From Methanobacteriota archaeon (GTDB taxonomy: Archaea > Thermoplasmatota > Thermoplasmata > Methanomassiliicoccales > UBA472), in the NCBI GenBank assembly GCA_021372315.1, contig JAJFUT010000065.1, positions 1,508 through 65,507 on the forward strand: DNA of 64,000 nucleotides, written 5' to 3'. Positions 1-64,000 of the stretch are shown piece after piece. The translations under genes and the position numbers were made by a program. The notes under the pieces are model-generated. The model saw nothing but the letters and a program-made list of their open reading frames with translations, was not told where the DNA came from and searched no databases. Position 1 is the first letter of the stretch, and each line of letters opens with the position of its first letter.

Positions 1-92
1 TCTTCGTCAAGACCGGTCTTGCATGACAGGTCCTTTATGTCGCTGGATTTGTTAAGTTGATTGTAAAGATTTTTAAAATCATCATATTTCAT
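1..92 (-). CDS. partial ORF: N-terminal ~30 codons of an unknown protein that runs off the left edge
   Basis: ATG at 92-90 (minus strand) opens MKYDDFKNLYNQLNKSSDIKDLSCKTGLDE and stays open to position 1. The segment is AT-rich, unlike the rest of the window. No recognisable motif. Confidence 0.3.
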   Translation of the reverse strand, partial: MKYDDFKNLYNQLNKSSDIKDLSCKTGLDE

Positions 93-302
93 TATTAACT
101 CACTTTATCGCTTTATGTTCCAGTGTAGAGCGGGGAGTTCTATTTTAATATATCGAACGTTCCTCAGTCACTTTCCTATCGCTGGCTAAATAAAAGTTCG
201 ATATTGCTCATATCCGAGCAATGAACATCTTTTTTATAGGGTTCGCCCATATCCCATTCAGATGCCCAGTCGTGGGTAGGTCTAATTGGAGATGGGAAAC
301 AA

Positions 303-908
303 ATGAAGCTTGATGATATACCGTTCATGCCCAAGGAGGCAGGTTCACCTTGGCTTCCGGCCAGCGTCGCAGAGGCAAGGAAGTTCGCGTATTATGGCGT
401 CGTTGCCGCGTTGATAATCCTCGTGATCGAGATCGTTCTTCTCGTGTTCTCGCTTTTTGGAGGCATAGGCGCTCTAATGTTCTCGGGAGTTTCCGGATTG
501 ATCCTAGGGGTACTGATAGTCGTGCTCGCCAAGCCGACATTGTTCGACCCGATCGACCAGGGCAAGTTCAAGGACGCTAACCTTATGTTCCTCATATGGG
601 GAGTGCTGGGGCTGGTCGTCATGATAGTCCCAGGCATATTGATACTCGTAGGGTTCTTGAAGCTCCAGAACGTGTTCTCGCCTCAGTACCAGCAGTACCA
701 GTCTCAGCAGGGGCAGATCGCAAAGGAGCAGCCCAAGACCGACTCACCAGCACAGCCAATGCCCCCTCAGCAGGAGGTCCCGGTGGCGCCCGCGGCAGAG
801 GAAAAGCCCGGGGCACAGGAGAAGGTCGAGATGGTCCGTTGCAAGAAGTGCAACGTCCAATACCCGGCGTTCATGCACCACTGCCCGAACTGCAACGAGC
901 CCCGTTAA
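303..908 (+). CDS. membrane protein with C-terminal zinc ribbon (function unknown)
   Basis: 201-aa ORF. The N-terminal two thirds is hydrophobic (several predicted TM helices). A Q/P-rich linker follows, then a C-terminal CxxC-x10-CxxC motif (CKKCNVQYPAFMHHCPNC). GGAG lies upstream of the ATG. Confidence 0.6.
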   Translation: MKLDDIPFMPKEAGSPWLPASVAEARKFAYYGVVAALIILVIEIVLLVFSLFGGIGALMFSGVSGLILGVLIVVLAKPTLFDPIDQGKFKDANLMFLIWGVLGLVVMIVPGILILVGFLKLQNVFSPQYQQYQSQQGQIAKEQPKTDSPAQPMPPQQEVPVAPAAEEKPGAQEKVEMVRCKKCNVQYPAFMHHCPNCNEPR

Positions 909-931
909 AGAACGAGGCCCCCTCAAACATC

Positions 932-1162
932 TTAGTATTTTCCAAACACCAGCGTTCCTTTCCAAATAATTCTGACGATCCTATGGTACGGTATCGTCGC
1001 GTCGCCCGTATCGAAGAAGGACCTGCCAAGGGCGACGATCGCGGCCCCTTTGATGGTCATGATATCTCCTGGAGCCCCTCTGTGGACATATGTGATCTCA
1101 GCTTCATCGAGGGAATCGTATCTCCACTTGAGCTCGTTGAGAACCTCCCGGGGGAAGACCAT
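932..1162 (-). CDS. small conserved archaeal protein, UPF0248/DUF504-like
   Basis: 76-aa ORF whose C-terminal IPYHRIVRI-type motif and size are typical of the DUF504 family. Convergent with the upstream gene. Confidence 0.5.
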   Translation of the reverse strand: MVFPREVLNELKWRYDSLDEAEITYVHRGAPGDIMTIKGAAIVALGRSFFDTGDATIPYHRIVRIIWKGTLVFGKY

Positions 1163-1225
1163 GTCCCGAACTAGCGGTCCGGCCGTTCAAAAACCTTTTT
1201 ACCGACCGGCTCTCTAGTGCACCGC

Positions 1226-2860
1226 ATGGAAGGGTCTGTCGAAGGCAATCTTGTGGACGTGGTCAACGGAAAGATCTTCCCGGCCAAGGTCCTCTTCTCA
1301 GAAGGGACGGTCACATCGATCGAGCGGATAGAGATCGCGCCGTCCCGGTTCATACTGCCGGGGTTCATCGATGCGCACATTCACATCGAATCATCCCAGC
1401 TTTGCCCTTCAAGGTTCGCTGAGACCGCCGTCGCACACGGAACGACAGGTGTCGTCTGCGACCCCCACGAGATCGCCAACGTGCTCGGGATGGACGGGAT
1501 CGGATACATGTTGGAAGATGCAAAGGGCGTGCCCCTGCGGTTCAATTTCACAGCTCCATCCTGCGTTCCCTCGACGGATTTCGAGACATCAGGGGCACGG
1601 ATCGAGGTCGAGGACATAGAGAAGCTGCTGAAGAAGAAGGAGTTCGTCGGCCTTGGAGAGATGATGAACTTCAAGGCGGTCCTCAGGAAGGACCCGGGGG
1701 CCATAGCGAAGATCAAGGCGGCCAAGTTCTTCTGGAAGCCGGTCGATGGCCATTGCCCAGGACTAACTGGCAGGGAGCTCGTCGATTACATAGATGCCGG
1801 GATAACTAGCGATCATGAATGCACCACGTCCGACGAGGCCGAAGAGAAGTTCCACATGGGGATGTGGATCATGGCGCGGGAAGGGAGCGGTCATAAGAAC
1901 CTGAGGGCGCTCCTGCCGTTCGTCAAGGCCAACGAGTGCTTCCTCGTCACGGATGATATACAGGCGGTCGATCTGGCCGAGGGGCATATCGATGCCCTGC
2001 TCAGGAAGGCGGTGCTCATGGGCGTGGACCCCATTCACGCCATCCGCGCGGTGACTGCATGGCCGTCATGGCACTACTTCCTGCCCACTGGCGTCGTTGC
2101 CGTGGGGAAGCCCGCTGACATGGTCATTGTCGAGGACATCCGGGAGTTCAAGGTCCTAGAGGTATACATCGGGGGCGAGCTCGTGGCCAAGGACGGGAGG
2201 GCGCTGTTCGCAGCCTCTCCCTTGCCACTAGCTGCCAGGACGCCAAGGCGAGAGGTCACGGTCGAGGAACTGGCCATCAAGCACGATGGCAGCGAGGCCG
2301 ACGTCAGGGCGATCGTCGCCGACCCTAACCAGATCGAGACTGCCGAGGCGATAGAGAAGCTGAAGGTAGAGAACGGGGTGATCGTTCCGGACCTCGGGAA
2401 GGACGTTCTCCTGCTGGCTGTCGTCAACAGATACAAGGAGGCCCCTCCCGCGCTCGGTTTCGTGAAGGGTTTCAAGCTCAGGAGAGGAGCCGCCGCGTCG
2501 ACCATCGCTCACGATTCGCACAACATAATCGCCATCGGCGTTGACAGGGACTCCATGGCCAAAGCGATCTCGAAGGCATCAGAACATGGCGGATATCATG
2601 TCACGGACGGGGAGGAAGAGGCATCGCTCGTCCTCAACATCGCCGGGCTCATGTCGACCGAACCCTGCGCCAAGGTCATCGAGGACGAAAGGGCCGCGAT
2701 CGAGCTCATGCGGAAGTTCGGATGTGACCTCCCGGCCCCCTTCGTCACGCTCTCGTTCCTGAGCCTGCTGGTCGTCCCGTCCCTCCGGCTTAGCGATAGA
2801 GGTCTGTTCGATTCGAGGTCCTTCAAGTTCGTCGATGCGGTGTTGGACCGCGCGAAGTGA
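1226..2860 (+). CDS. ade: adenine deaminase
   Basis: ~545 aa. Carries the amidohydrolase metal-binding motif GFIDAHIHIESS and overall adenine-deaminase-like sequence. ATG at 1226, with an alternative GTG at 1217. The stop overlaps the start of the next gene. Confidence 0.85.
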   Translation: MEGSVEGNLVDVVNGKIFPAKVLFSEGTVTSIERIEIAPSRFILPGFIDAHIHIESSQLCPSRFAETAVAHGTTGVVCDPHEIANVLGMDGIGYMLEDAKGVPLRFNFTAPSCVPSTDFETSGARIEVEDIEKLLKKKEFVGLGEMMNFKAVLRKDPGAIAKIKAAKFFWKPVDGHCPGLTGRELVDYIDAGITSDHECTTSDEAEEKFHMGMWIMAREGSGHKNLRALLPFVKANECFLVTDDIQAVDLAEGHIDALLRKAVLMGVDPIHAIRAVTAWPSWHYFLPTGVVAVGKPADMVIVEDIREFKVLEVYIGGELVAKDGRALFAASPLPLAARTPRREVTVEELAIKHDGSEADVRAIVADPNQIETAEAIEKLKVENGVIVPDLGKDVLLLAVVNRYKEAPPALGFVKGFKLRRGAAASTIAHDSHNIIAIGVDRDSMAKAISKASEHGGYHVTDGEEEASLVLNIAGLMSTEPCAKVIEDERAAIELMRKFGCDLPAPFVTLSFLSLLVVPSLRLSDRGLFDSRSFKFVDAVLDRAK

Positions 2861-3582
2861 TGGAAAAGAAATATCATCCAGCAGAACATCTCCACAGCAT
2901 TCTACAGGAAGGTGCTCAGGACATGGCGGAGATCGAGGGCTTCAGGTGCAAGGTGGTCACGTTCGACGAGATCTCGAAATGGACTTTGGACGTATCGCGC
3001 CAGATCAGGGACAGCGGATACGATCCCACGGTCATCATCGGGCTGACCCGAGGGGGATGGGTGCCAGCGAGGCTACTTTGCGACCACCTCCAGGTGAAGA
3101 AGCTCTACGCCGTGAAGACAGAGCACTGGGGCGTCACTGCCAGTCAGGATGGCAAGGCATTGCTCACGCAGGAACTGAACGTCAGCATCGAGAACGAGAA
3201 CGTACTCATCGTCGACGACATCACCGATTCGGGGGAAAGCCTGATCCTTGCCTGCGAGCACGTCAACAAGATGAGGCCGAAGGAGCTGAAGACCAGCACC
3301 CTCCTGCACATCACCCACTCGAGCACCGAGCCCGATTTCTATTCCGTCAAGGTCCCTAAGGATGTCTGGACATGGTTCATATTCCCATGGAACCTCAACG
3401 AGGACATGAGGACGCTGCTGCCCAAGACCCTTTACGAGGGGAAGACCGAGCAGGAGATCGTCGAGGCGTTCAAGGTCCAGTTCCAGATAGATGTGTCCGA
3501 GGAGCTCGTCAGGGGCACGCTGAAGGACCTCGAGGCCATGGGCAAGGCCAAGAGGACGGGAAGATACTGGGTCAAGATCTGA
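2860..3582 (+). CDS. phosphoribosyltransferase (COG2236-type purine PRT) with an extra C-terminal ~60-aa domain
   Basis: PRPP-binding loop VLIVDDITDSGESL. WTWFIFPWN motif typical of this archaeal PRT group. TGATG overlap with the ade stop (alternative GTG at 2857). See the finding on the C-terminal extension. Confidence 0.75.
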   Translation: MEKKYHPAEHLHSILQEGAQDMAEIEGFRCKVVTFDEISKWTLDVSRQIRDSGYDPTVIIGLTRGGWVPARLLCDHLQVKKLYAVKTEHWGVTASQDGKALLTQELNVSIENENVLIVDDITDSGESLILACEHVNKMRPKELKTSTLLHITHSSTEPDFYSVKVPKDVWTWFIFPWNLNEDMRTLLPKTLYEGKTEQEIVEAFKVQFQIDVSEELVRGTLKDLEAMGKAKRTGRYWVKI

Positions 3583-3675
3583 CGGCAGTTCCGATGGGCC
3601 TCTATAGGCGGGGTCCCGTTCATTTTTTAAATCTATGAGGCGATGAGCATCGTGTCGTCTCACAGATCCATTCCG

Positions 3676-4230
3676 ATGGGCAAGCTCAAGGCGAGCCTCG
3701 AATCGTCCCAGATGATAAAGAAGGGCGATTACGATTATTTCGTCCACCCGGTCACGGACGGTATCCCGCGGATGGAACCGGACATTCTGGACGAGATCGT
3801 CGACGGCTTCGTTGAGATCGGGAACCTGGACTGCGACCTCATCGTCGGTCCGGAGGCAATGGGCGTGCCCCTCGCGGCCGCCCTCTCGCTGCGCACGAGG
3901 GTGCCATACAACGTCATCCGCAAGAGAAGGTACGGGCTGCCGGGAGAGGCCGTCGTTCACCAGACCACGGGGTACTCCAATGGGGAGATGTACGTCAACG
4001 GCATCTCGAAGGGGGACCGCGTCGTGATCGTCGACGATGTGATATCCACAGGCGGCACGCTCGTCGGGACCGTCCATACGCTCCGCGGCATGGGCGTCGA
4101 GATCGTCGACGTCCTCATCGCGATCGAAAAGGGGGACGGGAAGAAGGCCTGCGAGCAGAGGCTGGGTCTGGAGATCAAGACGCTCGTGAGGATCGAGGTC
4201 CGCGATGGGCGCGTCCATCTGCTCAGTTGA
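3676..4230 (+). CDS. hpt: hypoxanthine/guanine phosphoribosyltransferase (archaeal Hpt type)
   Basis: DYDYFVHPVTDGIP signature and PRPP loop VVIVDDVISTGGTL. The ATG at 3676 gives the N-terminus MGKLKASLES, typical for the family. The ORF is open from an upstream ATG at 3643. Confidence 0.8.
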   Translation: MGKLKASLESSQMIKKGDYDYFVHPVTDGIPRMEPDILDEIVDGFVEIGNLDCDLIVGPEAMGVPLAAALSLRTRVPYNVIRKRRYGLPGEAVVHQTTGYSNGEMYVNGISKGDRVVIVDDVISTGGTLVGTVHTLRGMGVEIVDVLIAIEKGDGKKACEQRLGLEIKTLVRIEVRDGRVHLLS

Positions 4231-5011
4231 TCAGCCGCTTCTTCATCAGGTGGATCGACGCGAAGAACGCGACGACCGTCAGCATGGCGATGTATATGAG
4301 CGCGCCTACGTCGGCCAGATCGAAATAGTTGAAGCAGAGGTCCCTCACGAGCACCGAACAATGGGTCAGCGGCAACGCCAGAGCGATCAGCTGGCCCCAC
4401 TCCGGCAGCACGTACATCGGGAAGAAGGTCCCGCTGAACAGGAACATCGGGGTTATCAGCAGGAAGAACGGCCAGTTGAACGAGTCCATGTTCGGCGTGA
4501 TGGACGTGAACAGCATCGCGATCGATGCGAACATCAGTCCGCCCAGGAACGCGATGAACGGGACGAAGATGAGCCCCGGCAGGTTGGTGAGGCCGAACAG
4601 GGAAATGACGATCAGCACGATCGTAGCGTTCAGGAAGCTCTTCGTCGCCCCCCACAGGATCTCGCCGACGATGACGTCCTCTATCGACAGGGGCGTCGCT
4701 ATCATCGCATCGAAGGTCTTCTGGTAGTGCATCCTTACGAACGAGCCGTAGGTGCATTCGAAGAAGGCCCCGTACATGATCGATATCGCGACGAGCCCCG
4801 GCGCCAGGAACTCGATGTAACTGACGAAGATATCGTGCAGCCGGAGGTCCTCGCTGATGAGCACCCCGAAGCCCATGCCCATCGCCAGCAGGTACAGCAC
4901 CGGCTCCAGGAACGACGGCACGAAGTTCGTCTTCCAGGTTCTGAAGAACACGTCCCTGTTCCTCTTCCAGACCGAGATGGACCGCAGGCTGAGGTTCTCT
5001 ATGGGGTTCAT
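4223..5011 (-). CDS. ABC-2 type transporter permease
   Basis: 262 aa with about 6 hydrophobic segments. Its start overlaps the stop of the upstream ATPase gene by 4 nt. Confidence 0.8.
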   Translation of the reverse strand: MNPIENLSLRSISVWKRNRDVFFRTWKTNFVPSFLEPVLYLLAMGMGFGVLISEDLRLHDIFVSYIEFLAPGLVAISIMYGAFFECTYGSFVRMHYQKTFDAMIATPLSIEDVIVGEILWGATKSFLNATIVLIVISLFGLTNLPGLIFVPFIAFLGGLMFASIAMLFTSITPNMDSFNWPFFLLITPMFLFSGTFFPMYVLPEWGQLIALALPLTHCSVLVRDLCFNYFDLADVGALIYIAMLTVVAFFASIHLMKKRLIN

Positions 5012-5919
5012 TCTATCAGCTTCCTCCCCGTCAGTTTCAGGAACACGTCCTCGAGGGTCGCCTTCCTGATCGTCGTCGTGACGAGGCCGAACCTTTCCTT
5101 CATAATGAGGACTATGTCGTCGCAGCAGGCCGCATAGATCAGTAGCCTGTCGATGGTCCTCTCATGGTCCCATCCCTTCGACCTCACGAACGCCTCCATC
5201 TCGTCCGTGGGCTCGTCCATCTCGACGACCTCGCTGCCGATGACGTCCCTTATGAGGTCGGCCGGTCTGCCCTCGATGACGATCTTGCCCTTGTCCATGA
5301 TGACCAGCCGTTCGCAGAGCTTCTCCGCCTCGTCCATGTAGTGCGTCGTCAGGAGGACGGTGACGCCCTTCCTGCGCAGCTCCCGGATCCTTTCCCAGAT
5401 CAGATGCCTCGCCTGAGGGTCTAATCCGGTCGTCGGCTCGTCGAGTATCAGGACCTTCGGTTCGTTCATGAGCGCCCTGGCGATGATGAGCCTGCGCTTC
5501 ATCCCTCCCGAGATGTTCTCGACGTTGACATCCCTCTTCTCGGTCAGCTGCATGAACTCCAGGAGGTCGTCCGCCCTCTTCTTCGCGACCTTGGCGTCGA
5601 TATTGAAGTACCTGGCGTAGACTGTCAGGTTCTTGTGGACGGTGAAATCGGGGTCTAGGTTGTTGTCCTGCGGGGCCACACCGATGAGGTTCTTGATATC
5701 CCTCGGCCTCTCCTTGACGTCCATCCCGAGGACGGACAGCTGCCCGGACGTGATTGGGGAGGCGCAGTGTATCATCTTCATCGTGGTGCTCTTGCCGGCC
5801 CCGTTGGGCCCTAAGAAACCGAAGCACTCCCCCTCCTCGATGGCGAAGGCTATCCTGTCGACCGCGACGAACTCGTCGAACTTCTTCACCAGGTCCTTCG
5901 CTACGATGACGCTGCCCAT
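5008..5919 (-). CDS. ABC transporter ATP-binding protein (ABC-2/DrrA-like)
   Basis: Walker A GPNGAGKST, signature SGGMKRRL, Walker B LILDEPTTGLD. The ATG at 5919 (MGSVIVAKDL) is preferred to the extended ORF start at 6099. Confidence 0.9.
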   Translation of the reverse strand: MGSVIVAKDLVKKFDEFVAVDRIAFAIEEGECFGFLGPNGAGKSTTMKMIHCASPITSGQLSVLGMDVKERPRDIKNLIGVAPQDNNLDPDFTVHKNLTVYARYFNIDAKVAKKRADDLLEFMQLTEKRDVNVENISGGMKRRLIIARALMNEPKVLILDEPTTGLDPQARHLIWERIRELRRKGVTVLLTTHYMDEAEKLCERLVIMDKGKIVIEGRPADLIRDVIGSEVVEMDEPTDEMEAFVRSKGWDHERTIDRLLIYAACCDDIVLIMKERFGLVTTTIRKATLEDVFLKLTGRKLIE

Positions 5920-5982
5920 TGCCGGGAGTAACCGAATGTGAATATATTTTATGTAAGTAGGCTGAACGTAGTCGCACAATGA

Positions 5983-7608
5983 TTGCCCCGCGCCCCGGAT
6001 GGCCATGGCGTGCAGATAGAGACGGTGCTCCTCGTCATCGACATCTCCCTCCTCGGCGCAGCCCTGGGAGCCTTCACTGGTATCACCCCGGGCATACACG
6101 TCAACACGCTGGCGATGGGGGTCCTGATGGCATATCCGCTGCTGGGGAGCTTGATCGGGTCCTTGCTCGGAACGATCGGCATCGATCCCGGGCTGGCGCC
6201 ATTACTGCTCGCATGTCTTCTCATATCCGCCTCCGTCGTCCACAGCTTCCTAGACTTCATCCCGTCCGTGTTCTTCGGGGCTCCGGAGGAATCAGAGTCC
6301 CTATCGGTACTGCCTGGTCATCGCTTGCTGCTATCGGGGAGGGGGATGGACGCGATCTCATGCGCCGCCGGCGGGTCCCTCATCGGGGCGATGGCGGCGA
6401 TCTTCGCGTCCCTTCCGCTCATCCTCGCGATGGCCATGTTCCCGGACATGGTGGATAGAATAGATCCGTTCATACCCGGCCTGCTCCTATCCGCGACCTC
6501 GTTACTTTTGATGTCCCAGCGGGACCTGAAGGAAGCGGAGTGGTACATCAGGGTCCGAAGGACCTCCTTCGGGAGGATCGTGCTAGCTGGCCAACCAGTC
6601 CCTGTAGATGGCAGGGATGTCGCGCTGACGGGCATGGTCCAGAAGCGTGGTCTTGGACGTGTCATAACGACGCATACGGGCGAATGGCGTCTGAAGGGAT
6701 ATCATGGACAGGCGGACCTGCAAGTGACCGTCGAAGGGGTCTGGAAGATCAGAAGGGCACGGTGGAGGTCGAAGGCATTTGCGTTGCTGGCTTTCCTCCT
6801 GTCCGGATGGATCGGGTTCGCAGTAATGGAGGGACGTCCTTTCGGGGCGGAGCTTTTCGCAGGGTTCGACGGCAACCTTCTCTTCCCGATGCTTACCGGT
6901 CTGTTCGCCATCCCCTCCTTGATAGAATCCTCGTCTGGCGCCGGCATCCCCGAGCAGGAGATCGAGCCAAGGACAGATGCGGACATGTCCTCCTCGTTGA
7001 AGGGCGTGGGTGCCGGACTCTTCGCCGCGTGGGTGCCGGGCGTAACATCGACGGCGGGAACCGTTCTGGGAATGTCCGTCGGAGCCGGAAGGGAGGAGGA
7101 CACGGATACCTCGACCGAGCGGTTCATATCGATGTCCGCTTCGGTGGGAACGGCCGCACCCGTATTCGGCATCGCCGCGCTGACGATGACCGGCAGTGGG
7201 GGAACTGGTGTGCTCGTTGCCATCGACGACATGATGACCGGAACGGACATGTCATCTGACGCCGGCGTCAGGATGGGCGTGGTCGCCCTTTTCCTCCTGT
7301 CGGCCCTGGTGGCTTCGGTCCTTGGCTACATGCTCACCATGTGGTGCGGAAAACTTCTCGCCTCCAAGCTTTCGAACACCGACCCCTCCTCATCGTCCAA
7401 GGCGATCTTCGTGTTCGAGGTCGTGCTGGTCCTAATGCTGACGGGCATCCCCGGACTTCTGGTGCTCGCGGCATCGACGGTCGTTGGAATGTTGCCTCCG
7501 GCCGTCGGCGTGAGCCGCGTCTCTTTGACAGGGTGTCTGATCTTCCCTCTCCTGCTATCATACTCCGGCGGAGACCTGATCATCTCCGCTCTGCTCGGAG
7601 GGGCGTGA
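5983..7608 (+). CDS. TctA/DUF112-like integral membrane protein with an inserted soluble domain
   Basis: 541-aa ORF, highly hydrophobic. Two G-x-x-PG-type repeats (GITPGIHVNT near the N-terminus, AAWVPGVTST in the second half) recall the internally duplicated TctA family. The start is uncertain (ATG 5983 or GTG 6010). Confidence 0.5.
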   Translation: MPRAPDGHGVQIETVLLVIDISLLGAALGAFTGITPGIHVNTLAMGVLMAYPLLGSLIGSLLGTIGIDPGLAPLLLACLLISASVVHSFLDFIPSVFFGAPEESESLSVLPGHRLLLSGRGMDAISCAAGGSLIGAMAAIFASLPLILAMAMFPDMVDRIDPFIPGLLLSATSLLLMSQRDLKEAEWYIRVRRTSFGRIVLAGQPVPVDGRDVALTGMVQKRGLGRVITTHTGEWRLKGYHGQADLQVTVEGVWKIRRARWRSKAFALLAFLLSGWIGFAVMEGRPFGAELFAGFDGNLLFPMLTGLFAIPSLIESSSGAGIPEQEIEPRTDADMSSSLKGVGAGLFAAWVPGVTSTAGTVLGMSVGAGREEDTDTSTERFISMSASVGTAAPVFGIAALTMTGSGGTGVLVAIDDMMTGTDMSSDAGVRMGVVALFLLSALVASVLGYMLTMWCGKLLASKLSNTDPSSSSKAIFVFEVVLVLMLTGIPGLLVLAASTVVGMLPPAVGVSRVSLTGCLIFPLLLSYSGGDLIISALLGGA

Positions 7609-7609
7609 C

Positions 7610-8026
7610 GTGAGCGCCCCGATCTTCCACGCGTCCTTCGCGTTCGTCCTCTCCGTTCCGTTCCTTCGGCTGAGCGGCCTTCCGACGGAGATGGCGTTCT
7701 TTCCCGCGATCCTATCTATGATAATGGACCTGGATGCCAGCATCGCCCCCTCGGAAAGATACGAGAGCGCGTTCCATTCCCTCTGGGCCCTGCTCGCCGT
7801 CATGGCCCTCCCGCTCGCCGCCTCGATGCTATCGTTCGACACCTGCATAGCCTTCCTGCCGGCCATCGCGGTCCTCGCTCACCTGTTCCAGGACATCATC
7901 TCCGGAGAGCTCGACATCGGAGATTCGTTATACGGCATCGGCATGGCCTGGACGTTCATGCCGCGTCTGAGCAGGGCTTTGGACGTCGTCAGCCTGCCCC
8001 TTGTCCTCGTCCTCATGCTCCTCTAG
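7610..8026 (+). CDS. small integral membrane protein (possibly DUF457/YdjM-like)
   Basis: 138-aa hydrophobic ORF. The GTG start lies 1 nt after the upstream stop, suggesting translational coupling. Conserved-looking His/Asp positions (HLFQDIISGE). Weak assignment. Confidence 0.4.
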   Translation: MSAPIFHASFAFVLSVPFLRLSGLPTEMAFFPAILSMIMDLDASIAPSERYESAFHSLWALLAVMALPLAASMLSFDTCIAFLPAIAVLAHLFQDIISGELDIGDSLYGIGMAWTFMPRLSRALDVVSLPLVLVLMLL

Positions 8027-10173
8027 GTCAATATGGACCTCATCTTCTCGATGTCGTATCCGAACGGAGACAGCAGCTCGCTCGCCGCCCTCCTCACGAG
8101 GTCCGCGTAACGCGCGTCGTCATACGCCTCGTCCCCGTCTAGGAACTTCGCCGGCTTCGCCCTCCTGCCGTCGGCCAGTACGACGTACTCGATCATCTCG
8201 CCCGGCGGGACGCTGAAGCCCGCGGACTTTAGTGCCTTCAGCGCGTCGAGCGACTCGCTGCGGCGGGGCGCGTACTCCTCGACATCCTTCGAGACCCGCC
8301 TCGTGACGATGAGCTTGCTCAATGGCACCGCCCCGGACCGGAGGGATGATATGTACGTCTCCGGCACCTCAAGGAACTCGGGGATGCGTTCCCTGAACTC
8401 GACGGAATCCTCGCATCGGGACATCCGGTCCAGCATCTCCTTCTGCATCTCCTTGACGAGCTCGGGCGTATCGCCTTTGCGGAAGGCTATGCCCCTCAGC
8501 TTCATCTCCCCGCTCTCGAACGCCCCGTAGTACCGGTTCAGAGCCCCGACGCCAGTCGTCACGTTCGGAAGGAACACTATCCACTTGTACCTCCCTTCGA
8601 GCGCCAGCGGGATCCCGATCCTCCTAGACACGTCGGAGCAGAACGCGGCCGCGTCCCCCTCCCCCTCGAGCCACAACGAGTCGACTATGCCGTGCAGGAT
8701 GCCGAACCCCCTCGCCTCCGCCATCTCCGACGTCTGCACCATGATCTCCCTCCCGTAGGCGTTGATCGCCTCGTGGCATTCGATCCTTCCGAACCTGGCG
8801 TTGCGATAGCCAGTATATCCGAAGCAGGTCACGAGCACCCACTTGAGGGCCTTGGCCATCTGCGAGTACGCCGCCGCCCTTCGCCCGCCCTCCTTCGCCA
8901 GCCGCTTCAGCGCGAGACGTCTTTTTATGATCGGCCTCAGGACGATCGGGAGGAGCCCTTCCCTCTTCTCGCATATCCTGTAGTCTATGCCTGGTGCTAT
9001 CCTCCTGGAGTCAGGGCAGCAGTCGCACTTCAGGGTCTCGGGTGATATGTTGTGCACGACCATGATGCTCGGGTATAGCGACGCGAAGTCCACCTCGGTC
9101 ACGCCGTCGTGAATCCCGACCTTCGGCTCGTAGATGAACCCGCCCCTGTCCGACACGAGGAGGTCCCCTGCGGTCTTGAAGTCCTCAGGTAGGTTCTTCT
9201 TCCAGAGGACCAGCGTTCCTTGGCGGAGCGCCTCGTTGACCTGCATGGAACTGATGGCGGTGCCCGGGGAGTTCCTAGACATCTCCTGCAGGGACATCTT
9301 AGAGAGGCGGCTCAGATCGATTATCCCGCTCAGCCCCGACTCGTCGTACATGAACGAGCCGGCCGAGTCGATGTGCACCCTCCCTCGCATCTTGTGGGCG
9401 GGGGCCTTGTACACGATGCGGCCGTACGTGAAGTAGCTCTTGCCCTTCGCCTGGCGGAGCCCGGCGTCCCGTCCCAGCTCGAGCTTCATCCCGTAGAGGG
9501 AGGCGCGGTGTGCCAGGTAGTCCATGTAGAACCCGTCCCCGCCGTCGCTCACGATGACGTCCGGGTCGGAGGAGCGGGCGCACTTGACCAGTCGATCCAG
9601 GACACCCGCCTCGTCCCCTTCGATCCTTTCTTCGCCGAGCGTCACGCCCGCTATCGGGTCCTCGAGCGTCGGTATGCGGTTCGCCGCCCTGACGTCAACC
9701 TTCAGCTCGCTGATCCTCAGGTCGGGGAGGGGGTAGTCCAGACGCCACGGGGTGTCCAGATGCCGGTACCGTCCGTCGTACTCCAGCAGCCCCATCGGGA
9801 AGAGCCCGTGGGACATGTAGTATCGGAGGTCCATGCGCAGGTCGACGTTGAAGAGCTTATAGTCCCTGTAGAGGCCCCAGCGGTCGATGCTGCGGGCCAT
9901 TGTCATCAGCTCGTGGTACGACGGAGGCACTATGCGAAGCACCTTCCTCTCCTTCTCCCCGAGCCACGTCCTCCTTCTCTCCTCGGTGCTTTCGATGCCG
10001 GCGATCCGCAGGGCGGACCTGAGGTCGTCCTCCTTGTCCCTCGGGGCCCATGCGTAGAACGCGGGCCTGAAGTTCCTCTCGACGATGCGCTCGGTGCCGG
10101 ACCTCGTCCTCAGCCAGATGACCATCGAGTCGTCGGTGTTGTCCGGGTAGCAGTCAATGATCCAGCCCCTCAT
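8023..10173 (-). CDS. family-B DNA polymerase homolog with degenerate exonuclease and polymerase motifs (PolB2-like, probably inactivated or weakly active)
   Basis: Pol motif A is intact (VDFASLYPSIM). Motif C reads HGIVDS instead of YGDTDS. Motif B is degenerate (KWVLVTCFGY). Exo I/II positions are ISE and DGFYMDYL instead of DIE and NFDFPYL. The ATG at 10173 (MRGWIIDCYPD) is preferred over the ORF start at 10299. Confidence 0.85.
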   Translation of the reverse strand: MRGWIIDCYPDNTDDSMVIWLRTRSGTERIVERNFRPAFYAWAPRDKEDDLRSALRIAGIESTEERRRTWLGEKERKVLRIVPPSYHELMTMARSIDRWGLYRDYKLFNVDLRMDLRYYMSHGLFPMGLLEYDGRYRHLDTPWRLDYPLPDLRISELKVDVRAANRIPTLEDPIAGVTLGEERIEGDEAGVLDRLVKCARSSDPDVIVSDGGDGFYMDYLAHRASLYGMKLELGRDAGLRQAKGKSYFTYGRIVYKAPAHKMRGRVHIDSAGSFMYDESGLSGIIDLSRLSKMSLQEMSRNSPGTAISSMQVNEALRQGTLVLWKKNLPEDFKTAGDLLVSDRGGFIYEPKVGIHDGVTEVDFASLYPSIMVVHNISPETLKCDCCPDSRRIAPGIDYRICEKREGLLPIVLRPIIKRRLALKRLAKEGGRRAAAYSQMAKALKWVLVTCFGYTGYRNARFGRIECHEAINAYGREIMVQTSEMAEARGFGILHGIVDSLWLEGEGDAAAFCSDVSRRIGIPLALEGRYKWIVFLPNVTTGVGALNRYYGAFESGEMKLRGIAFRKGDTPELVKEMQKEMLDRMSRCEDSVEFRERIPEFLEVPETYISSLRSGAVPLSKLIVTRRVSKDVEEYAPRRSESLDALKALKSAGFSVPPGEMIEYVVLADGRRAKPAKFLDGDEAYDDARYADLVRRAASELLSPFGYDIEKMRSILT

Positions 10174-10414
10174 GGGAAGCAGCCTTCCTGAGCGCGGCCA
10201 GCTCCTTTTCCTGCTCGAGAAGCATCGACAGGACCGCCCCCTCGAAGGGATCGTTGAACATGGCGTACGTCGAGGCGGACGCGTGCATCCTGATCCCATT
10301 CACCATGTGGTCGAACATATCCCTATCTTCCTTCGGGAGCGCCCGCCTGAAATCGTTCCAGCTCTGTATCATCGACTCGGCGGTGTTCCTGTACGTCGGG
10401 ACGGTCCTACCCAT
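10154..10414 (-). CDS. 86-aa helical protein of unknown function, translationally coupled between the RadB-like and PolB-like genes
   Basis: The ATG overlaps the RadB-like stop by 8 nt. Its own 3' end overlaps the PolB-like start by 20 nt. No recognisable motif. Confidence 0.5.
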   Translation of the reverse strand: MGRTVPTYRNTAESMIQSWNDFRRALPKEDRDMFDHMVNGIRMHASASTYAMFNDPFEGAVLSMLLEQEKELAALRKAASHEGLDH

Positions 10415-11135
10415 CGATCTCCCTCCAGTACTCGTCGAGGGTCGTCTGGTTCCGGGGCACTGGACGATAGAGCATGCCGACGCCCTCCCTCGGGAGGGTC
10501 AGCTTCACGGCCGGCCCCTTTCCCTCGATGCGCACCACGCGGTCAGCGCTGTCGTAGAGCAGCGGTTTCAGCCCTTTCCTGTAGACCATCTTCGACATGC
10601 CGTAGTTCGTCACCACGGTGATGAGCCCGTTCTCGTTCGTAAGCTGGCGGAGCCGGTCCATCGCCCGCTTCATCAGCTGCAGGGACTCGGCCCAGTTCAT
10701 GTCCGCGTCCTGGAAAAGGTCGGGGAAGCAGGATATGACGACCAGCCCCGTCCCTATGCGCCTCACCTCGGGGTCCAGCATGTCCTCGATCAGCGTGGAC
10801 ATCTGGTACGCCGTGAAGGCCCTCGAGACGGTGATGTTGTGCAGCACCTCCTCAGGGTTCATGCGGTGGCGCTTGCAGATGGCGCTCAGGTCGTAGGGGT
10901 TGACGGAGTTCCCGCCGTCTATCCAGAGCACCTGCTCGTGCATCTCCGCGACGGCGTTGAAGCAGTAGAGGTTGACGAGCTCGAAGACCATGCGGTCGGA
11001 GCTGTCTATGAGTGTCACGGTGCCCGGAGCGAGGCCCCCCAGCATCGCGTCCACCGGCGGAAGTGACGTCCCTAGGGAGCGGCAGCGCTCCATCGCCCCC
11101 GCTATGGCGTCGCGGGTATGGCTCTCCGTTTCCAT
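10407..11135 (-). CDS. RadB/RecA-fold protein lacking Walker A and Walker B (inactivated RadB paralog)
   Basis: Shows RadB-like segments: VDAMLGGLAPGTVTLI, VLWIDGGNSVNPYDL and RMNPEEVLHNITVSRAF. The P-loop position reads DSSDRMVF instead of GxxGxGKT. The Walker B position reads VVISC instead of hhhhD. The ATG at 11135 is preferred because a TATA-like box lies at 11179-11186. The ORF is open to 11225. Confidence 0.65.
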   Translation of the reverse strand: METESHTRDAIAGAMERCRSLGTSLPPVDAMLGGLAPGTVTLIDSSDRMVFELVNLYCFNAVAEMHEQVLWIDGGNSVNPYDLSAICKRHRMNPEEVLHNITVSRAFTAYQMSTLIEDMLDPEVRRIGTGLVVISCFPDLFQDADMNWAESLQLMKRAMDRLRQLTNENGLITVVTNYGMSKMVYRKGLKPLLYDSADRVVRIEGKGPAVKLTLPREGVGMLYRPVPRNQTTLDEYWREIDG

Positions 11136-11178
11136 GTATGTGAATTCCACGGCCTCACCGCGCATGTCTCGGCTTGTC

Positions 11179-11186
11179 GATATAAA
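11179..11186 (-). promoter_or_regulatory. putative TATA box for the RadB-like/PolB-like operon
   Basis: TTTATATC on the minus strand, about 45 nt upstream of the ATG at 11135. Confidence 0.35.
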
Positions 11187-11252
11187 GCGGTGAAGGTGAG
11201 GGGTTGCCGAAAGTGGGCCAGGCATCGGCCAGTATGTGCGTCTCTTGATAAC

Positions 11253-11263
11253 TTTTGTATATC
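11253..11263 (+). promoter_or_regulatory. putative TATA box for the beta-CASP nuclease gene (near-leaderless)
   Basis: TTTTGTATATC centred ~28 nt upstream of the ATG at 11286. Confidence 0.3.
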
Positions 11264-11285
11264 TGCCGAACGATAGGCGAGTTCC

Positions 11286-12311
11286 ATGGAAGGGGATGCG
11301 CTCACCGTCAGGATCGGCAACGGGATCGAGGTGACGGGAGAGAACTTAGGATGTCACCTTGACCCGAGGAGCCTGTCGTCAAAGGACATGCTCCCCAACG
11401 GCGTCTTCTGCACGTCCCACGCGCATTCGGACCACATCCCTACGAAGTACGAGAGGAAGGGCGAGAACCGCGTCATGAGCACGGAGTTCACGAGGCGCTT
11501 CATCTCCGAGGTCAAGGGCAAGGAGCTCCTTCCGCAGGAGCATCCGAACGTCACGATGCACAATGCCGGGCACGTCACTGGATCGGTCATGTTCGAGATC
11601 GACGTCGGCAAGAAGGTCCTCTACACCGGGGACTTCTGCACGAGGGACAGGTTCAGGATCGAAGGGGCGAGACCCCGCAAGGTCGACTATCTGATCATGG
11701 AGTCCACGTACGGTCGGCCCGAGTACGTCTTCCCCCCGACGGAGGGGATGCTCAAGGTCATGAAGGACTGGATCGAGGACAGCCTCGCGCAGAACTTTTC
11801 CGTCGTCCTTTTCACGTCATCCAACCTCGGAAAGACGCACGAGCTCATCCACGCGCTGAAGGACTTCGGTCCGCACGTGCACGGAACGATATCGGGGACG
11901 AGCCGCATCCTTCAGAAGTGCGGGCTGGAACTAGATTACCTGGAGGACGACCACTGCGGCTCCGACGACCCCTTCGTCCTCATCGGAGCTAACAACCAGC
12001 GCGCCATGGCGGACATAATGCAGAGCCATAAGGGCGTCAGGCGGATGCGCAAGGCGTCCGTGACCGGATGGGTGGTCGGGACGCGCGACGTCGGCAGGAG
12101 CAGGAGGTACGGGATGGACGAGGCGTTCGCGATATCGGACCATTCGGACTACAACGAGCTCCTCGAGTTCGTGAGGAAGTGCTCGCCGGAAAAGGTGTTC
12201 TTGGAGCACGGCTACTCGGTCGAGATGGCTGAGAGCATAAGGCGGGAGCTAGGCATCGAGGCCTGCCCCGTTCCTAACCCGAAGGGGCAGCAGTCCCTGA
12301 TGAACTACTGA
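11286..12311 (+). CDS. small metallo-beta-lactamase / beta-CASP nuclease (SNM1/Artemis- or CPSF-like, ~340 aa)
   Basis: MBL motifs SHAHSDH, NAGHVTGS and YTGDF. beta-CASP motifs ESTYG, ISDHSD and LEHG. Confidence 0.8.
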   Translation: MEGDALTVRIGNGIEVTGENLGCHLDPRSLSSKDMLPNGVFCTSHAHSDHIPTKYERKGENRVMSTEFTRRFISEVKGKELLPQEHPNVTMHNAGHVTGSVMFEIDVGKKVLYTGDFCTRDRFRIEGARPRKVDYLIMESTYGRPEYVFPPTEGMLKVMKDWIEDSLAQNFSVVLFTSSNLGKTHELIHALKDFGPHVHGTISGTSRILQKCGLELDYLEDDHCGSDDPFVLIGANNQRAMADIMQSHKGVRRMRKASVTGWVVGTRDVGRSRRYGMDEAFAISDHSDYNELLEFVRKCSPEKVFLEHGYSVEMAESIRRELGIEACPVPNPKGQQSLMNY

Positions 12312-13279
12312 GGTACCTCTTCCTTGCCCCACACGGTCGGGTAGACGCCGGTGGACATCAGTACCCTATCGGTCCTGACGACGAGGCCCTCGTCGGCCTT
12401 GAAGATGTCCTGCGCGCCCATCAACGTGACGCCCAGCGCCACGCACTCCCCCTTCTGCGTCATCAATGCGACGAGCGCGCCCTTCGTGACGTTCTCGTCC
12501 AAGCTGATGACGCCCGGGGCGGCGAGGGCGGCCCCGTGACAGACCGCGTCGACGGCCCCGTCCTTGACGACGATCTTCGGGAGAGGGTCGAGAAGCACCT
12601 CCATCGGCTTGATCATGCTCCGCAGCCATTCCCTGTCGGAACCGTCCTTCCACATGACGAAGGCGTCCTTCAGGTCCTGTATCTTGACGGAATCGGCCTC
12701 ATTCATGCTGCCGGACCTGGTCCTCCTGAGGGCCTCCATGTTCGCCCCGCAGCCCAACGCGTCGCCTATATCGACGCAGAGCGTCCTGATGTAGGTGCCC
12801 GCGTCGCAATGGACCCTGAACAGTGCGTTCCTGCCCTCTATCTCGAGAATATTGATGTCATGCACCCTGCGCACGCGCATCTGCCTCTTCACGGCCGCGC
12901 GGACCGGAGGGGTCTGATAGATGTCGCCCACGAACGTCTTGATGACGTCCTCGACCTTCTGCCGCGGCCTGTCGCGGTGCAATTTCATGTGACAGACATA
13001 TTCCTTGTCCGAGCGCAGGACGAGGTCCGTGAGCCTCGTGGCCTTGCCCAACGCGATCGGAAGGACGCCGCTGACCTGCGGGTCCAACGTGCCGCCGTGC
13101 CCTATCTTCTTGACCATGAGGATGTCCTTGACCCAGGCGGTGACCTGATGTGATGTCGGCCCCTGCACTTTGTCGAGGTTGATCACGCCTGCGATCATAA
13201 GCTCCTCGACCGTGCGGTCCTCGGGGCGCTTGCCCCTCCCCATCGACCGAGGGGTCTTATCCTTCATCAGTTGGGACAT
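12305..13279 (-). CDS. cbf5: tRNA/rRNA pseudouridine synthase Cbf5 (H/ACA RNP catalytic subunit) with PUA domain
   Basis: TruB-family catalytic region (GHGGTLDPQVSGVLPI) plus a C-terminal PUA-like domain. Sits in the conserved position after cmk. The start is ambiguous (13279, 13267 or 13243). Confidence 0.9.
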   Translation of the reverse strand: MSQLMKDKTPRSMGRGKRPEDRTVEELMIAGVINLDKVQGPTSHQVTAWVKDILMVKKIGHGGTLDPQVSGVLPIALGKATRLTDLVLRSDKEYVCHMKLHRDRPRQKVEDVIKTFVGDIYQTPPVRAAVKRQMRVRRVHDINILEIEGRNALFRVHCDAGTYIRTLCVDIGDALGCGANMEALRRTRSGSMNEADSVKIQDLKDAFVMWKDGSDREWLRSMIKPMEVLLDPLPKIVVKDGAVDAVCHGAALAAPGVISLDENVTKGALVALMTQKGECVALGVTLMGAQDIFKADEGLVVRTDRVLMSTGVYPTVWGKEEVPQ

Positions 13280-13808
13280 CTGCCTTACTCACCGCCTCTA
13301 TGATGCGCTCGACGACCTCATCGGGCGTGAGCGCGCCCGTGTCTATGACGAGGTCATAGATGCTCTTGTCCCTAATATCGATGCCGTAGAAACGCTTGTA
13401 ACGGACGGCCTCGCAGTCCTCGCGCTCCAGCATATCAGCCTTCGCCTTCTCCCTGTCCTCGCCCTCCCTCTCGACGACGCGGCCGACCCTGATGTCGGGG
13501 GACGCATCGAGGTAGACGCGGTACGCCGGTATGGAGTTCTCAGTGAGCATGTGCGCGACCAATCTGCCTTCCAACACGATGTCCTTGCTATGTCTGGCGA
13601 TGTCGACCATCCTCTGGTCGAGCATCTTGTCGTACTTGGGGTCCGATTCGGCCAGGCGTCCGAAGTCGGACAGAGAAAGACCATGTTCAACGGCCATCTG
13701 CCTGAACATCCTCCCCGACACGACGCATTCGACGCCGAGACGTTGAGATAGGAGCGTACATGTGGTGGTCTTGCCAGAGCCGATGGGTCCGCTGATGGTG
13801 ATCCTCAT
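13257..13808 (-). CDS. cmk: cytidylate kinase (archaeal type)
   Basis: P-loop ISGPIGSGKTT, ~180 aa. YGIDIRDKSIYDLVIDT is typical of archaeal Cmk. Conserved position downstream of secY. Confidence 0.8.
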   Translation of the reverse strand: MRITISGPIGSGKTTTCTLLSQRLGVECVVSGRMFRQMAVEHGLSLSDFGRLAESDPKYDKMLDQRMVDIARHSKDIVLEGRLVAHMLTENSIPAYRVYLDASPDIRVGRVVEREGEDREKAKADMLEREDCEAVRYKRFYGIDIRDKSIYDLVIDTGALTPDEVVERIIEAVSKADVPTDEG

Positions 13809-14479
13809 TTGCCTTGCGCCGCCAGCTCCCTCAAGCGCTTACTGAACGAGAAATACCTCATCGTCCTGGCAAGTACTTGTCCGAACGGGATCGTAACGCA
13901 CGAGTAGACCAGGATCCACGACGGAAGGAGATAGGAATCCTCGAAGTTGGCCGAGCTCGACCACGGGACCGCGAACAGCGGATTCTCCAAATCCCCCACG
14001 AAGACCGCCAGCCAGGCGAATATCGGGATGATGATCAGCATGCTGACCGGCATGAGCTTGAACTGGCTCTTCGTCTGCTCCATCGACTTTTCCATGATCT
14101 TCGGCTGCAGCTCTAGCAGCTTCTTGATCTTGTACATGTTGTTCTCTTTGCGAGCCGTGCGCAGTTCCTTGTTGTATGCCCCGACGATCTTCTGGCTCTC
14201 GGCCTGCTTCACGAAGTTCGTGAAGAGCGGGCGCAGAAGGGTCGTCAGTCCGGTCATGAACAGACCGGCCATGACCAGGGTCAGTATGGGGTATTGGTTG
14301 TCAAACCCGATTATGGGATTGAAGGCGAGCCCGCACAACTCGCCCAATGCAGACCTCAGGTTCTGGTCCAGTAGTATGATCATCGCCAGACCCAACATGA
14401 ATATGGTCATGAAGGTCGAGCTGGTCGGTTTCTGGGGTGTCGGCACCTGAGGTGCCGGGGATGTTGCCTTATCTGCCAT
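13805..14479 (-). CDS. DUF106 / EMC3-Oxa1-superfamily membrane protein (archaeal YidC-like insertase)
   Basis: 224 aa. TM helices flank a lysine-rich coiled-coil loop (KELRTARKENNMYKIKKLLELQPKIME). Conserved position directly after secY. Confidence 0.75.
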   Translation of the reverse strand: MADKATSPAPQVPTPQKPTSSTFMTIFMLGLAMIILLDQNLRSALGELCGLAFNPIIGFDNQYPILTLVMAGLFMTGLTTLLRPLFTNFVKQAESQKIVGAYNKELRTARKENNMYKIKKLLELQPKIMEKSMEQTKSQFKLMPVSMLIIIPIFAWLAVFVGDLENPLFAVPWSSSANFEDSYLLPSWILVYSCVTIPFGQVLARTMRYFSFSKRLRELAAQGK

Positions 14480-14482
14480 CTA

Positions 14483-16069
14483 TCAATCGCCTCCGAAGAA
14501 GCCGCGCAGCACCGGGTGCATCTCCATCATCTGTTCGCGGCCTATCGCCTCGTAAAGATGGATCATTATACCCACGGCTAGCAGCACACCTGTTCCTGAC
14601 GCGTTACCTACGGTCCCTACCAGGTCCGCTCCTGCTGCGAGCGCCCCCACGGTGAAACCGCTGATGACCGTGACGATCGGGATGTACCTCTCGAGCACGC
14701 GCTTGAGCACCCGCGGGTCACGCCTGAACCCTGGGATCTGCAGTCCTGAGGACTCGATCTGCCTCGCCACCTGCTCCGGTCCCATGTTCGTGGTCATGAT
14801 CCAGAACTTGGCGAACAGCACGGAACCTATGACCATCACGCCGAAGTAGACAAGCACGCGCACCATTATCTGCAGCCCGGTATGGTCCGTGGCCAGATAT
14901 CCGTACGAGTCCGAGTTGATCATCGGCAGGAGCCAGCTGTACAGACCTTGCGGTGCTGAAAGATACCATGCCATGCCGGCCTCCGGAGAGGTCGACCCTT
15001 CAGGGAAGTATCCCAGCATCCAGTTGCCCCCGAGCAACGGTATTCCGGACAACGTTTTGTTGCTATACAGCAGCAGCGTCACCATCTGAACGTTCGCGAG
15101 CAATGCGGCCATCAGGATGACCGGGATGTTGGACGCGTAGATGAGCTTGATCGGGTATCTGCCCCTTGCGCCCCTGGCCGTGCCATGGGCCAATGGTAGC
15201 TCGATCCTCACCGACTCGATCCAAGCCACGAACATGAATATCGCTATCGTTCCGACAAGCGCCACGATCGGGTTGGGCGGCTGGAACAGTATCTGTTCGT
15301 AACCTCCGGTCACAAGGCCGGAGGACGAAGTGTTTTGGATGATGTAAAGGGTTTTAGGTATCGCCCCTGCGGGAAGATTGCTGGAGCTGATCGCCGCCGA
15401 AGAGTCCGTGCCCTCCCAGTTAATGGTACCGGTCACGAGCGCCTGTGCGACACCGGCCGCGATGAAGAGAGATATTCCGCTCCCTATCCCCCACTTCGAA
15501 ACCACTTCGTCCATGAGGAACACTATGTACGAGCCTATGAACAGCTGAGCGATGATTATGAGCCTCGCGGCCGCCAGGCCGTCGAACCAACCATCGCCGC
15601 CGAACACTCCGTCCATCCCGTTGATGAACGTCGTTGAAGGCTCGAGGTAGCCGAACACCTGCGGCACCGCCTCGACTATGATCATCACTATGACCAGGAA
15701 CTTCTGTGTGCTCTGGTATACAGCCTTGTCATCCTTGTTCGTCAGGTCCAGCTTGATGATCTGTGCCCCGACGAAGAGCTGCATGATGATCGAAGCCGTC
15801 ACTATCGGACCTATGCCCAATTGCATCAGCGAGCCTGACGCACCGGCCAGGATGGCACGGTACTGGGCGAACATGTCTACGGTCGCGCTCTGGTCGAGAC
15901 CATACAGATACACGTTGGTCATCACGAAATACAGTACTAGTATTACGATGACCCATAGCATCTTGGTCCTAAAGTGGACATGGCCATCCGGCTTTTTCAC
16001 GGCCGGGAGCCTGTCGGTTAACGGTTTCAGCTTATACAGCCGGCTCCTTCTCTCTTCCGCCATCTCCAT
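14483..16069 (-). CDS. secY: preprotein translocase subunit SecY
   Basis: 528 aa, about 10 TM segments, SecY-like throughout. Conserved position after rpl15. Confidence 0.95.
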   Translation of the reverse strand: MEMAEERRSRLYKLKPLTDRLPAVKKPDGHVHFRTKMLWVIVILVLYFVMTNVYLYGLDQSATVDMFAQYRAILAGASGSLMQLGIGPIVTASIIMQLFVGAQIIKLDLTNKDDKAVYQSTQKFLVIVMIIVEAVPQVFGYLEPSTTFINGMDGVFGGDGWFDGLAAARLIIIAQLFIGSYIVFLMDEVVSKWGIGSGISLFIAAGVAQALVTGTINWEGTDSSAAISSSNLPAGAIPKTLYIIQNTSSSGLVTGGYEQILFQPPNPIVALVGTIAIFMFVAWIESVRIELPLAHGTARGARGRYPIKLIYASNIPVILMAALLANVQMVTLLLYSNKTLSGIPLLGGNWMLGYFPEGSTSPEAGMAWYLSAPQGLYSWLLPMINSDSYGYLATDHTGLQIMVRVLVYFGVMVIGSVLFAKFWIMTTNMGPEQVARQIESSGLQIPGFRRDPRVLKRVLERYIPIVTVISGFTVGALAAGADLVGTVGNASGTGVLLAVGIMIHLYEAIGREQMMEMHPVLRGFFGGD

Positions 16070-16086
16070 CCCCTAGCAGTTCCGAA

Positions 16087-16524
16087 TTACTGTGGCTGGA
16101 GGATATGTCCGCCGGATTCTTCAACCTTCTGCTTCGCAGTCTCGGTGCAATCTGCTACCAGGACCTCCACGGCGACCGTGATCTTCCCGGAACCCAGGAG
16201 CTTGTCCACGCCCATCTTGACGAGATCGACCTTGATGGCCTTCCCTTCCTTGACAGCGTAACCGTCCTTCATCATGGTTTCAAGGTTCTCTTGAAGGTCG
16301 CTCACGTTCATCGTGATCTTCGCGGAGACCATCTTCTGTGGGCGCTTGAACCCGTGGCGGCCGAAGTGGTCTGGCATGTACTTCAGCATGTGCATGGCCT
16401 TGTGCTTGTGCAGACCTGCGTTACCCACACCTCCATGCTTGCCTCCTCCACGCCCGCTCTTCTTGCCGCGTCCGTGGGTCCTTGAGCCTCTGAACTTATC
16501 GGTCTTGCTAACCATTATTTTCAC
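16087..16524 (-). CDS. rpl15: 50S ribosomal protein uL15
   Basis: N-terminus SRTHGRGKKSGRGGGKHGGVGNAG, and operon position. Confidence 0.9.
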   Translation of the reverse strand: MKIMVSKTDKFRGSRTHGRGKKSGRGGGKHGGVGNAGLHKHKAMHMLKYMPDHFGRHGFKRPQKMVSAKITMNVSDLQENLETMMKDGYAVKEGKAIKVDLVKMGVDKLLGSGKITVAVEVLVADCTETAKQKVEESGGHILQPQ

Positions 16525-16537
16525 CCATCCTTCAGTT

Positions 16538-17002
16538 TCACATCATCCTTTGGATGAGGTCGTCGATCTTCACGCCGCGGTATCCGAGGGCGCCGCCGTT
16601 CTTGAACGAGTACTTGATCCCCTTGTATCCCTTGCGGGGCGGGGTAAGCCTGAACAATGGCTTGACGTCCTTCAGCTCGGTGTACCTTATCTCTCCCTTG
16701 TTGACCGCCTTGGCGAACGACAGGATCGAGGTGAACGAGCTGCCTGCCTTGACGATCTCGTCATCGATCGGCTTGTCGCCCACGAGCCTGCCCCTGAACT
16801 TTATCATGCGGGCGAGGGTCTCGTCAGAGACCTCTCCCCAGGTGACGTAGTCCTTTGCCTTGTTGAGCATGCCCTTCACCGAGTCGGTCTCAGGGAGGAC
16901 GACGCAGTGGTTGATGCGCGTCAGCGACATCAACTTCATCGTGTCCTCGATGTCCTGGTTGACACCGGAGTGCCCCCTGACCCTTATGATTGCATATGCC
17001 AT
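16538..17002 (-). CDS. rpl30: 50S ribosomal protein uL30
   Basis: MAYAIIRVRGHSGV N-terminus, size and operon position. Confidence 0.9.
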   Translation of the reverse strand: MAYAIIRVRGHSGVNQDIEDTMKLMSLTRINHCVVLPETDSVKGMLNKAKDYVTWGEVSDETLARMIKFRGRLVGDKPIDDEIVKAGSSFTSILSFAKAVNKGEIRYTELKDVKPLFRLTPPRKGYKGIKYSFKNGGALGYRGVKIDDLIQRMM

Positions 17003-17006
17003 AGGT

Positions 17007-17693
17007 TCACTCCTCCTTCTTTAGATCGGCCATAGGATTCTGTTCGGCTATGTGGACCATGACCGGTCCGGAGACGATCTTCAGCCTGCGCTCCTGCTCC
17101 TCGGTCACACGGAACGAGGAGGAGGCCTTCAGCGCGTTGAACGTCGCATAGGCGTAGTTGACGGTCGTCTTGGTGTGTCCGCCGACGAATCCCCAGCTGT
17201 CCTTGACACCCGCTAGGGTGAGGATGCTCTTGGCCACGTCTCCGACCGCGAGCGAGACGCCGCGCGGCGCGGGCTTGAGCGTCACTTCGACGCTTCCAGA
17301 CTTACCGGTCACTTCGAACGGCACGGAGTGCGGCGTTCCGCATCCGCATTCCCAGGAGCCGCAGCCGCGCTTGATCTCGATCATGTGCAGCTTCGCGTTG
17401 TCGATCGCCTTCCTGATGGAGGGACCGACCTCCTTGCCCTTCGCCCTGCCGATCCCGACGAACCCGTCGCCGTTCCCGACGACGACGGTGATACGGAACT
17501 TGACCCTCCTTCCGGAGTCTGTCATGCGCTGGACGATGTTGACGTCGATGACCTCGTCCTTGAGGTCCGGCAAGAGGATATCCACAATCTCAGGCTCCCT
17601 GATCGGCAACTTTGTGGCCAAAGCCTGGCTCATCGAGGTGATCTCTCCGTTGAGGACCATCCTTCCCAATCTGGTCTTCGGGCTCCAATCCAT
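17007..17693 (-). CDS. rps5: 30S ribosomal protein uS5
   Basis: Sequence similarity to S5 ([22 protein letters not shown]). The ATG at 17693 lies directly after the rpl18 stop. The ORF is open to 17744. Confidence 0.9.
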
Positions 17694-17694
17694 C

Positions 17695-18195
17695 TCAGTC
17701 AGCCTCCATGCGGGTCTTGATATCGTTAACGAGTTTCGCGACATCGTCTCCGATGTGCTTGCCTACGAGCCTGTCCTGGGAGGGTATGACCTCTTCGCCG
17801 TGCGGGATGTCCACACCGGCGTCGACCATTCCCTTCAGGGCAGCGAAGACACATGATCCCTTCGCCGGCACCTTCAGTCCGATGTCCAAGACAGCGGAGT
17901 CGATGCCCTTGCCCTTCGCCCTCTTTCCGATCAGATAGCCGGTGAGGTAGGCGGCCGGAAGGTTTCCGCAGGCCTTGTCCCATCCCATCTCCGCTAGCTC
18001 GCGGGAGTGGGCGGTCACAAGGACCTTGTCGCCCTTCGGGTCGTAGTCTATGAGCTGAATGCTCACGTTCCTGAGGCTGACGCGCACGACCGCCCTCGGA
18101 ACGCGCGCACGGAGCAGCCTGGCTCTCTGCCTATAGTCGGTCCGGCCCTCGCGCCGGCGCCTGAACGGTACTTTGTATCTCGGTCCGGTTGCCAT
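17695..18195 (-). CDS. rpl18: 50S ribosomal protein uL18
   Basis: [19 protein letters not shown]-terminus and operon position. Confidence 0.9.
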
Positions 18196-18650
18196 CAGAT
18201 TTCCTCCTTCAGGTGACCTTGCGTCCTCAGGTGCAGGAGAAGCTGGCGCTTGCTCCTGAACATTCCACCCTTGGCCTTCCTATAGAATAGCCGGTAGGTC
18301 GACCGGGAGATCTTGCCCTCTTCCTTCAGTTCGCGCAACGTCGCGCGGATCGGCCTGATGGTCTGGATCCATCTCTTCTTGGTCGGGGTACGCGCTCCGG
18401 CGGCACCCTTTCTGCTGCCCTGTCCACGCCTGCGGCCCTTGGCCCTCTGCGCCAGCTTGTACCTGGCGCGGCCACGGGAAACGCCCTTCTCGGGCTTTGC
18501 GCGGATGGACCCGGAATCAATGGCCTTCCTTATGTCAGCCCGGGTAATGGCGTCAGCGACGTCATCGATGCGGTTCGGGTCTATCCAGACCCTGCTGAAC
18601 CCGCAGCCGAGTATGTCAGCCGCCATGCGCTTCTGGTTCTTAAGATCCAT
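18195..18650 (-). CDS. rpl19e: 50S ribosomal protein eL19
   Basis: MDLKNQKRMAADILGCG N-terminus, basic C-terminal tail, operon position. Confidence 0.9.
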   Translation of the reverse strand: MDLKNQKRMAADILGCGFSRVWIDPNRIDDVADAITRADIRKAIDSGSIRAKPEKGVSRGRARYKLAQRAKGRRRGQGSRKGAAGARTPTKKRWIQTIRPIRATLRELKEEGKISRSTYRLFYRKAKGGMFRSKRQLLLHLRTQGHLKEEI

Positions 18651-18662
18651 ATGTTCACGTCC

Positions 18663-19331
18663 TTATCTGTTGAGTACGCGGACACCTATCTCGTCCGCCT
18701 TTGAAATTATGTCCTTCCTCTTCTTCGCGCCGACGGTGCCTCCGATCCTGGCGGCCTGCAGCTTGGCGTCCAATGCATCGAGCTGGGATGGGTTGAACAC
18801 CATGACCTCCTCGAATCCGGACGGATGCAGTCCACGGACCATCAATGGGCCGCGGAATCCGATCGAGACGATCGTGGGGCGGTAGCCATAGTGGCGGCGC
18901 ATCTTGCTGTGTATTCCGCGCGGCTTCCTCCACTTTCCCTCGAGCTTCTGGTAGCGGTGCCACTCCTGGCGTAGGAACGGTGGCCTCCTGTCGTTGATCT
19001 CGTCGCGGAGCTCGAGCATGGCCTTCATCTCCTTGGAGAGTTCCGGCTTGATCTTGGCGACGTATTCGCCCTCCTCGACGACCTCGGCTCCCTTTCCCTC
19101 CATCGCGGCGGGAGAGAATCCAGCGTCCTTGAGGACCTCTATCCAGTGGTCTGCGATCTTCTCGCCGACACCGTCGAGGTCATCGACGATCCTCTTCTTC
19201 ATCTTCTCGTCGTTCAAGGCATCTTGCAGCTGCTGGAGGTCCTCGATCTCCATGCCCTTCAGCTGCTCGGTGTACTCTTTCCTGTAATAGGGCAGGTCGG
19301 AAAGCTCTTTGACATCCTTCTTCCTAGCCAT
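18663..19331 (-). CDS. rpl32e: 50S ribosomal protein eL32 with ~90-aa N-terminal extension
   Basis: The C-terminal ~130 aa is L32e-like (FLRQEWHRYQKL ... KPRGIHSKMR). The N-terminal part is acidic and helical with an HhH-like DGVGEKIADH segment. Confidence 0.85.
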   Translation of the reverse strand: MARKKDVKELSDLPYYRKEYTEQLKGMEIEDLQQLQDALNDEKMKKRIVDDLDGVGEKIADHWIEVLKDAGFSPAAMEGKGAEVVEEGEYVAKIKPELSKEMKAMLELRDEINDRRPPFLRQEWHRYQKLEGKWRKPRGIHSKMRRHYGYRPTIVSIGFRGPLMVRGLHPSGFEEVMVFNPSQLDALDAKLQAARIGGTVGAKKRKDIISKADEIGVRVLNR

Positions 19332-19879
19332 TACTTAGCCCTCCTTGCCTTCTCGACGATGTAAATTCCATCCTGGAACACCCTTGGGTCGAAGTTCTTG
19401 ATCTTCGTGGCCCTCTCGATGTTCGCGGCGGACTGCGACACGGCCTCCAGGTCTATTCCAGAGACCAGCACTTCCGCACCCTTCACCACGACCTTGGTGT
19501 CGCCTATGATGTTGGCGGACCTGGCAGCCTTCTCCCCGAGGAAGTTCTCAATGATGAACTTGTTCCCCTTGGCGGCGGCCTTTATCGGGAAATGGGAGTA
19601 GACGACCTTCATCTCATACTCGAAACCGAGGGATACGCCCTCGATCATGTTCGAGATATGCGATGCGAAGGTTCCGACCATGGCCTTCTCCTTCACTCTC
19701 GGCATATCGCAACTGACGACGACGTGCTCCTTGTCCACCTTCACCTTGACGCTCATGTGGTCGAAGTCGCGTGTAAGGGATCCGTTCTTTCCCTTGACCG
19801 TCAACTTGGTGCCTGCCATGGTGACGTGGACGTCCTTCGGGACCTCAACCTTCTCTTCAACGTGTCCTGAAACTGTCAT
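19331..19879 (-). CDS. rpl6: 50S ribosomal protein uL6
   Basis: L6-like two-domain sequence. The ATG at 19879 lies downstream of the rps8 stop. The ORF is open to 19927. Confidence 0.9.
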   Translation of the reverse strand: MTVSGHVEEKVEVPKDVHVTMAGTKLTVKGKNGSLTRDFDHMSVKVKVDKEHVVVSCDMPRVKEKAMVGTFASHISNMIEGVSLGFEYEMKVVYSHFPIKAAAKGNKFIIENFLGEKAARSANIIGDTKVVVKGAEVLVSGIDLEAVSQSAANIERATKIKNFDPRVFQDGIYIVEKARRAK

Positions 19880-19889
19880 CCTATTCACC

Positions 19890-20279
19890 TCAGTAGACGT
19901 AGGCCAGCAGTTTTCCGCCGACCCCAAGCTCCTTCGCCTTCGCGTGACTGATCACGCCTGCGGTGGTGGAGACGATGATCACGCCGAAGTCCTGCGCGGG
20001 CAGGTATCTGGCCTCGAACCTCTCCAGGTCCACCTTCTTGACGGAGTAGCGCGGCTTAATGACGCCGCAGTTGTTGATCTTGCCTTCCATCTTCACTTTG
20101 AAGACTCCAGCTTTTCCATCCTCTACGAACTCGAACTGGTTGATGTAACCGTTCTCTTGCATGACCTTAAGGACACGCCCGATAAGCTTCGAGGAGGGCT
20201 TGATGATGCACTCGCTCTTGCCTACCACGGACGCGTTCTTGATCGTTGACATGGCATCGTTCAATGGGTCGCTCTGCAT
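19890..20279 (-). CDS. rps8: 30S ribosomal protein uS8
   Basis: [14 protein letters not shown]-terminus and operon position. Confidence 0.9.
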
Positions 20280-20288
20280 CTGCTCACC

Positions 20289-20435
20289 TCATGAATATTT
20301 CTTAAATCCGATCTGCGGAGCGATCTCGCGGAAGCACTGCCTGCACAAGTGCATGCCATACCTCCTGACTATGCCCCTCTTCCTACCGCAGCGCGTGCAG
20401 CCCTTTGACCGCCCGAACTGTTTCTTTGGCTTCAC
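20289..20435 (-). CDS. rps14: 30S ribosomal protein uS14 (zinc-binding short form, 48 aa)
   Basis: Not in the ORF track because it is shorter than 60 aa. My translation: (GTG)[47 protein letters not shown]. CxxC...CxxC motif present. The GTG overlaps the rpl5 stop (GTGA). Confidence 0.85.
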
Positions 20436-20944
20436 TCGACCACCTCCACCTTGAACTTCTCTTTCATGAAGTTAGCCGCGTCCTGTCTGGACATACGGTG
20501 GCTCTTGGGGAGCTTCTTCTTCATGATCCTTCTGAGCGCGACCCTGCGACCAGGCCTCTCGATACAGACGCTGACGTCCATACCGAATATGCCGATCTCG
20601 GGGTCGTACTTCATGCCTGCAAAGTCAGTGTAATCGCTGATGCCGAAGGACAAGTTGCCCTCTGGGTCGAATGAATACATCTGGACCCTGTTCTCGCGGA
20701 TGGCGAGGGCCTTCACGAGGAAGGTCTCCGCCTTATCCTTGCGAAGGGTGACCATGCATCCGATGGGCATTCCCTCACGCACGCCGAGGTCCCTGTTGGT
20801 GACCTTGGCGATCGTGACCCTCGGCTTCTGACCGGTGACCATCTCGAGGACCTTCTGGGCCTTGACGAGCCTGTCACCCGCTTCGCCGACGCCGATGTTG
20901 ACGACGACCTTCTCCACGCGCGGCTGCCTCATGACGTCGCTCAT
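20432..20944 (-). CDS. rpl5: 50S ribosomal protein uL5
   Basis: L5-like sequence and operon position. Confidence 0.9.
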
Positions 20945-21651
20945 AATGCGCTCGCCTCCGGTAGCAGGACCTCAGGCGCCTTCATCCCGACGACGAAGAC
21001 GTTCTCCTTGATCGTAATAACACCGTCCTTCATCTTGACCAGGTTCGGGGCCGAGGACCTCTGTACGATGTATTCCTCGATGACCCCGATCTCTCCAGCG
21101 TGGCTTCCTCCTAGGATCAGCGCCACGTTGCCCTTCGCAAGCTTGTAGGTGTCCAAGATCTTCTGGGACGGCAGCTCCATCTTGATGACGTCTCCACACT
21201 TCCAGGAGTCCTTCTCAACGATGAGGGACCTTCCGTCGTTCAGGTTCAGCTGGACCTTTCCTCCGGAGAGTATGGTCTTGCCGTCGATGCGGCACAGCTT
21301 CCACTTCTCCCTTCCCTCGGTCAGAGGGACGAGGCGGAACTTGCCTTTCCTGTCCAACATCATCCTGTAGCTCTGGTTCATCTTCGGTATGGACACGACG
21401 TCCATCAGACCGACGGCGAACCTTTCCTCTGTCACGATCCTCCCGTCCACAAGTATCTCGCGGCCGGACAGGATCTTCTTCCCTTCGGCGTACGTGTCGC
21501 AGATGTGCAACATGTCACGTATGATGACCATCAATGACATGCTCGTCTGCTTGTCGTGCGCACCTGGGTTTGTTCCCGTGATCCAAATCGTCTTCTTACG
21601 GGGAATTGCCCAGGTCTTCGGGGCCGTCAATCTCTTCATGTCGCTGCTCAT
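20941..21651 (-). CDS. rps4e: 30S ribosomal protein eS4
   Basis: MKRLTAPKTW motif with S4e-like KOW region. The ATG at 21651 overlaps the rpl24 stop (ATGA). The ORF is open to 21690. Confidence 0.9.
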   Translation of the reverse strand: MSSDMKRLTAPKTWAIPRKKTIWITGTNPGAHDKQTSMSLMVIIRDMLHICDTYAEGKKILSGREILVDGRIVTEERFAVGLMDVVSIPKMNQSYRMMLDRKGKFRLVPLTEGREKWKLCRIDGKTILSGGKVQLNLNDGRSLIVEKDSWKCGDVIKMELPSQKILDTYKLAKGNVALILGGSHAGEIGVIEEYIVQRSSAPNLVKMKDGVITIKENVFVVGMKAPEVLLPEASAL

Positions 21652-22022
21652 GCAGAAACCTCCTTCTTCTGGAGCCTGCTCTTGCGCCATGCGTCCTTGG
21701 TCTCGAGCTTGACGATGACCAAATTGGACGCGTGGATCGCGCGGGCCTCCATCGTACCGTCTGCCTTGGCGATCGTCACTCCTTCGATGTAGACGCGTCC
21801 CGATCCGAGGTCAAGGTCCGTTACCTTTCCCTCGAGACCAACGATATCCTCGTCTCCGCGTACTACCTTGACGGTGTCGCCCCTGACGACCCTGGCCGAG
21901 CGGCGTTTGTACTCCTTCATCAATTCGTCGCTGAGGTGCGATGCTACCATCCTGCTCTTCAAGTGGGTTGGAGCATTGTATTGCGCCTTGCGTTGCTTCC
22001 TAGCCTGTGCGCTCTTTACCAT
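21648..22022 (-). CDS. rpl24: 50S ribosomal protein uL24
   Basis: KOW motif (VRVVRGD..G..GKV) and operon position. Confidence 0.9.
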   Translation of the reverse strand: MVKSAQARKQRKAQYNAPTHLKSRMVASHLSDELMKEYKRRSARVVRGDTVKVVRGDEDIVGLEGKVTDLDLGSGRVYIEGVTIAKADGTMEARAIHASNLVIVKLETKDAWRKSRLQKKEVSA

Positions 22023-22031
22023 TTTCTCACC

Positions 22032-22436
22032 TCAGATGATCGTGGATGCTGTCGCTGCTATGCGCGGCCACCTTTCGGCTGCCTCGCGTGCGACCGCTCC
22101 CTTGATATCGCTTCCCTTGGTCTCGCCCTCTTCCGTCGTGATGACGGCGGCGTTGTCCTCGAAGACGACCATCGTACCGTCAGCGCGGCGGAAGGGACGC
22201 TTCTGCCTAACGATGACCGCGTAGACGACCTGTCTCCTCATCTCGGGGGTACCCTTCTTAACCGATGCGACGACGATGTCCCCGATCGCTGCACTTGGGT
22301 AGCGGCGGGTCACACCGTGAAAGCCTGGAACCGCGATGACACCGATGGTCTTCGCGCCCGTGTTATCGATAACGTTAAGCACGGTGCCGGTGCAGATTCC
22401 CTTTGTCTGTTTGCCAGCCAATCCTTTCACGATCAT
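22032..22436 (-). CDS. rpl14: 50S ribosomal protein uL14
   Basis: L14-like sequence, 134 aa from the ATG at 22436, which overlaps the rps17 stop (ATGA). The ORF is open to 22487. Confidence 0.9.
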   Translation of the reverse strand: MIVKGLAGKQTKGICTGTVLNVIDNTGAKTIGVIAVPGFHGVTRRYPSAAIGDIVVASVKKGTPEMRRQVVYAVIVRQKRPFRRADGTMVVFEDNAAVITTEEGETKGSDIKGAVAREAAERWPRIAATASTII

Positions 22437-22765
22437 CACCTCTTCTCGATTATGACGAACGATACGGTCTTGCTGATCGGCCTGCACTCCGCGATGCGAA
22501 CCTCGTCGCCTACCTTGACCTCAAGGCATGGCGGCGAGTGCACGGAATACCGGCTCGAGCGCTTCTCGTACCTTTCGTACTTCTGGTCGTACTTCAGGTA
22601 ATTCTTCTCTACGACGGCCGACTTGTCCATCTTCACGGACACGACGATTCCGTCGATGACCTGACCCCTTACGGACAGCTCCCCGTGGAAGGGGCAGTGC
22701 TTGTCCTCGCAGGTTGCCTGCGGGGCCTTTACATCAATGCCAATGTCTTTGACCTCACCATTCAT
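22436..22765 (-). CDS. rps17: 30S ribosomal protein uS17
   Basis: CPFHGELSVRGQ motif and operon position. Confidence 0.9.
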   Translation of the reverse strand: MNGEVKDIGIDVKAPQATCEDKHCPFHGELSVRGQVIDGIVVSVKMDKSAVVEKNYLKYDQKYERYEKRSSRYSVHSPPCLEVKVGDEVRIAECRPISKTVSFVIIEKR

Positions 22766-22769
22766 AAGA

Positions 22770-23030
22770 TCACCTTATCTTCTTGACCCGATCCTCTGGT
22801 CTGTGCTGGATCTCCGATCCTTTGATCCGAATCTGTTTGCCCACATATGTGAACTGAAACTCGTTCCCTGGTTTGGGGACCATGCGCTCCTTGCCTCCGG
22901 AACATATCGTGAACGTGTTCTTCGTCTCGTCCACCACGGTTCCCTTCATGAGGTAACCCTGGTGGCCCGAAGCCACGACCTCGATCTCCGTTCCGATGAA
23001 TTCGCGTCTCATGTGATCCCTTCTGTCCAT
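22770..23030 (-). CDS. rnp1: RNase P protein component 1 (Rpp29/Pop4)
   Basis: 86 aa. REFIGTEIEVVAS...GTVVDETKNTF Sm-like core. Conserved position between rpl29/sui1 and rps17. Confidence 0.8.
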   Translation of the reverse strand: MDRRDHMRREFIGTEIEVVASGHQGYLMKGTVVDETKNTFTICSGGKERMVPKPGNEFQFTYVGKQIRIKGSEIQHRPEDRVKKIR

Positions 23031-23036
23031 GGGTCC

Positions 23037-23336
23037 TCATCTGACCTCGGTCTTGAACCCCATGTACTCCAGGAATTCCTTGACCTTCTTCTTGTGGTCG
23101 CCCTGGAGTTCGATCTTGTTGTCCTTTGCTGTGCCCCCGGCCGCACATTTGTTCTTCAGTTTTTTGGCCAGGTCATCTAGGTCGATATCGTTGGAGTCAA
23201 TTCCTTCGATCACAGTGACGACTTTACCGTAGCGTCGGCTGTCGGTGTAGATCTTGACAGACTGCTGTTCACGTGCGATCTCTTCGCACATGCACAGTTC
23301 CTTTGGTAGTCCACACACGGAGCAGATCTCAGCCAT
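23037..23336 (-). CDS. sui1: translation initiation factor aSUI1 (eIF1 homolog)
   Basis: N-terminal CxxC..CxC knuckle, SUI1 fold sequence (GKVVTVIEG...[14 protein letters not shown]). Confidence 0.85.
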
Positions 23337-23536
23337 TACTTCCCTTCCTCCTTCTGGATGGTGAGGATTCGGGCGATGTTTGTCCGGATCGCCCTAATCT
23401 TACCAGGGCTTGCAGGTGCGCCACCCATTGCGGCTGCACCGCGCTCGTGCATGAGCTCGTCCTTCAGCTCTTTCAGCTTTGCTGTACGGTCCTCGGGGCT
23501 CATGTCACGGATCTCTGCGGTCCTCATCAAAGCCAT
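23336..23536 (-). CDS. rpl29: 50S ribosomal protein uL29
   Basis: 66 aa, [13 protein letters not shown] motif, operon position. Confidence 0.9.
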
Positions 23537-24270
23537 TAGATTGACACCTCCCTGGTGTCTGGCTTGCCCACGTCGGCCTCGACCGGTTCAGGGTCGTGGA
23601 CGGCGATGGCGTCTGGGATGTCGTTCTTCGGGATCAGCTGCTCGATCATGTCCGGAAGGGCTAGCTTCGCCTGTTCGAGTCCGAGGACGTCTATCTCCGC
23701 CGGCAGCCTCGCATCAGGGTCCATTATCTCGACCTTGACACCCACTACACCTGGCTTGAGCTTCGCGACGGCGAAACCGGTCCTGATGAACTTCAGGCGG
23801 GAGTCGCCGCAGTACTTTATGTACCCTTCCTTGAACTTCTCAGTGCGGTGCCTCTCTCCAGTCAGTTTTCCAGACAGGATGATAAGGCATCCCCTTGCAC
23901 CATTGTCCATGATCCTGCGTACGGTGGAATGTCCCGCGCGGCGGAAGTGCCACCCGCGCTCAAGAGCGAAGGCGAGCTTCTCTGCCATGATCTGAGCGTT
24001 CAGGTTGGGGTTGTCCACTTCCTGAACCTCGATCTGCGGGTTGTCGTACTTGAAATTGTCCTCGATCGCCTTGGTCAGCGTCTTGATAGCTGATCCGCGG
24101 CGTCCGATGACGATCCCCGGCCTCTCGGTGATCAGGGTGACCCTGGTTCCCATGGGCGTGCGCTGCACGTCCACTCCGCCAAAGCCTGCCCTGTCTATCG
24201 TCTTCATAAGGTACTCCTTGAGGAGCGTCCTTCTGATGTTCTCGGCTATGAACTTACGCTCGCTTGCCAT
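23536..24270 (-). CDS. rps3: 30S ribosomal protein uS3
   Basis: KH domain (TLITERPGIVIGRRGS) and S3 C-terminal domain. Confidence 0.9.
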   Translation of the reverse strand: MASERKFIAENIRRTLLKEYLMKTIDRAGFGGVDVQRTPMGTRVTLITERPGIVIGRRGSAIKTLTKAIEDNFKYDNPQIEVQEVDNPNLNAQIMAEKLAFALERGWHFRRAGHSTVRRIMDNGARGCLIILSGKLTGERHRTEKFKEGYIKYCGDSRLKFIRTGFAVAKLKPGVVGVKVEIMDPDARLPAEIDVLGLEQAKLALPDMIEQLIPKNDIPDAIAVHDPEPVEADVGKPDTREVSI

Positions 24271-24735
24271 TTACTTCATCTCCTCAAGGATGACCTCGAT
24301 GTTCACGGTCTGCTGGTTCCACTGGGTGCTGCGACCATGTGCACGAGGCATGTATCCTGGGATCGTCCTGCCCAGATGGGCTGCGACGACCTTCACGCGC
24401 ATGTTCTCAGCGTCCAAGCCCTTGTACTCGGCGTTCTGCTTGGCGCTCTCGATCACCTTGATGATCGCCTTCGCGGCCTTGACCGGGAACCTTCCCGGGC
24501 CAACGCCGGTCTTGTGGGCGACACCGATGTTATAGCGTTTGATAGGGACGGGCCTCTTCAGCTCCGTCACCTCGCCTAGCATCTTCAAGGCTACATCGAC
24601 CTTCTTTCCCATTACCATCCTGCATACCTCACGGGAGAACTTCGGGGATATTGGGAACTCCTTGCCGATTGCGCGAGCGGTCGTGTCCGGATCAGCTTCT
24701 TGTGTGTATCCAACCATGTCCAGATCACCTCTCAC
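24271..24735 (-). CDS. rpl22: 50S ribosomal protein uL22
   Basis: L22-like sequence and operon position. Confidence 0.9.
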   Translation of the reverse strand: MRGDLDMVGYTQEADPDTTARAIGKEFPISPKFSREVCRMVMGKKVDVALKMLGEVTELKRPVPIKRYNIGVAHKTGVGPGRFPVKAAKAIIKVIESAKQNAEYKGLDAENMRVKVVAAHLGRTIPGYMPRAHGRSTQWNQQTVNIEVILEEMK

Positions 24736-25193
24736 CTCAACGGCAGGAACTTCGAGGACCTGGTCGCACCGACACCTGGACCGGAGTGCTTCACGGTACC
24801 GCGGGTCTGGCTGAACTCACCCAGATAGTGCCCGATCATCTCGGGCCTGATCTCGACTTCCTTGAACTCCTTTCCGTTATACACAGCTACCTTGCGGCCG
24901 ACGAACTCGGGGACGATCGGGATGTCGCGGCGGTGCGTGCGCACCGACTCGTACTTCCCGGACTTGATCTTGTCAAATACCGTCTTCTGCTCGTCGTTGA
25001 ATCCGCGGGTAAAGGTCCTCCTTATCCTGGAAGGCATGAGCTCCAGGACCTCCTCGAACGGCATCTCCTGGAGCTGCTCCATGGTGAAGCCTCGGTAGGT
25101 GAATTCCTTCTTCCTCCTAGCCGTGATGGCGGTCTTCTTCTTCCTCTGCTTTCTGCGAGAGGATTTCGTACCAGTCAACTTTTCATCTGCCAT
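24732..25193 (-). CDS. rps19: 30S ribosomal protein uS19
   Basis: GKEFKEVEIRPEMIGHYLGEFSQTR motif and operon position. Confidence 0.9.
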   Translation of the reverse strand: MADEKLTGTKSSRRKQRKKKTAITARRKKEFTYRGFTMEQLQEMPFEEVLELMPSRIRRTFTRGFNDEQKTVFDKIKSGKYESVRTHRRDIPIVPEFVGRKVAVYNGKEFKEVEIRPEMIGHYLGEFSQTRGTVKHSGPGVGATRSSKFLPLR

Positions 25194-25199
25194 CTACTT

Positions 25200-25907
25200 T
25201 CACCTCTTGCCTTTCTTTTTCTTCTGCGGTGAGAGACGTCCTACCTTACGTCCTGGTGGAGCGTTCCTCGAAACAGTGCTCGGTTTACCGACATGTGGGT
25301 GACCTCCACCGCCATGTGGGTGGTCAACCGGGTTCATTGCAATGCCCTTGACCTTGAAGTACGCCTTGCTGCGGCTGCGATATGCATGGAACTTGTTCCC
25401 TGCCTTACCGAAGGGCTTGTCGATATGTCCTCCGCCAGCGACTATGCCGACGACCGCGCGGCACCTTGGGTCGAACGACTTGAAGGCTCCCGAAGGCATC
25501 TGCATGACGACCTTCTCGCCCTTTGTCACGATCAACGCTGAGGTCCCTGCGGCCTTCACGTACTTGCCGCCGTCTCCCGGCCTTCCCTCGATGCTGAACA
25601 CCAAGGTACCTTCTGGAACTGCGGAAAGGGGCACGACGTTGCCCGCTTCGATCTTTCCGGCCCCATCAACGGATATGTCCTGACCGACCATGATACCCTC
25701 GGCGGCCAACATGATGATGGACTCGCCGGCGAAGTCGACCTTCGCCACTGGGCACAGCCTGCCCGGAGCATGCATGATATCGACGATCTTGCCGCCCTTC
25801 ATGGTGTTTTGCGGGAGCTTCACGTCGCCAACGTGTCTGTGGCTTGGCGAGCGGTACGTTTGGCTGGTGCCGCGGCCACGCCTCTGCTGTCTTAGATTCT
25901 TACCCAT
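25200..25907 (-). CDS. rpl2: 50S ribosomal protein uL2
   Basis: MNPVDHPHGGGGHPHVGKP motif. The ATG at 25907 lies downstream of the rpl23 stop. The ORF is open to 25931. Confidence 0.9.
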   Translation of the reverse strand: MGKNLRQQRRGRGTSQTYRSPSHRHVGDVKLPQNTMKGGKIVDIMHAPGRLCPVAKVDFAGESIIMLAAEGIMVGQDISVDGAGKIEAGNVVPLSAVPEGTLVFSIEGRPGDGGKYVKAAGTSALIVTKGEKVVMQMPSGAFKSFDPRCRAVVGIVAGGGHIDKPFGKAGNKFHAYRSRSKAYFKVKGIAMNPVDHPHGGGGHPHVGKPSTVSRNAPPGRKVGRLSPQKKKKGKR

Positions 25908-25917
25908 GTCACTCCCC

Positions 25918-26205
25918 TCAGAACACTCCAACCCTCATTCCGATATCCTCGGCAGAGTGGCCTTCCGCCAGCTTTATGATGGCGTGCTTGCCGTCCCTGG
26001 CCGTCTTCGTGTTGACGCAAACTACCTTCACCTGGAACTTCTCCTCGAAGGCCTTCTTGATCTGCGCCTTGGTGGCCATCCTGTCGACGATGAACTCCAG
26101 CTTGTTGCCGTCCTTGTAGTCCTGGGACGGGGTGCCTGTCATGTAGTTCATGGTCTTCTCAGTTACGAACGGGTGCAAAAGAACGTCCTTTGCCATTATC
26201 ACCAC
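25918..26205 (-). CDS. rpl23: 50S ribosomal protein uL23
   Basis: LHPFVTEKTMN motif and operon position. Alternative start at 26196. Confidence 0.9.
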   Translation of the reverse strand: MVIMAKDVLLHPFVTEKTMNYMTGTPSQDYKDGNKLEFIVDRMATKAQIKKAFEEKFQVKVVCVNTKTARDGKHAIIKLAEGHSAEDIGMRVGVF

Positions 26206-26975
26206 TCTCCTATCTTCTTGATCGCGGACTCGGAGAACACGGTGAGCCTTCCCGGGTCTCCGCCCGGCGCCAGCACTCCTGCGTTCAGCTTGTCAGCGTA
26301 TACGACCTCGACCCCTGCCAGGTTCTTAGCGCCTGTGAATAGGTCGGCCTTCTCATTGGAGACGACGATAAGCAGGCCGCGCGGGGAACGGTACTTGCGG
26401 GAACGCATCTTTCCGCGTCCCGGGCGCACCTTCTTTCCGTCCTTCGCCCTGTCGACATCGGCGTCAAGCCCAATGCTGATCAGTACGTCCAACACATCGG
26501 AGGTGGTCTTCAGGGACTCGATGTTGTCCTCGACCACTACCGGCAGGGTGACCGCATCGTCGAACTGGTGGCCGCGGTTCTTCACCACGACGACGTTCGA
26601 GACCGCGGCGAGCGCCGACAGCCTTGCGAGGGTCCTCTCCTTCTGGTTGCACTTCTTAGACCAGTCCTTCTCGGCCATCGGCGGGAACGCCCTGCGTCCT
26701 CCGATGTTGTTCGGGGACTCAACGGCCTTCGCTCCCTGCGTCTGTCTCTGGACCCTTGCGACACCACGGCCCTTGCCCCAGGTCGACGCCGCATGGCGGA
26801 TTCCCGCTCCCGGCTTCGATCCGTATGGCTGCCTCTTGTTCGCTTCCTCGGCGACAACCGCACGGTGTATCACATCGGGGCGGAGCGCGGTGTTGAATAC
26901 GCCCGGCAGCTCCATCGTCTTGACGACGGTCCCGTCTAGTGAGTAAACGTTGATATTGCCCTTCTTGTCAGACAT
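26199..26975 (-). CDS. rpl4: 50S ribosomal protein uL4
   Basis: L4-like sequence (STWGKGRGVARVQR) and operon position. Confidence 0.9.
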   Translation of the reverse strand: MSDKKGNINVYSLDGTVVKTMELPGVFNTALRPDVIHRAVVAEEANKRQPYGSKPGAGIRHAASTWGKGRGVARVQRQTQGAKAVESPNNIGGRRAFPPMAEKDWSKKCNQKERTLARLSALAAVSNVVVVKNRGHQFDDAVTLPVVVEDNIESLKTTSDVLDVLISIGLDADVDRAKDGKKVRPGRGKMRSRKYRSPRGLLIVVSNEKADLFTGAKNLAGVEVVYADKLNAGVLAPGGDPGRLTVFSESAIKKIGEW

Positions 26976-26978
26976 TTA

Positions 26979-27980
26979 TTACGCCCCCTGCTTGGATTCT
27001 ACGGACACGTACACCAGGGTCGGCGCTTCCTTCAGCTCGATACCGTACTTCCTTATCGGGTCCCTGAGGCGTATCAAACGCTTGGTGGTTCCCGGAACGG
27101 AGCCGTGTATCAGAACATAGCTGGTCCTAACGTCGCCATAATGGACGAACCCGCCCTTGGGGTTGATCTCCTCGCCCTTTGCGCCCACCTTGATGATGCG
27201 CTTGTTGACCTCGGTCCTCTGGTGGTAGCCCATCTGACCGGATTGCGGGGCGGTGTTCCTAACATATCCCGGCCTCTTCGGACCCAAGGTACCGACCATG
27301 CGGCGGTGCTTGCTGTTCTTGTGGGACAGCAGCTTAAGGCCCCAGCGCTTTACAGCTCCCTGGAAGCCCTTTCCCTTGGTGACCGCGGAGACATCGATCA
27401 ATGAGCCTTCGTGGGCGAAGTCGTTGAATGTGATGTCCTTGCCCAGGATGCCCTTTGCGTACTCCATCCTCTTGTCCATGGTGCCGCCGCCGATCCTGAG
27501 CTCCATGAGCTCGGGGACCTTCTTCGGGACTCCACTGATCATCTTAGGCTGTGTGTACGCCAGGATGCGGATATCTTCGATGTCCACTCCCTTGACCTTC
27601 TCCCAGGCCTTGTCTTGTTCGTAGTTCTTCGGGATCGGCAGCCTGCGCGCGAGCATCTCATCGATGCTGGCAGCCCAGATCTCGCCCGCGGTCTTGAGGC
27701 CATATCTGGTGGTCTCATAGAGCCTGATGGCGGCGACCTTCATCGGCGGAACCTCCACGACGGTGACAGGGATGCGGATCTCCTGACCGGCGGTGGTGCT
27801 CTGCTTTCTGTAGTCCACCATCATTGCGTGCGTCATCCCGGCCTTGTAGCCGGCGAATCCCTGGACCTTCGGGCCTTCGCTGATCTCGGGCCAGTGGTCT
27901 ATCTTTGGTGTCTGCCTCGATGCCCTCTTTCTCGGCGAATAGGCCATCGAGCCTTGTCTTGGACGTCTCTTGTTCGGCAT
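26979..27980 (-). CDS. rpl3: 50S ribosomal protein uL3
   Basis: PRQGSMAYSPRKRA N-terminus. FQGAVKRWG motif. Strong SD (GAGGGGGA) directly upstream. Confidence 0.95.
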   Translation of the reverse strand: MPNKRRPRQGSMAYSPRKRASRQTPKIDHWPEISEGPKVQGFAGYKAGMTHAMMVDYRKQSTTAGQEIRIPVTVVEVPPMKVAAIRLYETTRYGLKTAGEIWAASIDEMLARRLPIPKNYEQDKAWEKVKGVDIEDIRILAYTQPKMISGVPKKVPELMELRIGGGTMDKRMEYAKGILGKDITFNDFAHEGSLIDVSAVTKGKGFQGAVKRWGLKLLSHKNSKHRRMVGTLGPKRPGYVRNTAPQSGQMGYHQRTEVNKRIIKVGAKGEEINPKGGFVHYGDVRTSYVLIHGSVPGTTKRLIRLRDPIRKYGIELKEAPTLVYVSVESKQGA

Positions 27981-28185
27981 ATATCCCCCTCTCAGTTGTG
28001 AGAGAGTACACTCTCTGGTTGCTAACGCTCTGTCTCAAGAGTGTTGAGATTTGCACCTTCGACCGTGACTCTGAATTCGCCGTCCAGAATATTGTTGGAC
28101 GACGGTTGAGGGATGTTTTCACATTGCCCAAGGAGTCTGGTCGAACGTCCTCAATGCGTTGAGCGGCCTCCCATAAAACTAGATG

Positions 28186-28193
28186 TATATAAA
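28186..28193 (-). promoter_or_regulatory. putative TATA box of the rpl3 ribosomal-protein operon
   Basis: TTTATATA on the minus strand, ~205 nt upstream of the rpl3 ATG. Implies a ~180-nt leader. Confidence 0.4.
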
Positions 28194-28267
28194 TTGTATG
28201 GTGTTCTGGACCTCATCTGCATAAATAATAGCGGATGAGGTTTTTAGGCATCTGGCCATAGCGAGGA

Positions 28268-28588
28268 TCAGAGCTTGCCTTCCTTCGCCTTTTTCTGAAG
28301 CCTCGTTCGCCTCTCCTTTGAGGTGAAACCGGTAGCTCCCTCGAGGAAGGTGTTGTATCGCTTGATCGTCTCGTTCGCGACCTCGGAGGTGACATCGGTC
28401 CTCATCTTCGTGTTGATGCTCACCGAGCTCTTGCTCAGGACCTTCGCCTCAAGGCTCTCTATCGCTCCGTACGAGGCAGTGACCGTATCTGCTTTCATCT
28501 CTGCCTTTCCGAAGGCGCTCTCCGCGATCTTCCGGAGCCCGTCGCCCTCTATATCGCTGTAGTGTCCCTTCTTGACATCATAGTCCAT
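28268..28588 (-). CDS. small conserved hypothetical protein
   Basis: 106-aa ORF with coding-like composition and a lysine-rich C-terminus (RRTRLQKKAKEGKL). No motif recognised. Confidence 0.5.
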   Translation of the reverse strand: MDYDVKKGHYSDIEGDGLRKIAESAFGKAEMKADTVTASYGAIESLEAKVLSKSSVSINTKMRTDVTSEVANETIKRYNTFLEGATGFTSKERRTRLQKKAKEGKL

Positions 28589-28609
28589 TTCTGCTCACCG
28601 GTCCTTTTC

Positions 28610-29644
28610 TCATAGCTCAGGTTCGTCCTCTATGTGACGCGACATGTCGACCGTCGTCCTCATGACGCCCTGAAGGTCGACCTCGGCCCTCCACCGGACG
28701 CGGCACTCGCAGTCCAGGCCCTCTAGGTCGTCGAGGTTCTGCGAGAACGAGAATCTTTCGACCGCGTCAAGAACCTTTCTGTCGCACTTGCCGCAGTTGT
28801 GGGCCCCTCTGGCCGTGGCCCCTCCGCTCGGGGCGGACATGACCCTCACGCTCGTGAGGCGCTTGCCTTCCCTGAGCGTTTCGACGAGCGACCAGAGCCA
28901 GGGCGGTCTGAGATCGCCGCGTCTCCACATGTCCTCGACGACGGTTCCCGACTGAACGTTAAGCGGGTTGATGGATATGGAATCCGAGAATGATGACGCG
29001 AACGCGATGGAGCGTATCGTATCGTCCATGGCCTGCTTCTCCGTAAGGAACGGAGGTTTCAATATCAGATACGTGCGGATCGGTATGCCCGCCGCCTTGA
29101 GGTTCTCCGCGGCCTTCTCGATGTCCGCCCGCCTGAACCCCTTCCTTATGCACTTCGAGCGAACATCATCGCTCTCCGTCTCTAGGCCGAGCGCTACGAC
29201 GCACCTGCCCTTCGGCAGCTTGGCGAGCATCTCCTCAGTGATGAACTCGGGGCGGCTCTCGAACAGGACCTTGTCGGCCTTGGCGAAGGTCTCGAACAGT
29301 ACATCCCTCACATCCGAAGGCATCTCGTTCTCGTCGAGGAAGCTTCCGGATGTATACACCTTGACCATCCTTTCGCCCTCGTACTTCAGCGCCGCCTTCG
29401 ATATCTGGGACCTCAGGTCGTCGGAGGTGAGGTCGTCGAGGCTTTCGACGTTGTAGCCGCACATCGTGCAGCCTCCCTTCTTGGCCCACCAGCAACCTTT
29501 CGTCCTGAGGATGACGACCATCGCCCTGACCCTCTGCCCGTCGATCATGTCATCTTCCTTCCAGACCGTGACCGGGCTTGTCTTGTCGGGGGCTTGTCTT
29601 TCCTCTCTCATCGGAGTCCTTCCAATAACCTTCGGACGGGTCAT
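28610..29644 (-). CDS. radical SAM protein, TIGR01210/RaSEA-like (archaeosine-pathway-type family)
   Basis: RTKGCWWAKKGGCTMCGY cluster motif characteristic of this radical-SAM subfamily. The start is uncertain (GTG 29713, ATG 29644 or ATG 29611). Confidence 0.55.
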   Translation of the reverse strand: MTRPKVIGRTPMREERQAPDKTSPVTVWKEDDMIDGQRVRAMVVILRTKGCWWAKKGGCTMCGYNVESLDDLTSDDLRSQISKAALKYEGERMVKVYTSGSFLDENEMPSDVRDVLFETFAKADKVLFESRPEFITEEMLAKLPKGRCVVALGLETESDDVRSKCIRKGFRRADIEKAAENLKAAGIPIRTYLILKPPFLTEKQAMDDTIRSIAFASSFSDSISINPLNVQSGTVVEDMWRRGDLRPPWLWSLVETLREGKRLTSVRVMSAPSGGATARGAHNCGKCDRKVLDAVERFSFSQNLDDLEGLDCECRVRWRAEVDLQGVMRTTVDMSRHIEDEPEL

Positions 29645-29685
29645 CTGTGGTAGGTCTATAAAAAATCGTGCAGAAGAAAGGGGGC

Positions 29686-31104
29686 ATGTCGCCGCTATAT
29701 CCCCAAGGAACACTTTATATTCAGGCTCAAGAATCCGCTGGCGAGGTTGCCGAATTGGCCCGAAAGATCATAGTCATCGGCTCCGGCGCAGCTGGAATGA
29801 CAGCAGCGTCGACAGCCCGTTCAAGCTCGAAAGACTCGATCATCGATGTTTTCACCGAGGACGGTCATGTCTCATACTCGCCATGCGCGATCCCCTTCGT
29901 CATCGAAGGCAAGATCAAGGACTTCGGATCGATCGTCATGCACACCCCCGAATGGTACGGGAAGGAGCGCAACATAGCGGTCCATATCAGGACGAAGATA
30001 ACGTCCGTCGATGTCGATGCGAAGAAGGTCACCGCATCCGACGGCACGAAGCACGATTACGACTCGCTGATACTGGCCACTGGCGGCAACGTATTGTTCC
30101 CCCCGATCGAGGGGACGAAACTGCCAGGCGTGTATCCTGTGAGGTTCATCTCCGACGGTAAGGCCATACTGGACGCTCTTCCGAACGTGAAGAGCGCCGT
30201 GGTCGTCGGCGCAGGGGTGATCGGCCTCGAGATGGCGGTTGCGCTGCGCAAAGCCGGCAAGGACGTCACGGTCGTGGAGATGTTCAAACAGACGATCCCT
30301 AGGATATTCGACGAGGACATGGCCAAGATGGTCCAGGACCACTGCGAGTCACTCGGCATCAAGTTCCTGATGGGAGATCCCTGCGGTTCCATCGGCGGCG
30401 ATGGCAAGGTCGAGAAGGTCGTCGTCGGAGGTAAGGACGTCCCATGCCAGATGGTCATAATGGCCACGGGCGTCAGGGCGAACCTGGAGCTTCCGAACTT
30501 GATGGGCCTCGACATCGGTGCGCTCGGCGCGGTCAGGGTGAGCGCGACGATGCAGCCCTACCGCAAGGGCAGGTTGCTCAAGGACGTCTACATTGCCGGA
30601 GACGTCGTCATGTGCGAGTCGTCGGTTGCACCAGGCCCGACGATGAGCCAGCTCGGCTCTTCCGCCGTGAGGCAGGGAAGGGTCGCCGGGCTCAACGCGG
30701 CCGGCGACTATGCTATCCACCCAGGCGTCGCAAGCCCGTTCATCAGCGCGATCGGCGATATCCAGGTCGGAGGGGCTGGCCTGTCCAAGGGCCTTGCCGA
30801 GTACTACGGCATCAAGGTCGTCGAGGGGAAGGCCAGAGGCTCTACGAGGGCTCGATACTATCCGGGCGGTAAGCCGCTCATCGTCAAGGTCCTTGCCGAC
30901 GCGTCGAACGGCAAGATCATCGGAGGTCAGGTGGTCGCCGAGGAGGACGTCAACGGAAGGATCAACTGGCTCTCCGCCGTGATCACGAAGGGGGTCACCG
31001 TAGGCGAGTTCCTATCGGACATGGAGAACGCGTACTGCCCGCCGACGTCGATGGTCCGAGATACCGTCTTCGACGCGATGGAAGACCTGAAGTCCAAACT
31101 ATGA
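29686..31104 (+). CDS. FAD-dependent pyridine nucleotide-disulfide oxidoreductase (NADH oxidase / CoA-disulfide reductase family)
   Basis: Dinucleotide fold KIIVIGSGAAG, single redox Cys motif SYSPCAIPF, second Rossmann VVVGAGVIGLE. The true start may be the in-frame TTG at 29755, preceded by GAGGT. The ORF is open from 29668. Confidence 0.8.
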   Translation: MSPLYPQGTLYIQAQESAGEVAELARKIIVIGSGAAGMTAASTARSSSKDSIIDVFTEDGHVSYSPCAIPFVIEGKIKDFGSIVMHTPEWYGKERNIAVHIRTKITSVDVDAKKVTASDGTKHDYDSLILATGGNVLFPPIEGTKLPGVYPVRFISDGKAILDALPNVKSAVVVGAGVIGLEMAVALRKAGKDVTVVEMFKQTIPRIFDEDMAKMVQDHCESLGIKFLMGDPCGSIGGDGKVEKVVVGGKDVPCQMVIMATGVRANLELPNLMGLDIGALGAVRVSATMQPYRKGRLLKDVYIAGDVVMCESSVAPGPTMSQLGSSAVRQGRVAGLNAAGDYAIHPGVASPFISAIGDIQVGGAGLSKGLAEYYGIKVVEGKARGSTRARYYPGGKPLIVKVLADASNGKIIGGQVVAEEDVNGRINWLSAVITKGVTVGEFLSDMENAYCPPTSMVRDTVFDAMEDLKSKL

Positions 31105-31158
31105 ACCTATTCCTTTCTGCGGGCAGGGTTCATCTATCTGCATAACGTTCTCGTCCCC

Positions 31159-32757
31159 GTGACAGAGAACGATCTTTCCAATTCTTCTGCAGGCGACTGC
31201 CGCATCAAGGTCTTCAACCCCGCAACGCTCAAGCTCGTCGGGGAGGTTCGTTGCACACATATTGATAATCTGGCCGATATCGTTGCTTCCGCCAGGGAAG
31301 CTCAGCGCGAATGGTATGCGTTGACCTCAGGCGAGCGGAGAAAGGTCCTGCTCAGGACGCAGGCCAACGTCCTCCACAGCAAGGAGGAATTGATCAAGGT
31401 CATCATGGCCGAGACCGGGAAGCCCCGGATCGAAGCGATAGGCAATGACATCATGGCAGGCCTGAGCGTCGGCGATTATTGCATCGATGTCATCGAGTCG
31501 AACTTCCAGGAGAGGAAGGTCGACTACGGGAGGCTGGGAACGGCGTTCAAGTTCCTTGGGAGGAGATCGTTCATCTCGCCAAGGCCTCTGGGCGTCATCG
31601 GGATCATAAGTCCATGGAACTATCCGTTCGGCATACCCTATTCCCAGACGATCATGGCCTTGGCGGCGGGCAACGCCGTCGTCCTCAAGCCGTCCTCATA
31701 CACGCCGATGACCGCATCGCTCATGAAGGAGCTGTTCGATGGCTCGGGTGTGCCGGAAGGCCTCGTCAACGTCGTCTACGGCTCAGGCGGCACGGTCGGC
31801 AAGGCCCTGATCTCATCCGGGGTCGACCGTATCATATTCACAGGGAGCGGGGAGACCGGGAGGCAGGTCATGTCGATGGCCGCGCAGACGCTCACGCCGG
31901 TCACGCTCGAGCTCGGGGGGAAGGACCCGATGATCGTGCTTCCGGACGCCGACATCGAAAGGGCAGTAAAGGCGGCCGTCTGGGGCTCCTTCGTCAACGC
32001 AGGGCAGACCTGCGCATGCGTCAAGAGGATTTACGTCCACGAAAAGGTCATCGAGGGGTTCGCCAGGAATATGGTCAATCGGACATCCACGCTGAAGATC
32101 GGGGACGGTTCGAGCGATCCCACCGTGTCCGTAGGGCCTTTGATATCGGAGGAGGCGGTAGCTGAGATGGAGAGGACCGTCGCCATGGCCGTCGGCCAGG
32201 GAGGGAAAGTGCTCATCGGAGGAAGCAGGGTCAAGCGCCTGAACGGGCACTTCTTCGAGCCCACCATCATCGGGGACGTGACCCAGGACATGGAGGTCTG
32301 TCAGAACGAGACGTTCGGGCCGATCGTCGCACTGCTCCCCTTCAAGACGGAGGAGGAGGCCATCCATTTCGCTTGGGACAACCCCCACGCGCTCACGGCG
32401 TCCGTATGGACGGACGATCTGCGAAAGGGAAATGAGATCGCCAGGAGGTTGCCTGGCGGCACGGTCATGATCAACAATTGCCTCTACACGTACGGCCTCG
32501 GGGCCACGCCATGGGGCGGAAGCAAGGGGAGCGGCTTCGGGAGGACGCACGGAGAGCTTGGGTTCATGGAGCTTGTGGACTCGCAGCACATCCATGTCGA
32601 TGACGGAAGATACCCCAGGGACCTGTGGTGGTCCCCGTACGACAAGGAGGCCCTCGACGGGGTCGAGCAGATGATGGACGGGCTGTTCAAGGGCAGGCCG
32701 TCCGAACCCGCACTGAAGCTGGTCGGCCTCCGCAAGCTGATGAGGCGCCGCGATTGA
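31159..32757 (+). CDS. aldehyde dehydrogenase family protein
   Basis: ELGGKDP glutamate motif, catalytic Cys region NAGQTCACVKR, FNPAT N-terminal motif. GTG start. Confidence 0.85.
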   Translation: MTENDLSNSSAGDCRIKVFNPATLKLVGEVRCTHIDNLADIVASAREAQREWYALTSGERRKVLLRTQANVLHSKEELIKVIMAETGKPRIEAIGNDIMAGLSVGDYCIDVIESNFQERKVDYGRLGTAFKFLGRRSFISPRPLGVIGIISPWNYPFGIPYSQTIMALAAGNAVVLKPSSYTPMTASLMKELFDGSGVPEGLVNVVYGSGGTVGKALISSGVDRIIFTGSGETGRQVMSMAAQTLTPVTLELGGKDPMIVLPDADIERAVKAAVWGSFVNAGQTCACVKRIYVHEKVIEGFARNMVNRTSTLKIGDGSSDPTVSVGPLISEEAVAEMERTVAMAVGQGGKVLIGGSRVKRLNGHFFEPTIIGDVTQDMEVCQNETFGPIVALLPFKTEEEAIHFAWDNPHALTASVWTDDLRKGNEIARRLPGGTVMINNCLYTYGLGATPWGGSKGSGFGRTHGELGFMELVDSQHIHVDDGRYPRDLWWSPYDKEALDGVEQMMDGLFKGRPSEPALKLVGLRKLMRRRD

Positions 32758-32762
32758 CGGAG

Positions 32763-33983
32763 CTATAGTCTCCTGATGCTGATCGGCCTTCCAGACCCCT
32801 TCGCCCTCTGCTTCGCGATCGCCAGCATCCCTTTCTCATCAGGCAGCGAGCCGAGCATCGACATGTCGTCCTCGGTGAGAAGCTCGTTCATGAGCATCCC
32901 AGAGACCATCGACCTCTCATCATCGGACAGCTCGGGCAGGGACCATATGAGGACGAGCGCGTCCCTCAGGTCAGAGCCTAGGGCCATCTCCTCCCCTATC
33001 TCGGACCTCACCTCGTCGTCATAGGCGCGGAGGTCCGGCCCCTTGTTCCTAAACGACAATGCGGCGACCCTGCCGGCCACCTTCCCGCAGATGTATGAGG
33101 GCATGATGCCCTCTCCGACAAATGCCAGGGTCTGCCCGGCCGCATCTCCTGCATAGAGCACGTTCCCGACCACCGGTCCGCCGTCGAACCCAGGGACGGG
33201 GGCGTCCCCCGCCTTCACCTCTAGGATCTTATCCGGGTCGAAGTACTGGGACACGACAGGGTGCTCCGAGATCCAGTCGGTCAGGAAATCGCGCCTCGAT
33301 TCGCTCCTACCGACGAGGCCGAGCCCAACGTTCGCCCGGTACGGCCCCTTCGGTATTATCCAGCCGTAGCCGAGGCCGATCTCAGGCTCGATGAATATCT
33401 GCATGCAGGGGGGGACCCTCTTCTTCGACACCATCTCGAACTCGATGCCTCTGGCGATGCCATCCTTTTCAAGGGGGGGCCTCGATTGGATCGCTCCCAT
33501 GGTGGAATGGACCCCGTCCGCGGCGATGACGACCTTGGGCTCCACCTTCACGTCCTTCCCCCTCCACCTAAGGACGACGGACCGCACGTCGTCGCCATCG
33601 AGCTCCGCGGACATCAGCCTGCAATCCGCCTGGACCGACGCGCCCGAGAGTGCAGCCTGCATGGCCAGATGCTTGTCGAAGACCTTGCGCTCGACAGTGG
33701 CACTTCGCCAATAAGGTGAGCGGTTGTCGACGACGAACTTCCTGGACACGACGAACCTCGTGAAGTTCTGCCTTCCGCAGATGGCCGAGGGAGGGATCTT
33801 GAGGTCGGTCATCTCCAGGAGGGACAGGCCCACCACCTCCCCGCACTGGACAGGCGTCCCGATCTCCTTCTTCCTATCGATAACGAGCGTCCTGGCCCCG
33901 TTCTCCGCGGCCCCTTTTCCCGCGCCCGAACCTGCAGGTCCCGCGCCAACAACCAGTACATCAAATTCCAATTCACTCACCAT
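32763..33983 (-). CDS. geranylgeranyl reductase family flavoprotein
   Basis: FDVLVVGAGPAGSGAG FAD fold, YAGDAAG motif, ~400 aa. The start overlaps the upstream paralog's stop. Confidence 0.8.
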   Translation of the reverse strand: MVSELEFDVLVVGAGPAGSGAGKGAAENGARTLVIDRKKEIGTPVQCGEVVGLSLLEMTDLKIPPSAICGRQNFTRFVVSRKFVVDNRSPYWRSATVERKVFDKHLAMQAALSGASVQADCRLMSAELDGDDVRSVVLRWRGKDVKVEPKVVIAADGVHSTMGAIQSRPPLEKDGIARGIEFEMVSKKRVPPCMQIFIEPEIGLGYGWIIPKGPYRANVGLGLVGRSESRRDFLTDWISEHPVVSQYFDPDKILEVKAGDAPVPGFDGGPVVGNVLYAGDAAGQTLAFVGEGIMPSYICGKVAGRVAALSFRNKGPDLRAYDDEVRSEIGEEMALGSDLRDALVLIWSLPELSDDERSMVSGMLMNELLTEDDMSMLGSLPDEKGMLAIAKQRAKGSGRPISIRRL

Positions 33984-35059
33984 CCGAATTCCATCGATCT
34001 CTCGAAAGACCTGTACAATTGAAGGTATTTAGGCTGACGAAGCATCGCCAGCGTTGCCCTGGCTCCGGTATATCCCTTCCTGAACGGCTCGACGGATACG
34101 CGGAGTTGCTCATTGTCCATTGCGCAGATCATGTCGTATCCGCGCTTGAATATCGGGTCAGCGTAAGGGGACGATCGCCAAAGGTCCTGGTACGAGCCTA
34201 GGTCCTCCCTCGCGATAGCTTCTCCGGCCATCCAACCCGCCGTGAAGGCGGTCCTGAGCCCCCCGAACGTCAAGGGATTGGCCTGCGCGGCCGCGTCCCC
34301 GACCAGGCAGATGCCGCCGAGCACGAGCCTCTTCACCGTGCCGATCGGTATGGCCCTTCGATGCATCTCGAGGGCATCGCCGGGGGCCGCGTCGGTCCCT
34401 TTAGGGAATCCGATCCTCGTGTTCTCCCCATTGGGGAATGACCATCTGTACCCTCCCTTGTATCTTTCATCATAGAAGAACTCGATGGCATCCCTGGGGC
34501 CGTTCCCCTTCAGGACGTACTGTTCGGTCCAGATGAGATCGATGTCCTGCTCCCCGAAGATCTTCTCCCTGACGAGCGATCTCGATCCATCCGCACCGAC
34601 CAGATAGTCGGTCGTGAGCGTGCTGCCGTCCGATAGCTTCGAACGGACCCCCTTCCTCGTGATGTCGATGTCATGGAGATTTCCCCTGATGATCTCCCCT
34701 CCTCGGGAGCGGAACTCCTCCATCAGCGCATTAAGAAGTCCGGGACGGTCGATGATGAGCCCGTCCAGTGCCGTCTCGATATCGATCCCGCCGGGCCAAT
34801 GCTCGATCGCCCTCGATATCCTGTTGACGACGAACTTATCGTAATCGATGTCAAGGAGCTCGAGCCCCTTCCGTGAGATCCCCTCCCCGCACATCTTGTG
34901 ATATCTGGGGTACTTGCCCTCATCCAGTCTTTCGATCAGATGGACGTTGGAATTGGGCATCGACCTTTTCAGTGACAGCGCCGCCATCGCTCCCGCAGGA
35001 CCGGCTCCTATGATCGCCGCCTCAAGCCTTGGCAGGTTCGCACCCCCTCCATTCCGCAT
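33977..35059 (-). CDS. geranylgeranyl reductase-like FAD-dependent oxidoreductase (paralog)
   Basis: AAIIGAGPAGAMAA FAD fold and LVGDAAAQANP motif. Confidence 0.7.
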   Translation of the reverse strand: MRNGGGANLPRLEAAIIGAGPAGAMAALSLKRSMPNSNVHLIERLDEGKYPRYHKMCGEGISRKGLELLDIDYDKFVVNRISRAIEHWPGGIDIETALDGLIIDRPGLLNALMEEFRSRGGEIIRGNLHDIDITRKGVRSKLSDGSTLTTDYLVGADGSRSLVREKIFGEQDIDLIWTEQYVLKGNGPRDAIEFFYDERYKGGYRWSFPNGENTRIGFPKGTDAAPGDALEMHRRAIPIGTVKRLVLGGICLVGDAAAQANPLTFGGLRTAFTAGWMAGEAIAREDLGSYQDLWRSSPYADPIFKRGYDMICAMDNEQLRVSVEPFRKGYTGARATLAMLRQPKYLQLYRSFERSMEFGW

Positions 35060-35705
35060 ATTTGGCGACGAACGAATATCCCAGGTCGAAACCCAGGAAC
35101 GCGAAGAAGTATAGATAGGACGAGAGGATGGACATAGCGCAGAGCGCCAGGACGGCCAACTTGAGGACGGGTCTCTCCTTCATCAATGTCCACAGGAACC
35201 CGCTCTTGTTCATGGCGTCTGCCCTGTCGCTGACCCACTCGTCGGCGAACGCAGCGGCGAACACGACTATGATGCCAATAAAACTGACGTTCCCCGGATC
35301 GTTGAATATCGTTATGACCGAAGCGATGAATGCGATGCCGAAACCGAGCTTGAACGCCACGTTATCGTACTTCGAGGCGATGAGGAGGGCCAGGAGCATT
35401 CCGATGAATATCGTCGCCGTGTCCGGGTCGAATATGATCAGGCCGCCCATCCATAGTCCGCAGGGGACCGACAGGAGGTTCGATATCCTTCTGCTGAAGC
35501 AATTGGAATCGTACGATTGGTCTCCATATTTGATCAGGACGCCCAGGGCGATGAACGAGAAGGGTATGAGGATCTCATTGTTCAGATGGACCTCGTTGTT
35601 ATCGATGGAGTAAGACCATGCGATGACGCCGCAAATGAGCGTCATGACGCCATAGGCGATCATCGTACGTCTTTTGTCTATTCTCATAATCAGCCCTTCA
35701 AGCAT
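35022..35705 (-). CDS. integral membrane protein of unknown function, first gene of the GGR-paralog operon
   Basis: 227 aa with 6-7 hydrophobic segments. Its 3' end overlaps the next gene's start. Confidence 0.55.
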   Translation of the reverse strand: MLEGLIMRIDKRRTMIAYGVMTLICGVIAWSYSIDNNEVHLNNEILIPFSFIALGVLIKYGDQSYDSNCFSRRISNLLSVPCGLWMGGLIIFDPDTATIFIGMLLALLIASKYDNVAFKLGFGIAFIASVITIFNDPGNVSFIGIIVVFAAAFADEWVSDRADAMNKSGFLWTLMKERPVLKLAVLALCAMSILSSYLYFFAFLGFDLGYSFVAKYAEWRGCEPAKA

Positions 35706-35789
35706 GTCGAGTGGAGCACACCTACAATACAGGTCAGGGTCTTAAAAGATGGGAGAAAAGGGTTTAAAAAGGATTTGAGGGGATCCGTC

Positions 35790-37232
35790 TCAACAATCGT
35801 AGTAGAGGAAAAACTCCCACGGGTGCGGGCGCAGCCTTATGGCATCGCATTCCTTGACCCTCTTGTATTCGATCCATGTATCGATCAGATCATGGGTGAA
35901 CACATTGCCCTGGCATAGGAAGTCGTTATCGGCCTCTAATGCTTCAAGCGACTTGTCCAGGCTACCGGGGACCTGCTTGATCGACGCAGCTTCCTCTATG
36001 GACAGTTCGAAGAGGTCAGTATCATGGGGCTCGCCCGGACTGATCTTCTTCTTGATACCATCCAGACCGGCCATGAGCATGGCGGAGAACGCGAGATACG
36101 GGTTGGACGTGGCGTCTGGCGGCCTGTACTCGATCCTCTTGGCCCTGGGGTTCTTGCTGTACATCGGAACACGTATGGCTGCGGACCTGTTGCTCATCGA
36201 ATAAACAAGATTGACCGGAGCCTCATATCCAGGCACCAGACGGCGATACGAGTTCGTCGACGGGGATGTCAGTCCCAACAAGGCCGCCGAGTGCTCTAAC
36301 AGGCCTCCGATGTAATAGAGGGCGGTCTGGCTCAATTGGGCATAGCCCTCCTCGTCATAGAACACGTTCTTTCCGTCCTTCATAAATGACTGGTGCACAT
36401 GCATACCCGTGCCATTGTCGCCAAACAAGGGCTTTGGCATGAAGGTGAGGGTCTTACCGAACTCACGGGCCGTGTTCTTCAGGATGTACTTGTACATCAT
36501 GACCTCATCCGCCTTCTTGGTCAAGTTGGCGAACTTCATACCGATCTCACATTGGCCAGCGGTAGCGACCTCATGGTGGTGCACCTCGCATTCGATGCCG
36601 CTTTGTTCCAGGCGGATGACGCATTCCGAACGAAAGTCCTGCAGCGTATCGACCGGCGGGACAGGGAAGTATCCTTCCTTGTTGCGGGGGCGGTGCCCTA
36701 GATTGGGAGTGCCGTTCCGGCCCGAGTTCCATATGCCCTCCTCTGAATCGATGTAGTAATAGCCTGAGTTCTGGTTCTGGTCGAAGCTGACCGAGTCGAA
36801 TACGAAAAATTCAAGCTCTGGACCGAAGTATGCGACATCCCCCAGTCCGGTAGTCTTCAGATATGCCTCGGCCTTTTGGGCGATGTAGCGGGGATCTCTT
36901 TCAAATCGCTCTGTGGTAAGAGGATGGGCCACATCACATATCACTGACAACGTTGGGACCTGACAAACGGGATCAACGACCGCAGAGTCCGGATCGGGAA
37001 TGAGGACCATGTCGCTCTCATCGATGTGAGTGAATCCGCGGATGCTGGAACCATCGAACCCGTGGCCTTCACCGAACTTGCTCTCATCCAGCAACCTGGC
37101 TGGAACGGAGACATGCTGCATGATGCCTGGCATGTCCGTGAACTTGAAGTCCACCATCTTCACACCCTTTGCCAATTTCATGGCGTTGGCAACCTTATCC
37201 TCGTACTTTTCAGCGTCTTTCTTTCTAGCCAT
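35790..37232 (-). CDS. glnA: glutamine synthetase type I
   Basis: GS beta-grasp and catalytic motifs (GSSIRGF, FGDNGTGMHVHQS, NSYRRLVPGYEAP). ATG at 37232, with an alternative GTG at 37244. Confidence 0.95.
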   Translation of the reverse strand: MARKKDAEKYEDKVANAMKLAKGVKMVDFKFTDMPGIMQHVSVPARLLDESKFGEGHGFDGSSIRGFTHIDESDMVLIPDPDSAVVDPVCQVPTLSVICDVAHPLTTERFERDPRYIAQKAEAYLKTTGLGDVAYFGPELEFFVFDSVSFDQNQNSGYYYIDSEEGIWNSGRNGTPNLGHRPRNKEGYFPVPPVDTLQDFRSECVIRLEQSGIECEVHHHEVATAGQCEIGMKFANLTKKADEVMMYKYILKNTAREFGKTLTFMPKPLFGDNGTGMHVHQSFMKDGKNVFYDEEGYAQLSQTALYYIGGLLEHSAALLGLTSPSTNSYRRLVPGYEAPVNLVYSMSNRSAAIRVPMYSKNPRAKRIEYRPPDATSNPYLAFSAMLMAGLDGIKKKISPGEPHDTDLFELSIEEAASIKQVPGSLDKSLEALEADNDFLCQGNVFTHDLIDTWIEYKRVKECDAIRLRPHPWEFFLYYDC

Positions 37233-37261
37233 CGTATGCCTCACAGTATTGCGGGCGGTCG

Positions 37262-37293
37262 GGTCGGAGTCTCATACGGTGGGTACTCCGACC
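37262..37293 (-). promoter_or_regulatory. stem-loop in the putative glnA 5' leader
   Basis: Perfect 9-bp inverted repeat GGTCGGAGT / ACTCCGACC with a 14-nt loop, 30-60 nt upstream of the glnA start. Confidence 0.35.
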
Positions 37294-37434
37294 GACGCCC
37301 TTTCGTTCCCTGCGCCGAAACCTCGACGTTTTCCGCGAGCCGGAGCCTCCGGCAGGGACCGCAAATGCGCCATAGATAAATCAATAATATAATCTTATTT
37401 TCCTAGTCATACATCTCATTAACAAAGAGAATGA

Positions 37435-37448
37435 TGTACATATGTACA
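37435..37448. promoter_or_regulatory. perfect 14-bp palindrome TGTACATATGTACA in the glnA/tyrS intergenic region (candidate regulator site)
   Basis: Read directly from the sequence. Lies ~45-55 nt upstream of the AT-rich candidate glnA TATA region (about 37383-37392). Confidence 0.3.
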
Positions 37449-37640
37449 AAGGTAAAAATATGAAATATAGCTGCTGGACAGTCTTGTAGGCACATATACA
37501 AAACAGCTCTGTTCCGTCCATTTCCCATGCCGCATCTATCGGCGGGCCGTCAATTTGGCTTGTTCTCATCAGCATGACCGCCAGTGAGAGCGACCCACAG
37601 AATCACTAAATAACGGGCGAATCATTCAAGCTCGATTCTT

Positions 37641-38696
37641 ATGGACCTGGAGGCAAGATACCAACTAGTCGCGAGGAACGCCGAGGAGATAGTGACGCCC
37701 GAGGACCTTCGCCAGCTGCTGGCGACGAAGGAGAGGCCGTGCGGCTATATCGGTTTCGAGCCATCCGGACTGGTCCACATCGGGTGGATGGTCTGCTCGC
37801 AGAAGGTCAAGAACTTCATCGATGCGGATTTCGATTTCATCATATTCCTGGCCGATTGGCACGCATACCTCAACGACAAGCTCGGCGGGGACATCCAGAA
37901 CATCCGTGCCTGCGCGGAGTACATGAAGGACTGCTTCGAGGCGCTGGGCGTGCCTAGGGAAAAGGTACGCTTCGTCATGGCCTCCGAACTGATGGACATA
38001 ACCTACTGGGAGAAGGTCATGAAGATCGGAAAGGTCTCGAGCCTCACACGCGTCAAGCGTGCGCTGACGATCATGGGAAGGAACGAGGACGAGGCTGAGA
38101 TAGACTCTTCGAAGACCCTTTACCCGCTCATGCAGGCGGCCGACATATTCCAGATGGACGTGGACGTGGCCTATGCAGGCATGGACCAGAGGAAGGCCCA
38201 TATGCTGGCGAGGGAGGCGGCCGAACGCCTGAAGTGGAAGAAGGCCGTCGCGATCCACACGCCGCTGATATCGGGCCTGAAGGGCGGCAACAGGATGGAC
38301 CCGTTGGCATCCAAGATGTCCAAGAGCGACCCCGATAGCGGGATCCTCATACACGATTCCCCCGAGGACATCAAGAGGAAGATCGGCAAGGCGTTCTGCC
38401 CTCCCGAGGTGGAAGGGAACCCGGTCCTTCAGATCGCGAACTTCATCATATTCGAGCGCGTTGACAACTTCCAGATAAAGCGCCCGGAGAAGTTCGGAGG
38501 CAACCTGGAGTTCAGCTCCTACGCGGACCTCGAGGCCTCGTTCATCGCAGGCAAGATCCATCCGATGGACCTTAAGAACAACGTTGCAGAGACCCTCGCG
38601 GAGATACTTGCCCCGGCAAGGGAGTATTTCGCGAAGAAGCCGGAGAACTACGAAAAGGTGAAGGGCATAATATCGGAGCTCAAGACACTGCGCTGA
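37641..38696 (+). CDS. tyrS: tyrosyl-tRNA synthetase (archaeal type)
   Basis: N-terminal region YIGFEPSGLVHIGW (HIGH-like), LADWHAYLNDK, KMSKSDP. Close resemblance to the archaeal TyrRS layout. Confidence 0.9.
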   Translation: MDLEARYQLVARNAEEIVTPEDLRQLLATKERPCGYIGFEPSGLVHIGWMVCSQKVKNFIDADFDFIIFLADWHAYLNDKLGGDIQNIRACAEYMKDCFEALGVPREKVRFVMASELMDITYWEKVMKIGKVSSLTRVKRALTIMGRNEDEAEIDSSKTLYPLMQAADIFQMDVDVAYAGMDQRKAHMLAREAAERLKWKKAVAIHTPLISGLKGGNRMDPLASKMSKSDPDSGILIHDSPEDIKRKIGKAFCPPEVEGNPVLQIANFIIFERVDNFQIKRPEKFGGNLEFSSYADLEASFIAGKIHPMDLKNNVAETLAEILAPAREYFAKKPENYEKVKGIISELKTLR

Positions 38697-38705
38697 GCTC
38701 CTTCC

Positions 38706-39665
38706 TTATCTCTCCTTATCGGCGATCGAGCGAAGGAAGTCCATCGCCCTTGACATGCATATGTTGGCGATGGCCTCGGCGTCACCAACGCCTGTCAGGC
38801 CTGCGGCCCCGGGATGTCCCCCGCCCTCGGCCGTCATCTCCTTGCCTATGTCCTCGAGCATCTTGCCGAGGTGTAGTCCGGCGCGCACCATGTCCTGCCT
38901 CGCCCTGGCGCTCAGCCTGAAGTTCTCGTCCCTCTGGGACACGACGAAGGATATGTCCGCCCCGATCGAAAGGAGGCCTTTGCACACCGAGCTCTCGAAC
39001 GAGGAGCCGAGAGAGACTGCGACGATGTTCTGCCCTATCCTCTCGAACCTCAGCCTCTGTGCTCCCTTCAGCACGGCGATCCTCTCAGAAACGTCCGACT
39101 CGAGGTCGGTCAGGTCATATGCCTCATCCATCTGGATCCCGGTCTCTTGCATGATCAGCGAGAAATACGTGAACAATCCAGGGGTCGCGAACCTGAAGTG
39201 GCCGCTGTCGGTCATCATCCCCGCGAGCAGGGCCAGCCCCGCGTTCCTTCCTACATGGACGCCGGCCTCCTTCAGAAGGTCGTAAACGAGCTCTGCGCAG
39301 CTTCTCTTCGTATCGTCGCAGAAGTATTTGCATGCACCCCATTTCTCGGTGCGGCAATGATGATCGATGACGATCCACGAGTTGTCATGGAGGTTCATCC
39401 CGCCCAGCTGCTCCGGCGAGCTCGTATCGACGACGACGATCGCGTCGTAATCGTGGACGTCCGCGATCGTCAGCGGTTCGAAGCCGAAATTCTTCGCGAT
39501 GACCTTCGAGACGCGGTCCATGCCGTTGGGGGCGCAGATGTCAACGTCAGGGAACGATTCTCTGATGGAAAAGGCGCATCCGAACGCGTCCGGGTCTGCG
39601 TTCCCATGGATCAGAACAAGCTTCCTTCCTGAGCGCAGTCGATCCAGGACACTTTCGAACATCAA
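38706..39665 (-). CDS. DHH/DHHA1 family phosphoesterase (NrnA-like)
   Basis: Motifs HGNADPDA, VVVDTS, IDHH and GGGHPGAAG. Confidence 0.8.
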   Translation of the reverse strand: MMFESVLDRLRSGRKLVLIHGNADPDAFGCAFSIRESFPDVDICAPNGMDRVSKVIAKNFGFEPLTIADVHDYDAIVVVDTSSPEQLGGMNLHDNSWIVIDHHCRTEKWGACKYFCDDTKRSCAELVYDLLKEAGVHVGRNAGLALLAGMMTDSGHFRFATPGLFTYFSLIMQETGIQMDEAYDLTDLESDVSERIAVLKGAQRLRFERIGQNIVAVSLGSSFESSVCKGLLSIGADISFVVSQRDENFRLSARARQDMVRAGLHLGKMLEDIGKEMTAEGGGHPGAAGLTGVGDAEAIANICMSRAMDFLRSIADKER

Positions 39666-39707
39666 CTATCACAAATCTCGGTAATTGGATTTGAAAGGGG
39701 TTTAGGT

Positions 39708-40070
39708 TCAGTTCTCTTCTTCGCCAGCGACAGGTCCCTGACCGAGCGCTTTGGAGATCTGGTCCTGCATGACCTGATACTTCTCGCGGAACATCTTCTC
39801 CTGGCGGTCCAGGGTCTTGACCCTGATCTCGGCGGTCTCCTTGTCGTCCTCGATCTCCTTGAGAAGGGCTTCCTTGTCCTTCACGGCGATCATAAGGGAA
39901 CCGACGCTCTTGTACATCGGCGTGTCAGCGGTGGCCTTCTTCAGCTCTTCGATGGTCATCTCCAGCTCTTTGAGCTGAGCCTCCATCCTGAACTTCTGCT
40001 GAAGGACGCCCTGAAGCTGCTGCTGCAGCTGCTGGAACTGTGCGATCTGATTCTGTAGCTTGGGGCTCAT
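39708..40070 (-). CDS. pfdB: prefoldin subunit beta
   Basis: Coiled-coil protein, QNQIAQFQQLQQQLQ N-terminus. The ATG at 40070 lies just after the pcc1 stop. The ORF is open to 40088. Confidence 0.85.
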   Translation of the reverse strand: MSPKLQNQIAQFQQLQQQLQGVLQQKFRMEAQLKELEMTIEELKKATADTPMYKSVGSLMIAVKDKEALLKEIEDDKETAEIRVKTLDRQEKMFREKYQVMQDQISKALGQGPVAGEEEN

Positions 40071-40071
40071 T

Positions 40072-40314
40072 TCATCCATTTTTCTCACCTATGCTCTTGC
40101 TCATATTCTCTGCGATGACCATCCATCTGAGATAGGAGTTGAGGGCAGCTCTCATGGCCGATACGTCGGTGGCTTCCACCTTCAAGACGACGTCCTCCCC
40201 TTCCTTGTCCGCCCAGACCTTCGTGCGAGGTATCTCGCGGTCCGCCTCGGGCGTCAAGGAGGCGAGGATGGTGTCAGCGAAGGGGGTCTCCACTCTAAGG
40301 ACGGCCCTGAGCAT
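40072..40314 (-). CDS. pcc1: KEOPS complex subunit Pcc1
   Basis: 80 aa, Pcc1/CTAG-like pattern (ALNSYLRWM). Conserved position next to prefoldin beta in the exosome superoperon. Confidence 0.65.
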   Translation of the reverse strand: MLRAVLRVETPFADTILASLTPEADREIPRTKVWADKEGEDVVLKVEATDVSAMRAALNSYLRWMVIAENMSKSIGEKNG

Positions 40315-40320
40315 CGCTGC

Positions 40321-40461
40321 TCATCTTCCCCTGATGACCTTCTTAACGTTCGGCCTCTCCTTATAGAAGATCTTGCTGCCGCAGTTCTCACATTGCATTC
40401 CGACAGCGTTGACGTTGTTGGAGCGTATGGGCTTATTGCAGCTGCCGCATTTATAGGTCGT
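40321..40461 (-). CDS. rpoP: DNA-directed RNA polymerase subunit P/Rpo12 (zinc ribbon), start codon unresolved
   Basis: Not in the ORF track. My translation: (R)TTYKCGSCNKPIRSNNVNAVGMQCENCGSKIFYKERPNVKKVIRGR. YKCxxC ... CxxCG..I.YK.RP is the RpoP signature. Conserved position after rpl37ae. No ATG/GTG/TTG lies between the upstream in-frame TGA (40465-40467) and the first CxxC. Confidence 0.6.
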   Translation of the reverse strand, partial: TTYKCGSCNKPIRSNNVNAVGMQCENCGSKIFYKERPNVKKVIRGR

Positions 40462-40747
40462 TCTTCACCCCTCCCTCGGGTTTCTCCCTCTCCTTGGCCA
40501 TCTCGAGCTCCTTGGTGGTTATGCTCTTGATGGTCGGAGCGTACGAACCAGCTGCGAACTTAGCGTCGCAGTGCCTGCACTCCCATATGCCGGAGGCCTT
40601 GCGCTTCACGGACGCGTGGTGGCAGGTCGGGCATTCGAACTTGGACCTTTCGATCTTCTCGATGTCCCTGGTGAGCTTGCGGACGACTACACCGTATCTT
40701 GCTCCCATCCTACCGGCGCTTCCCATCTTCTCGGTACCTTTTGCCAT
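40451..40747 (-). CDS. rpl37ae: 50S ribosomal protein eL43 (L37ae)
   Basis: MAKGTEKMGSAGRMGARYG and zinc ribbon CPTCHH...CRHC. The ORF is open to 40756, which overlaps the rrp42 stop. Confidence 0.9.
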   Translation of the reverse strand: MAKGTEKMGSAGRMGARYGVVVRKLTRDIEKIERSKFECPTCHHASVKRKASGIWECRHCDAKFAAGSYAPTIKSITTKELEMAKEREKPEGGVKNDL

Positions 40748-40752
40748 TATGA

Positions 40753-41526
40753 TCACCCTAGCGATTGTCTGATTTCTTTGCCCAGCCTCTGGGACGTCTC
40801 GATGATGTTCTCGATCTGGTCGATGGTAAATGCACCCTTCAGGCCCTTCTGCATGGCCCTCAGGTCGCCATTCTCATCAGTGGTCACGGTAAGCCTCGCG
40901 TCGGCCACTTTTTCTTCGTCGAGAGTCGGATCGAATAATAAAGAGTTTTCTATCTTCACCGCAGTGCAAGAGACAGGCACGGTGCGGAGCGGCATCTTGA
41001 AGTCCTCTCCCTTCTCGTGTGCCTTTGCCGGGACCATCGTGGTCATCAGAGCGGATACCGCTCCCAGCGTGCAGGCGTCGAACAGGTTTCCGTCGTAGTC
41101 CAGGACATAGATGTCGATGAAGTTCATCCAGACCTCCTTGCCCGGCTCGATGCACAGTTTTTCCAGATCGATCATCTGGCTTTCCCTGATGCCGCGGTCG
41201 ACGACACGAGCCAGCTCGATGGAGTTCTCGTCTGGAGGTCCCGCCTCGAACGAGGGGGAGGCCATCGGTATGAGCTCCGCGTTCGTGGAGAGCACTCCCT
41301 TGTCGGGGGTGTCGGCGAACGGCGTGCCTATGAGCATCTTGACACCGACGAGCACATCGGTATTGCCGAGGTGCACCCTTGCGCTCCCTTCAGCGGACTC
41401 GACATAGTTCGTCTCTATGGATAGTGGCCTGAACTCGTCCCAGGCGCGGCCATCAACACGCTTTCCGGTGGAAAGCAGCTTGTGGATGTGGTCCCTCTTG
41501 ATCTCGGATACTACCGATCTTGCCAT
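40753..41526 (-). CDS. rrp42: exosome complex component Rrp42
   Basis: RNase PH-like fold, third gene of the rrp4-rrp41-rrp42 series. Confidence 0.85.
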   Translation of the reverse strand: MARSVVSEIKRDHIHKLLSTGKRVDGRAWDEFRPLSIETNYVESAEGSARVHLGNTDVLVGVKMLIGTPFADTPDKGVLSTNAELIPMASPSFEAGPPDENSIELARVVDRGIRESQMIDLEKLCIEPGKEVWMNFIDIYVLDYDGNLFDACTLGAVSALMTTMVPAKAHEKGEDFKMPLRTVPVSCTAVKIENSLLFDPTLDEEKVADARLTVTTDENGDLRAMQKGLKGAFTIDQIENIIETSQRLGKEIRQSLG

Positions 41527-41528
41527 GT

Positions 41529-42308
41529 TCAGGCCTCCTGGTCCGGAACGGATACAGGCTGCTCCTGCTCGGCCTCAGACTCCACGACGTACCTGCGGCG
41601 CAGGGCGTCCTTCTGGATCTCGTACACTTCCGCGCAGGCCTTCTTGCCCAACGAGATGGCGTACTTGAACTCATCGTAGGTAAGGTGCCCGTCCATCTGC
41701 AACAGGACGACCTCGCCGGTGCGCGGGATCATCGCCATCGGGACGTCCGCCTGGCCGTAATTGTCCTCCTCCTTGTTCAAGTCGAGGACGACCTGGTCGT
41801 TGACCTTTCCGACAGCGATGGCCGGAACGAGGTCCTTCATCGGTATCCCCGCGTCCGCGAGGGCGACGGATGCGGCGGTCAGACCGGCGCACCTTGTTCC
41901 TGCGTTCGCCTGCAGGACCTCTATGAACACGTCGATCGACGTGCGCGGATAGTTCTCGGTGAACACGACGTACTCCATCGCCTCGGAGATGATCTTGGAT
42001 ATCTCGACCGACCTCCTGTCGGGGCCTGGACGTTTCCTGTCGTCCACGGAGAACGAGATCATGTTGTACTTCACCTGCACGATCGCCTTTGCGGGGTTCT
42101 GCATGTGCCTCGGGTGGCATTCCCTAGGTCCGTAGACCGCAGCCAGCACCTTGTTCTTGCCTATCTCCACGTACGCAGACCCATCGGCGTTCTTCAAGAC
42201 GCCCGCCTCTATCTTGATCGGCCTCAGCTCGTCGACCTTTCTTCCGTCGATCCTGATGCCGTTGTCATCGATCAATTTGATATTACTGTTTCCACCCATT
42301 TCAATCAC
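41529..42308 (-). CDS. rrp41: exosome complex exonuclease Rrp41
   Basis: RNase PH signature [32 protein letters not shown]...YGPRE. Confidence 0.9.
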
Positions 42309-42311
42309 CGT

Positions 42312-43037
42312 TTAATTGGTATCCTCTTTGACTTCGCTCTTCTTCGTGACCGATTCAAGGTATTCCTTCACCTTCTCGGTGAGGTGGAGCGTCTGGGCCC
42401 CTTCCTCTATCATCTTGATCGCACGTATCGCGACCAGCATGTTGTCGATATCCCCATCGAGCCATATTCTTCCATTCTGCCCGATGAATATCCTGCAGCT
42501 TGTATAGTTCTTGATCATCTGGATCATCGAACCGCCCTTGCCGATGACCCTAGGGACCTTGCTGTTGGAGATCTCGATGACCTGTCCGCCCTGCAGCTTG
42601 CGGAGGCCCTGCTCCTTCATCGTCACCTGGACCCTCTTGGTCTCGTCGACCATGAGGACCTTCGCCATTATCGTGTCGCCGACCCCGAGGAACCTCGAGG
42701 TGTCTCCGAACTCAACCTTCCATGGCACCTCGGTGACATGCAAAGGTGCGGGATAGGGGGAGTTGATGTCGATCAACCAGTTCGACGGGCCGATGTCCTC
42801 GACCTTGCCGATGATCGTGTCACCAGGGCTGGGGATGTACCTTCCACCTAACGGTATGACGTTGACGAAATTCGATTTAACGCTCTTGATGCCCAGTTGA
42901 GCTGCATAGACCTTTCCGTCCTCGGAATAGGCACCGCTGCCAGGCTTTAATCTTCCAGTGTCGAGGAGGTCTCCTGGTAGGACGACCTCACGGGACGCTC
43001 CGACATTCTCGTTGCTCATGATGCTCTTCAACTCCAT
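42312..43037 (-). CDS. rrp4: exosome complex RNA-binding protein Rrp4 (S1 + KH)
   Basis: S1-like region followed by a KH domain (VPRVIGKGGSMIQMIK). Confidence 0.9.
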   Translation of the reverse strand: MELKSIMSNENVGASREVVLPGDLLDTGRLKPGSGAYSEDGKVYAAQLGIKSVKSNFVNVIPLGGRYIPSPGDTIIGKVEDIGPSNWLIDINSPYPAPLHVTEVPWKVEFGDTSRFLGVGDTIMAKVLMVDETKRVQVTMKEQGLRKLQGGQVIEISNSKVPRVIGKGGSMIQMIKNYTSCRIFIGQNGRIWLDGDIDNMLVAIRAIKMIEEGAQTLHLTEKVKEYLESVTKKSEVKEDTN

Positions 43038-43074
43038 TTCATCGATCGAATCGTTACATTACTTCTTGCGACAG

Positions 43075-43770
43075 TTACTTGACCTGCTTGAACTCCGCGT
43101 TGCCCTTGGTCTTGTGGTTGATGTGGTCGAAGAACTCGTCCCTCATCCCCGCGGGCATCTCGACAACGCCGATCCAGCTGCCGTTCTTCAGCCATTCGTC
43201 CTTTAGGATGCTGCCGAACTGGATTATCTCCTCGTAGCACTTTCCGTACTCGTCGGCGCTGAGCTTGACGGCGATCTTCACCTTGTCGAACCTTATCGGG
43301 ATCAGCGGCCTCAGCTTATCCATGACGGCCTTGATCTGAACATCTACCGGCTTGAACGGGTCTATGTGGACCTTCGCCTCGTCCATCGCCATCTCTATGC
43401 GCTGCGCGGTATGCGGGCCGCCCGTCTGCGGGTTTATCGCGTTCCGGGCTATCTCGGAGATGATCCTCTTCCTCTTGGCCTCGAGCATCTCCTTTCGTTG
43501 CTGCGCGGTGAGCTGGACCTCTCCCTTGAGAATGATCTGTTTCGCTACCTCGACCGTGTCGGTCGTCCCGAAGACCTCCTTCATCTTGTCCTCAGGCGCC
43601 TTCGTTCCCTTGTGAGCGTTCTTGAATATCTCATCTATGACCATGTTGTCAAAGAGGTTGACTTCCTTTCCCTCCTTGAGCTGGTTGACCACCTTTGGGT
43701 CTATGAGAACCTCGAACGACTCGCCGTGGGATTCAAGGCGGGCAACAATCGCATCCTCGATGTCGACCAT
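43075..43770 (-). CDS. sdo1: ribosome maturation protein SBDS/Sdo1
   Basis: SBDS N-terminal FYSH-like sequence (FEVLIDPK...) and position between psmA and rrp4. Confidence 0.85.
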
Positions 43771-43780
43771 CTAAACCCCA

Positions 43781-44500
43781 TTAAGAGCTGGCCTGTTTGA
43801 TGTAGGCCTCTACCTCTTGCTCCGTAAGGCGGCGGAAGTCCTCTCCCCTCTTGACCAGTCCGATCTCGACCGCCTTCGGGTTGAGGTTCTCTTCCTCGGT
43901 CGCCTTCTTCAGCGCCTTCAGCCCGAGGGTGACGGCCTCATCCTGGCCCATGCCCTCTTGGTAGGCTTCCTCGAAGACCTCCATTACGGCGTTCCTTCCG
44001 GCCCCGATGCTTCCAGCCTTGTAAGATACAAGGGCCCCGCTCGGGTCCGTCTCGAAGAGGTGCTCACCCTGATCATCGCAGCCAGCGACGAGCAGAGCGG
44101 TTCCGAAGGGCCTCACCCCTCCGTATTGTGTATAGTTCTGCTTGTAGTCGCATATGCGCTTCACTAGGTCCTCGACGCCCATGTTCTCATCATAGGTTAT
44201 CTTGTTCACCTGGGCGATCACCCGCGCTTGGTCCACGAGGATCCTCGCGTCAGCGACGAGCCCCGAGGTCGCGCATCCGATGTGGTGGTCTATCTGGAAT
44301 ATCTTCTCGATGGACTTTGGTTCCATGAGCCTGCTCGCGATCCTCTTGTCCACTATGAGGACCACTCCATCCTTGAACTTGAGTCCGACCGTGGTCGTGC
44401 CTCTCTTGACGGCCTCGCGGGCGTACTCAACCTGGAACAATCTTCCATCTGGCGAAAAAACCGTGATAGCCCTATCATAGGCCATTTGTCCTGGCTGCAT
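43781..44500 (-). CDS. psmA: proteasome subunit alpha
   Basis: YDRAITVFSPDGRLFQVEYA N-terminal signature. Confidence 0.95.
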   Translation of the reverse strand: MQPGQMAYDRAITVFSPDGRLFQVEYAREAVKRGTTTVGLKFKDGVVLIVDKRIASRLMEPKSIEKIFQIDHHIGCATSGLVADARILVDQARVIAQVNKITYDENMGVEDLVKRICDYKQNYTQYGGVRPFGTALLVAGCDDQGEHLFETDPSGALVSYKAGSIGAGRNAVMEVFEEAYQEGMGQDEAVTLGLKALKKATEEENLNPKAVEIGLVKRGEDFRRLTEQEVEAYIKQASS

Positions 44501-44610
44501 CTAATCACTCCTTACGCTAATCGAACCACCTAAGAAACGAAGCAATATATATTTATTGGGTAACTTGAACGCAACCAAAGAAGATGCTGGCTAGCTCGAT
44601 CTTGGCTTTC

Positions 44611-44928
44611 TCATCGAGAACGTGGCGGTTTCTCGCCGTTGAAATATCTCTCCCTCAGGGTCTTGAGCGTCCCGGAGGTTCTGACGGTGCGGAGCAGGGT
44701 GCCTCCCCCCGCGCCGTTGATGAGATCCATCAGGGGCTCCACGTCCTTGAGGTAGCATCTCACGATGCCTTTGACGCCATCGAACTGAATGACCTTCAAG
44801 GACGGAGCCTTCCCCGCCTCCGCGGGGGAGACGACCGACCTTATGAAATCCTCGCGGGAGGTAAGGTCACCGCTCGCGGACTCGATATAGATGTACCTGC
44901 GCCTGCCCCGTTTGGATTTGACCGTCAT
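44611..44928 (-). CDS. rnp2: RNase P protein component 2 (Pop5)
   Basis: 105 aa, KRGRRRYIYIE N-terminus. Conserved position upstream of psmA. Confidence 0.75.
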   Translation of the reverse strand: MTVKSKRGRRRYIYIESASGDLTSREDFIRSVVSPAEAGKAPSLKVIQFDGVKGIVRCYLKDVEPLMDLINGAGGGTLLRTVRTSGTLKTLRERYFNGEKPPRSR

Positions 44929-44936
44929 CTAAGTGA

Positions 44937-46031
44937 TCATCTCTTCGGCTGGGGCTTCGACGCCTCCACCTTCGGGGTGAGGACGCCCGAGCGGACGCCG
45001 GTTATGACGACGAGCACGGCGACCTTCCCTGTCATCTGGGGGTCGACGCTGCATCCCCATATGATCCTTGCCCTCGGGTTGACCTTGGTGCTGACCAGTT
45101 CCGCCGCCTTCTCTGCCTCGGTCACGGTCATGTCCGGGCCGCCTATGACCCTGACGAGCGCTCCCTTCGCCTCATGAAGGTCGACCTGGCCGAGCAGCGG
45201 GGACGACATCGCGTCGGAGACGGCCTTATCTACCCTGTCCTCATCGGAATCGCTCTCGCCTAGACCTATCATCGCCAGTCCAGCGTTCTTGGTGATCGTC
45301 ATGATGTCGTTGAAATCGACGTTGACGAGGCCCGGCTTCGTCAGCACCTCGGTGATGCCCTTGATCGCCTGCATGAGCACTTCGTCGGCGACCTTGAACG
45401 CCGCCTCTATCGGGAGCTTCGGGACGATCTCTAGGAGCCTCTCGTTCTGTATGACGATGGTTGTGTCGCACATCTCCTGAAGCCTGTTCAAACCCCTCAT
45501 GGCGTTGTCGTACCTCAGCTTCCCTTCCGCCTTGAACGGCAAGGTGACGACACCGATCACAAGCGCACCGTATCGCTTGGCGAGCTCGGCGACGACAGGC
45601 GCGGAACCGGTTCCAGTGCCCCCGCCCATTCCCGCGGTGACGAAGACGATGTTCGCACCTTCGAGGAACCTCCTCAGCTCGGGCTCCGATTCCTCAGCGG
45701 CCCTCTGGCCCACCTCGGGGATCGCACCGGCCCCTAACCCCTTCGTTGTCGCCTTCCCTAGAAGGACCTTGTTCGGCGCCTGTATTGAAAGCAGGTGCCT
45801 GGCATCGCTGTTGCATGCGACGATCGTGGCGCCGGAGACGCCTGCCTGCGTCAGGCGTCTGACGGTGTTCGAGCCACCGCCGCCGCATCCTATGATCGAG
45901 ATCTTCACTCTCAAGGACTGGACAAGTTTCAGAAGTTCCTCGTCGTCCTCGCTCAGCATCTGCGGTCCGCTCCCGGCGGAGCGCGCCATCTCATTCTCTA
46001 GGTCCTGGTCATCAAATTGGTTCAAGTGCAC
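44937..46031 (-). CDS. ftsZ: cell division protein FtsZ
   Basis: Tubulin signature GMGGGTGTGSAP and IGCGGGGSN. The start could alternatively be Met15 (45989). Confidence 0.95.
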   Translation of the reverse strand: MHLNQFDDQDLENEMARSAGSGPQMLSEDDEELLKLVQSLRVKISIIGCGGGGSNTVRRLTQAGVSGATIVACNSDARHLLSIQAPNKVLLGKATTKGLGAGAIPEVGQRAAEESEPELRRFLEGANIVFVTAGMGGGTGTGSAPVVAELAKRYGALVIGVVTLPFKAEGKLRYDNAMRGLNRLQEMCDTTIVIQNERLLEIVPKLPIEAAFKVADEVLMQAIKGITEVLTKPGLVNVDFNDIMTITKNAGLAMIGLGESDSDEDRVDKAVSDAMSSPLLGQVDLHEAKGALVRVIGGPDMTVTEAEKAAELVSTKVNPRARIIWGCSVDPQMTGKVAVLVVITGVRSGVLTPKVEASKPQPKR

Positions 46032-46111
46032 CCATCCCGAGTTCTATATAAAGATTCCAATATATATCAATTGTTTCAACGACCCCTATCGATATTCGAG
46101 GCCGCTTTCTG

Positions 46112-46834
46112 TCAAGGTCCGACAACATCTATCCTCGCCCCGCATCTGGGGCACCAAGAATCGTCCTTCTCAAGCTCGCATCCGCATTCGGGACAATGGT
46201 CGCCGACGAATGTGCCACACTCGCAGCATCCATCGAGCGCGTCGAACTTGCGTCCGCACTCTGGGCATGTGACCATCTCGCAATCCCTGAACCGCTCCCC
46301 GCAGCTCTTGCATACCATGTCGGTCAAACCGACCCTGCCGCCGCATTCCGGGCAAAGGAAAGAATCGTTGTCCTTGACGAAGATCGCCCCGCATCTGCAC
46401 TCAAGGTCCAACGCGCTTACCCGCTCACCGCAGGATGGGCATTCCAGGTTCTTGTACAACGGGGACGAGCTGCTATCGCCATTGGTCTTCGTCACCGGCT
46501 CGATGTCCTTCTCTTCCCACTTCTTGTTACATATGGGGCAGAACCCCGTTCGGGCTAGGCATACGACGTGATATATCTCCCCGCAGTCGCACTGAGCATA
46601 CTGGAGGCCCACCTTGATGTACCCCATGCACATCGTGCACTTCAGGTTCTTGACCTTCGGCCCGATGACCCTGACGGCCGGCCGCTCGCGGTTCCCTTGA
46701 ACCTTATGGTCCTTCACCCTCAGTTTGGAGGGGGCGATCTTCCTCAGCTTTCCGATAGTCTCTCTGAACCCATCCTTGATCCTCAGGGGGACGGTCTGCA
46801 TGAGGACATGTCTTTTGTCGTTCGTCGAATTCAT
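46112..46834 (-). CDS. multi-zinc-finger protein: basic N-terminus, PHD/RING-like cross-brace finger, four CxxC zinc ribbons
   Basis: C-x2-C-x12-C-x-C-x4-H-x2-C-x6-C-x2-C (CTMCMGY...CDCGEIYHVVCLARTGFCPIC). Followed by CPSCG..CRCG, CPECG..CKSCG, CPECG..CECG and CPECG..CPRCG. Confidence 0.65.
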   Translation of the reverse strand: MNSTNDKRHVLMQTVPLRIKDGFRETIGKLRKIAPSKLRVKDHKVQGNRERPAVRVIGPKVKNLKCTMCMGYIKVGLQYAQCDCGEIYHVVCLARTGFCPICNKKWEEKDIEPVTKTNGDSSSSPLYKNLECPSCGERVSALDLECRCGAIFVKDNDSFLCPECGGRVGLTDMVCKSCGERFRDCEMVTCPECGRKFDALDGCCECGTFVGDHCPECGCELEKDDSWCPRCGARIDVVGP

Positions 46835-47158
46835 TTCGTATCATTTCCAAGAGCGCGGAGAACTCAAGATTTCAAATCTTACTGATTAATGTTTCATCGT
46901 ACGGTGCGTTTCTTGAGGACATCAACGAATCCCATCAGAAGCGTTGTTACATGCATGCTTATCCTTCATAGATTTCTAAGTAAAAAACCGAAACTCATTT
47001 AAACAGAAAGCGATAACGAACATTCGCATGTTCAATGAATCGAACGCCCTCAGGAGTTTCAAAACGTTGAAATATGCTCCGCATCATGAAGGGCAAACTA
47101 CCCTGTCAAATGATAACACATGCAACGGGACGATGTTTCGTTTCAAATCATCTGGGTG

Positions 47159-47166
47159 GTATATAG
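47159..47166 (+). promoter_or_regulatory. putative TATA box of the hdrA-mvhDGA operon
   Basis: GTATATAG ~115 nt upstream of the hdrA ATG. A strong SD (AAGGAGGAG) lies at 47266-47274. Confidence 0.4.
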
Positions 47167-47175
47167 GGGAGACAG

Positions 47176-47188
47176 TGCACAATGTGCA
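47176..47188. promoter_or_regulatory. 13-bp palindrome TGCACA-A-TGTGCA between the TATA box and the expected transcription start (candidate operator)
   Basis: Read directly from the sequence. Position is 10-25 nt downstream of the TATA-like box. Confidence 0.3.
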
Positions 47189-47280
47189 GGCGCAAGGGCC
47201 ATCGCCTCTTTCGGAGAAGAGGATGGGGGTCCTTTCTTTAAGGTAAATAAAGTATCAGATGAAAAGAAGGAGGAGCACGA

Positions 47281-50200
47281 ATGTCGGAAAAGACTGGTTC
47301 CGTTTTGGTGGTAGGAGGAGGCATTGGCGGTGTTCAGACAGCATTGGATCTGGCTGAATCCGGTTTCAAGGTCTACCTAACCGAGAGAAAGCCAAGCATC
47401 GGTGGTGTGATGGCACAGCTGGATAAGACGTTCCCAACGAACGACTGTTCAATGTGCATTTTGTCCCCGAAGCTTGTGGAAGCTGCAAGGCATCCAATGA
47501 TCACGATGATGACGCTCACCGAGGTCATGAGTATTGAAGGTGAGGCTCCAAACTTCACCGTGACCTTAAAGAAGCACCCGAGGTACGTCCGCGAGGACCG
47601 CTGCGTCGGTTGTGGCCTTTGCGCGGAGAAATGCCCGTCAAAGGTCTCGAGCGAGTACGAGGTCGGAATGATGCAGAGGAAGGCGATATTCGTCCCCTAC
47701 GCACAGGCCGTCCCGATGAAGTACTCGATCGACGCGTCCAATTGTCTCTGGCTCACGAAGCAGAGATGCGGGAACTGCAAGAAGGTGTGCCCCGCTGACG
47801 CAATTGATTACGAGCAGAAGGAAGTTATCGAGAAAGTTCACGTTGGCTCCGTCGTTCTGGCTCCAGGGTTCGAACCGTTCGACCCGACGGTCAAGCGCGA
47901 GTACGGATACGGCGAGTTCAAGAACGTCGTGACGTCGCTCGAGTTCGAGAGGATCCTGAGCGCGACTGGCCCGTACCAGGGACATGTCGTAAGGCCGACC
48001 GACCACAAGACCCCGAAGAAGGTCGCGTTCATCCAGTGCGTCGGATCGCGTGACGAGAAGGTCGGAAACCCGTACTGCTCGTCCGTTTGCTGCATGTACG
48101 CTCTGAAGCAGGCGATCATCGCCAAGGAGCACACTGCTGGCTTCGAGCCGCACATATTCTTCATGGACATCAGGGCCTTCGGCAAGGAGTTCGAGGACTA
48201 CCGCGCCAGGGCCGAGAACGAATATGGTATCAAGCTCTACCGCGGAACCCGCGTGGCGTCCGTGGACGAGGACCCGGAATCGAAGAACCTCACCCTGAGG
48301 TACAGCGTCGGCAGCGACGTCTCCGAGCAGGAGTTCGACCTGGTCATCCTGTCCGTCGGCCTCGAGCCGACCAAGTCGGCCAAGGAGATCTCTGACCGCC
48401 TAGGCGTGCAGCTGAATCCATACGGATTCTGCCAGACGACCGTTTACAACCCGCTTGAGACCAACAGGCCCGGCATCTACGTCACCGGCGCCTTCAGCTC
48501 CCCTAAGGACATCCCGACCACGGTCGCGGAGGCCTCTGGAGCAGCTGCGAAGGCAGGGAAGCACGTCTTCGAGAACAGGATCAGCATCGACGATGTCGTC
48601 AAGGAGACCGTCGAGACCGATGTGAAGGGACAGGAGGCGAGGATCGGTGTCTTCGTCTGCGACTGCGGCATCAACATCGCAGCAACTGTCAACGTCCCGT
48701 CCGTCGTCGAGTATGTCAAGACCCTACCGAACGTGGTCTTCGCAGAGGAGAACAAGTACACCTGCTCTGCGGACTCTCAGGAGCTCATAAAGAAGAAGAT
48801 AAAGGAGCACAGCCTGAACCGCGTCGTCGTAGCGTCCTGCACACCGCGTACCCACGAGGCATTGTTCCAGAGCACCATCAAGGAGGCTGGGCTCAACCAG
48901 TTCCTCTTCGAGATGGCGAACATCCGTGACCAGTGCTCTTGGATCCACATGCACGAGCCCGAAAAGGCGACGCAGAAGGCCAAGGACCTCGTCCGCATGG
49001 CGGTCGCGAAGTCGAGATTCCTCGAACCGCTGTCAAAGAGCAGGCTTGGCGTCACACACTCCGCGATCGTCGTAGGCGGAGGATTGGCCGGAATGACCGC
49101 AGCGCTCGACATGGCCGCACAGGACTTCAATGTCGACCTCGTCGAGAGGTCCGACAAGCTTGGCGGACTTGCGCTCAACCTGATGACGCCCGAAGGCGGG
49201 ATCAGCCCGAGCAAGTACATCGCCGACCTCATCGAGAAGGTCAAGGCGGACGATCACATAACGATCCGCCTGAACTCCACCATCGCCGACGTCGCTGGCT
49301 TCGTAGGCAACTACAAGGTCAAGGTCAAGACGCCCGAGGGCGAGAAGGAGATCGAGACCGGAGCGATAGTCGTCGCAACTGGCGGTCAGGAGTACAAGCC
49401 GAAGGAATACATGTACGGGGTCGAGAAGAACGTCGTCACCCAGAACGAACTGGAGGACAAGCTGGCCAATGGAAGGTTCGACAGCAAGAAGGTCGTCATG
49501 ATCCAGTGCGTCGGTTCCAGGAACAAGGACGTTCCGTACTGCAGCCGTGTATGTTGCTCCAAGGCGCTCAAGAACGCCATCGAGATCAAGAAGAAGCACC
49601 CCAAGACCGAGGTGTACGTCTACCACAAGGACATCCGCAGCTACGGGTTCCGCGAGCTCCTCTATAAGGAGGCTGGTGAGCTTGGCGTCAAGTTCATAAG
49701 GTTCCCTGAGGACAAGGACCCCGTCCTGTCGAAGGACGGAGCGGTATTGAAGCTCGTGGCGCACGACCAGATACTCGGTGAGGACATATTGGTCAAGCCA
49801 GACCTGGTAGTGCTCAGCACTGGAACGAGGCCGAACCCGGACAACGAGGAGCTCGCCAAGATGGTGAAGGTCCCGCTGTCGAAGGACGGATACTTCCTCG
49901 AGGCGCACATGAAGCTGCGCCCGGTGGATTTCGCCACCAACGGCGTGTACCTATGCGGTCTCGCCCACTGGCCGAAGTTCATGGACGAGACGATCGCTCA
50001 GGCATCCGGCGCAGCCGCCAGGGCCATGACCATCATCTCTAAGGAGTTCCTCGAGACCCAGGGGATCATCGCGGCCGTCAACGAGGACGTCTGCGACGGA
50101 TGCGGTGTCTGCGAGCCGGTCTGCGAGTACCGCGCCATAACCATAGTTGGCTCGGACTCGAACGACCCGTCCAAGCTCAAGGCCGTCGTCAACGAGGGTC

Positions 50201-50322
50201 TGTGCATGGGATGCGGCACCTGCGTCGCAGCCTGCCCGTCCGGTGCCTTGGAGCAGAAGGGCTTCAAGACATCTCAGATACTGGCTCAGATCGACTCGGC
50301 GCTCGAAGGGGGTGCTAAGTGA
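47281..50322 (+). CDS. hdrA: heterodisulfide reductase subunit A-like flavoprotein, 1013 aa, with two HdrA-type FAD cores
   Basis: First core: VVGGGIGGVQTALDLA, DKTFPTNDCSMCIL, inserted ferredoxin CVGCGLCAEKCP/CGNCKKVCP, and FIQCVGSRD..YCSSVCC. Next comes the HdrA N-terminal-domain motif GVFVCDCGINIA...ANIRDQCSWIH. Second core: VVGGGLAGMTAALD and MIQCVGSRN..YCSRVCC. C-terminal 2x[4Fe-4S] ferredoxin: CDGCGVCEPVCE/CMGCGTCVAACP. Confidence 0.9.
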   Translation: MSEKTGSVLVVGGGIGGVQTALDLAESGFKVYLTERKPSIGGVMAQLDKTFPTNDCSMCILSPKLVEAARHPMITMMTLTEVMSIEGEAPNFTVTLKKHPRYVREDRCVGCGLCAEKCPSKVSSEYEVGMMQRKAIFVPYAQAVPMKYSIDASNCLWLTKQRCGNCKKVCPADAIDYEQKEVIEKVHVGSVVLAPGFEPFDPTVKREYGYGEFKNVVTSLEFERILSATGPYQGHVVRPTDHKTPKKVAFIQCVGSRDEKVGNPYCSSVCCMYALKQAIIAKEHTAGFEPHIFFMDIRAFGKEFEDYRARAENEYGIKLYRGTRVASVDEDPESKNLTLRYSVGSDVSEQEFDLVILSVGLEPTKSAKEISDRLGVQLNPYGFCQTTVYNPLETNRPGIYVTGAFSSPKDIPTTVAEASGAAAKAGKHVFENRISIDDVVKETVETDVKGQEARIGVFVCDCGINIAATVNVPSVVEYVKTLPNVVFAEENKYTCSADSQELIKKKIKEHSLNRVVVASCTPRTHEALFQSTIKEAGLNQFLFEMANIRDQCSWIHMHEPEKATQKAKDLVRMAVAKSRFLEPLSKSRLGVTHSAIVVGGGLAGMTAALDMAAQDFNVDLVERSDKLGGLALNLMTPEGGISPSKYIADLIEKVKADDHITIRLNSTIADVAGFVGNYKVKVKTPEGEKEIETGAIVVATGGQEYKPKEYMYGVEKNVVTQNELEDKLANGRFDSKKVVMIQCVGSRNKDVPYCSRVCCSKALKNAIEIKKKHPKTEVYVYHKDIRSYGFRELLYKEAGELGVKFIRFPEDKDPVLSKDGAVLKLVAHDQILGEDILVKPDLVVLSTGTRPNPDNEELAKMVKVPLSKDGYFLEAHMKLRPVDFATNGVYLCGLAHWPKFMDETIAQASGAAARAMTIISKEFLETQGIIAAVNEDVCDGCGVCEPVCEYRAITIVGSDSNDPSKLKAVVNEGLCMGCGTCVAACPSGALEQKGFKTSQILAQIDSALEGGAK

Positions 50323-50780
50323 TGTCCAGCGATCAGGCTGTTCATGCTGAGCCCAAGGCCGCGGAATCCGGCGAGTTTGAGCCGAAGCTTATCGTCTTCT
50401 GCTGCAACTGGTGCTCGTACGCGGGCGCCGACCTCGCTGGGGTCAGCAGGCTTCAGATGCCGACGAACTTCCGTGTAATTCGGACGATGTGCTCCGCGCG
50501 TGTGGACCCCGAGTTCGTGCTGCGCGCATTCGCCAACGGGGCGGACGGCGTGCTCATCCTCGGATGCCACCCTGCGGACTGCCACTACATCGGGGGCAAC
50601 TACCGTACCCGCAGGAGGATCGCACTTCTGCGCGTGCTGCTCGAGCAGTACGGATTCAACCCTGACAGGTTGAGGCTAGAGTGGGTTTCCGCCTCTGAGG
50701 GACAGAAGTTCCAAAAGACCATCAAGGAATTCAACGAAGTCGTGAAGGAGATGGGTCCGAACCCGATCAATGATGAGTAA
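50322..50780 (+). CDS. mvhD: F420-non-reducing hydrogenase iron-sulfur subunit D (MvhD)
   Basis: KLIVFCCNWCSYAGADLAG and GCHPADCHY motifs. The ATG overlaps the hdrA TGA (alternative GTG at 50319). Confidence 0.9.
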   Translation: MSSDQAVHAEPKAAESGEFEPKLIVFCCNWCSYAGADLAGVSRLQMPTNFRVIRTMCSARVDPEFVLRAFANGADGVLILGCHPADCHYIGGNYRTRRRIALLRVLLEQYGFNPDRLRLEWVSASEGQKFQKTIKEFNEVVKEMGPNPINDE

Positions 50781-50792
50781 AGAGGTGGAAAC

Positions 50793-51809
50793 ATGACAGA
50801 CAAGATTAACATAGCCATCTACTGGGGAGCCGGTTGCGGAGGATGCGACGTCGCTCTTCTCGACATCGACGAGAAGATCCTGGGGCTTGGCGAAATGGCG
50901 AACATAGTGTTCTGGCCGATCGCCGTCGACGGTAAGACAAAGGACGTCGAGGCGATGCCAGACAAGTCGATCGTTGCCACGCTTTACAACGGGGCAATAA
51001 GGAACAGCGAGAACGAGCACATGGCCAAGCTGCTTCGTCAGAAGTCCTTGCTGATGGTCTCGTTCGGGTCCTGCGCATGCTACGGTGGCATACCAGGTCT
51101 CGGCAACGTCACGAACAGGAAGGGGATAATGGACCTAGTTTACACGCAGCTACCCACCTCGGACAACGTCGAGAAGGTGTTCCCGCAGATCATCACGCAC
51201 ACGAAGGACGGAGAGATCGACCTGCCGGAGATGTATGACACGGTCAAGACGCTCGACCAGTGCATCGATGTCGACTACTACATGCCTGGATGCCCCCCGA
51301 CCACGAACCTGATCAATGAATTCCTAGGGGTCGTAGAGAAGCACGTCAAGGAAGGTGCGCCGCTGCCCCCGAAGGGAGCGATGATCGCATCCAACAAGAC
51401 GCTCTGCGATGAGTGCAAGCGCAAGAAGAGCGTGAAGAAGCTGGACCACATCTACTCGCCGCACGAGATCGCCATCGACCAGGAGAAGTGCATGCTGGAA
51501 CAGGGCATCATCTGCCTCGGCTCCTCTACCAGGGCCGGCTGCGGTGCGAAGTGCCTCGAAGGCAACCAGCCCTGCCGCGGATGCATGGGCCCGACCGCAG
51601 AGGTATTGGACCAGGGCGGAAGTATGCTGTCCGCGTTGGCGTCCGTCCTCAAGGTGGATGACAAGGAAGCTCTCCTCAACGAGAACGACATCGCCGAGCT
51701 GATGGCGCAGGTGAAGGACCCGCTGGGAACCTTCTACTGCTACACGTTGCCGAAGTCTATCATCAAGAGGAAGGTAACCGAAAGGAAACCGTTCAAGAAG
51801 GAGGCGTAA
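50793..51809 (+). CDS. mvhG: F420-non-reducing [NiFe] hydrogenase small subunit (MvhG)
   Basis: N-terminal YWGAGCGGCDVALLD and FGSCACYGGIPG cluster motifs. No Tat signal. Confidence 0.9.
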   Translation: MTDKINIAIYWGAGCGGCDVALLDIDEKILGLGEMANIVFWPIAVDGKTKDVEAMPDKSIVATLYNGAIRNSENEHMAKLLRQKSLLMVSFGSCACYGGIPGLGNVTNRKGIMDLVYTQLPTSDNVEKVFPQIITHTKDGEIDLPEMYDTVKTLDQCIDVDYYMPGCPPTTNLINEFLGVVEKHVKEGAPLPPKGAMIASNKTLCDECKRKKSVKKLDHIYSPHEIAIDQEKCMLEQGIICLGSSTRAGCGAKCLEGNQPCRGCMGPTAEVLDQGGSMLSALASVLKVDDKEALLNENDIAELMAQVKDPLGTFYCYTLPKSIIKRKVTERKPFKKEA

Positions 51810-51811
51810 AT

Positions 51812-53323
51812 ATGTCCCCAATTATTACAGACGAGCACACCAAGTCAACCTCCAAGCGCATAACGATCGACCCGATCACCCGCTTGGAAGGACATGGAAA
51901 GATCGAGATATTCCTGGACGATTCCGGAAATGTCTCGAACGCCTACTGGCAGGTGCCGGAGCTTCGCGGATTCGAGAAGTTCTGCATCGGAAGGTCCGTA
52001 GAGGACCTGAACAAGATCACGTCGCGTCTATGCGGTGTTTGCCCGGGAGCGCACCATCTTTGCTCCACGAAGGCATTGGACGGTGTCTACAACGCCACCC
52101 CGCCACCGACCGCGGTCAAGCTCCGTGAGCTGTTCTACTCTGCGCACTACATCCACAGCCACATAGCGCACTTCTATGCGCTTGCGGCAGCGGACTTCGT
52201 ATGCGGACCGGCAGCCCCGGCGGCAGAGAGGAACATCCTCGGTGTCGTCGCAGCGGTCGGAGTCCCGGTCGGATCTGAGGTCATCAAGCACCGTTCCTAC
52301 GCCCAGAAGGTTCAGGAGATCATCGGTGGAAAGGCAACGCACCCCGTATGTGGTCTGCCTGGCGGAATGGCCAAGCCGATCACCGAGGACGACCGCAAGA
52401 AGATCGAGGCCATGGCAAAGTCCTGCGTCGAGTTCTCTAAGTTCACGCAGCAGGTCTTCGCCGACGTCGTGCTGAAGAACAAGACATACCTGGACCTCAT
52501 TCTGAACAAGGACATATTCTACCAGGAGGTCTACAACCTCGGCACCGTCGACAAGAACGGAATGATCAACTTCTACGACGGCGAGCAGGTCATGATCGAC
52601 CCCGACGGCAAGGAAGTGGCCAGGTACACCGGCAAGCAGTATCTCGACAACATCGTCGAGCACGTCCTGCCGTGGTCCTACGAGAAGTTCTGTTACTTCA
52701 AGAAGGTCGGCTGGAAAGGACTCCAGGGCGGAAGGGACTCCGGTATCTACCGTGCGACCCCGCTCGCCCGCCTGAACGTCGCGAAGGGTTTCACGACCCC
52801 GCTGGCGCAGGCCGAGTTCGAAAAGTACAAGGGAACGTTCCGCGACCTCGGTGTGAAGGGGCCCATCCACTTCACCCTCGCGACCCACTGGGCGCGTGTG
52901 ATCGAGATGCTCTATGCGTCCGAGAAGATGCTCGAGCTCGCACAGGACCCTGAGATCACCGACACGAACATCCGCGGCAAGCTAGACACGCCCGGAGAGG
53001 GGGTCGGTATCCTCGAGGCCCCGCGTGGGACCCTCGTGCACCACTACAAGGCCGACGAGAATGGCATAACCACCTTCGTCAACCTCGTGGTCGGAACGAC
53101 CAACAATAACGCCCCGATCAACCTGGACGTCTCGAAGGCCGCCAAGGCATTGATCAAGAACTGGGAAGTGTCCTCAGGGCTGCTCAACATGGTCGAGATG
53201 GCATACCGTGCCTACGACCCGTGCAACTCCTGCGCGACGCACACCCTGCCTGGTCAGATGCCGATGAAGGCCGTCATCAGGCGCCCCGACGGGTCTGTGT
53301 ACAAGGTACTGCAGAACTACTAA
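51812..53323 (+). CDS. mvhA: F420-non-reducing [NiFe] hydrogenase large subunit (MvhA)
   Basis: N-terminal Ni-binding RLCGVCPGAHH and C-terminal DPCNSCATH motifs, with a C-terminal extension after the His. Confidence 0.95.
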   Translation: MSPIITDEHTKSTSKRITIDPITRLEGHGKIEIFLDDSGNVSNAYWQVPELRGFEKFCIGRSVEDLNKITSRLCGVCPGAHHLCSTKALDGVYNATPPPTAVKLRELFYSAHYIHSHIAHFYALAAADFVCGPAAPAAERNILGVVAAVGVPVGSEVIKHRSYAQKVQEIIGGKATHPVCGLPGGMAKPITEDDRKKIEAMAKSCVEFSKFTQQVFADVVLKNKTYLDLILNKDIFYQEVYNLGTVDKNGMINFYDGEQVMIDPDGKEVARYTGKQYLDNIVEHVLPWSYEKFCYFKKVGWKGLQGGRDSGIYRATPLARLNVAKGFTTPLAQAEFEKYKGTFRDLGVKGPIHFTLATHWARVIEMLYASEKMLELAQDPEITDTNIRGKLDTPGEGVGILEAPRGTLVHHYKADENGITTFVNLVVGTTNNNAPINLDVSKAAKALIKNWEVSSGLLNMVEMAYRAYDPCNSCATHTLPGQMPMKAVIRRPDGSVYKVLQNY

Positions 53324-53347
53324 ACCCATTATCCAAATCTCTTTCAA

Positions 53348-53362
53348 TTTTTCATTTTTTTT
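53348..53362 (+). terminator. oligo-T transcription terminator after mvhA
   Basis: TTTTTCATTTTTTTT (T5 and T8 runs) 25-40 nt after the mvhA stop, which is the typical archaeal terminator signal. Confidence 0.5.
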
Positions 53363-53542
53363 CTGGCAGCTCACGCTCCGATGTCCTTCCATAGGTCAAG
53401 GGCGGTCGTTTGAGAACTTCGCATCGGGGCATCGTCGAACTGACAATATTTTCTACTATCATAACGATTCAGCGCCGCCCAGGGAGTGAACCACATCGTC
53501 ATGGGCGGAGCGAATATCATCAACTAATGGAACGTGATCCAA

Positions 53543-54550
53543 ATGGCCAACATCATCGAGGTCCGGGACCTCGTCAAGATCTATGACAAGGAGGTCCACG
53601 CCGTGAACGGCATCAACTTCGATGTGAGGGAGGGGGAGGTCTTCGGTTTCCTCGGCCCGAACGGTGCCGGCAAATCCACCACGATATCGATGATCACGAC
53701 GCTTCTCAGGCCGACGTCCGGAACGATAACGCTGGCAGGGCTCAACGTCGTCAAGGAGGCGACCCAGGTCCGTAAGCTGATCGGTCTCGTCCCTCAGGAT
53801 CTGACCGCCGACGACGAGCTGTCGGGAAGGGAGAACATGCAGCTCCAGGCCGACCTTTACAACGTTCCGAGGGACATCGAGAAGCAACGCATCGAAGAGC
53901 TGCTCAGCACGGTCAAGCTTGTGGATGCAGCGGAGAGGAAGGTAGAAACGTACTCAGGGGGCATGAGAAAGAGACTGGAGCTCGTCGAAGGGCTCATCCA
54001 CCGTCCCAAGGTGCTGTTCCTGGATGAACCCACGTTAGGACTGGACGTACAGACCAGAGAGATAATATGGGAATACATCCGCAAGATGAAGGAGGAGAGC
54101 GGGATGACCATATTCCTCACGACCCACTATCTCGAGGAGGCCGATTCCCTATGCGACAGGATCGCGATCATCGACGAGGGCGTCATCAAGGTGATCGGCA
54201 CCCCGGCCGAGCTCAAGGCGTCCCTGGGCGGGGACATGATCAAAGTAACCGTCAACGGCGGGGAGGACTACTCGAGCGTCATGTCCTCCATCCCAAACGT
54301 TTTGGACGTCAAGCATGACGGAAGCGAGTATAAGTTGAAGACGAGGGACGGCGACGCGACGATGAAGGACGTTCTCGCCAAGGTCGCTGAGAACGGCTGG
54401 AAGGTAAGCGCGATATCGCTCCACAGACCGAGCATGAACCAGGTCTTCCTGGAGTACACCGGGAAGTCCCTGAAGGACGACCTGCGGTCCCTGTCGGCCA
54501 ACAAGGCGGCGGCGCGCCAGACCGCCTTACAGAACAGGAGGAGGCGTTAG
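53543..54550 (+). CDS. ABC transporter ATP-binding protein (DrrA-like)
   Basis: Walker A GPNGAGKST, signature SGGMRKRL, Walker B LFLDEPTLGLD. ATG at 53543 (alternative GTG at 53534). TAG stop. Confidence 0.9.
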   Translation: MANIIEVRDLVKIYDKEVHAVNGINFDVREGEVFGFLGPNGAGKSTTISMITTLLRPTSGTITLAGLNVVKEATQVRKLIGLVPQDLTADDELSGRENMQLQADLYNVPRDIEKQRIEELLSTVKLVDAAERKVETYSGGMRKRLELVEGLIHRPKVLFLDEPTLGLDVQTREIIWEYIRKMKEESGMTIFLTTHYLEEADSLCDRIAIIDEGVIKVIGTPAELKASLGGDMIKVTVNGGEDYSSVMSSIPNVLDVKHDGSEYKLKTRDGDATMKDVLAKVAENGWKVSAISLHRPSMNQVFLEYTGKSLKDDLRSLSANKAAARQTALQNRRRR

Positions 54551-54551
54551 G

Positions 54552-55355
54552 ATGAGCGAGATCGACGCCTATCTCCGGCAGACATGCGCCCTCACGAGCA
54601 GGGAACTCAAGCACTGGTACAGGAGCAAGACGCAGGTGGCCATGGCCCTGATCATGCCGCTGATGTGGCTCGGCCTTTTCGGGTTCGCGATGAGCGGCTT
54701 CATCGACACGAGCGGCCTCGACATCGACTACTTCAGCTATCTGGCCATGGGGATGGTCATAATCACGTCATTGTCGACCTCCATGAACGCCGGGATGTCG
54801 GTGATCTGGGACCGCAGGTTCGGGTTCCTGGCAAAGCTAAAGGCTGCGCCGATCCCTCGGGGCGTCATACCGCTCTCGAAGGTGCTGGCCACGACCGTCA
54901 AGGCGGCCATCCAATCGATGCTGATCTTGATCATCGGTCTGGTGCTCGGGCTTAACCTGGTCGAAGGGTTCGGCATCGTCGACCTTCTAGTGATCATAGT
55001 CGCCGTGGTGGCGGTCGCCCTCACCTTCTCCTCGATATTCATCGCGCTCGGGCTGGTGATCAAGAACCAGGATGCGCTGATGAGCGTGAACATGCTCCTC
55101 AATCTTCCGTTGATGTTCGCTTCAGGCGCGATGTTCCCGACGTCGACGTTCCCGGATTGGCTCAGGACCGTGGCGAACGTGAACCCGCTTACCTACGCGG
55201 CCGACGCTATCAGGCGGGCTTCGACCCCGCTAAACGACTCGATGCTCTCCGTGCCGGGGCTGTCCCTCGCGGAGGACATGGTCCTGATAATCGTCTCTGC
55301 CATCGTCGTGACGGCAATGGGGATGTTCTTCGCCAGGAGGGGACTGAAGGATTGA
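54552..55355 (+). CDS. ABC-2 type transporter permease
   Basis: 267 aa, 6 hydrophobic segments. Starts 1 nt after the ATPase stop. Confidence 0.8.
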   Translation: MSEIDAYLRQTCALTSRELKHWYRSKTQVAMALIMPLMWLGLFGFAMSGFIDTSGLDIDYFSYLAMGMVIITSLSTSMNAGMSVIWDRRFGFLAKLKAAPIPRGVIPLSKVLATTVKAAIQSMLILIIGLVLGLNLVEGFGIVDLLVIIVAVVAVALTFSSIFIALGLVIKNQDALMSVNMLLNLPLMFASGAMFPTSTFPDWLRTVANVNPLTYAADAIRRASTPLNDSMLSVPGLSLAEDMVLIIVSAIVVTAMGMFFARRGLKD

Positions 55356-55414
55356 GCCATTTCGCGTCAGGTCAGGGAGCCGGCGGCCTCTGGTCGGTTC
55401 GATCTCAGATAGGA

Positions 55415-56194
55415 TCAATGATCGTCATCGACCTTGAACCGTCGCCTGCGCTCGACCCTCATGCTCCCGACCGTTCCGAGATAGACGCCGTCGAGAAGGT
55501 ACACCCTTGCCTCGTCCATGTCGATTAGCTCCTGGGAGAACATCGGCCCAAGCATCTTCGGCTTGACGAAGTTCACAGGCGAACCTCTCAGGCTGAGGTT
55601 CATCGACGGCACCATTATGACCTCGTTCGGCAGCCTCGGGTACCTCTCTGTGCGGGCGGCCTTGAACTGAGCCCTCACCCAGCATCTCTCTATCGTGTTC
55701 GTCCCGAGCCCGTCCTCGAACATGACGGCAGGGTGATTGTGCCCCATGACCAGCACCCTTTGCCCCATGACCTCCTCCGATGGCCATGTGTGCCCGTGGA
55801 CGAATCCGGCGTCCTCCATCGCACAGCCCGATGCAGGATGGACGACGACGCCGTCCGGCAGCATGTCCTCGATGTTCGTGTCATGGTTCCCCCTGACGAT
55901 CTCGACGCTGGCGTAATGCCTGAGAAGCGTTCTGAAGAACTGCGGCACCTCCCTGTATTCCTGGCGACTGGAGCCTGGGACCATATGCTTGACGTCGCCT
56001 ATGATGATCAGCAGGTCATGGCCAGGCGCGAGCGAGACGAGCTCCTTCTCCATCCTGCTCGTCTGGCTCGGGACATGGACTCCGTTCATCTTCATCTCGT
56101 GCTCGAGACCGATGTGGAGGTCGCCCACGCAGATGGTCCTCCTCTCGCCAATGAGCTCGAGCACTGGCCTGTCCACTATCGGGCTGATCTCCAT
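55415..56194 (-). CDS. metallophosphoesterase (archaeal SbcD/Mre11-related TIGR00024-type)
   Basis: Calcineurin-like motifs VGDLHIG, IIGDVKH, GNHD, GHTW and GHNH. Confidence 0.75.
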   Translation of the reverse strand: MEISPIVDRPVLELIGERRTICVGDLHIGLEHEMKMNGVHVPSQTSRMEKELVSLAPGHDLLIIIGDVKHMVPGSSRQEYREVPQFFRTLLRHYASVEIVRGNHDTNIEDMLPDGVVVHPASGCAMEDAGFVHGHTWPSEEVMGQRVLVMGHNHPAVMFEDGLGTNTIERCWVRAQFKAARTERYPRLPNEVIMVPSMNLSLRGSPVNFVKPKMLGPMFSQELIDMDEARVYLLDGVYLGTVGSMRVERRRRFKVDDDH

Positions 56195-56195
56195 A

Positions 56196-56876
56196 TCAGA
56201 CCCCGTCCCGCAATCTCGAGGCGTTCTTGCTGGGCAGCCCCGCTTTCATGACCGCTTCCTCGACCGCGGAGATGTCGTACTCCACCCTCCTGATCTCGAA
56301 GGAATCCTTGGTCGTGTCGTGAAGGATGTAACATGCGCGCGGATCGCCGTCCCTCGGCTGCCCGACAGAGCCTGGGTTGATCACATATCCACGTTCCAGA
56401 TGCACGACATATGGGACATGCGTATGGCCGAGGACGAGCATCTTCGAACCAGGGCATGCCTTGAGCATCTCGTCCTCGACGTTGTGTTCGAAGACGTACT
56501 CGTCCTCGTCGAACGGGGAGCCGTGATGGACCGTGGCCCTCAGCGTGCTGACGTGGAAGTCCATGTGGTCCTTGAGCTTTCGGAGATATTCCATGCCCTC
56601 GCGCTCCATGTTCTGGACCGTCCATCTCACGGCAGCGGAGGCCATCATGTTCATCATGTTCGTGTTGGCCGTCAGCACCGACCTGTCATGGTTCCCTCTG
56701 ATCCCGATGACCTTCCTGTCCCTGAGCGTTCTGATGGTCTCGTTGGGGAAGGGATAGTAACCGACGACATCGCCTGCGCTCACGATCGTCTGTATGCCCA
56801 TCTTGTCGACGTCCTCGAGGACGGCTTTAAGGGCGACGATGTTCGCATGGACATCCGATATGAACGCTATCCTCAC
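56196..56876 (-). CDS. metallophosphoesterase (YfcE/MJ0936-like)
   Basis: Motifs ISDVHAN, AGDVVGY, GNHD and GHTH. Confidence 0.75.
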   Translation of the reverse strand: MRIAFISDVHANIVALKAVLEDVDKMGIQTIVSAGDVVGYYPFPNETIRTLRDRKVIGIRGNHDRSVLTANTNMMNMMASAAVRWTVQNMEREGMEYLRKLKDHMDFHVSTLRATVHHGSPFDEDEYVFEHNVEDEMLKACPGSKMLVLGHTHVPYVVHLERGYVINPGSVGQPRDGDPRACYILHDTTKDSFEIRRVEYDISAVEEAVMKAGLPSKNASRLRDGV

Positions 56877-56897
56877 GTTCTCACGACCAAAAAATCC

Positions 56898-58331
56898 CTA
56901 GATGAAACCATCTAATGACCGCCTCAGGACCATAGGGATCGTGTCGAAAAGGTCGGTCGCGACCAGCCCGTAGCTTCGCGTGCCGAACGCCACGTCCCCT
57001 GCTGAACCGCAGGTGAACGCCGCGATCCTCGCCGCATGGAAAGGCTCCGTGCCCTTCGCCAGCAGGCCGAGGCATATTCCAGCGAGGATATCTCCGGTGC
57101 CTCCGACGCTCATTCCCGGATTGCCTGTCCTGTTCAGCTTGATCTCATGTCCGTCGGAGACGATGTCGACCGCACCTTTCAGTATGACGGTCATCCCGGT
57201 CTTGGCGGCCAGCGCCTTCGTCTGCGCCTTGCGTCCCTCTATGTCGCCGGCGACCGGCTCCCCGGTCAGCTTCTGGAACTCCCCGCCGTGCGGTGTGAGT
57301 ATTCCCTTCTTGCCCTTCAGGACGTCCATGTAACCGGACAGGGCCGCGAAGCCGTCCGCATCGATGACGAGTGGCACGTCGCACGTCTTGACGTACTCCC
57401 TGACCGCCTCGAACGTCTGGGGGTCCCTGCCGAGACCCGAACCCAGAAGAACGGCGTTCATGTCCCTCGTGTGCGCCTTGAGCCTTGGCAGGTCGCTCGT
57501 GTTCACTATGGAACCTAGCAAAGGCCTGACGATGACGTTCGGCGAGAAGGACGCGATCGTCTGGCTGACCGAGGCCGGTGTCGATATATGGACGAGGTCG
57601 GCGCCGATGCGGTAAGCGGCCATGGCCGCGAGGAACGGCGCGCCAGTATACGGTCCGCCGCCTATGACCAAGGCCCGTCCGTTGTCACCCTTGTGCGAGC
57701 TGTCGGAGGGTATGGGATAGTACGCGTAGTCTCCGGGCCCGCAATGCGTCAGGGCCTCCTCCGGAATCCCGATATCGCTGACCATGATCTTGCCCGAGCT
57801 CTTCTCGGTCATCCCCTCCTTGACGTCATGGAACGTGACGGTGAACATTGGCCTGACCACCGTGGTGGTACCGATGCCCGAGGGAACGTCGACCGAGAGC
57901 ACTGCGACCTTGGATGCGTTGATCGCCTTGACGATCTCCGCGAAGGGTTCCTTGAGGTTCCCTTCGGACCCTGTGCCGAGCAGCGCGTCGATGATCAGGT
58001 CATAGGTCATGAGGTCCTGCCCGTTCCAGGGCTTCGATATCTCCTGGACGCGCTCGTAGTTGCCCCACGACGCCTGACCCCTGATAGCGTCGGCCGATCT
58101 GGCGAGGATGACGTCCACGTCGTTCCTTTCCCTAAGATATCTAGCTGCGACGAAACCGTCCCCGCCGTTGTTGCCGTTGCCGCACATGACGGCGATCCTC
58201 TTTCCGGTCCCGAACTCCTTCTCAGCTACGTTAGCGACGGCGTATCCCGCGTTCTCCATCAGCGTTTCGACCGGGACCCCGAGGTATTCGGAGTTGGCAT
58301 CGAGCACGGCGACATCTCTACGGGTCAGCAT
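56898..58331 (-). CDS. nnr: bifunctional NAD(P)H-hydrate repair enzyme Nnr (epimerase + ADP-dependent dehydratase)
   Basis: YjeF_N motif CGNGNNGGDGFVAAR plus a C-terminal carbohydrate-kinase domain (GGTGDILAG). The ATG at 58331 (MLTRRDVAVLD) is preferred. The ORF is open to 58379. Confidence 0.85.
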   Translation of the reverse strand: MLTRRDVAVLDANSEYLGVPVETLMENAGYAVANVAEKEFGTGKRIAVMCGNGNNGGDGFVAARYLRERNDVDVILARSADAIRGQASWGNYERVQEISKPWNGQDLMTYDLIIDALLGTGSEGNLKEPFAEIVKAINASKVAVLSVDVPSGIGTTTVVRPMFTVTFHDVKEGMTEKSSGKIMVSDIGIPEEALTHCGPGDYAYYPIPSDSSHKGDNGRALVIGGGPYTGAPFLAAMAAYRIGADLVHISTPASVSQTIASFSPNVIVRPLLGSIVNTSDLPRLKAHTRDMNAVLLGSGLGRDPQTFEAVREYVKTCDVPLVIDADGFAALSGYMDVLKGKKGILTPHGGEFQKLTGEPVAGDIEGRKAQTKALAAKTGMTVILKGAVDIVSDGHEIKLNRTGNPGMSVGGTGDILAGICLGLLAKGTEPFHAARIAAFTCGSAGDVAFGTRSYGLVATDLFDTIPMVLRRSLDGFI

Positions 58332-58419
58332 GGTTATGACATGTCCCATCGAATGAATAATATTTACCTTTGCCAACACGGTTTAATAATGGAACCAGTA
58401 TTTTAAAGCGGGATTAATA

Positions 58420-58710
58420 GTGACTGAGATTAAGAGATTGGTCTTGGATGTATTGAAACCGCATCACCCGTCTATCATCGATCTGGCTAAGAAATTGAGC
58501 GTCGTCGAGGGAGTCTCCGGCGTCAACTGCAGCCTGCAAGAGGTCGATCAGGAGACGGAGAGCATCAAGATCACGATAGAAGGCAACAACGTGGATTGCG
58601 ATATAGTCGAAGAGGTCATCTCGGAGTCAGGAGCGGTAATCCATTCTGTCGACAGCGTCTCCGCCGGCAAGAAGCTGGTAGAAGAGGTCGAAACGCCTCA
58701 GGACCGCTGA
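58420..58710 (+). CDS. DUF211 domain protein
   Basis: 96 aa. [23 protein letters not shown] is typical of the small archaeal DUF211 family. GTG start. Confidence 0.55.
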
Positions 58711-58991
58711 GCCTTCTTAAGCTGCTCGGCGACCGCGGCAATCAACTTGGTCTTGGTCATCTTCTTTTCGACCAGGACCCTGCCCTTATGCTCATGCCAA
58801 TTACCAGGGTACGCCCTGTCGGCCTCGGCCTTGTGCTCGACGCCGATGCGCTTCAGCGCGACGACGATCATATCCAAGGTAGGTGAGCTGACGGCCACGG
58901 CCTTGGAGACCCTTCTCCCCTCGGCCCTGGTCCTATCGGAATCAAAATACTCGGGCCAAAGCACCCAGGCCTTTTCCTCATCCAGGGGCAT
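58698..58991 (-). CDS. srp19: signal recognition particle protein Srp19
   Basis: 97 aa, [17 protein letters not shown] motif. Confidence 0.85.
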
Positions 58992-59024
58992 GGCTCATAC
59001 AACCTGATGATTGGTTAAAAGGTT

Positions 59025-59408
59025 TCACTCTTTGACCAAGATGGCGCAAACGGAGCCATCCTGACCCGGTCTCGACGTTACCTTGGCGAGTCCAGCTTCT
59101 GTCTGAATGATAGCACCCTTGTTAATGATGTTACGCTGGACATAGTTCGGGTTCGCCGAGTTCTTCTTGACCGTGACGATCTTCACACGGGAGGTCTTCT
59201 GCGAGGCAGGGTCGACGACGTTCGCGTAGCTTGCCTTTAGCATCCTGACCTTCGTGTTCCCGCCGCGGGTCCTGAGGACCTGGAGACGTTCCTCTCCGAT
59301 GAGCGTGAAAGACGGCTCGCTGCCGATCTCGAACCTTCTCTTCTTCCTACCCAGGCGCAACCGTCCGCCAGACGGCTTCCTGTGGGGTTTACCCTGCCAT
59401 AGTGCCAT
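59025..59408 (-). CDS. rps8e: 30S ribosomal protein eS8
   Basis: WQGKPHRKPSGGR motif. ATG at 59408. The ORF is open to 59432. Confidence 0.9.
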   Translation of the reverse strand: MALWQGKPHRKPSGGRLRLGRKKRRFEIGSEPSFTLIGEERLQVLRTRGGNTKVRMLKASYANVVDPASQKTSRVKIVTVKKNSANPNYVQRNIINKGAIIQTEAGLAKVTSRPGQDGSVCAILVKE

Positions 59409-59459
59409 ATCAATCCCTTGCCACCTAATCAAAATGGTGTATAAATATATTGTCTCAGT

Positions 59460-60104
59460 CTACGACCGCCTGTCTAGCAATCTGACCTCGATCCTTTCAC
59501 CGATGTCCACTAGCCCCGAGAAACCGTCCTTCGCGGCTCCCGGGTTCATGAAGGTGGTGCCATCCTTTTCCACGATGCCTCTCGCCTCATGGATGTGACC
59601 GGACAGCACCAGGACAGGTTTGAACGTTTCGACGAGCTTCCCTATCGCAGTGCTCCCTCCCCTCATCTTCATGAACGTCAGGTCGTTGATCCCGTACGGA
59701 GGGCAATGGAGGGCCATGATGCAGCCACCGGTCATGATCTTCGACAGCTCTTCGAAGATGCGCCCCTCCTGCATCTCGTTCGGAGTGTCCAGGTGCGTTA
59801 TGTTCGAGCCCCCGAACCCGACCACGTCCCTTCCCTCGATGACGATCCTTCTCGCATGTATGCTCTCAGCTCCTCTGGCCAAGGCCTCGTGCGCCAGGGG
59901 CGGGTCGCAATTGCCGGGGACGGCATAGACCTTGCCGGGGAGGGACCTGAGGAATTCCTCGCCCCAATCGCCTGGCCCGAAGTGCGTTATGTCGCCCAGC
60001 ACGATCACCCCGTCGGCATGATGCTGTTCAAAGAGCTCCCTCGTCCATAAGGCGACACTGTCCCTTCGGTGGACGTCCGAGATCACAATGAAACGCATCG
60101 TCAT
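59460..60104 (-). CDS. metallophosphoesterase (YfcE-like)
   Basis: Motifs ISDVHRRD, LGDITHFG, GNCD and GHIH. Confidence 0.75.
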   Translation of the reverse strand: MTMRFIVISDVHRRDSVALWTRELFEQHHADGVIVLGDITHFGPGDWGEEFLRSLPGKVYAVPGNCDPPLAHEALARGAESIHARRIVIEGRDVVGFGGSNITHLDTPNEMQEGRIFEELSKIMTGGCIMALHCPPYGINDLTFMKMRGGSTAIGKLVETFKPVLVLSGHIHEARGIVEKDGTTFMNPGAAKDGFSGLVDIGERIEVRLLDRRS

Positions 60105-60148
60105 ACTTCTCCAGCAAGCGTTCGTCGATGATAAATCTTATACCGCGA

Positions 60149-61114
60149 TCAGAAGGGCAACCCCCCAAAGACCAGCAGGTGCGCCACCAGGAATCCGGCG
60201 ATCGCTCCGCCATTGAGGTAAGGCAGCCCCGCCTGAGGCTTGCCTGAAGAGACCATCCTCATCAGGAGCGCGAATCCGATGAATGCGCCGGCCAGTGTTC
60301 CTATGGCGACGAGAATGGCATCGGTCGTGTAGGCCATCGCCCCGTCCACATCCGACAGGAATATCGCCGCGGAGACGACGAGGATGCCAGGTATGACCGC
60401 ATCGCCCACGCCCATCATCAGTGTGGACCTTTCCTCCGCCCCGCCCTCGTCCTTGAGGTCGAGGTCATCCAGTTCCCTCATGTCGAAATCCCTGTTCTTC
60501 GGAACGATGAAGAGGATCGGCAGCCTCAGACCCGAGATGCCTTCGGCCAGGGTGAGCATGTGCTTCGTCTTGTAGACCGCCACTGCGTCGTAGACGGCCA
60601 ATACGATGAGGAGCAGCAGCGCTGGAACGATCCCCAGTGAGATGCCGAGCACGGCCGTCGAACCGATGGCGACGATGAACCCCACGACATCGATGACGAT
60701 CCACCCGGGGTCCCTCCACAACATGTAGGCCAGAGCGAATGCCAGCGCCGTCGGTATCGTCTCGAAGAGCGGATACTCGTCCGTGAACATCAGTGCGATC
60801 GTATAGAACACGAAGAACATCGTCATGAACACCGCGAAGATGAAGAGCAACCTGATCGCCCAGTCCTTCGCGTACTTTATCATGAGAAGGAGGCCGGCCG
60901 TCATGACCATCATCATGGCGAAGTAGATCAAGGGGTTGATCGGATCGCCAGGGTCTTCGAACGCCTGGAACTGGAGGTCGTACATGACCGGCGCAAATGC
61001 CACCGCGACCAGTTGGACCGCGACGAAGAGCAGGAAGACCCCGATGTACTGCCCTCTCGACCTCATGTGCCCATCCAGCGTTCCTTGCGGTAATAATGGT
61101 TTCCAATTTTTCAC
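60149..61114 (-). CDS. presenilin/signal-peptide-peptidase homolog (intramembrane aspartyl protease, A22 family)
   Basis: About 9 TM segments. Catalytic YD (LAVYDAVAVY) and GxGD (MMGVGDAVIPG) motifs. C-terminal P-x-L-like GLPYLNGG. Confidence 0.75.
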   Translation of the reverse strand: MKNWKPLLPQGTLDGHMRSRGQYIGVFLLFVAVQLVAVAFAPVMYDLQFQAFEDPGDPINPLIYFAMMMVMTAGLLLMIKYAKDWAIRLLFIFAVFMTMFFVFYTIALMFTDEYPLFETIPTALAFALAYMLWRDPGWIVIDVVGFIVAIGSTAVLGISLGIVPALLLLIVLAVYDAVAVYKTKHMLTLAEGISGLRLPILFIVPKNRDFDMRELDDLDLKDEGGAEERSTLMMGVGDAVIPGILVVSAAIFLSDVDGAMAYTTDAILVAIGTLAGAFIGFALLMRMVSSGKPQAGLPYLNGGAIAGFLVAHLLVFGGLPF

Positions 61115-61175
61115 GGACCAGGGCGGTAAATCCGCTCGAGCGGCGACCTAACATTATCTCCTCAACGACGCTATC

Positions 61176-61700
61176 ATGGTCCCGTCAGAGAACATGGTGC
61201 AGAACAAGTTGGACGGAAAGTTGGAGAGGTCTAAGGACCTCGTCGAGATATTCGAGGTCGTGAAGGAAGCCGTCAGGGCGAGCAATGGTTCCTCGAGGGG
61301 AGGACTGATGCTAGGACTGGCAGACCTTGGAGGGAGCGAAGGCCATTGGATCGGCGGCCTCTATCCGGTCGCCTCGAACGTCATCGTTCTCAACCGCCGG
61401 CCCCTGGGCATGGTCAGGGTTAGGAAGCCCGAGCTGTACAAACCATACGTGTTCCATATCCTCCTCCATGAGTACATTCATTCGCTCGGGACGATAGACG
61501 AGACGGAGACGAGGCGGATCGCATATCAGATATCAAAGGAGAACTTCGGCGAAGGCCATCTGTGCACGGTCATCGCCAAGGACATCTCCGGGGTGCTGCC
61601 TTACGTCACATATCCCGGACAGATGCCTATGCCGGAGGGGTCTTCCTTCGAACTTGTCAAAGGTTTCGACCGGTCCAGCACAGATCACTACATCCAGTGA
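61176..61700 (+). CDS. putative zinc metallopeptidase (HExxH motif), function unknown
   Basis: 174 aa with HILLHEYIHSLG. No TM segments. Confidence 0.5.
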   Translation: MVPSENMVQNKLDGKLERSKDLVEIFEVVKEAVRASNGSSRGGLMLGLADLGGSEGHWIGGLYPVASNVIVLNRRPLGMVRVRKPELYKPYVFHILLHEYIHSLGTIDETETRRIAYQISKENFGEGHLCTVIAKDISGVLPYVTYPGQMPMPEGSSFELVKGFDRSSTDHYIQ

Positions 61701-61707
61701 TCCAAGG

Positions 61708-62328
61708 TCACTCGCGGTGAACGATAGCGAAGGCAACGTTCCCGGAGACCTTCGTTATCTTGATCTTCACCTTGACACCCTTCACCGTGCCTGGCACGTA
61801 GATGATGTAGTCGCCGACCCTCGCAACACCGTCGCCCTTCTTTCCGACGTCGTCGATCAATACCTCGACGATCGTCCCTTCCTTCAGGACGTTCTTCTCG
61901 ACGGTCTTGGTGGTCTTCTTGACCTTGACCGGCCTGTGGGCTCCGCAAGCCTCGCATTCGAGGATAAGGATGCGGCCTTCCCTGTTGATGTGGGTATCCG
62001 GCCTTCCGCACTCGGAGCAGAGGACGAACGTCTCGGTATAGTTCAGGATCTTGTCCGAGATCTGCTGGCCCGATAGCCTTGCCTTGAATATGACCCTCTC
62101 TCCCTCGAGGGTGCCCGGGGTCCCGAGCTCCTTCAGAAGGTACTGGAGGAGGTGGTCCGGCTCACGCCTTAGCGCATCAACGATCTTGCTGAAGTTGCGC
62201 ACTACGGTGGTCTTTCCCTCCTGGAAAACATCAGGCTCTGGAACTGTGAAACGCTCATGCTTCTCGATCGTGTCTGGAAGCTGGGCCTTTGCCCTGTCAA
62301 GCAATGAAAGGTAATCGTTCTCTGCCAT
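61708..62328 (-). CDS. eif2b: translation initiation factor aIF2 subunit beta with C-terminal TRAM domain
   Basis: aIF2-beta core including zinc ribbon CSECGRPDT...CEACG. C-terminal TRAM-like segment GDGVARVGDYIIYVPGTVKGVKVKIKITKV. ATG at 62328. The ORF is open to 62346. Confidence 0.85.
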   Translation of the reverse strand: MAENDYLSLLDRAKAQLPDTIEKHERFTVPEPDVFQEGKTTVVRNFSKIVDALRREPDHLLQYLLKELGTPGTLEGERVIFKARLSGQQISDKILNYTETFVLCSECGRPDTHINREGRILILECEACGAHRPVKVKKTTKTVEKNVLKEGTIVEVLIDDVGKKGDGVARVGDYIIYVPGTVKGVKVKIKITKVSGNVAFAIVHRE

Positions 62329-62397
62329 TCTAATCGAGGCTCTCAAGATTCACTATGAATATAAATGTTGCTAAAAGGGGTTTCGACGCCAGCATGC

Positions 62398-64000
62398 CTA
62401 GTCTGCCAGACCGTACTTCCTCTTGACGGCCGCCTTGACCAGGTTCAGATGCAGGGGCGAAGGCTTGTTCGGTCTCGATTTGAACTCCGGGTGGAACTGC
62501 GAGGCCACATAGAAAGGATGACCGTCCAGCTCAGCGATCTCCATCTTCACTCCATCAGCTGAACGTCCGGTGAAATGCCATCCCGCCTTTTCGAAGTCCT
62601 CTATGTACTTCGGATTGACCTCGTACCTGTGCCTATGCCTTTCCATGATCAGAGCGGAGTTGTACATCTTGAAGGCCTTCGACCCCTCGGTCAAGACGAC
62701 TGGCTGGGCCCCCAATCGCATGGTCGCCCCCATCTTCGTGACGTTCTTCTGCTCCGGCAGCAGGTCCACGACCGGATGCTTCGTCTTCTGATCGAACTCG
62801 GTGCTGTTGGCGTCCGTCATCGCCAGCATGTTCCTTGCGAACTCGATCGTTGCGATCTGGAAACCGAGGCAGACCCCGAGGAACGGAACATTGTTGAGCC
62901 TTGCATAGTTCGCGGTCATGATCTTGCCTTCGATCCCGCGAGTTCCAAATCCGCCTGGAATCAGTATGGCATCCGCTTTCTTCAGGTCGTCGGTCGGTCC
63001 GAACTGCTGGACGACCTCCGAATCGACGAAGATGACATCGACCTTCGTTCCAGCCTCAGCGCCAGCATGATGGAACGCCTCCATGTGGCTGATGTACGAA
63101 TCCCCGAGATGAGTGTACTTCCCGACGAGCGCGATCTTGACGGTCTTGCTCGGGTTGATTATCCTGTTGGCGAAGTCGCGCCACTCGGCCAGGTCCGGCC
63201 CCTTTGCGTTAAGCTTGAACCTGTCGATGATGTAGTCCGTGATCCCCTGGTCGTTCAGGATCATCGGCACCTCGTAGATAGACCTGGCGTCTGGACATGA
63301 GATCACTGCCTCGACCGGGACGTCGCAGAAAAGCGATATCTTCTTCTTGATCGACTCCTCCAGAGGCTCCTTCGCCCTGGCAACGATGATGTCAGGCTGT
63401 ATGCCTATGGACCTGAGCTCCTTGACAGAGTGCTGCGTCGGCTTCGTCTTCTGCTCGCCGACCGTGCCCATGATCGGCACCAGGGTCGTATGGACGAACA
63501 GACAGTCCTGCCCCTTTCCCATCTCGGAGTTCATCTGCCTGACGGCCTCGAGGAACGGCATCGATTCGATGTCTCCAACGGTGCCGCCCAGCTCGACTAT
63601 GCAAACCTCGGCCCCCGTGGCCTCGGCGACGTTCATGATATGGGTTTTGATCTCGTTCGTTATATGAGGGATGATCTGGACGGTCTTTCCGAGATACTCG
63701 CCCAACCTCTCCTTCTCAATGACCGAACGATAGACCTTGCCGGTCGTTATGTTATGATTGCTGGTGAGGCTGATGTCTAAGAACCTCTCATAGTTGCCGA
63801 GGTCCAGGTCCGCTTCGCCTCCATCATCGAGGACGAAGACCTCGCCGTGCTCGATCGGGTTCATGGTCCCGGCGTCTATGTTCAGGTATGGGTCGATCTT
63901 GATCGCGGTGACCTTGATCCCCCTTGACTTGAGCAGGCGCCCGATAGAGGAACTAGTGATCCCCTTACCGAGGCCAGATATGACTCCACCCGTGACAAAA
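62398..64000 (-). CDS. pyrG: CTP synthase (partial: the first few N-terminal codons lie beyond the right edge)
   Basis: The reading frame is open to the window end (..[17 protein letters not shown]..). Glutamine amidotransferase domain with GVCLGFQ. The ORF track shows only the part from an internal Met at 63864. Confidence 0.95.

Follow-up and report, generated by a model that had tools for sequence, protein, structure and literature searches.

Do a family-B polymerase and a RadA-like protein that have both lost canonical catalytic residues, encoded with an 86-aa ORF and divergently from a β-CASP nuclease, form an uncharacterised DNA damage/repair module, as the initial annotation proposed, or do they belong to a known system? 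In the window, the 64,000-nt stretch of DNA analysed here, positions 8023-11214 (minus strand) very probably constitute a type 1a PolB2 'mutasome' operon (iRadA-PPB2-PolB2) from an uncultured Methanomassiliicoccales-like archaeon, which encodes a damage-tolerance extender polymerase and two helpers. Operons of PolB2, arCOG07300 (PPB2) and an inactivated RadA were reported in 2013-2014 (Makarova, Krupovic & Koonin 2014), and a heteropentamer model of the complex was built in silico in 2025 (Timinskas, Timinskas & Venclovas 2025). The operon is a further example of this described system; the proposed module is indeed discrete and linked to DNA damage, but it is not uncharacterised. Type 1a accounts for 1375 of the 1823 catalogued operons, with Methanomassiliicoccus among them (Timinskas 2025).

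The three minus-strand genes are chained in the order iRadA-PPB2-PolB2. The iRadA gene (10407-11150, 247 aa) overlaps the 86-aa ORF (10154-10414) by 8 nt (ATGGGTAG, 10407-10414), which in turn overlaps the PolB2 gene (8023-10173, 716 aa) by 20 nt (10154-10173). These coordinates and overlaps agree with the initial annotation, with the exception of the RadA-like start, which most likely moves from ATG 11135 to GTG 11150 because relatives carry ATG at the codon aligned with the latter; the codon aligned with 11135 is CTA in two related loci (L004 and L001). We keep the polymerase start at 10173 (MRGWIID) since M1, G3, W4, D7 and Y9 are invariant among homologs. GC3 was scored for three of the ORFs (PolB-like, RadA-like and nuclease) and is 0.87 in each, versus 0.34-0.55 in shadow ORFs. 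The neighbourhood survey suggested in the initial annotation recovers iRadA, PPB2 and PolB2 together in ~70 of the 80 genome loci examined, across archaeal phyla and in lineages that include Thermoplasmata, Methanoperedens, ANME-1, Theionarchaea and Bathyarchaeia. In pairwise comparison, PPB2 and iRadA resemble their Sulfolobus counterparts weakly or not at all, which counts against the assignment, but all of the sequence hallmarks of PolB2 operons that we tested are present: the MGRTVPTYR arm, the IVD motif C, FKTA followed by DR, a Walker-less iRadA and the QTTLDEYW tail.

The operon promoter (11179-11214, minus strand) consists of ACTTTC (11209-11214), a 22-nt C-rich spacer and the TATA box TTTATATC (11179-11186). 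The pattern ACTTTCR-N16-24-TTTATA has one match in the window, at this promoter, and none in 100 shuffles. Among 6-mers ahead of iRadA, ACTTTC ranks first (36 of 62 loci, across lineages, versus ~3 expected), and a logo of these upstream regions places the TATA box at +27/28. Where the operon is split, the ACTTTC-TATA module recurs ahead of PPB2 or PolB2, and in related loci XPD, XPB and HARP genes, as well as some β-CASP genes, have it upstream too. In S. acidocaldarius, the same hexamer functions as a UV-response element of upsE, and it fits the Orc1-2 site ANTTTC; induction of Sulfolobus dpo2 by NQO depends on Orc1-2. The promoter hexamer is identical to this damage-response element, whose function has been shown in Sulfolobales only, and probably has a comparable role here. 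The ACTTTC-22 nt-TATA module in the PolB2 operon promoter, conserved across lineages, is new in this analysis. An orc1/cdc6 gene was not found among the scanned window ORFs.

On the opposite strand, the β-CASP metallo-nuclease (11286-12311, plus strand, 341 aa) is a real ORF, as first annotated, with all catalytic motifs intact: HAHSDH, H96, D116, E139, H286 and H308 are conserved across 22 homologs. What reads as its own TATA-like element, TTTTGTATATCT (11253-11264, plus strand), lies 22 nt ahead of the ATG and aligns with A/T-rich elements of L001 and L004, so the description of a 'single' TATA-like box at the locus, right about the box at 11179-11186, is not quite correct in its number. The predicted structure (AF2 pLDDT 88) matches the folds of CPSF73/aCPSF1 and SNM1A/Apollo, and the top family match is TIGR04122 (108 bits, cutoff 325).

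It is possible, though rather unlikely, that the nuclease is a working partner of PolB2 in a four-gene module, co-regulated through the shared divergent promoter region; its role might be that of a 5′ exonuclease like SNM1A/Apollo, making gaps ready for the extender polymerase. All four of the four β-CASP homologs chosen blind to context have a PolB2 operon within 5 kb, and the family seems to be restricted to a Methanomassiliicoccales-like Thermoplasmata clade. ACTTTC lies between both TATA boxes in the window, and where the nuclease is far from iRadA (L007/L011/L019, L084, L085) it carries its own A[CG]TTTCGA-N~21-TATA module, but this motif is degenerate in L003, L006, L008 and L013. Likewise, SNM1A/Apollo are of comparable fold and size and the top-scoring family is a DNA-damage exonuclease, yet the RNA-cleaving CPSF73/aCPSF1 are an even better fold match, and the substrate may be DNA or RNA. 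A β-CASP gene lies near the PolB2 operon only in this clade, within a larger conserved block (Cbf5…TctA), and is absent within 10 kb of the operon in ~60 loci of other lineages; RMMBL is outside the 20 commonest neighbour domains of the 1823 operons, with Lactamase_B in 54. Within the clade the nuclease abuts Cbf5, and 0.15-7.5 kb of variable, unrelated genes separate it from iRadA. The transporter TctA is equally conserved as a neighbour, so that synteny alone accounts for the adjacency. Because the gene is absent from PolB2 loci of other lineages and the inserts vary within the clade, we do not regard the nuclease as a fixed partner. It is rather a clade-specific neighbour outside the core operon, a separate transcription unit that could share the operon's damage regulon.

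Within the three-gene operon, the polymerase was rightly recognised as PolB2-type: it matches Pfam DNA_pol_B (3e-28) and NCBIfam NF004416 (509 bits, cutoff 516), aligns with S. islandicus PolB2 (35% identity over 222 aa, E 1e-39) and has homologs at 47-87% identity in Methanomassiliicoccales and other Thermoplasmata. In alignments with P. abyssi PolB, motif A (DFASLYPS, 9067-9090, minus strand; DFRSLYPS in P. abyssi) keeps the catalytic Asp362, which is invariant in the 10 homologs compared. Motif B (KWVLVTCFGYTGY, 8806-8844, minus strand, aligned to KILANSYYGYYGY) keeps Lys444 with NSxYG changed to TCFG; its residues are family-invariant, and the NS to TC change might weaken dNTP binding. In motif C (HGIVDSLW, 8671-8694, minus strand) the canonical DTD has become I496-V497-D498, which aligns with IID in S. 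islandicus PolB2; 'IVD' is also given for Thermoplasmata and haloarchaeal PolB2 (Timinskas supplement).

These losses underlie the proposal that both large proteins are pseudo-enzymes and the trio a DNA-binding complex with a structural or regulatory rather than a catalytic role, for instance at stalled forks or in replication initiation. PolB2 has indeed lost its exonuclease residues together with the leading Asp of motif C and the motif B NS, and ATPase motifs are missing from iRadA; inactivation was also the view in publications of 2008-2014, which raised a possible connection with arORC2 and the initiation of replication. Asp362, Lys444, Asp498 and the entire palm region, however, are invariant in homologs at 50-80% identity, which fits a conserved active site. 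The S. islandicus and S. solfataricus enzymes (Dpo2), with the same xxD motif C, are robust polymerases that have no exonuclease activity, do not proofread and extend mismatched or lesion-paired primers, and Timinskas et al. consider the inactivation prediction erroneous. Since these relatives polymerise, PolB2 is by current evidence not a pseudo-enzyme, its family members acting as exonuclease-less translesion extenders, and a wholly non-catalytic trio is quite improbable. The verdict of inactivation holds for iRadA only.

This second protein matches Pfam Rad51 (3.4e-9) and is a RadA/Rad51 paralog without the N-terminal domain. Its Walker A motif has changed from GxxxxGKT to DSSDRM-V and its Walker B Asp to Ser; judged by these motifs, it is catalytically dead. 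The initial annotation of a 'P-loop-less RadB' was right about the P-loop, but a score of 23 bits against TIGR02237 (cutoff 172) rejects RadB. The C-terminal QTTLDEYW (10425-10448, minus strand) reads as a PIP-box-like motif and, from its position and consensus, is a putative PCNA contact; many loci share Q-T-T-L-D-E-[FY] at the end of iRadA, and clamp-binding motifs have been reported chiefly in iRadA (Timinskas 2025). The adaptor role first suggested for the small ORF (minus strand) is borne out by its identity as PPB2 (arCOG07300 / Pfam DUF8156), a small helical subunit that is a trimer in the literature model. PF26485 is found in all 120 PPB2 homologs listed, and the N-terminal MGRTVPTYR, an MGRT arm including Arg3 and Arg9, is kept in ~70 loci. 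In the AF2 monomer, helices span residues 8-25, 28-48 and 56-82, and the N-terminal arm is free. Upstream of motif A, PolB2 carries F332-K-T-A335, a literal FxxA, then D342-R343 (9145-9180, minus strand), all six residues being invariant in 10 homologs. D342-R343 corresponds to D253-K254 in the S. islandicus protein, and the stretch preceding this DK is a Rad51-oligomerisation-like motif in the published model (Timinskas 2025); FKTA is by position and consensus a putative iRadA-binding stretch, and the region is also predicted to make the contact with the PPB2 arm.

A reading of the polymerase gene as part of an integrated mobile element (casposon, provirus or plasmid remnant) rather than of the host is so improbable that we dismiss it: archaeal mobile elements often carry family-B polymerases, but here GC and GC3 equal those of adjoining housekeeping genes, the chromosomal context (r-protein cluster, SecY, Cbf5 ... 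TctA) recurs in many genomes, neither an integrase or Cas1 nor terminal repeats were observed, and the polymerase groups inside the cellular PolB2 clade.

The type 1a operon would work as follows. One promoter would give a single, probably leaderless iRadA-PPB2-PolB2 transcript, with the ACTTTC ahead of the TATA box probably making it inducible by damage, and the stop/start overlaps would couple translation of the three ORFs. Going by published models and by biochemistry done in Sulfolobus, the products would assemble as one PolB2, one iRadA and three PPB2, with the FKTA stretch docking on the dead RadA paralog in mimicry of RadA-RadA filament contacts, one PPB2 placing its arm close to the active site and the iRadA tail tethering the complex to PCNA. 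With a working non-canonical site (Asp362, Lys444, Asp498) and no proofreading, PolB2 would serve as an extender in translesion synthesis, the divergent nuclease being present through clade-level synteny.

When compared to known type 1a operons, the window operon has the same gene order and tight coupling, and shares the MGRT arm, xxD motif C, DK/DR, dead RadA paralog and PIP-like iRadA tail. It differs from known PolB2 operons in its surroundings: it lies between a Cbf5/ribosomal cluster and TctA, beside the β-CASP nuclease, rather than near orc1/cdc6, SRAP or DUF72. Sulfolobus/Saccharolobus Dpo2 belongs to the same clade, with the 35% identity spanning palm and fingers, an Ile-x-Asp motif C and no exonuclease site, but its N-terminus is shorter, the stretch before DK is LRRL, and the Sulfolobales operons run PPB2-PolB2-iRadA (type 3a). 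Only there have activity and induction been demonstrated. The Sulfolobales ANTTTC/ACTTTC element, bound by Orc1-2, likewise lies upstream of the BRE/TATA of the PolB2 operon and of repair genes; here the hexamer occurs in Thermoplasmata, Methanoperedens, Halobacteriota MAGs and Bathyarchaeia and, unlike the Sulfolobales element, at a fixed 22-nt C-rich distance from the TATA box. The euryarchaeal RadB resembles iRadA in its short RadA-like core without an N-terminal HhH domain, but keeps its Walker motifs. The nuclease shares the MBL + β-CASP fold and metal-binding motifs with the bacterial ligase-associated DNA-damage exonuclease (TIGR04122), SNM1A/Apollo and CPSF73/aCPSF1, and the ~330-aa KH-less architecture with TIGR04122 and SNM1A, whereas it scores under the TIGR04122 cutoff and has no ligase, Lhr or PdeM neighbour. 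Finally, the predicted complex can be likened to the E. coli Pol V mutasome (UmuD'2C-RecA) and eukaryotic Pol zeta as a lesion-tolerance polymerase bound to a RecA/Rad51-family protein, the likeness extending to a filament-interface mimic, a small-subunit N-terminal arm near the active site and a sliding clamp. Pol V is a family Y enzyme and PolB2 family B, and in the archaeal complex the RadA paralog is permanently ATPase-dead and the three-helix trimer that serves as small subunit is unrelated.

The initial annotation took the three minus-strand genes, with the nuclease, to look most like an uncharacterised module, but the operon family is already in the literature. Makarova, Krupovic and Koonin (2014) predicted an operon of PolB2, a helical arCOG07300 protein of ~90 aa and inactivated RadA paralogs, which is found across archaea and in some bacteria. 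Timinskas et al. (2025) renamed the two partners PPB2 and iRadA, catalogued 1823 operons (1375 of them of type 1a, with the same iRadA-PPB2-PolB2 order as the window), and modelled a PolB2:iRadA:PPB2x3 heteropentamer, with Methanomassiliicoccus examples among the models. The window genes are adjacent, lie on one strand and recur together, as in the described mutasome operon. Recurrent co-occurrence of a PolB2-like gene, a small ORF and a RadB-like gene, which was to be expected of a discrete module, is observed in our survey of 80 PolB2 loci sampled at one genome per species: with the window proteins as tblastn queries, PolB2 is immediately preceded by iRadA and PPB2 in ~70/80 loci, including those of Thermoplasmata, Methanoperedens, ANME-1, Theionarchaea, Halobacteriota MAGs and Bathyarchaeia. 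By gene content and order, the window trio adds a member to an operon family that is already well described. The earlier reading was right in that the module is damage-related and combines a PolB2-type polymerase with a dead RadA paralog and a small adaptor. As one more example from an uncultured archaeon in a family catalogued in ~1800 genomes, the operon itself changes little; only its promoter module and apparent regulon go beyond the literature that we searched.

ORF listing and direct reading of the sequence bear out the chained arrangement on the minus strand, in which iRadA (10407-11150) is followed by the 86-aa PPB2 gene (10154-10414) and by PolB2 (8023-10173), whose start at MRGWIID is backed by N-terminal residues that are invariant in homologs. 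The claimed overlaps are present, with 20 nt shared between PPB2 and PolB2 and 8 nt between iRadA and PPB2 (ATGGGTAG). The divergent beta-CASP nuclease gene occupies 11286-12311 on the plus strand. GC3 is 0.87 in the PolB-like, RadA-like and nuclease ORFs versus 0.34-0.55 in shadow ORFs, and this contrast marks the three as real genes; the 86-aa ORF was under the length cut-off of the scan. The ATG at 11135 originally proposed as the start of iRadA is not supported by alignment of the upstream region, in which the codon matching GTG 11150, five codons upstream, is ATG in relatives, while that matching 11135 is CTA in L004 and L001 (L numbers denote PolB2-bearing loci from other genomes, with coordinates counted within each locus). 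On this alignment, iRadA probably begins at GTG 11150. A longer, 272-aa iRadA ORF from 11225 would start upstream of the promoter. The TATA-like box described as the only one is present at 11179-11186 (TTTATATC), but the nuclease gene has a TATA-like element of its own at 11253-11264, and both genes look leaderless.

The nearest relatives of the source genome are Methanomassiliicoccales. Much of the remaining window (14483-28000, 40753-46031 and 47281-53323) is housekeeping, with SecY and a ribosomal-protein cluster, a block of exosome RNase PH, SBDS and proteasome-alpha genes, and FtsZ. There is also an HdrA-like flavoprotein of 1013 aa, with the small and large subunits of a hydrogenase encoded after it, a set typical of Methanomassiliicoccales energy metabolism.

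The two small partners show the features expected of the family. The N-terminus of PPB2, MGRTVPTYR, matches the conserved "MGRT" arm, Arg3 and Arg9 included, and its AF2 monomer has a free N-terminal arm and three helices. PF26485 (Pfam DUF8156) is annotated in 120/120 listed PPB2 homologs and was seen through these annotations, as a Pfam search with the 86-aa ORF itself returns only a sub-threshold DUF6809 match. In L003, L081-L085 and L087, T-G-R-T replaces M-G-R-T at this terminus, which points to initiation at a non-canonical codon or a few codons further upstream. iRadA (247 aa) is without an N-terminal domain and matches Pfam Rad51 at 3.4e-9. Its Walker A motif reads DSSDRM-V in place of GxxxxGKT and the Walker B Asp is replaced by Ser; judged by these residues, the protein is catalytically dead. 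The RadB identity first assigned to it fails, as it scores 23 bits on TIGR02237 against a cutoff of 172 and has lost the GKT. The C-terminus, QTTLDEYW, is PIP-box-like, and the core Q-T-T-L-D-E-[FY] is kept at the iRadA C-termini of many loci. No such motif was found in PolB2, which agrees with the published mutasome analysis of Timinskas et al., where clamp-binding motifs are mostly on iRadA. BLASTP of iRadA against S. islandicus iRadA gives no match, and that of PPB2 against the Sulfolobus protein matches through the N-terminus only, consistent with the reported extreme divergence of both.

The initial annotation regarded both large proteins as pseudo-enzymes. This stands for iRadA with its replaced Walker motifs, but not for PolB2, whose Sulfolobales kin with the same Ile-x-Asp motif are active; the inactivity inference corresponds to the pre-2020 view. 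PolB2 matches Pfam DNA_pol_B and scores 509 bits on the NCBIfam "type B DNA polymerase" model, slightly below its cutoff of 516. It falls in the PolB2 clade, and its motif C has another residue in place of the leading Asp of DxD: I496-V497-D498 pairs with DTD in the PolB of P. abyssi and with IID in S. islandicus PolB2, to which the protein is 35% identical over 222 aa (E 1e-39). Asp362 of motif A and Lys444 of motif B are kept, with NS replaced by TC in motif B. The proofreading exonuclease site is missing (Exo II Asp to Tyr), the family consensus shows no conserved DxE, and the match of the N-terminal region to the exonuclease Pfam model is weak.

Purified Dpo2 enzymes of S. islandicus and S. 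solfataricus share this Ile-x-Asp motif and polymerise robustly without proofreading. Their copying of undamaged DNA is faithful, and they are efficient at extending primer ends that are mismatched or paired with a lesion. The dpo2 gene is the sole damage-induced polymerase gene in its Sulfolobales host, with induction dependent on Orc1-2. Within the PolB2 family, polymerase activity and damage-inducible expression are known only for Sulfolobales Dpo2. By analogy with these assayed members, none of which is euryarchaeal, the window PolB2 is probably active as a polymerase, and this is supported by Asp362, Lys444, Asp498 and the palm around them, all of which are strictly conserved. D342-R343 aligns with the D253-K254 motif of S. 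islandicus PolB2, and a literal, invariant FxxA (F332-K-T-A335) lies 7 residues upstream of it. In the model of Timinskas et al. (2025), the stretch before DK is a Rad51-oligomerisation mimic that docks on iRadA; the FKTA stretch is its predicted iRadA-binding counterpart.

A mobile-element origin of the PolB gene was considered and rejected. Replicative PolB3, which occurs in all archaea except Thaumarchaeota (Makarova 2014), was likewise discarded as an identity, the exonuclease and polymerase motifs of the protein being degenerate; the scanned window ORFs include no further family-B polymerase. In a second Thermoplasmata clade (L081-L083, L085 and L087), PolB2 is longer, at ~899 aa against 716 aa. 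In BLAST, coverage of these proteins (P0069-P0120) is just 63-73%, implying an insertion of ~180 aa, and one cluster of them (P0109) has an intein Pfam hit.

When the divergent intergenic region is aligned with those of relatives, a block of yACTTTCR, a C-rich spacer and TTTATA is conserved. In the window, 22 nt separate ACTTTC from the TATA box that follows it, and the composite (11181-11214, minus strand) occurs once and is matched in 0/100 shuffles. Across dereplicated loci, ACTTTC is the most frequent hexamer upstream of iRadA (36/62, where 2.3-2.9 would be expected and shuffles or random windows reach 8 at most), with the antisense hexamer in 5 loci and the TATA box peaking at +27/28 from the motif. 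The module reaches several archaeal phyla. Where the operon is split, the PPB2 or PolB2 unit has a module of its own, as in L001 (9691-9724), L004 (9692-9725), L014 (9696-9729), L064 (~9680), L069 (~9930), L075 (~9920) and L033; that of the second unit in L056 reads AGTTTC. The insert that splits the L004 operon holds zinc dehydrogenases, an HTH_10 protein and a DUF6326 protein and no repair gene. A second extended ACTTTC match in the window (25196, plus strand) is judged to be chance, since it has no TATA box and lies among family-less ORFs in what is probably the antisense of ribosomal-protein genes.

A relaxed form of the composite has 44 matches across 1.4 Mb of loci. Of these, 27 immediately precede an operon gene (iRadA, PPB2 or PolB2) and another 5 are located upstream of the beta-CASP gene. 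Among the others, several stand directly in front of genes for XPD (L029:13223-15157, minus strand), XPB (L057:1-975, minus), two HARP-domain proteins (L026:14995-15480 and L034:3284-3751, both minus) and a GyrI-like protein (L024:220-687, plus), which sit near the PolB2 operons of other Thermoplasmata and Methanoperedens. Their upstream modules hint at a damage regulon.

The beta-CASP nuclease (341 aa) is real, as had been proposed, and intact: it has MBL motifs 1-4 and beta-CASP motifs A-C, and 22 homologs keep HAHSDH, H96, D116, E139, H286 and H308 with little or no variation. Foldseek with its AF2 model (pLDDT 88) matches RNA-type CPSF73/aCPSF1/FttA at E ~1e-15 and, at similar size, DNA-type SNM1A/Apollo at E ~1e-11 (TM 0.64-0.68), and thus gives no separation between the two. 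The best family match is TIGR04122, the bacterial ligase-associated DNA-damage exonuclease, of which positions 29-319 of 326 are covered, but at 108 bits against a cutoff of 325. Unlike TIGR04122 genes, which cluster with ATP-dependent ligase, Lhr helicase and PdeM, the window family is without such neighbours. Its neighbours in every locus examined are instead Cbf5 and iRadA, or a KaiC-like ATPase. A literature search on this small beta-CASP family returned nothing. The family seems confined to this Thermoplasmata clade. Its members are candidates for a new factor in the processing of lesions in archaea.

As a fixed operon partner, a role suggested by its position in the window, the nuclease does not hold up. 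Only Methanomassiliicoccales and the second Thermoplasmata clade, the one with the ~899-aa PolB2, have it near the PolB2 operon, and it is not within reach in any of ~60 PolB2 loci from other lineages. RMMBL is likewise outside the 20 most abundant neighbour domains of the 1823 operons in the catalogue of Timinskas et al., where Lactamase_B counts only 54. The gene is always part of a larger conserved block that comprises the ribosomal cluster, SecY, EMC3, CMP kinase, Cbf5 (convergent with the nuclease and usually abutting it), the nuclease, a variable stretch, iRadA-PPB2-PolB2, TctA and a PRTase. The nuclease-iRadA gap ranges from 0.15 kb in the window to 7.5 kb and is filled with unrelated genes. 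In L011, a Methanomassiliicoccaceae genome, a 1026-aa ORF without a Pfam match (5668-8748, minus strand) takes up most of a 5-kb gap, which holds unknown proteins and no repair gene. In the second Thermoplasmata clade (L081:5917-8754, minus strand; L082, L083, L085, L087; L022:2-2266), a protein of ~950 aa is encoded between the nuclease gene and iRadA, just upstream of the nuclease and on its strand. It combines a membrane region at the N-terminus with a long coiled coil and, at the C-terminus, a KaiC-like ATPase with DUF7504. Neither the window nor the Methanomassiliicoccales loci have this gene. On the other side of the operon, a 138-aa hydrophobic ORF without a family match (7610-8026, plus strand) follows directly after TctA (5983-7608), converges on PolB2, whose stop codon it overlaps by 4 nt, and is kept in L003 and L004.

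The nuclease could nevertheless be a co-regulated partner of the operon, a reading that we consider possible but doubtful. The operon lies within 5 kb of 4/4 nuclease homologs picked regardless of context, but TctA is an equally faithful neighbour, so synteny by itself explains the adjacency. The window ACTTTC is situated between the two TATA boxes, 22 nt from that of iRadA and 38 nt from that of the nuclease, and is inverted relative to the nuclease gene. In three lineages in which the nuclease is far from iRadA, it has its own sense A[CG]TTTCGA-N~21-TATA module with TAAATA or TTTATA (L007 ~8660, L011 ~4010 and L019 ~2600 in one lineage; L084 ~9945; L085 9914-9946), although the homologous position is degenerate in L003, L006, L008 and L013. 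These motif placements suggest that nuclease and operon may be under shared regulation.

For the operon itself, we infer damage inducibility from the conservation of the module and from its identity with the Sulfolobales element. A full-text literature search returned no report of an ACTTTC element outside Sulfolobales, and no orc1/cdc6 gene was found among the scanned window ORFs. The broadest reading, which we put forward tentatively and think unlikely to hold in full, is that ACTTTC-N22-TATA would be a pan-archaeal damage promoter homologous to the Sulfolobales Orc1-2 element, driving an SOS-like regulon outside Crenarchaeota (PolB2 mutasome, XPD, XPB and HARP), with the beta-CASP nuclease recruited in Methanomassiliicoccales-like Thermoplasmata as a lineage-specific, SNM1A-like partner of the extender. 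A sharply defined module common to PolB2 operons and XPD/XPB/HARP genes across several archaeal phyla offers a testable way to ask whether a transcriptional response to damage is conserved beyond Sulfolobales. In S. acidocaldarius, mutation of ACTTTC abolishes the UV-inducible upsE promoter, and the Orc1-2 footprint in S. islandicus is ANTTTC. The ACTTTC of the window is the identical hexamer to that of the Sulfolobales Orc1-2/DDRE element and is likewise placed upstream of BRE/TATA.
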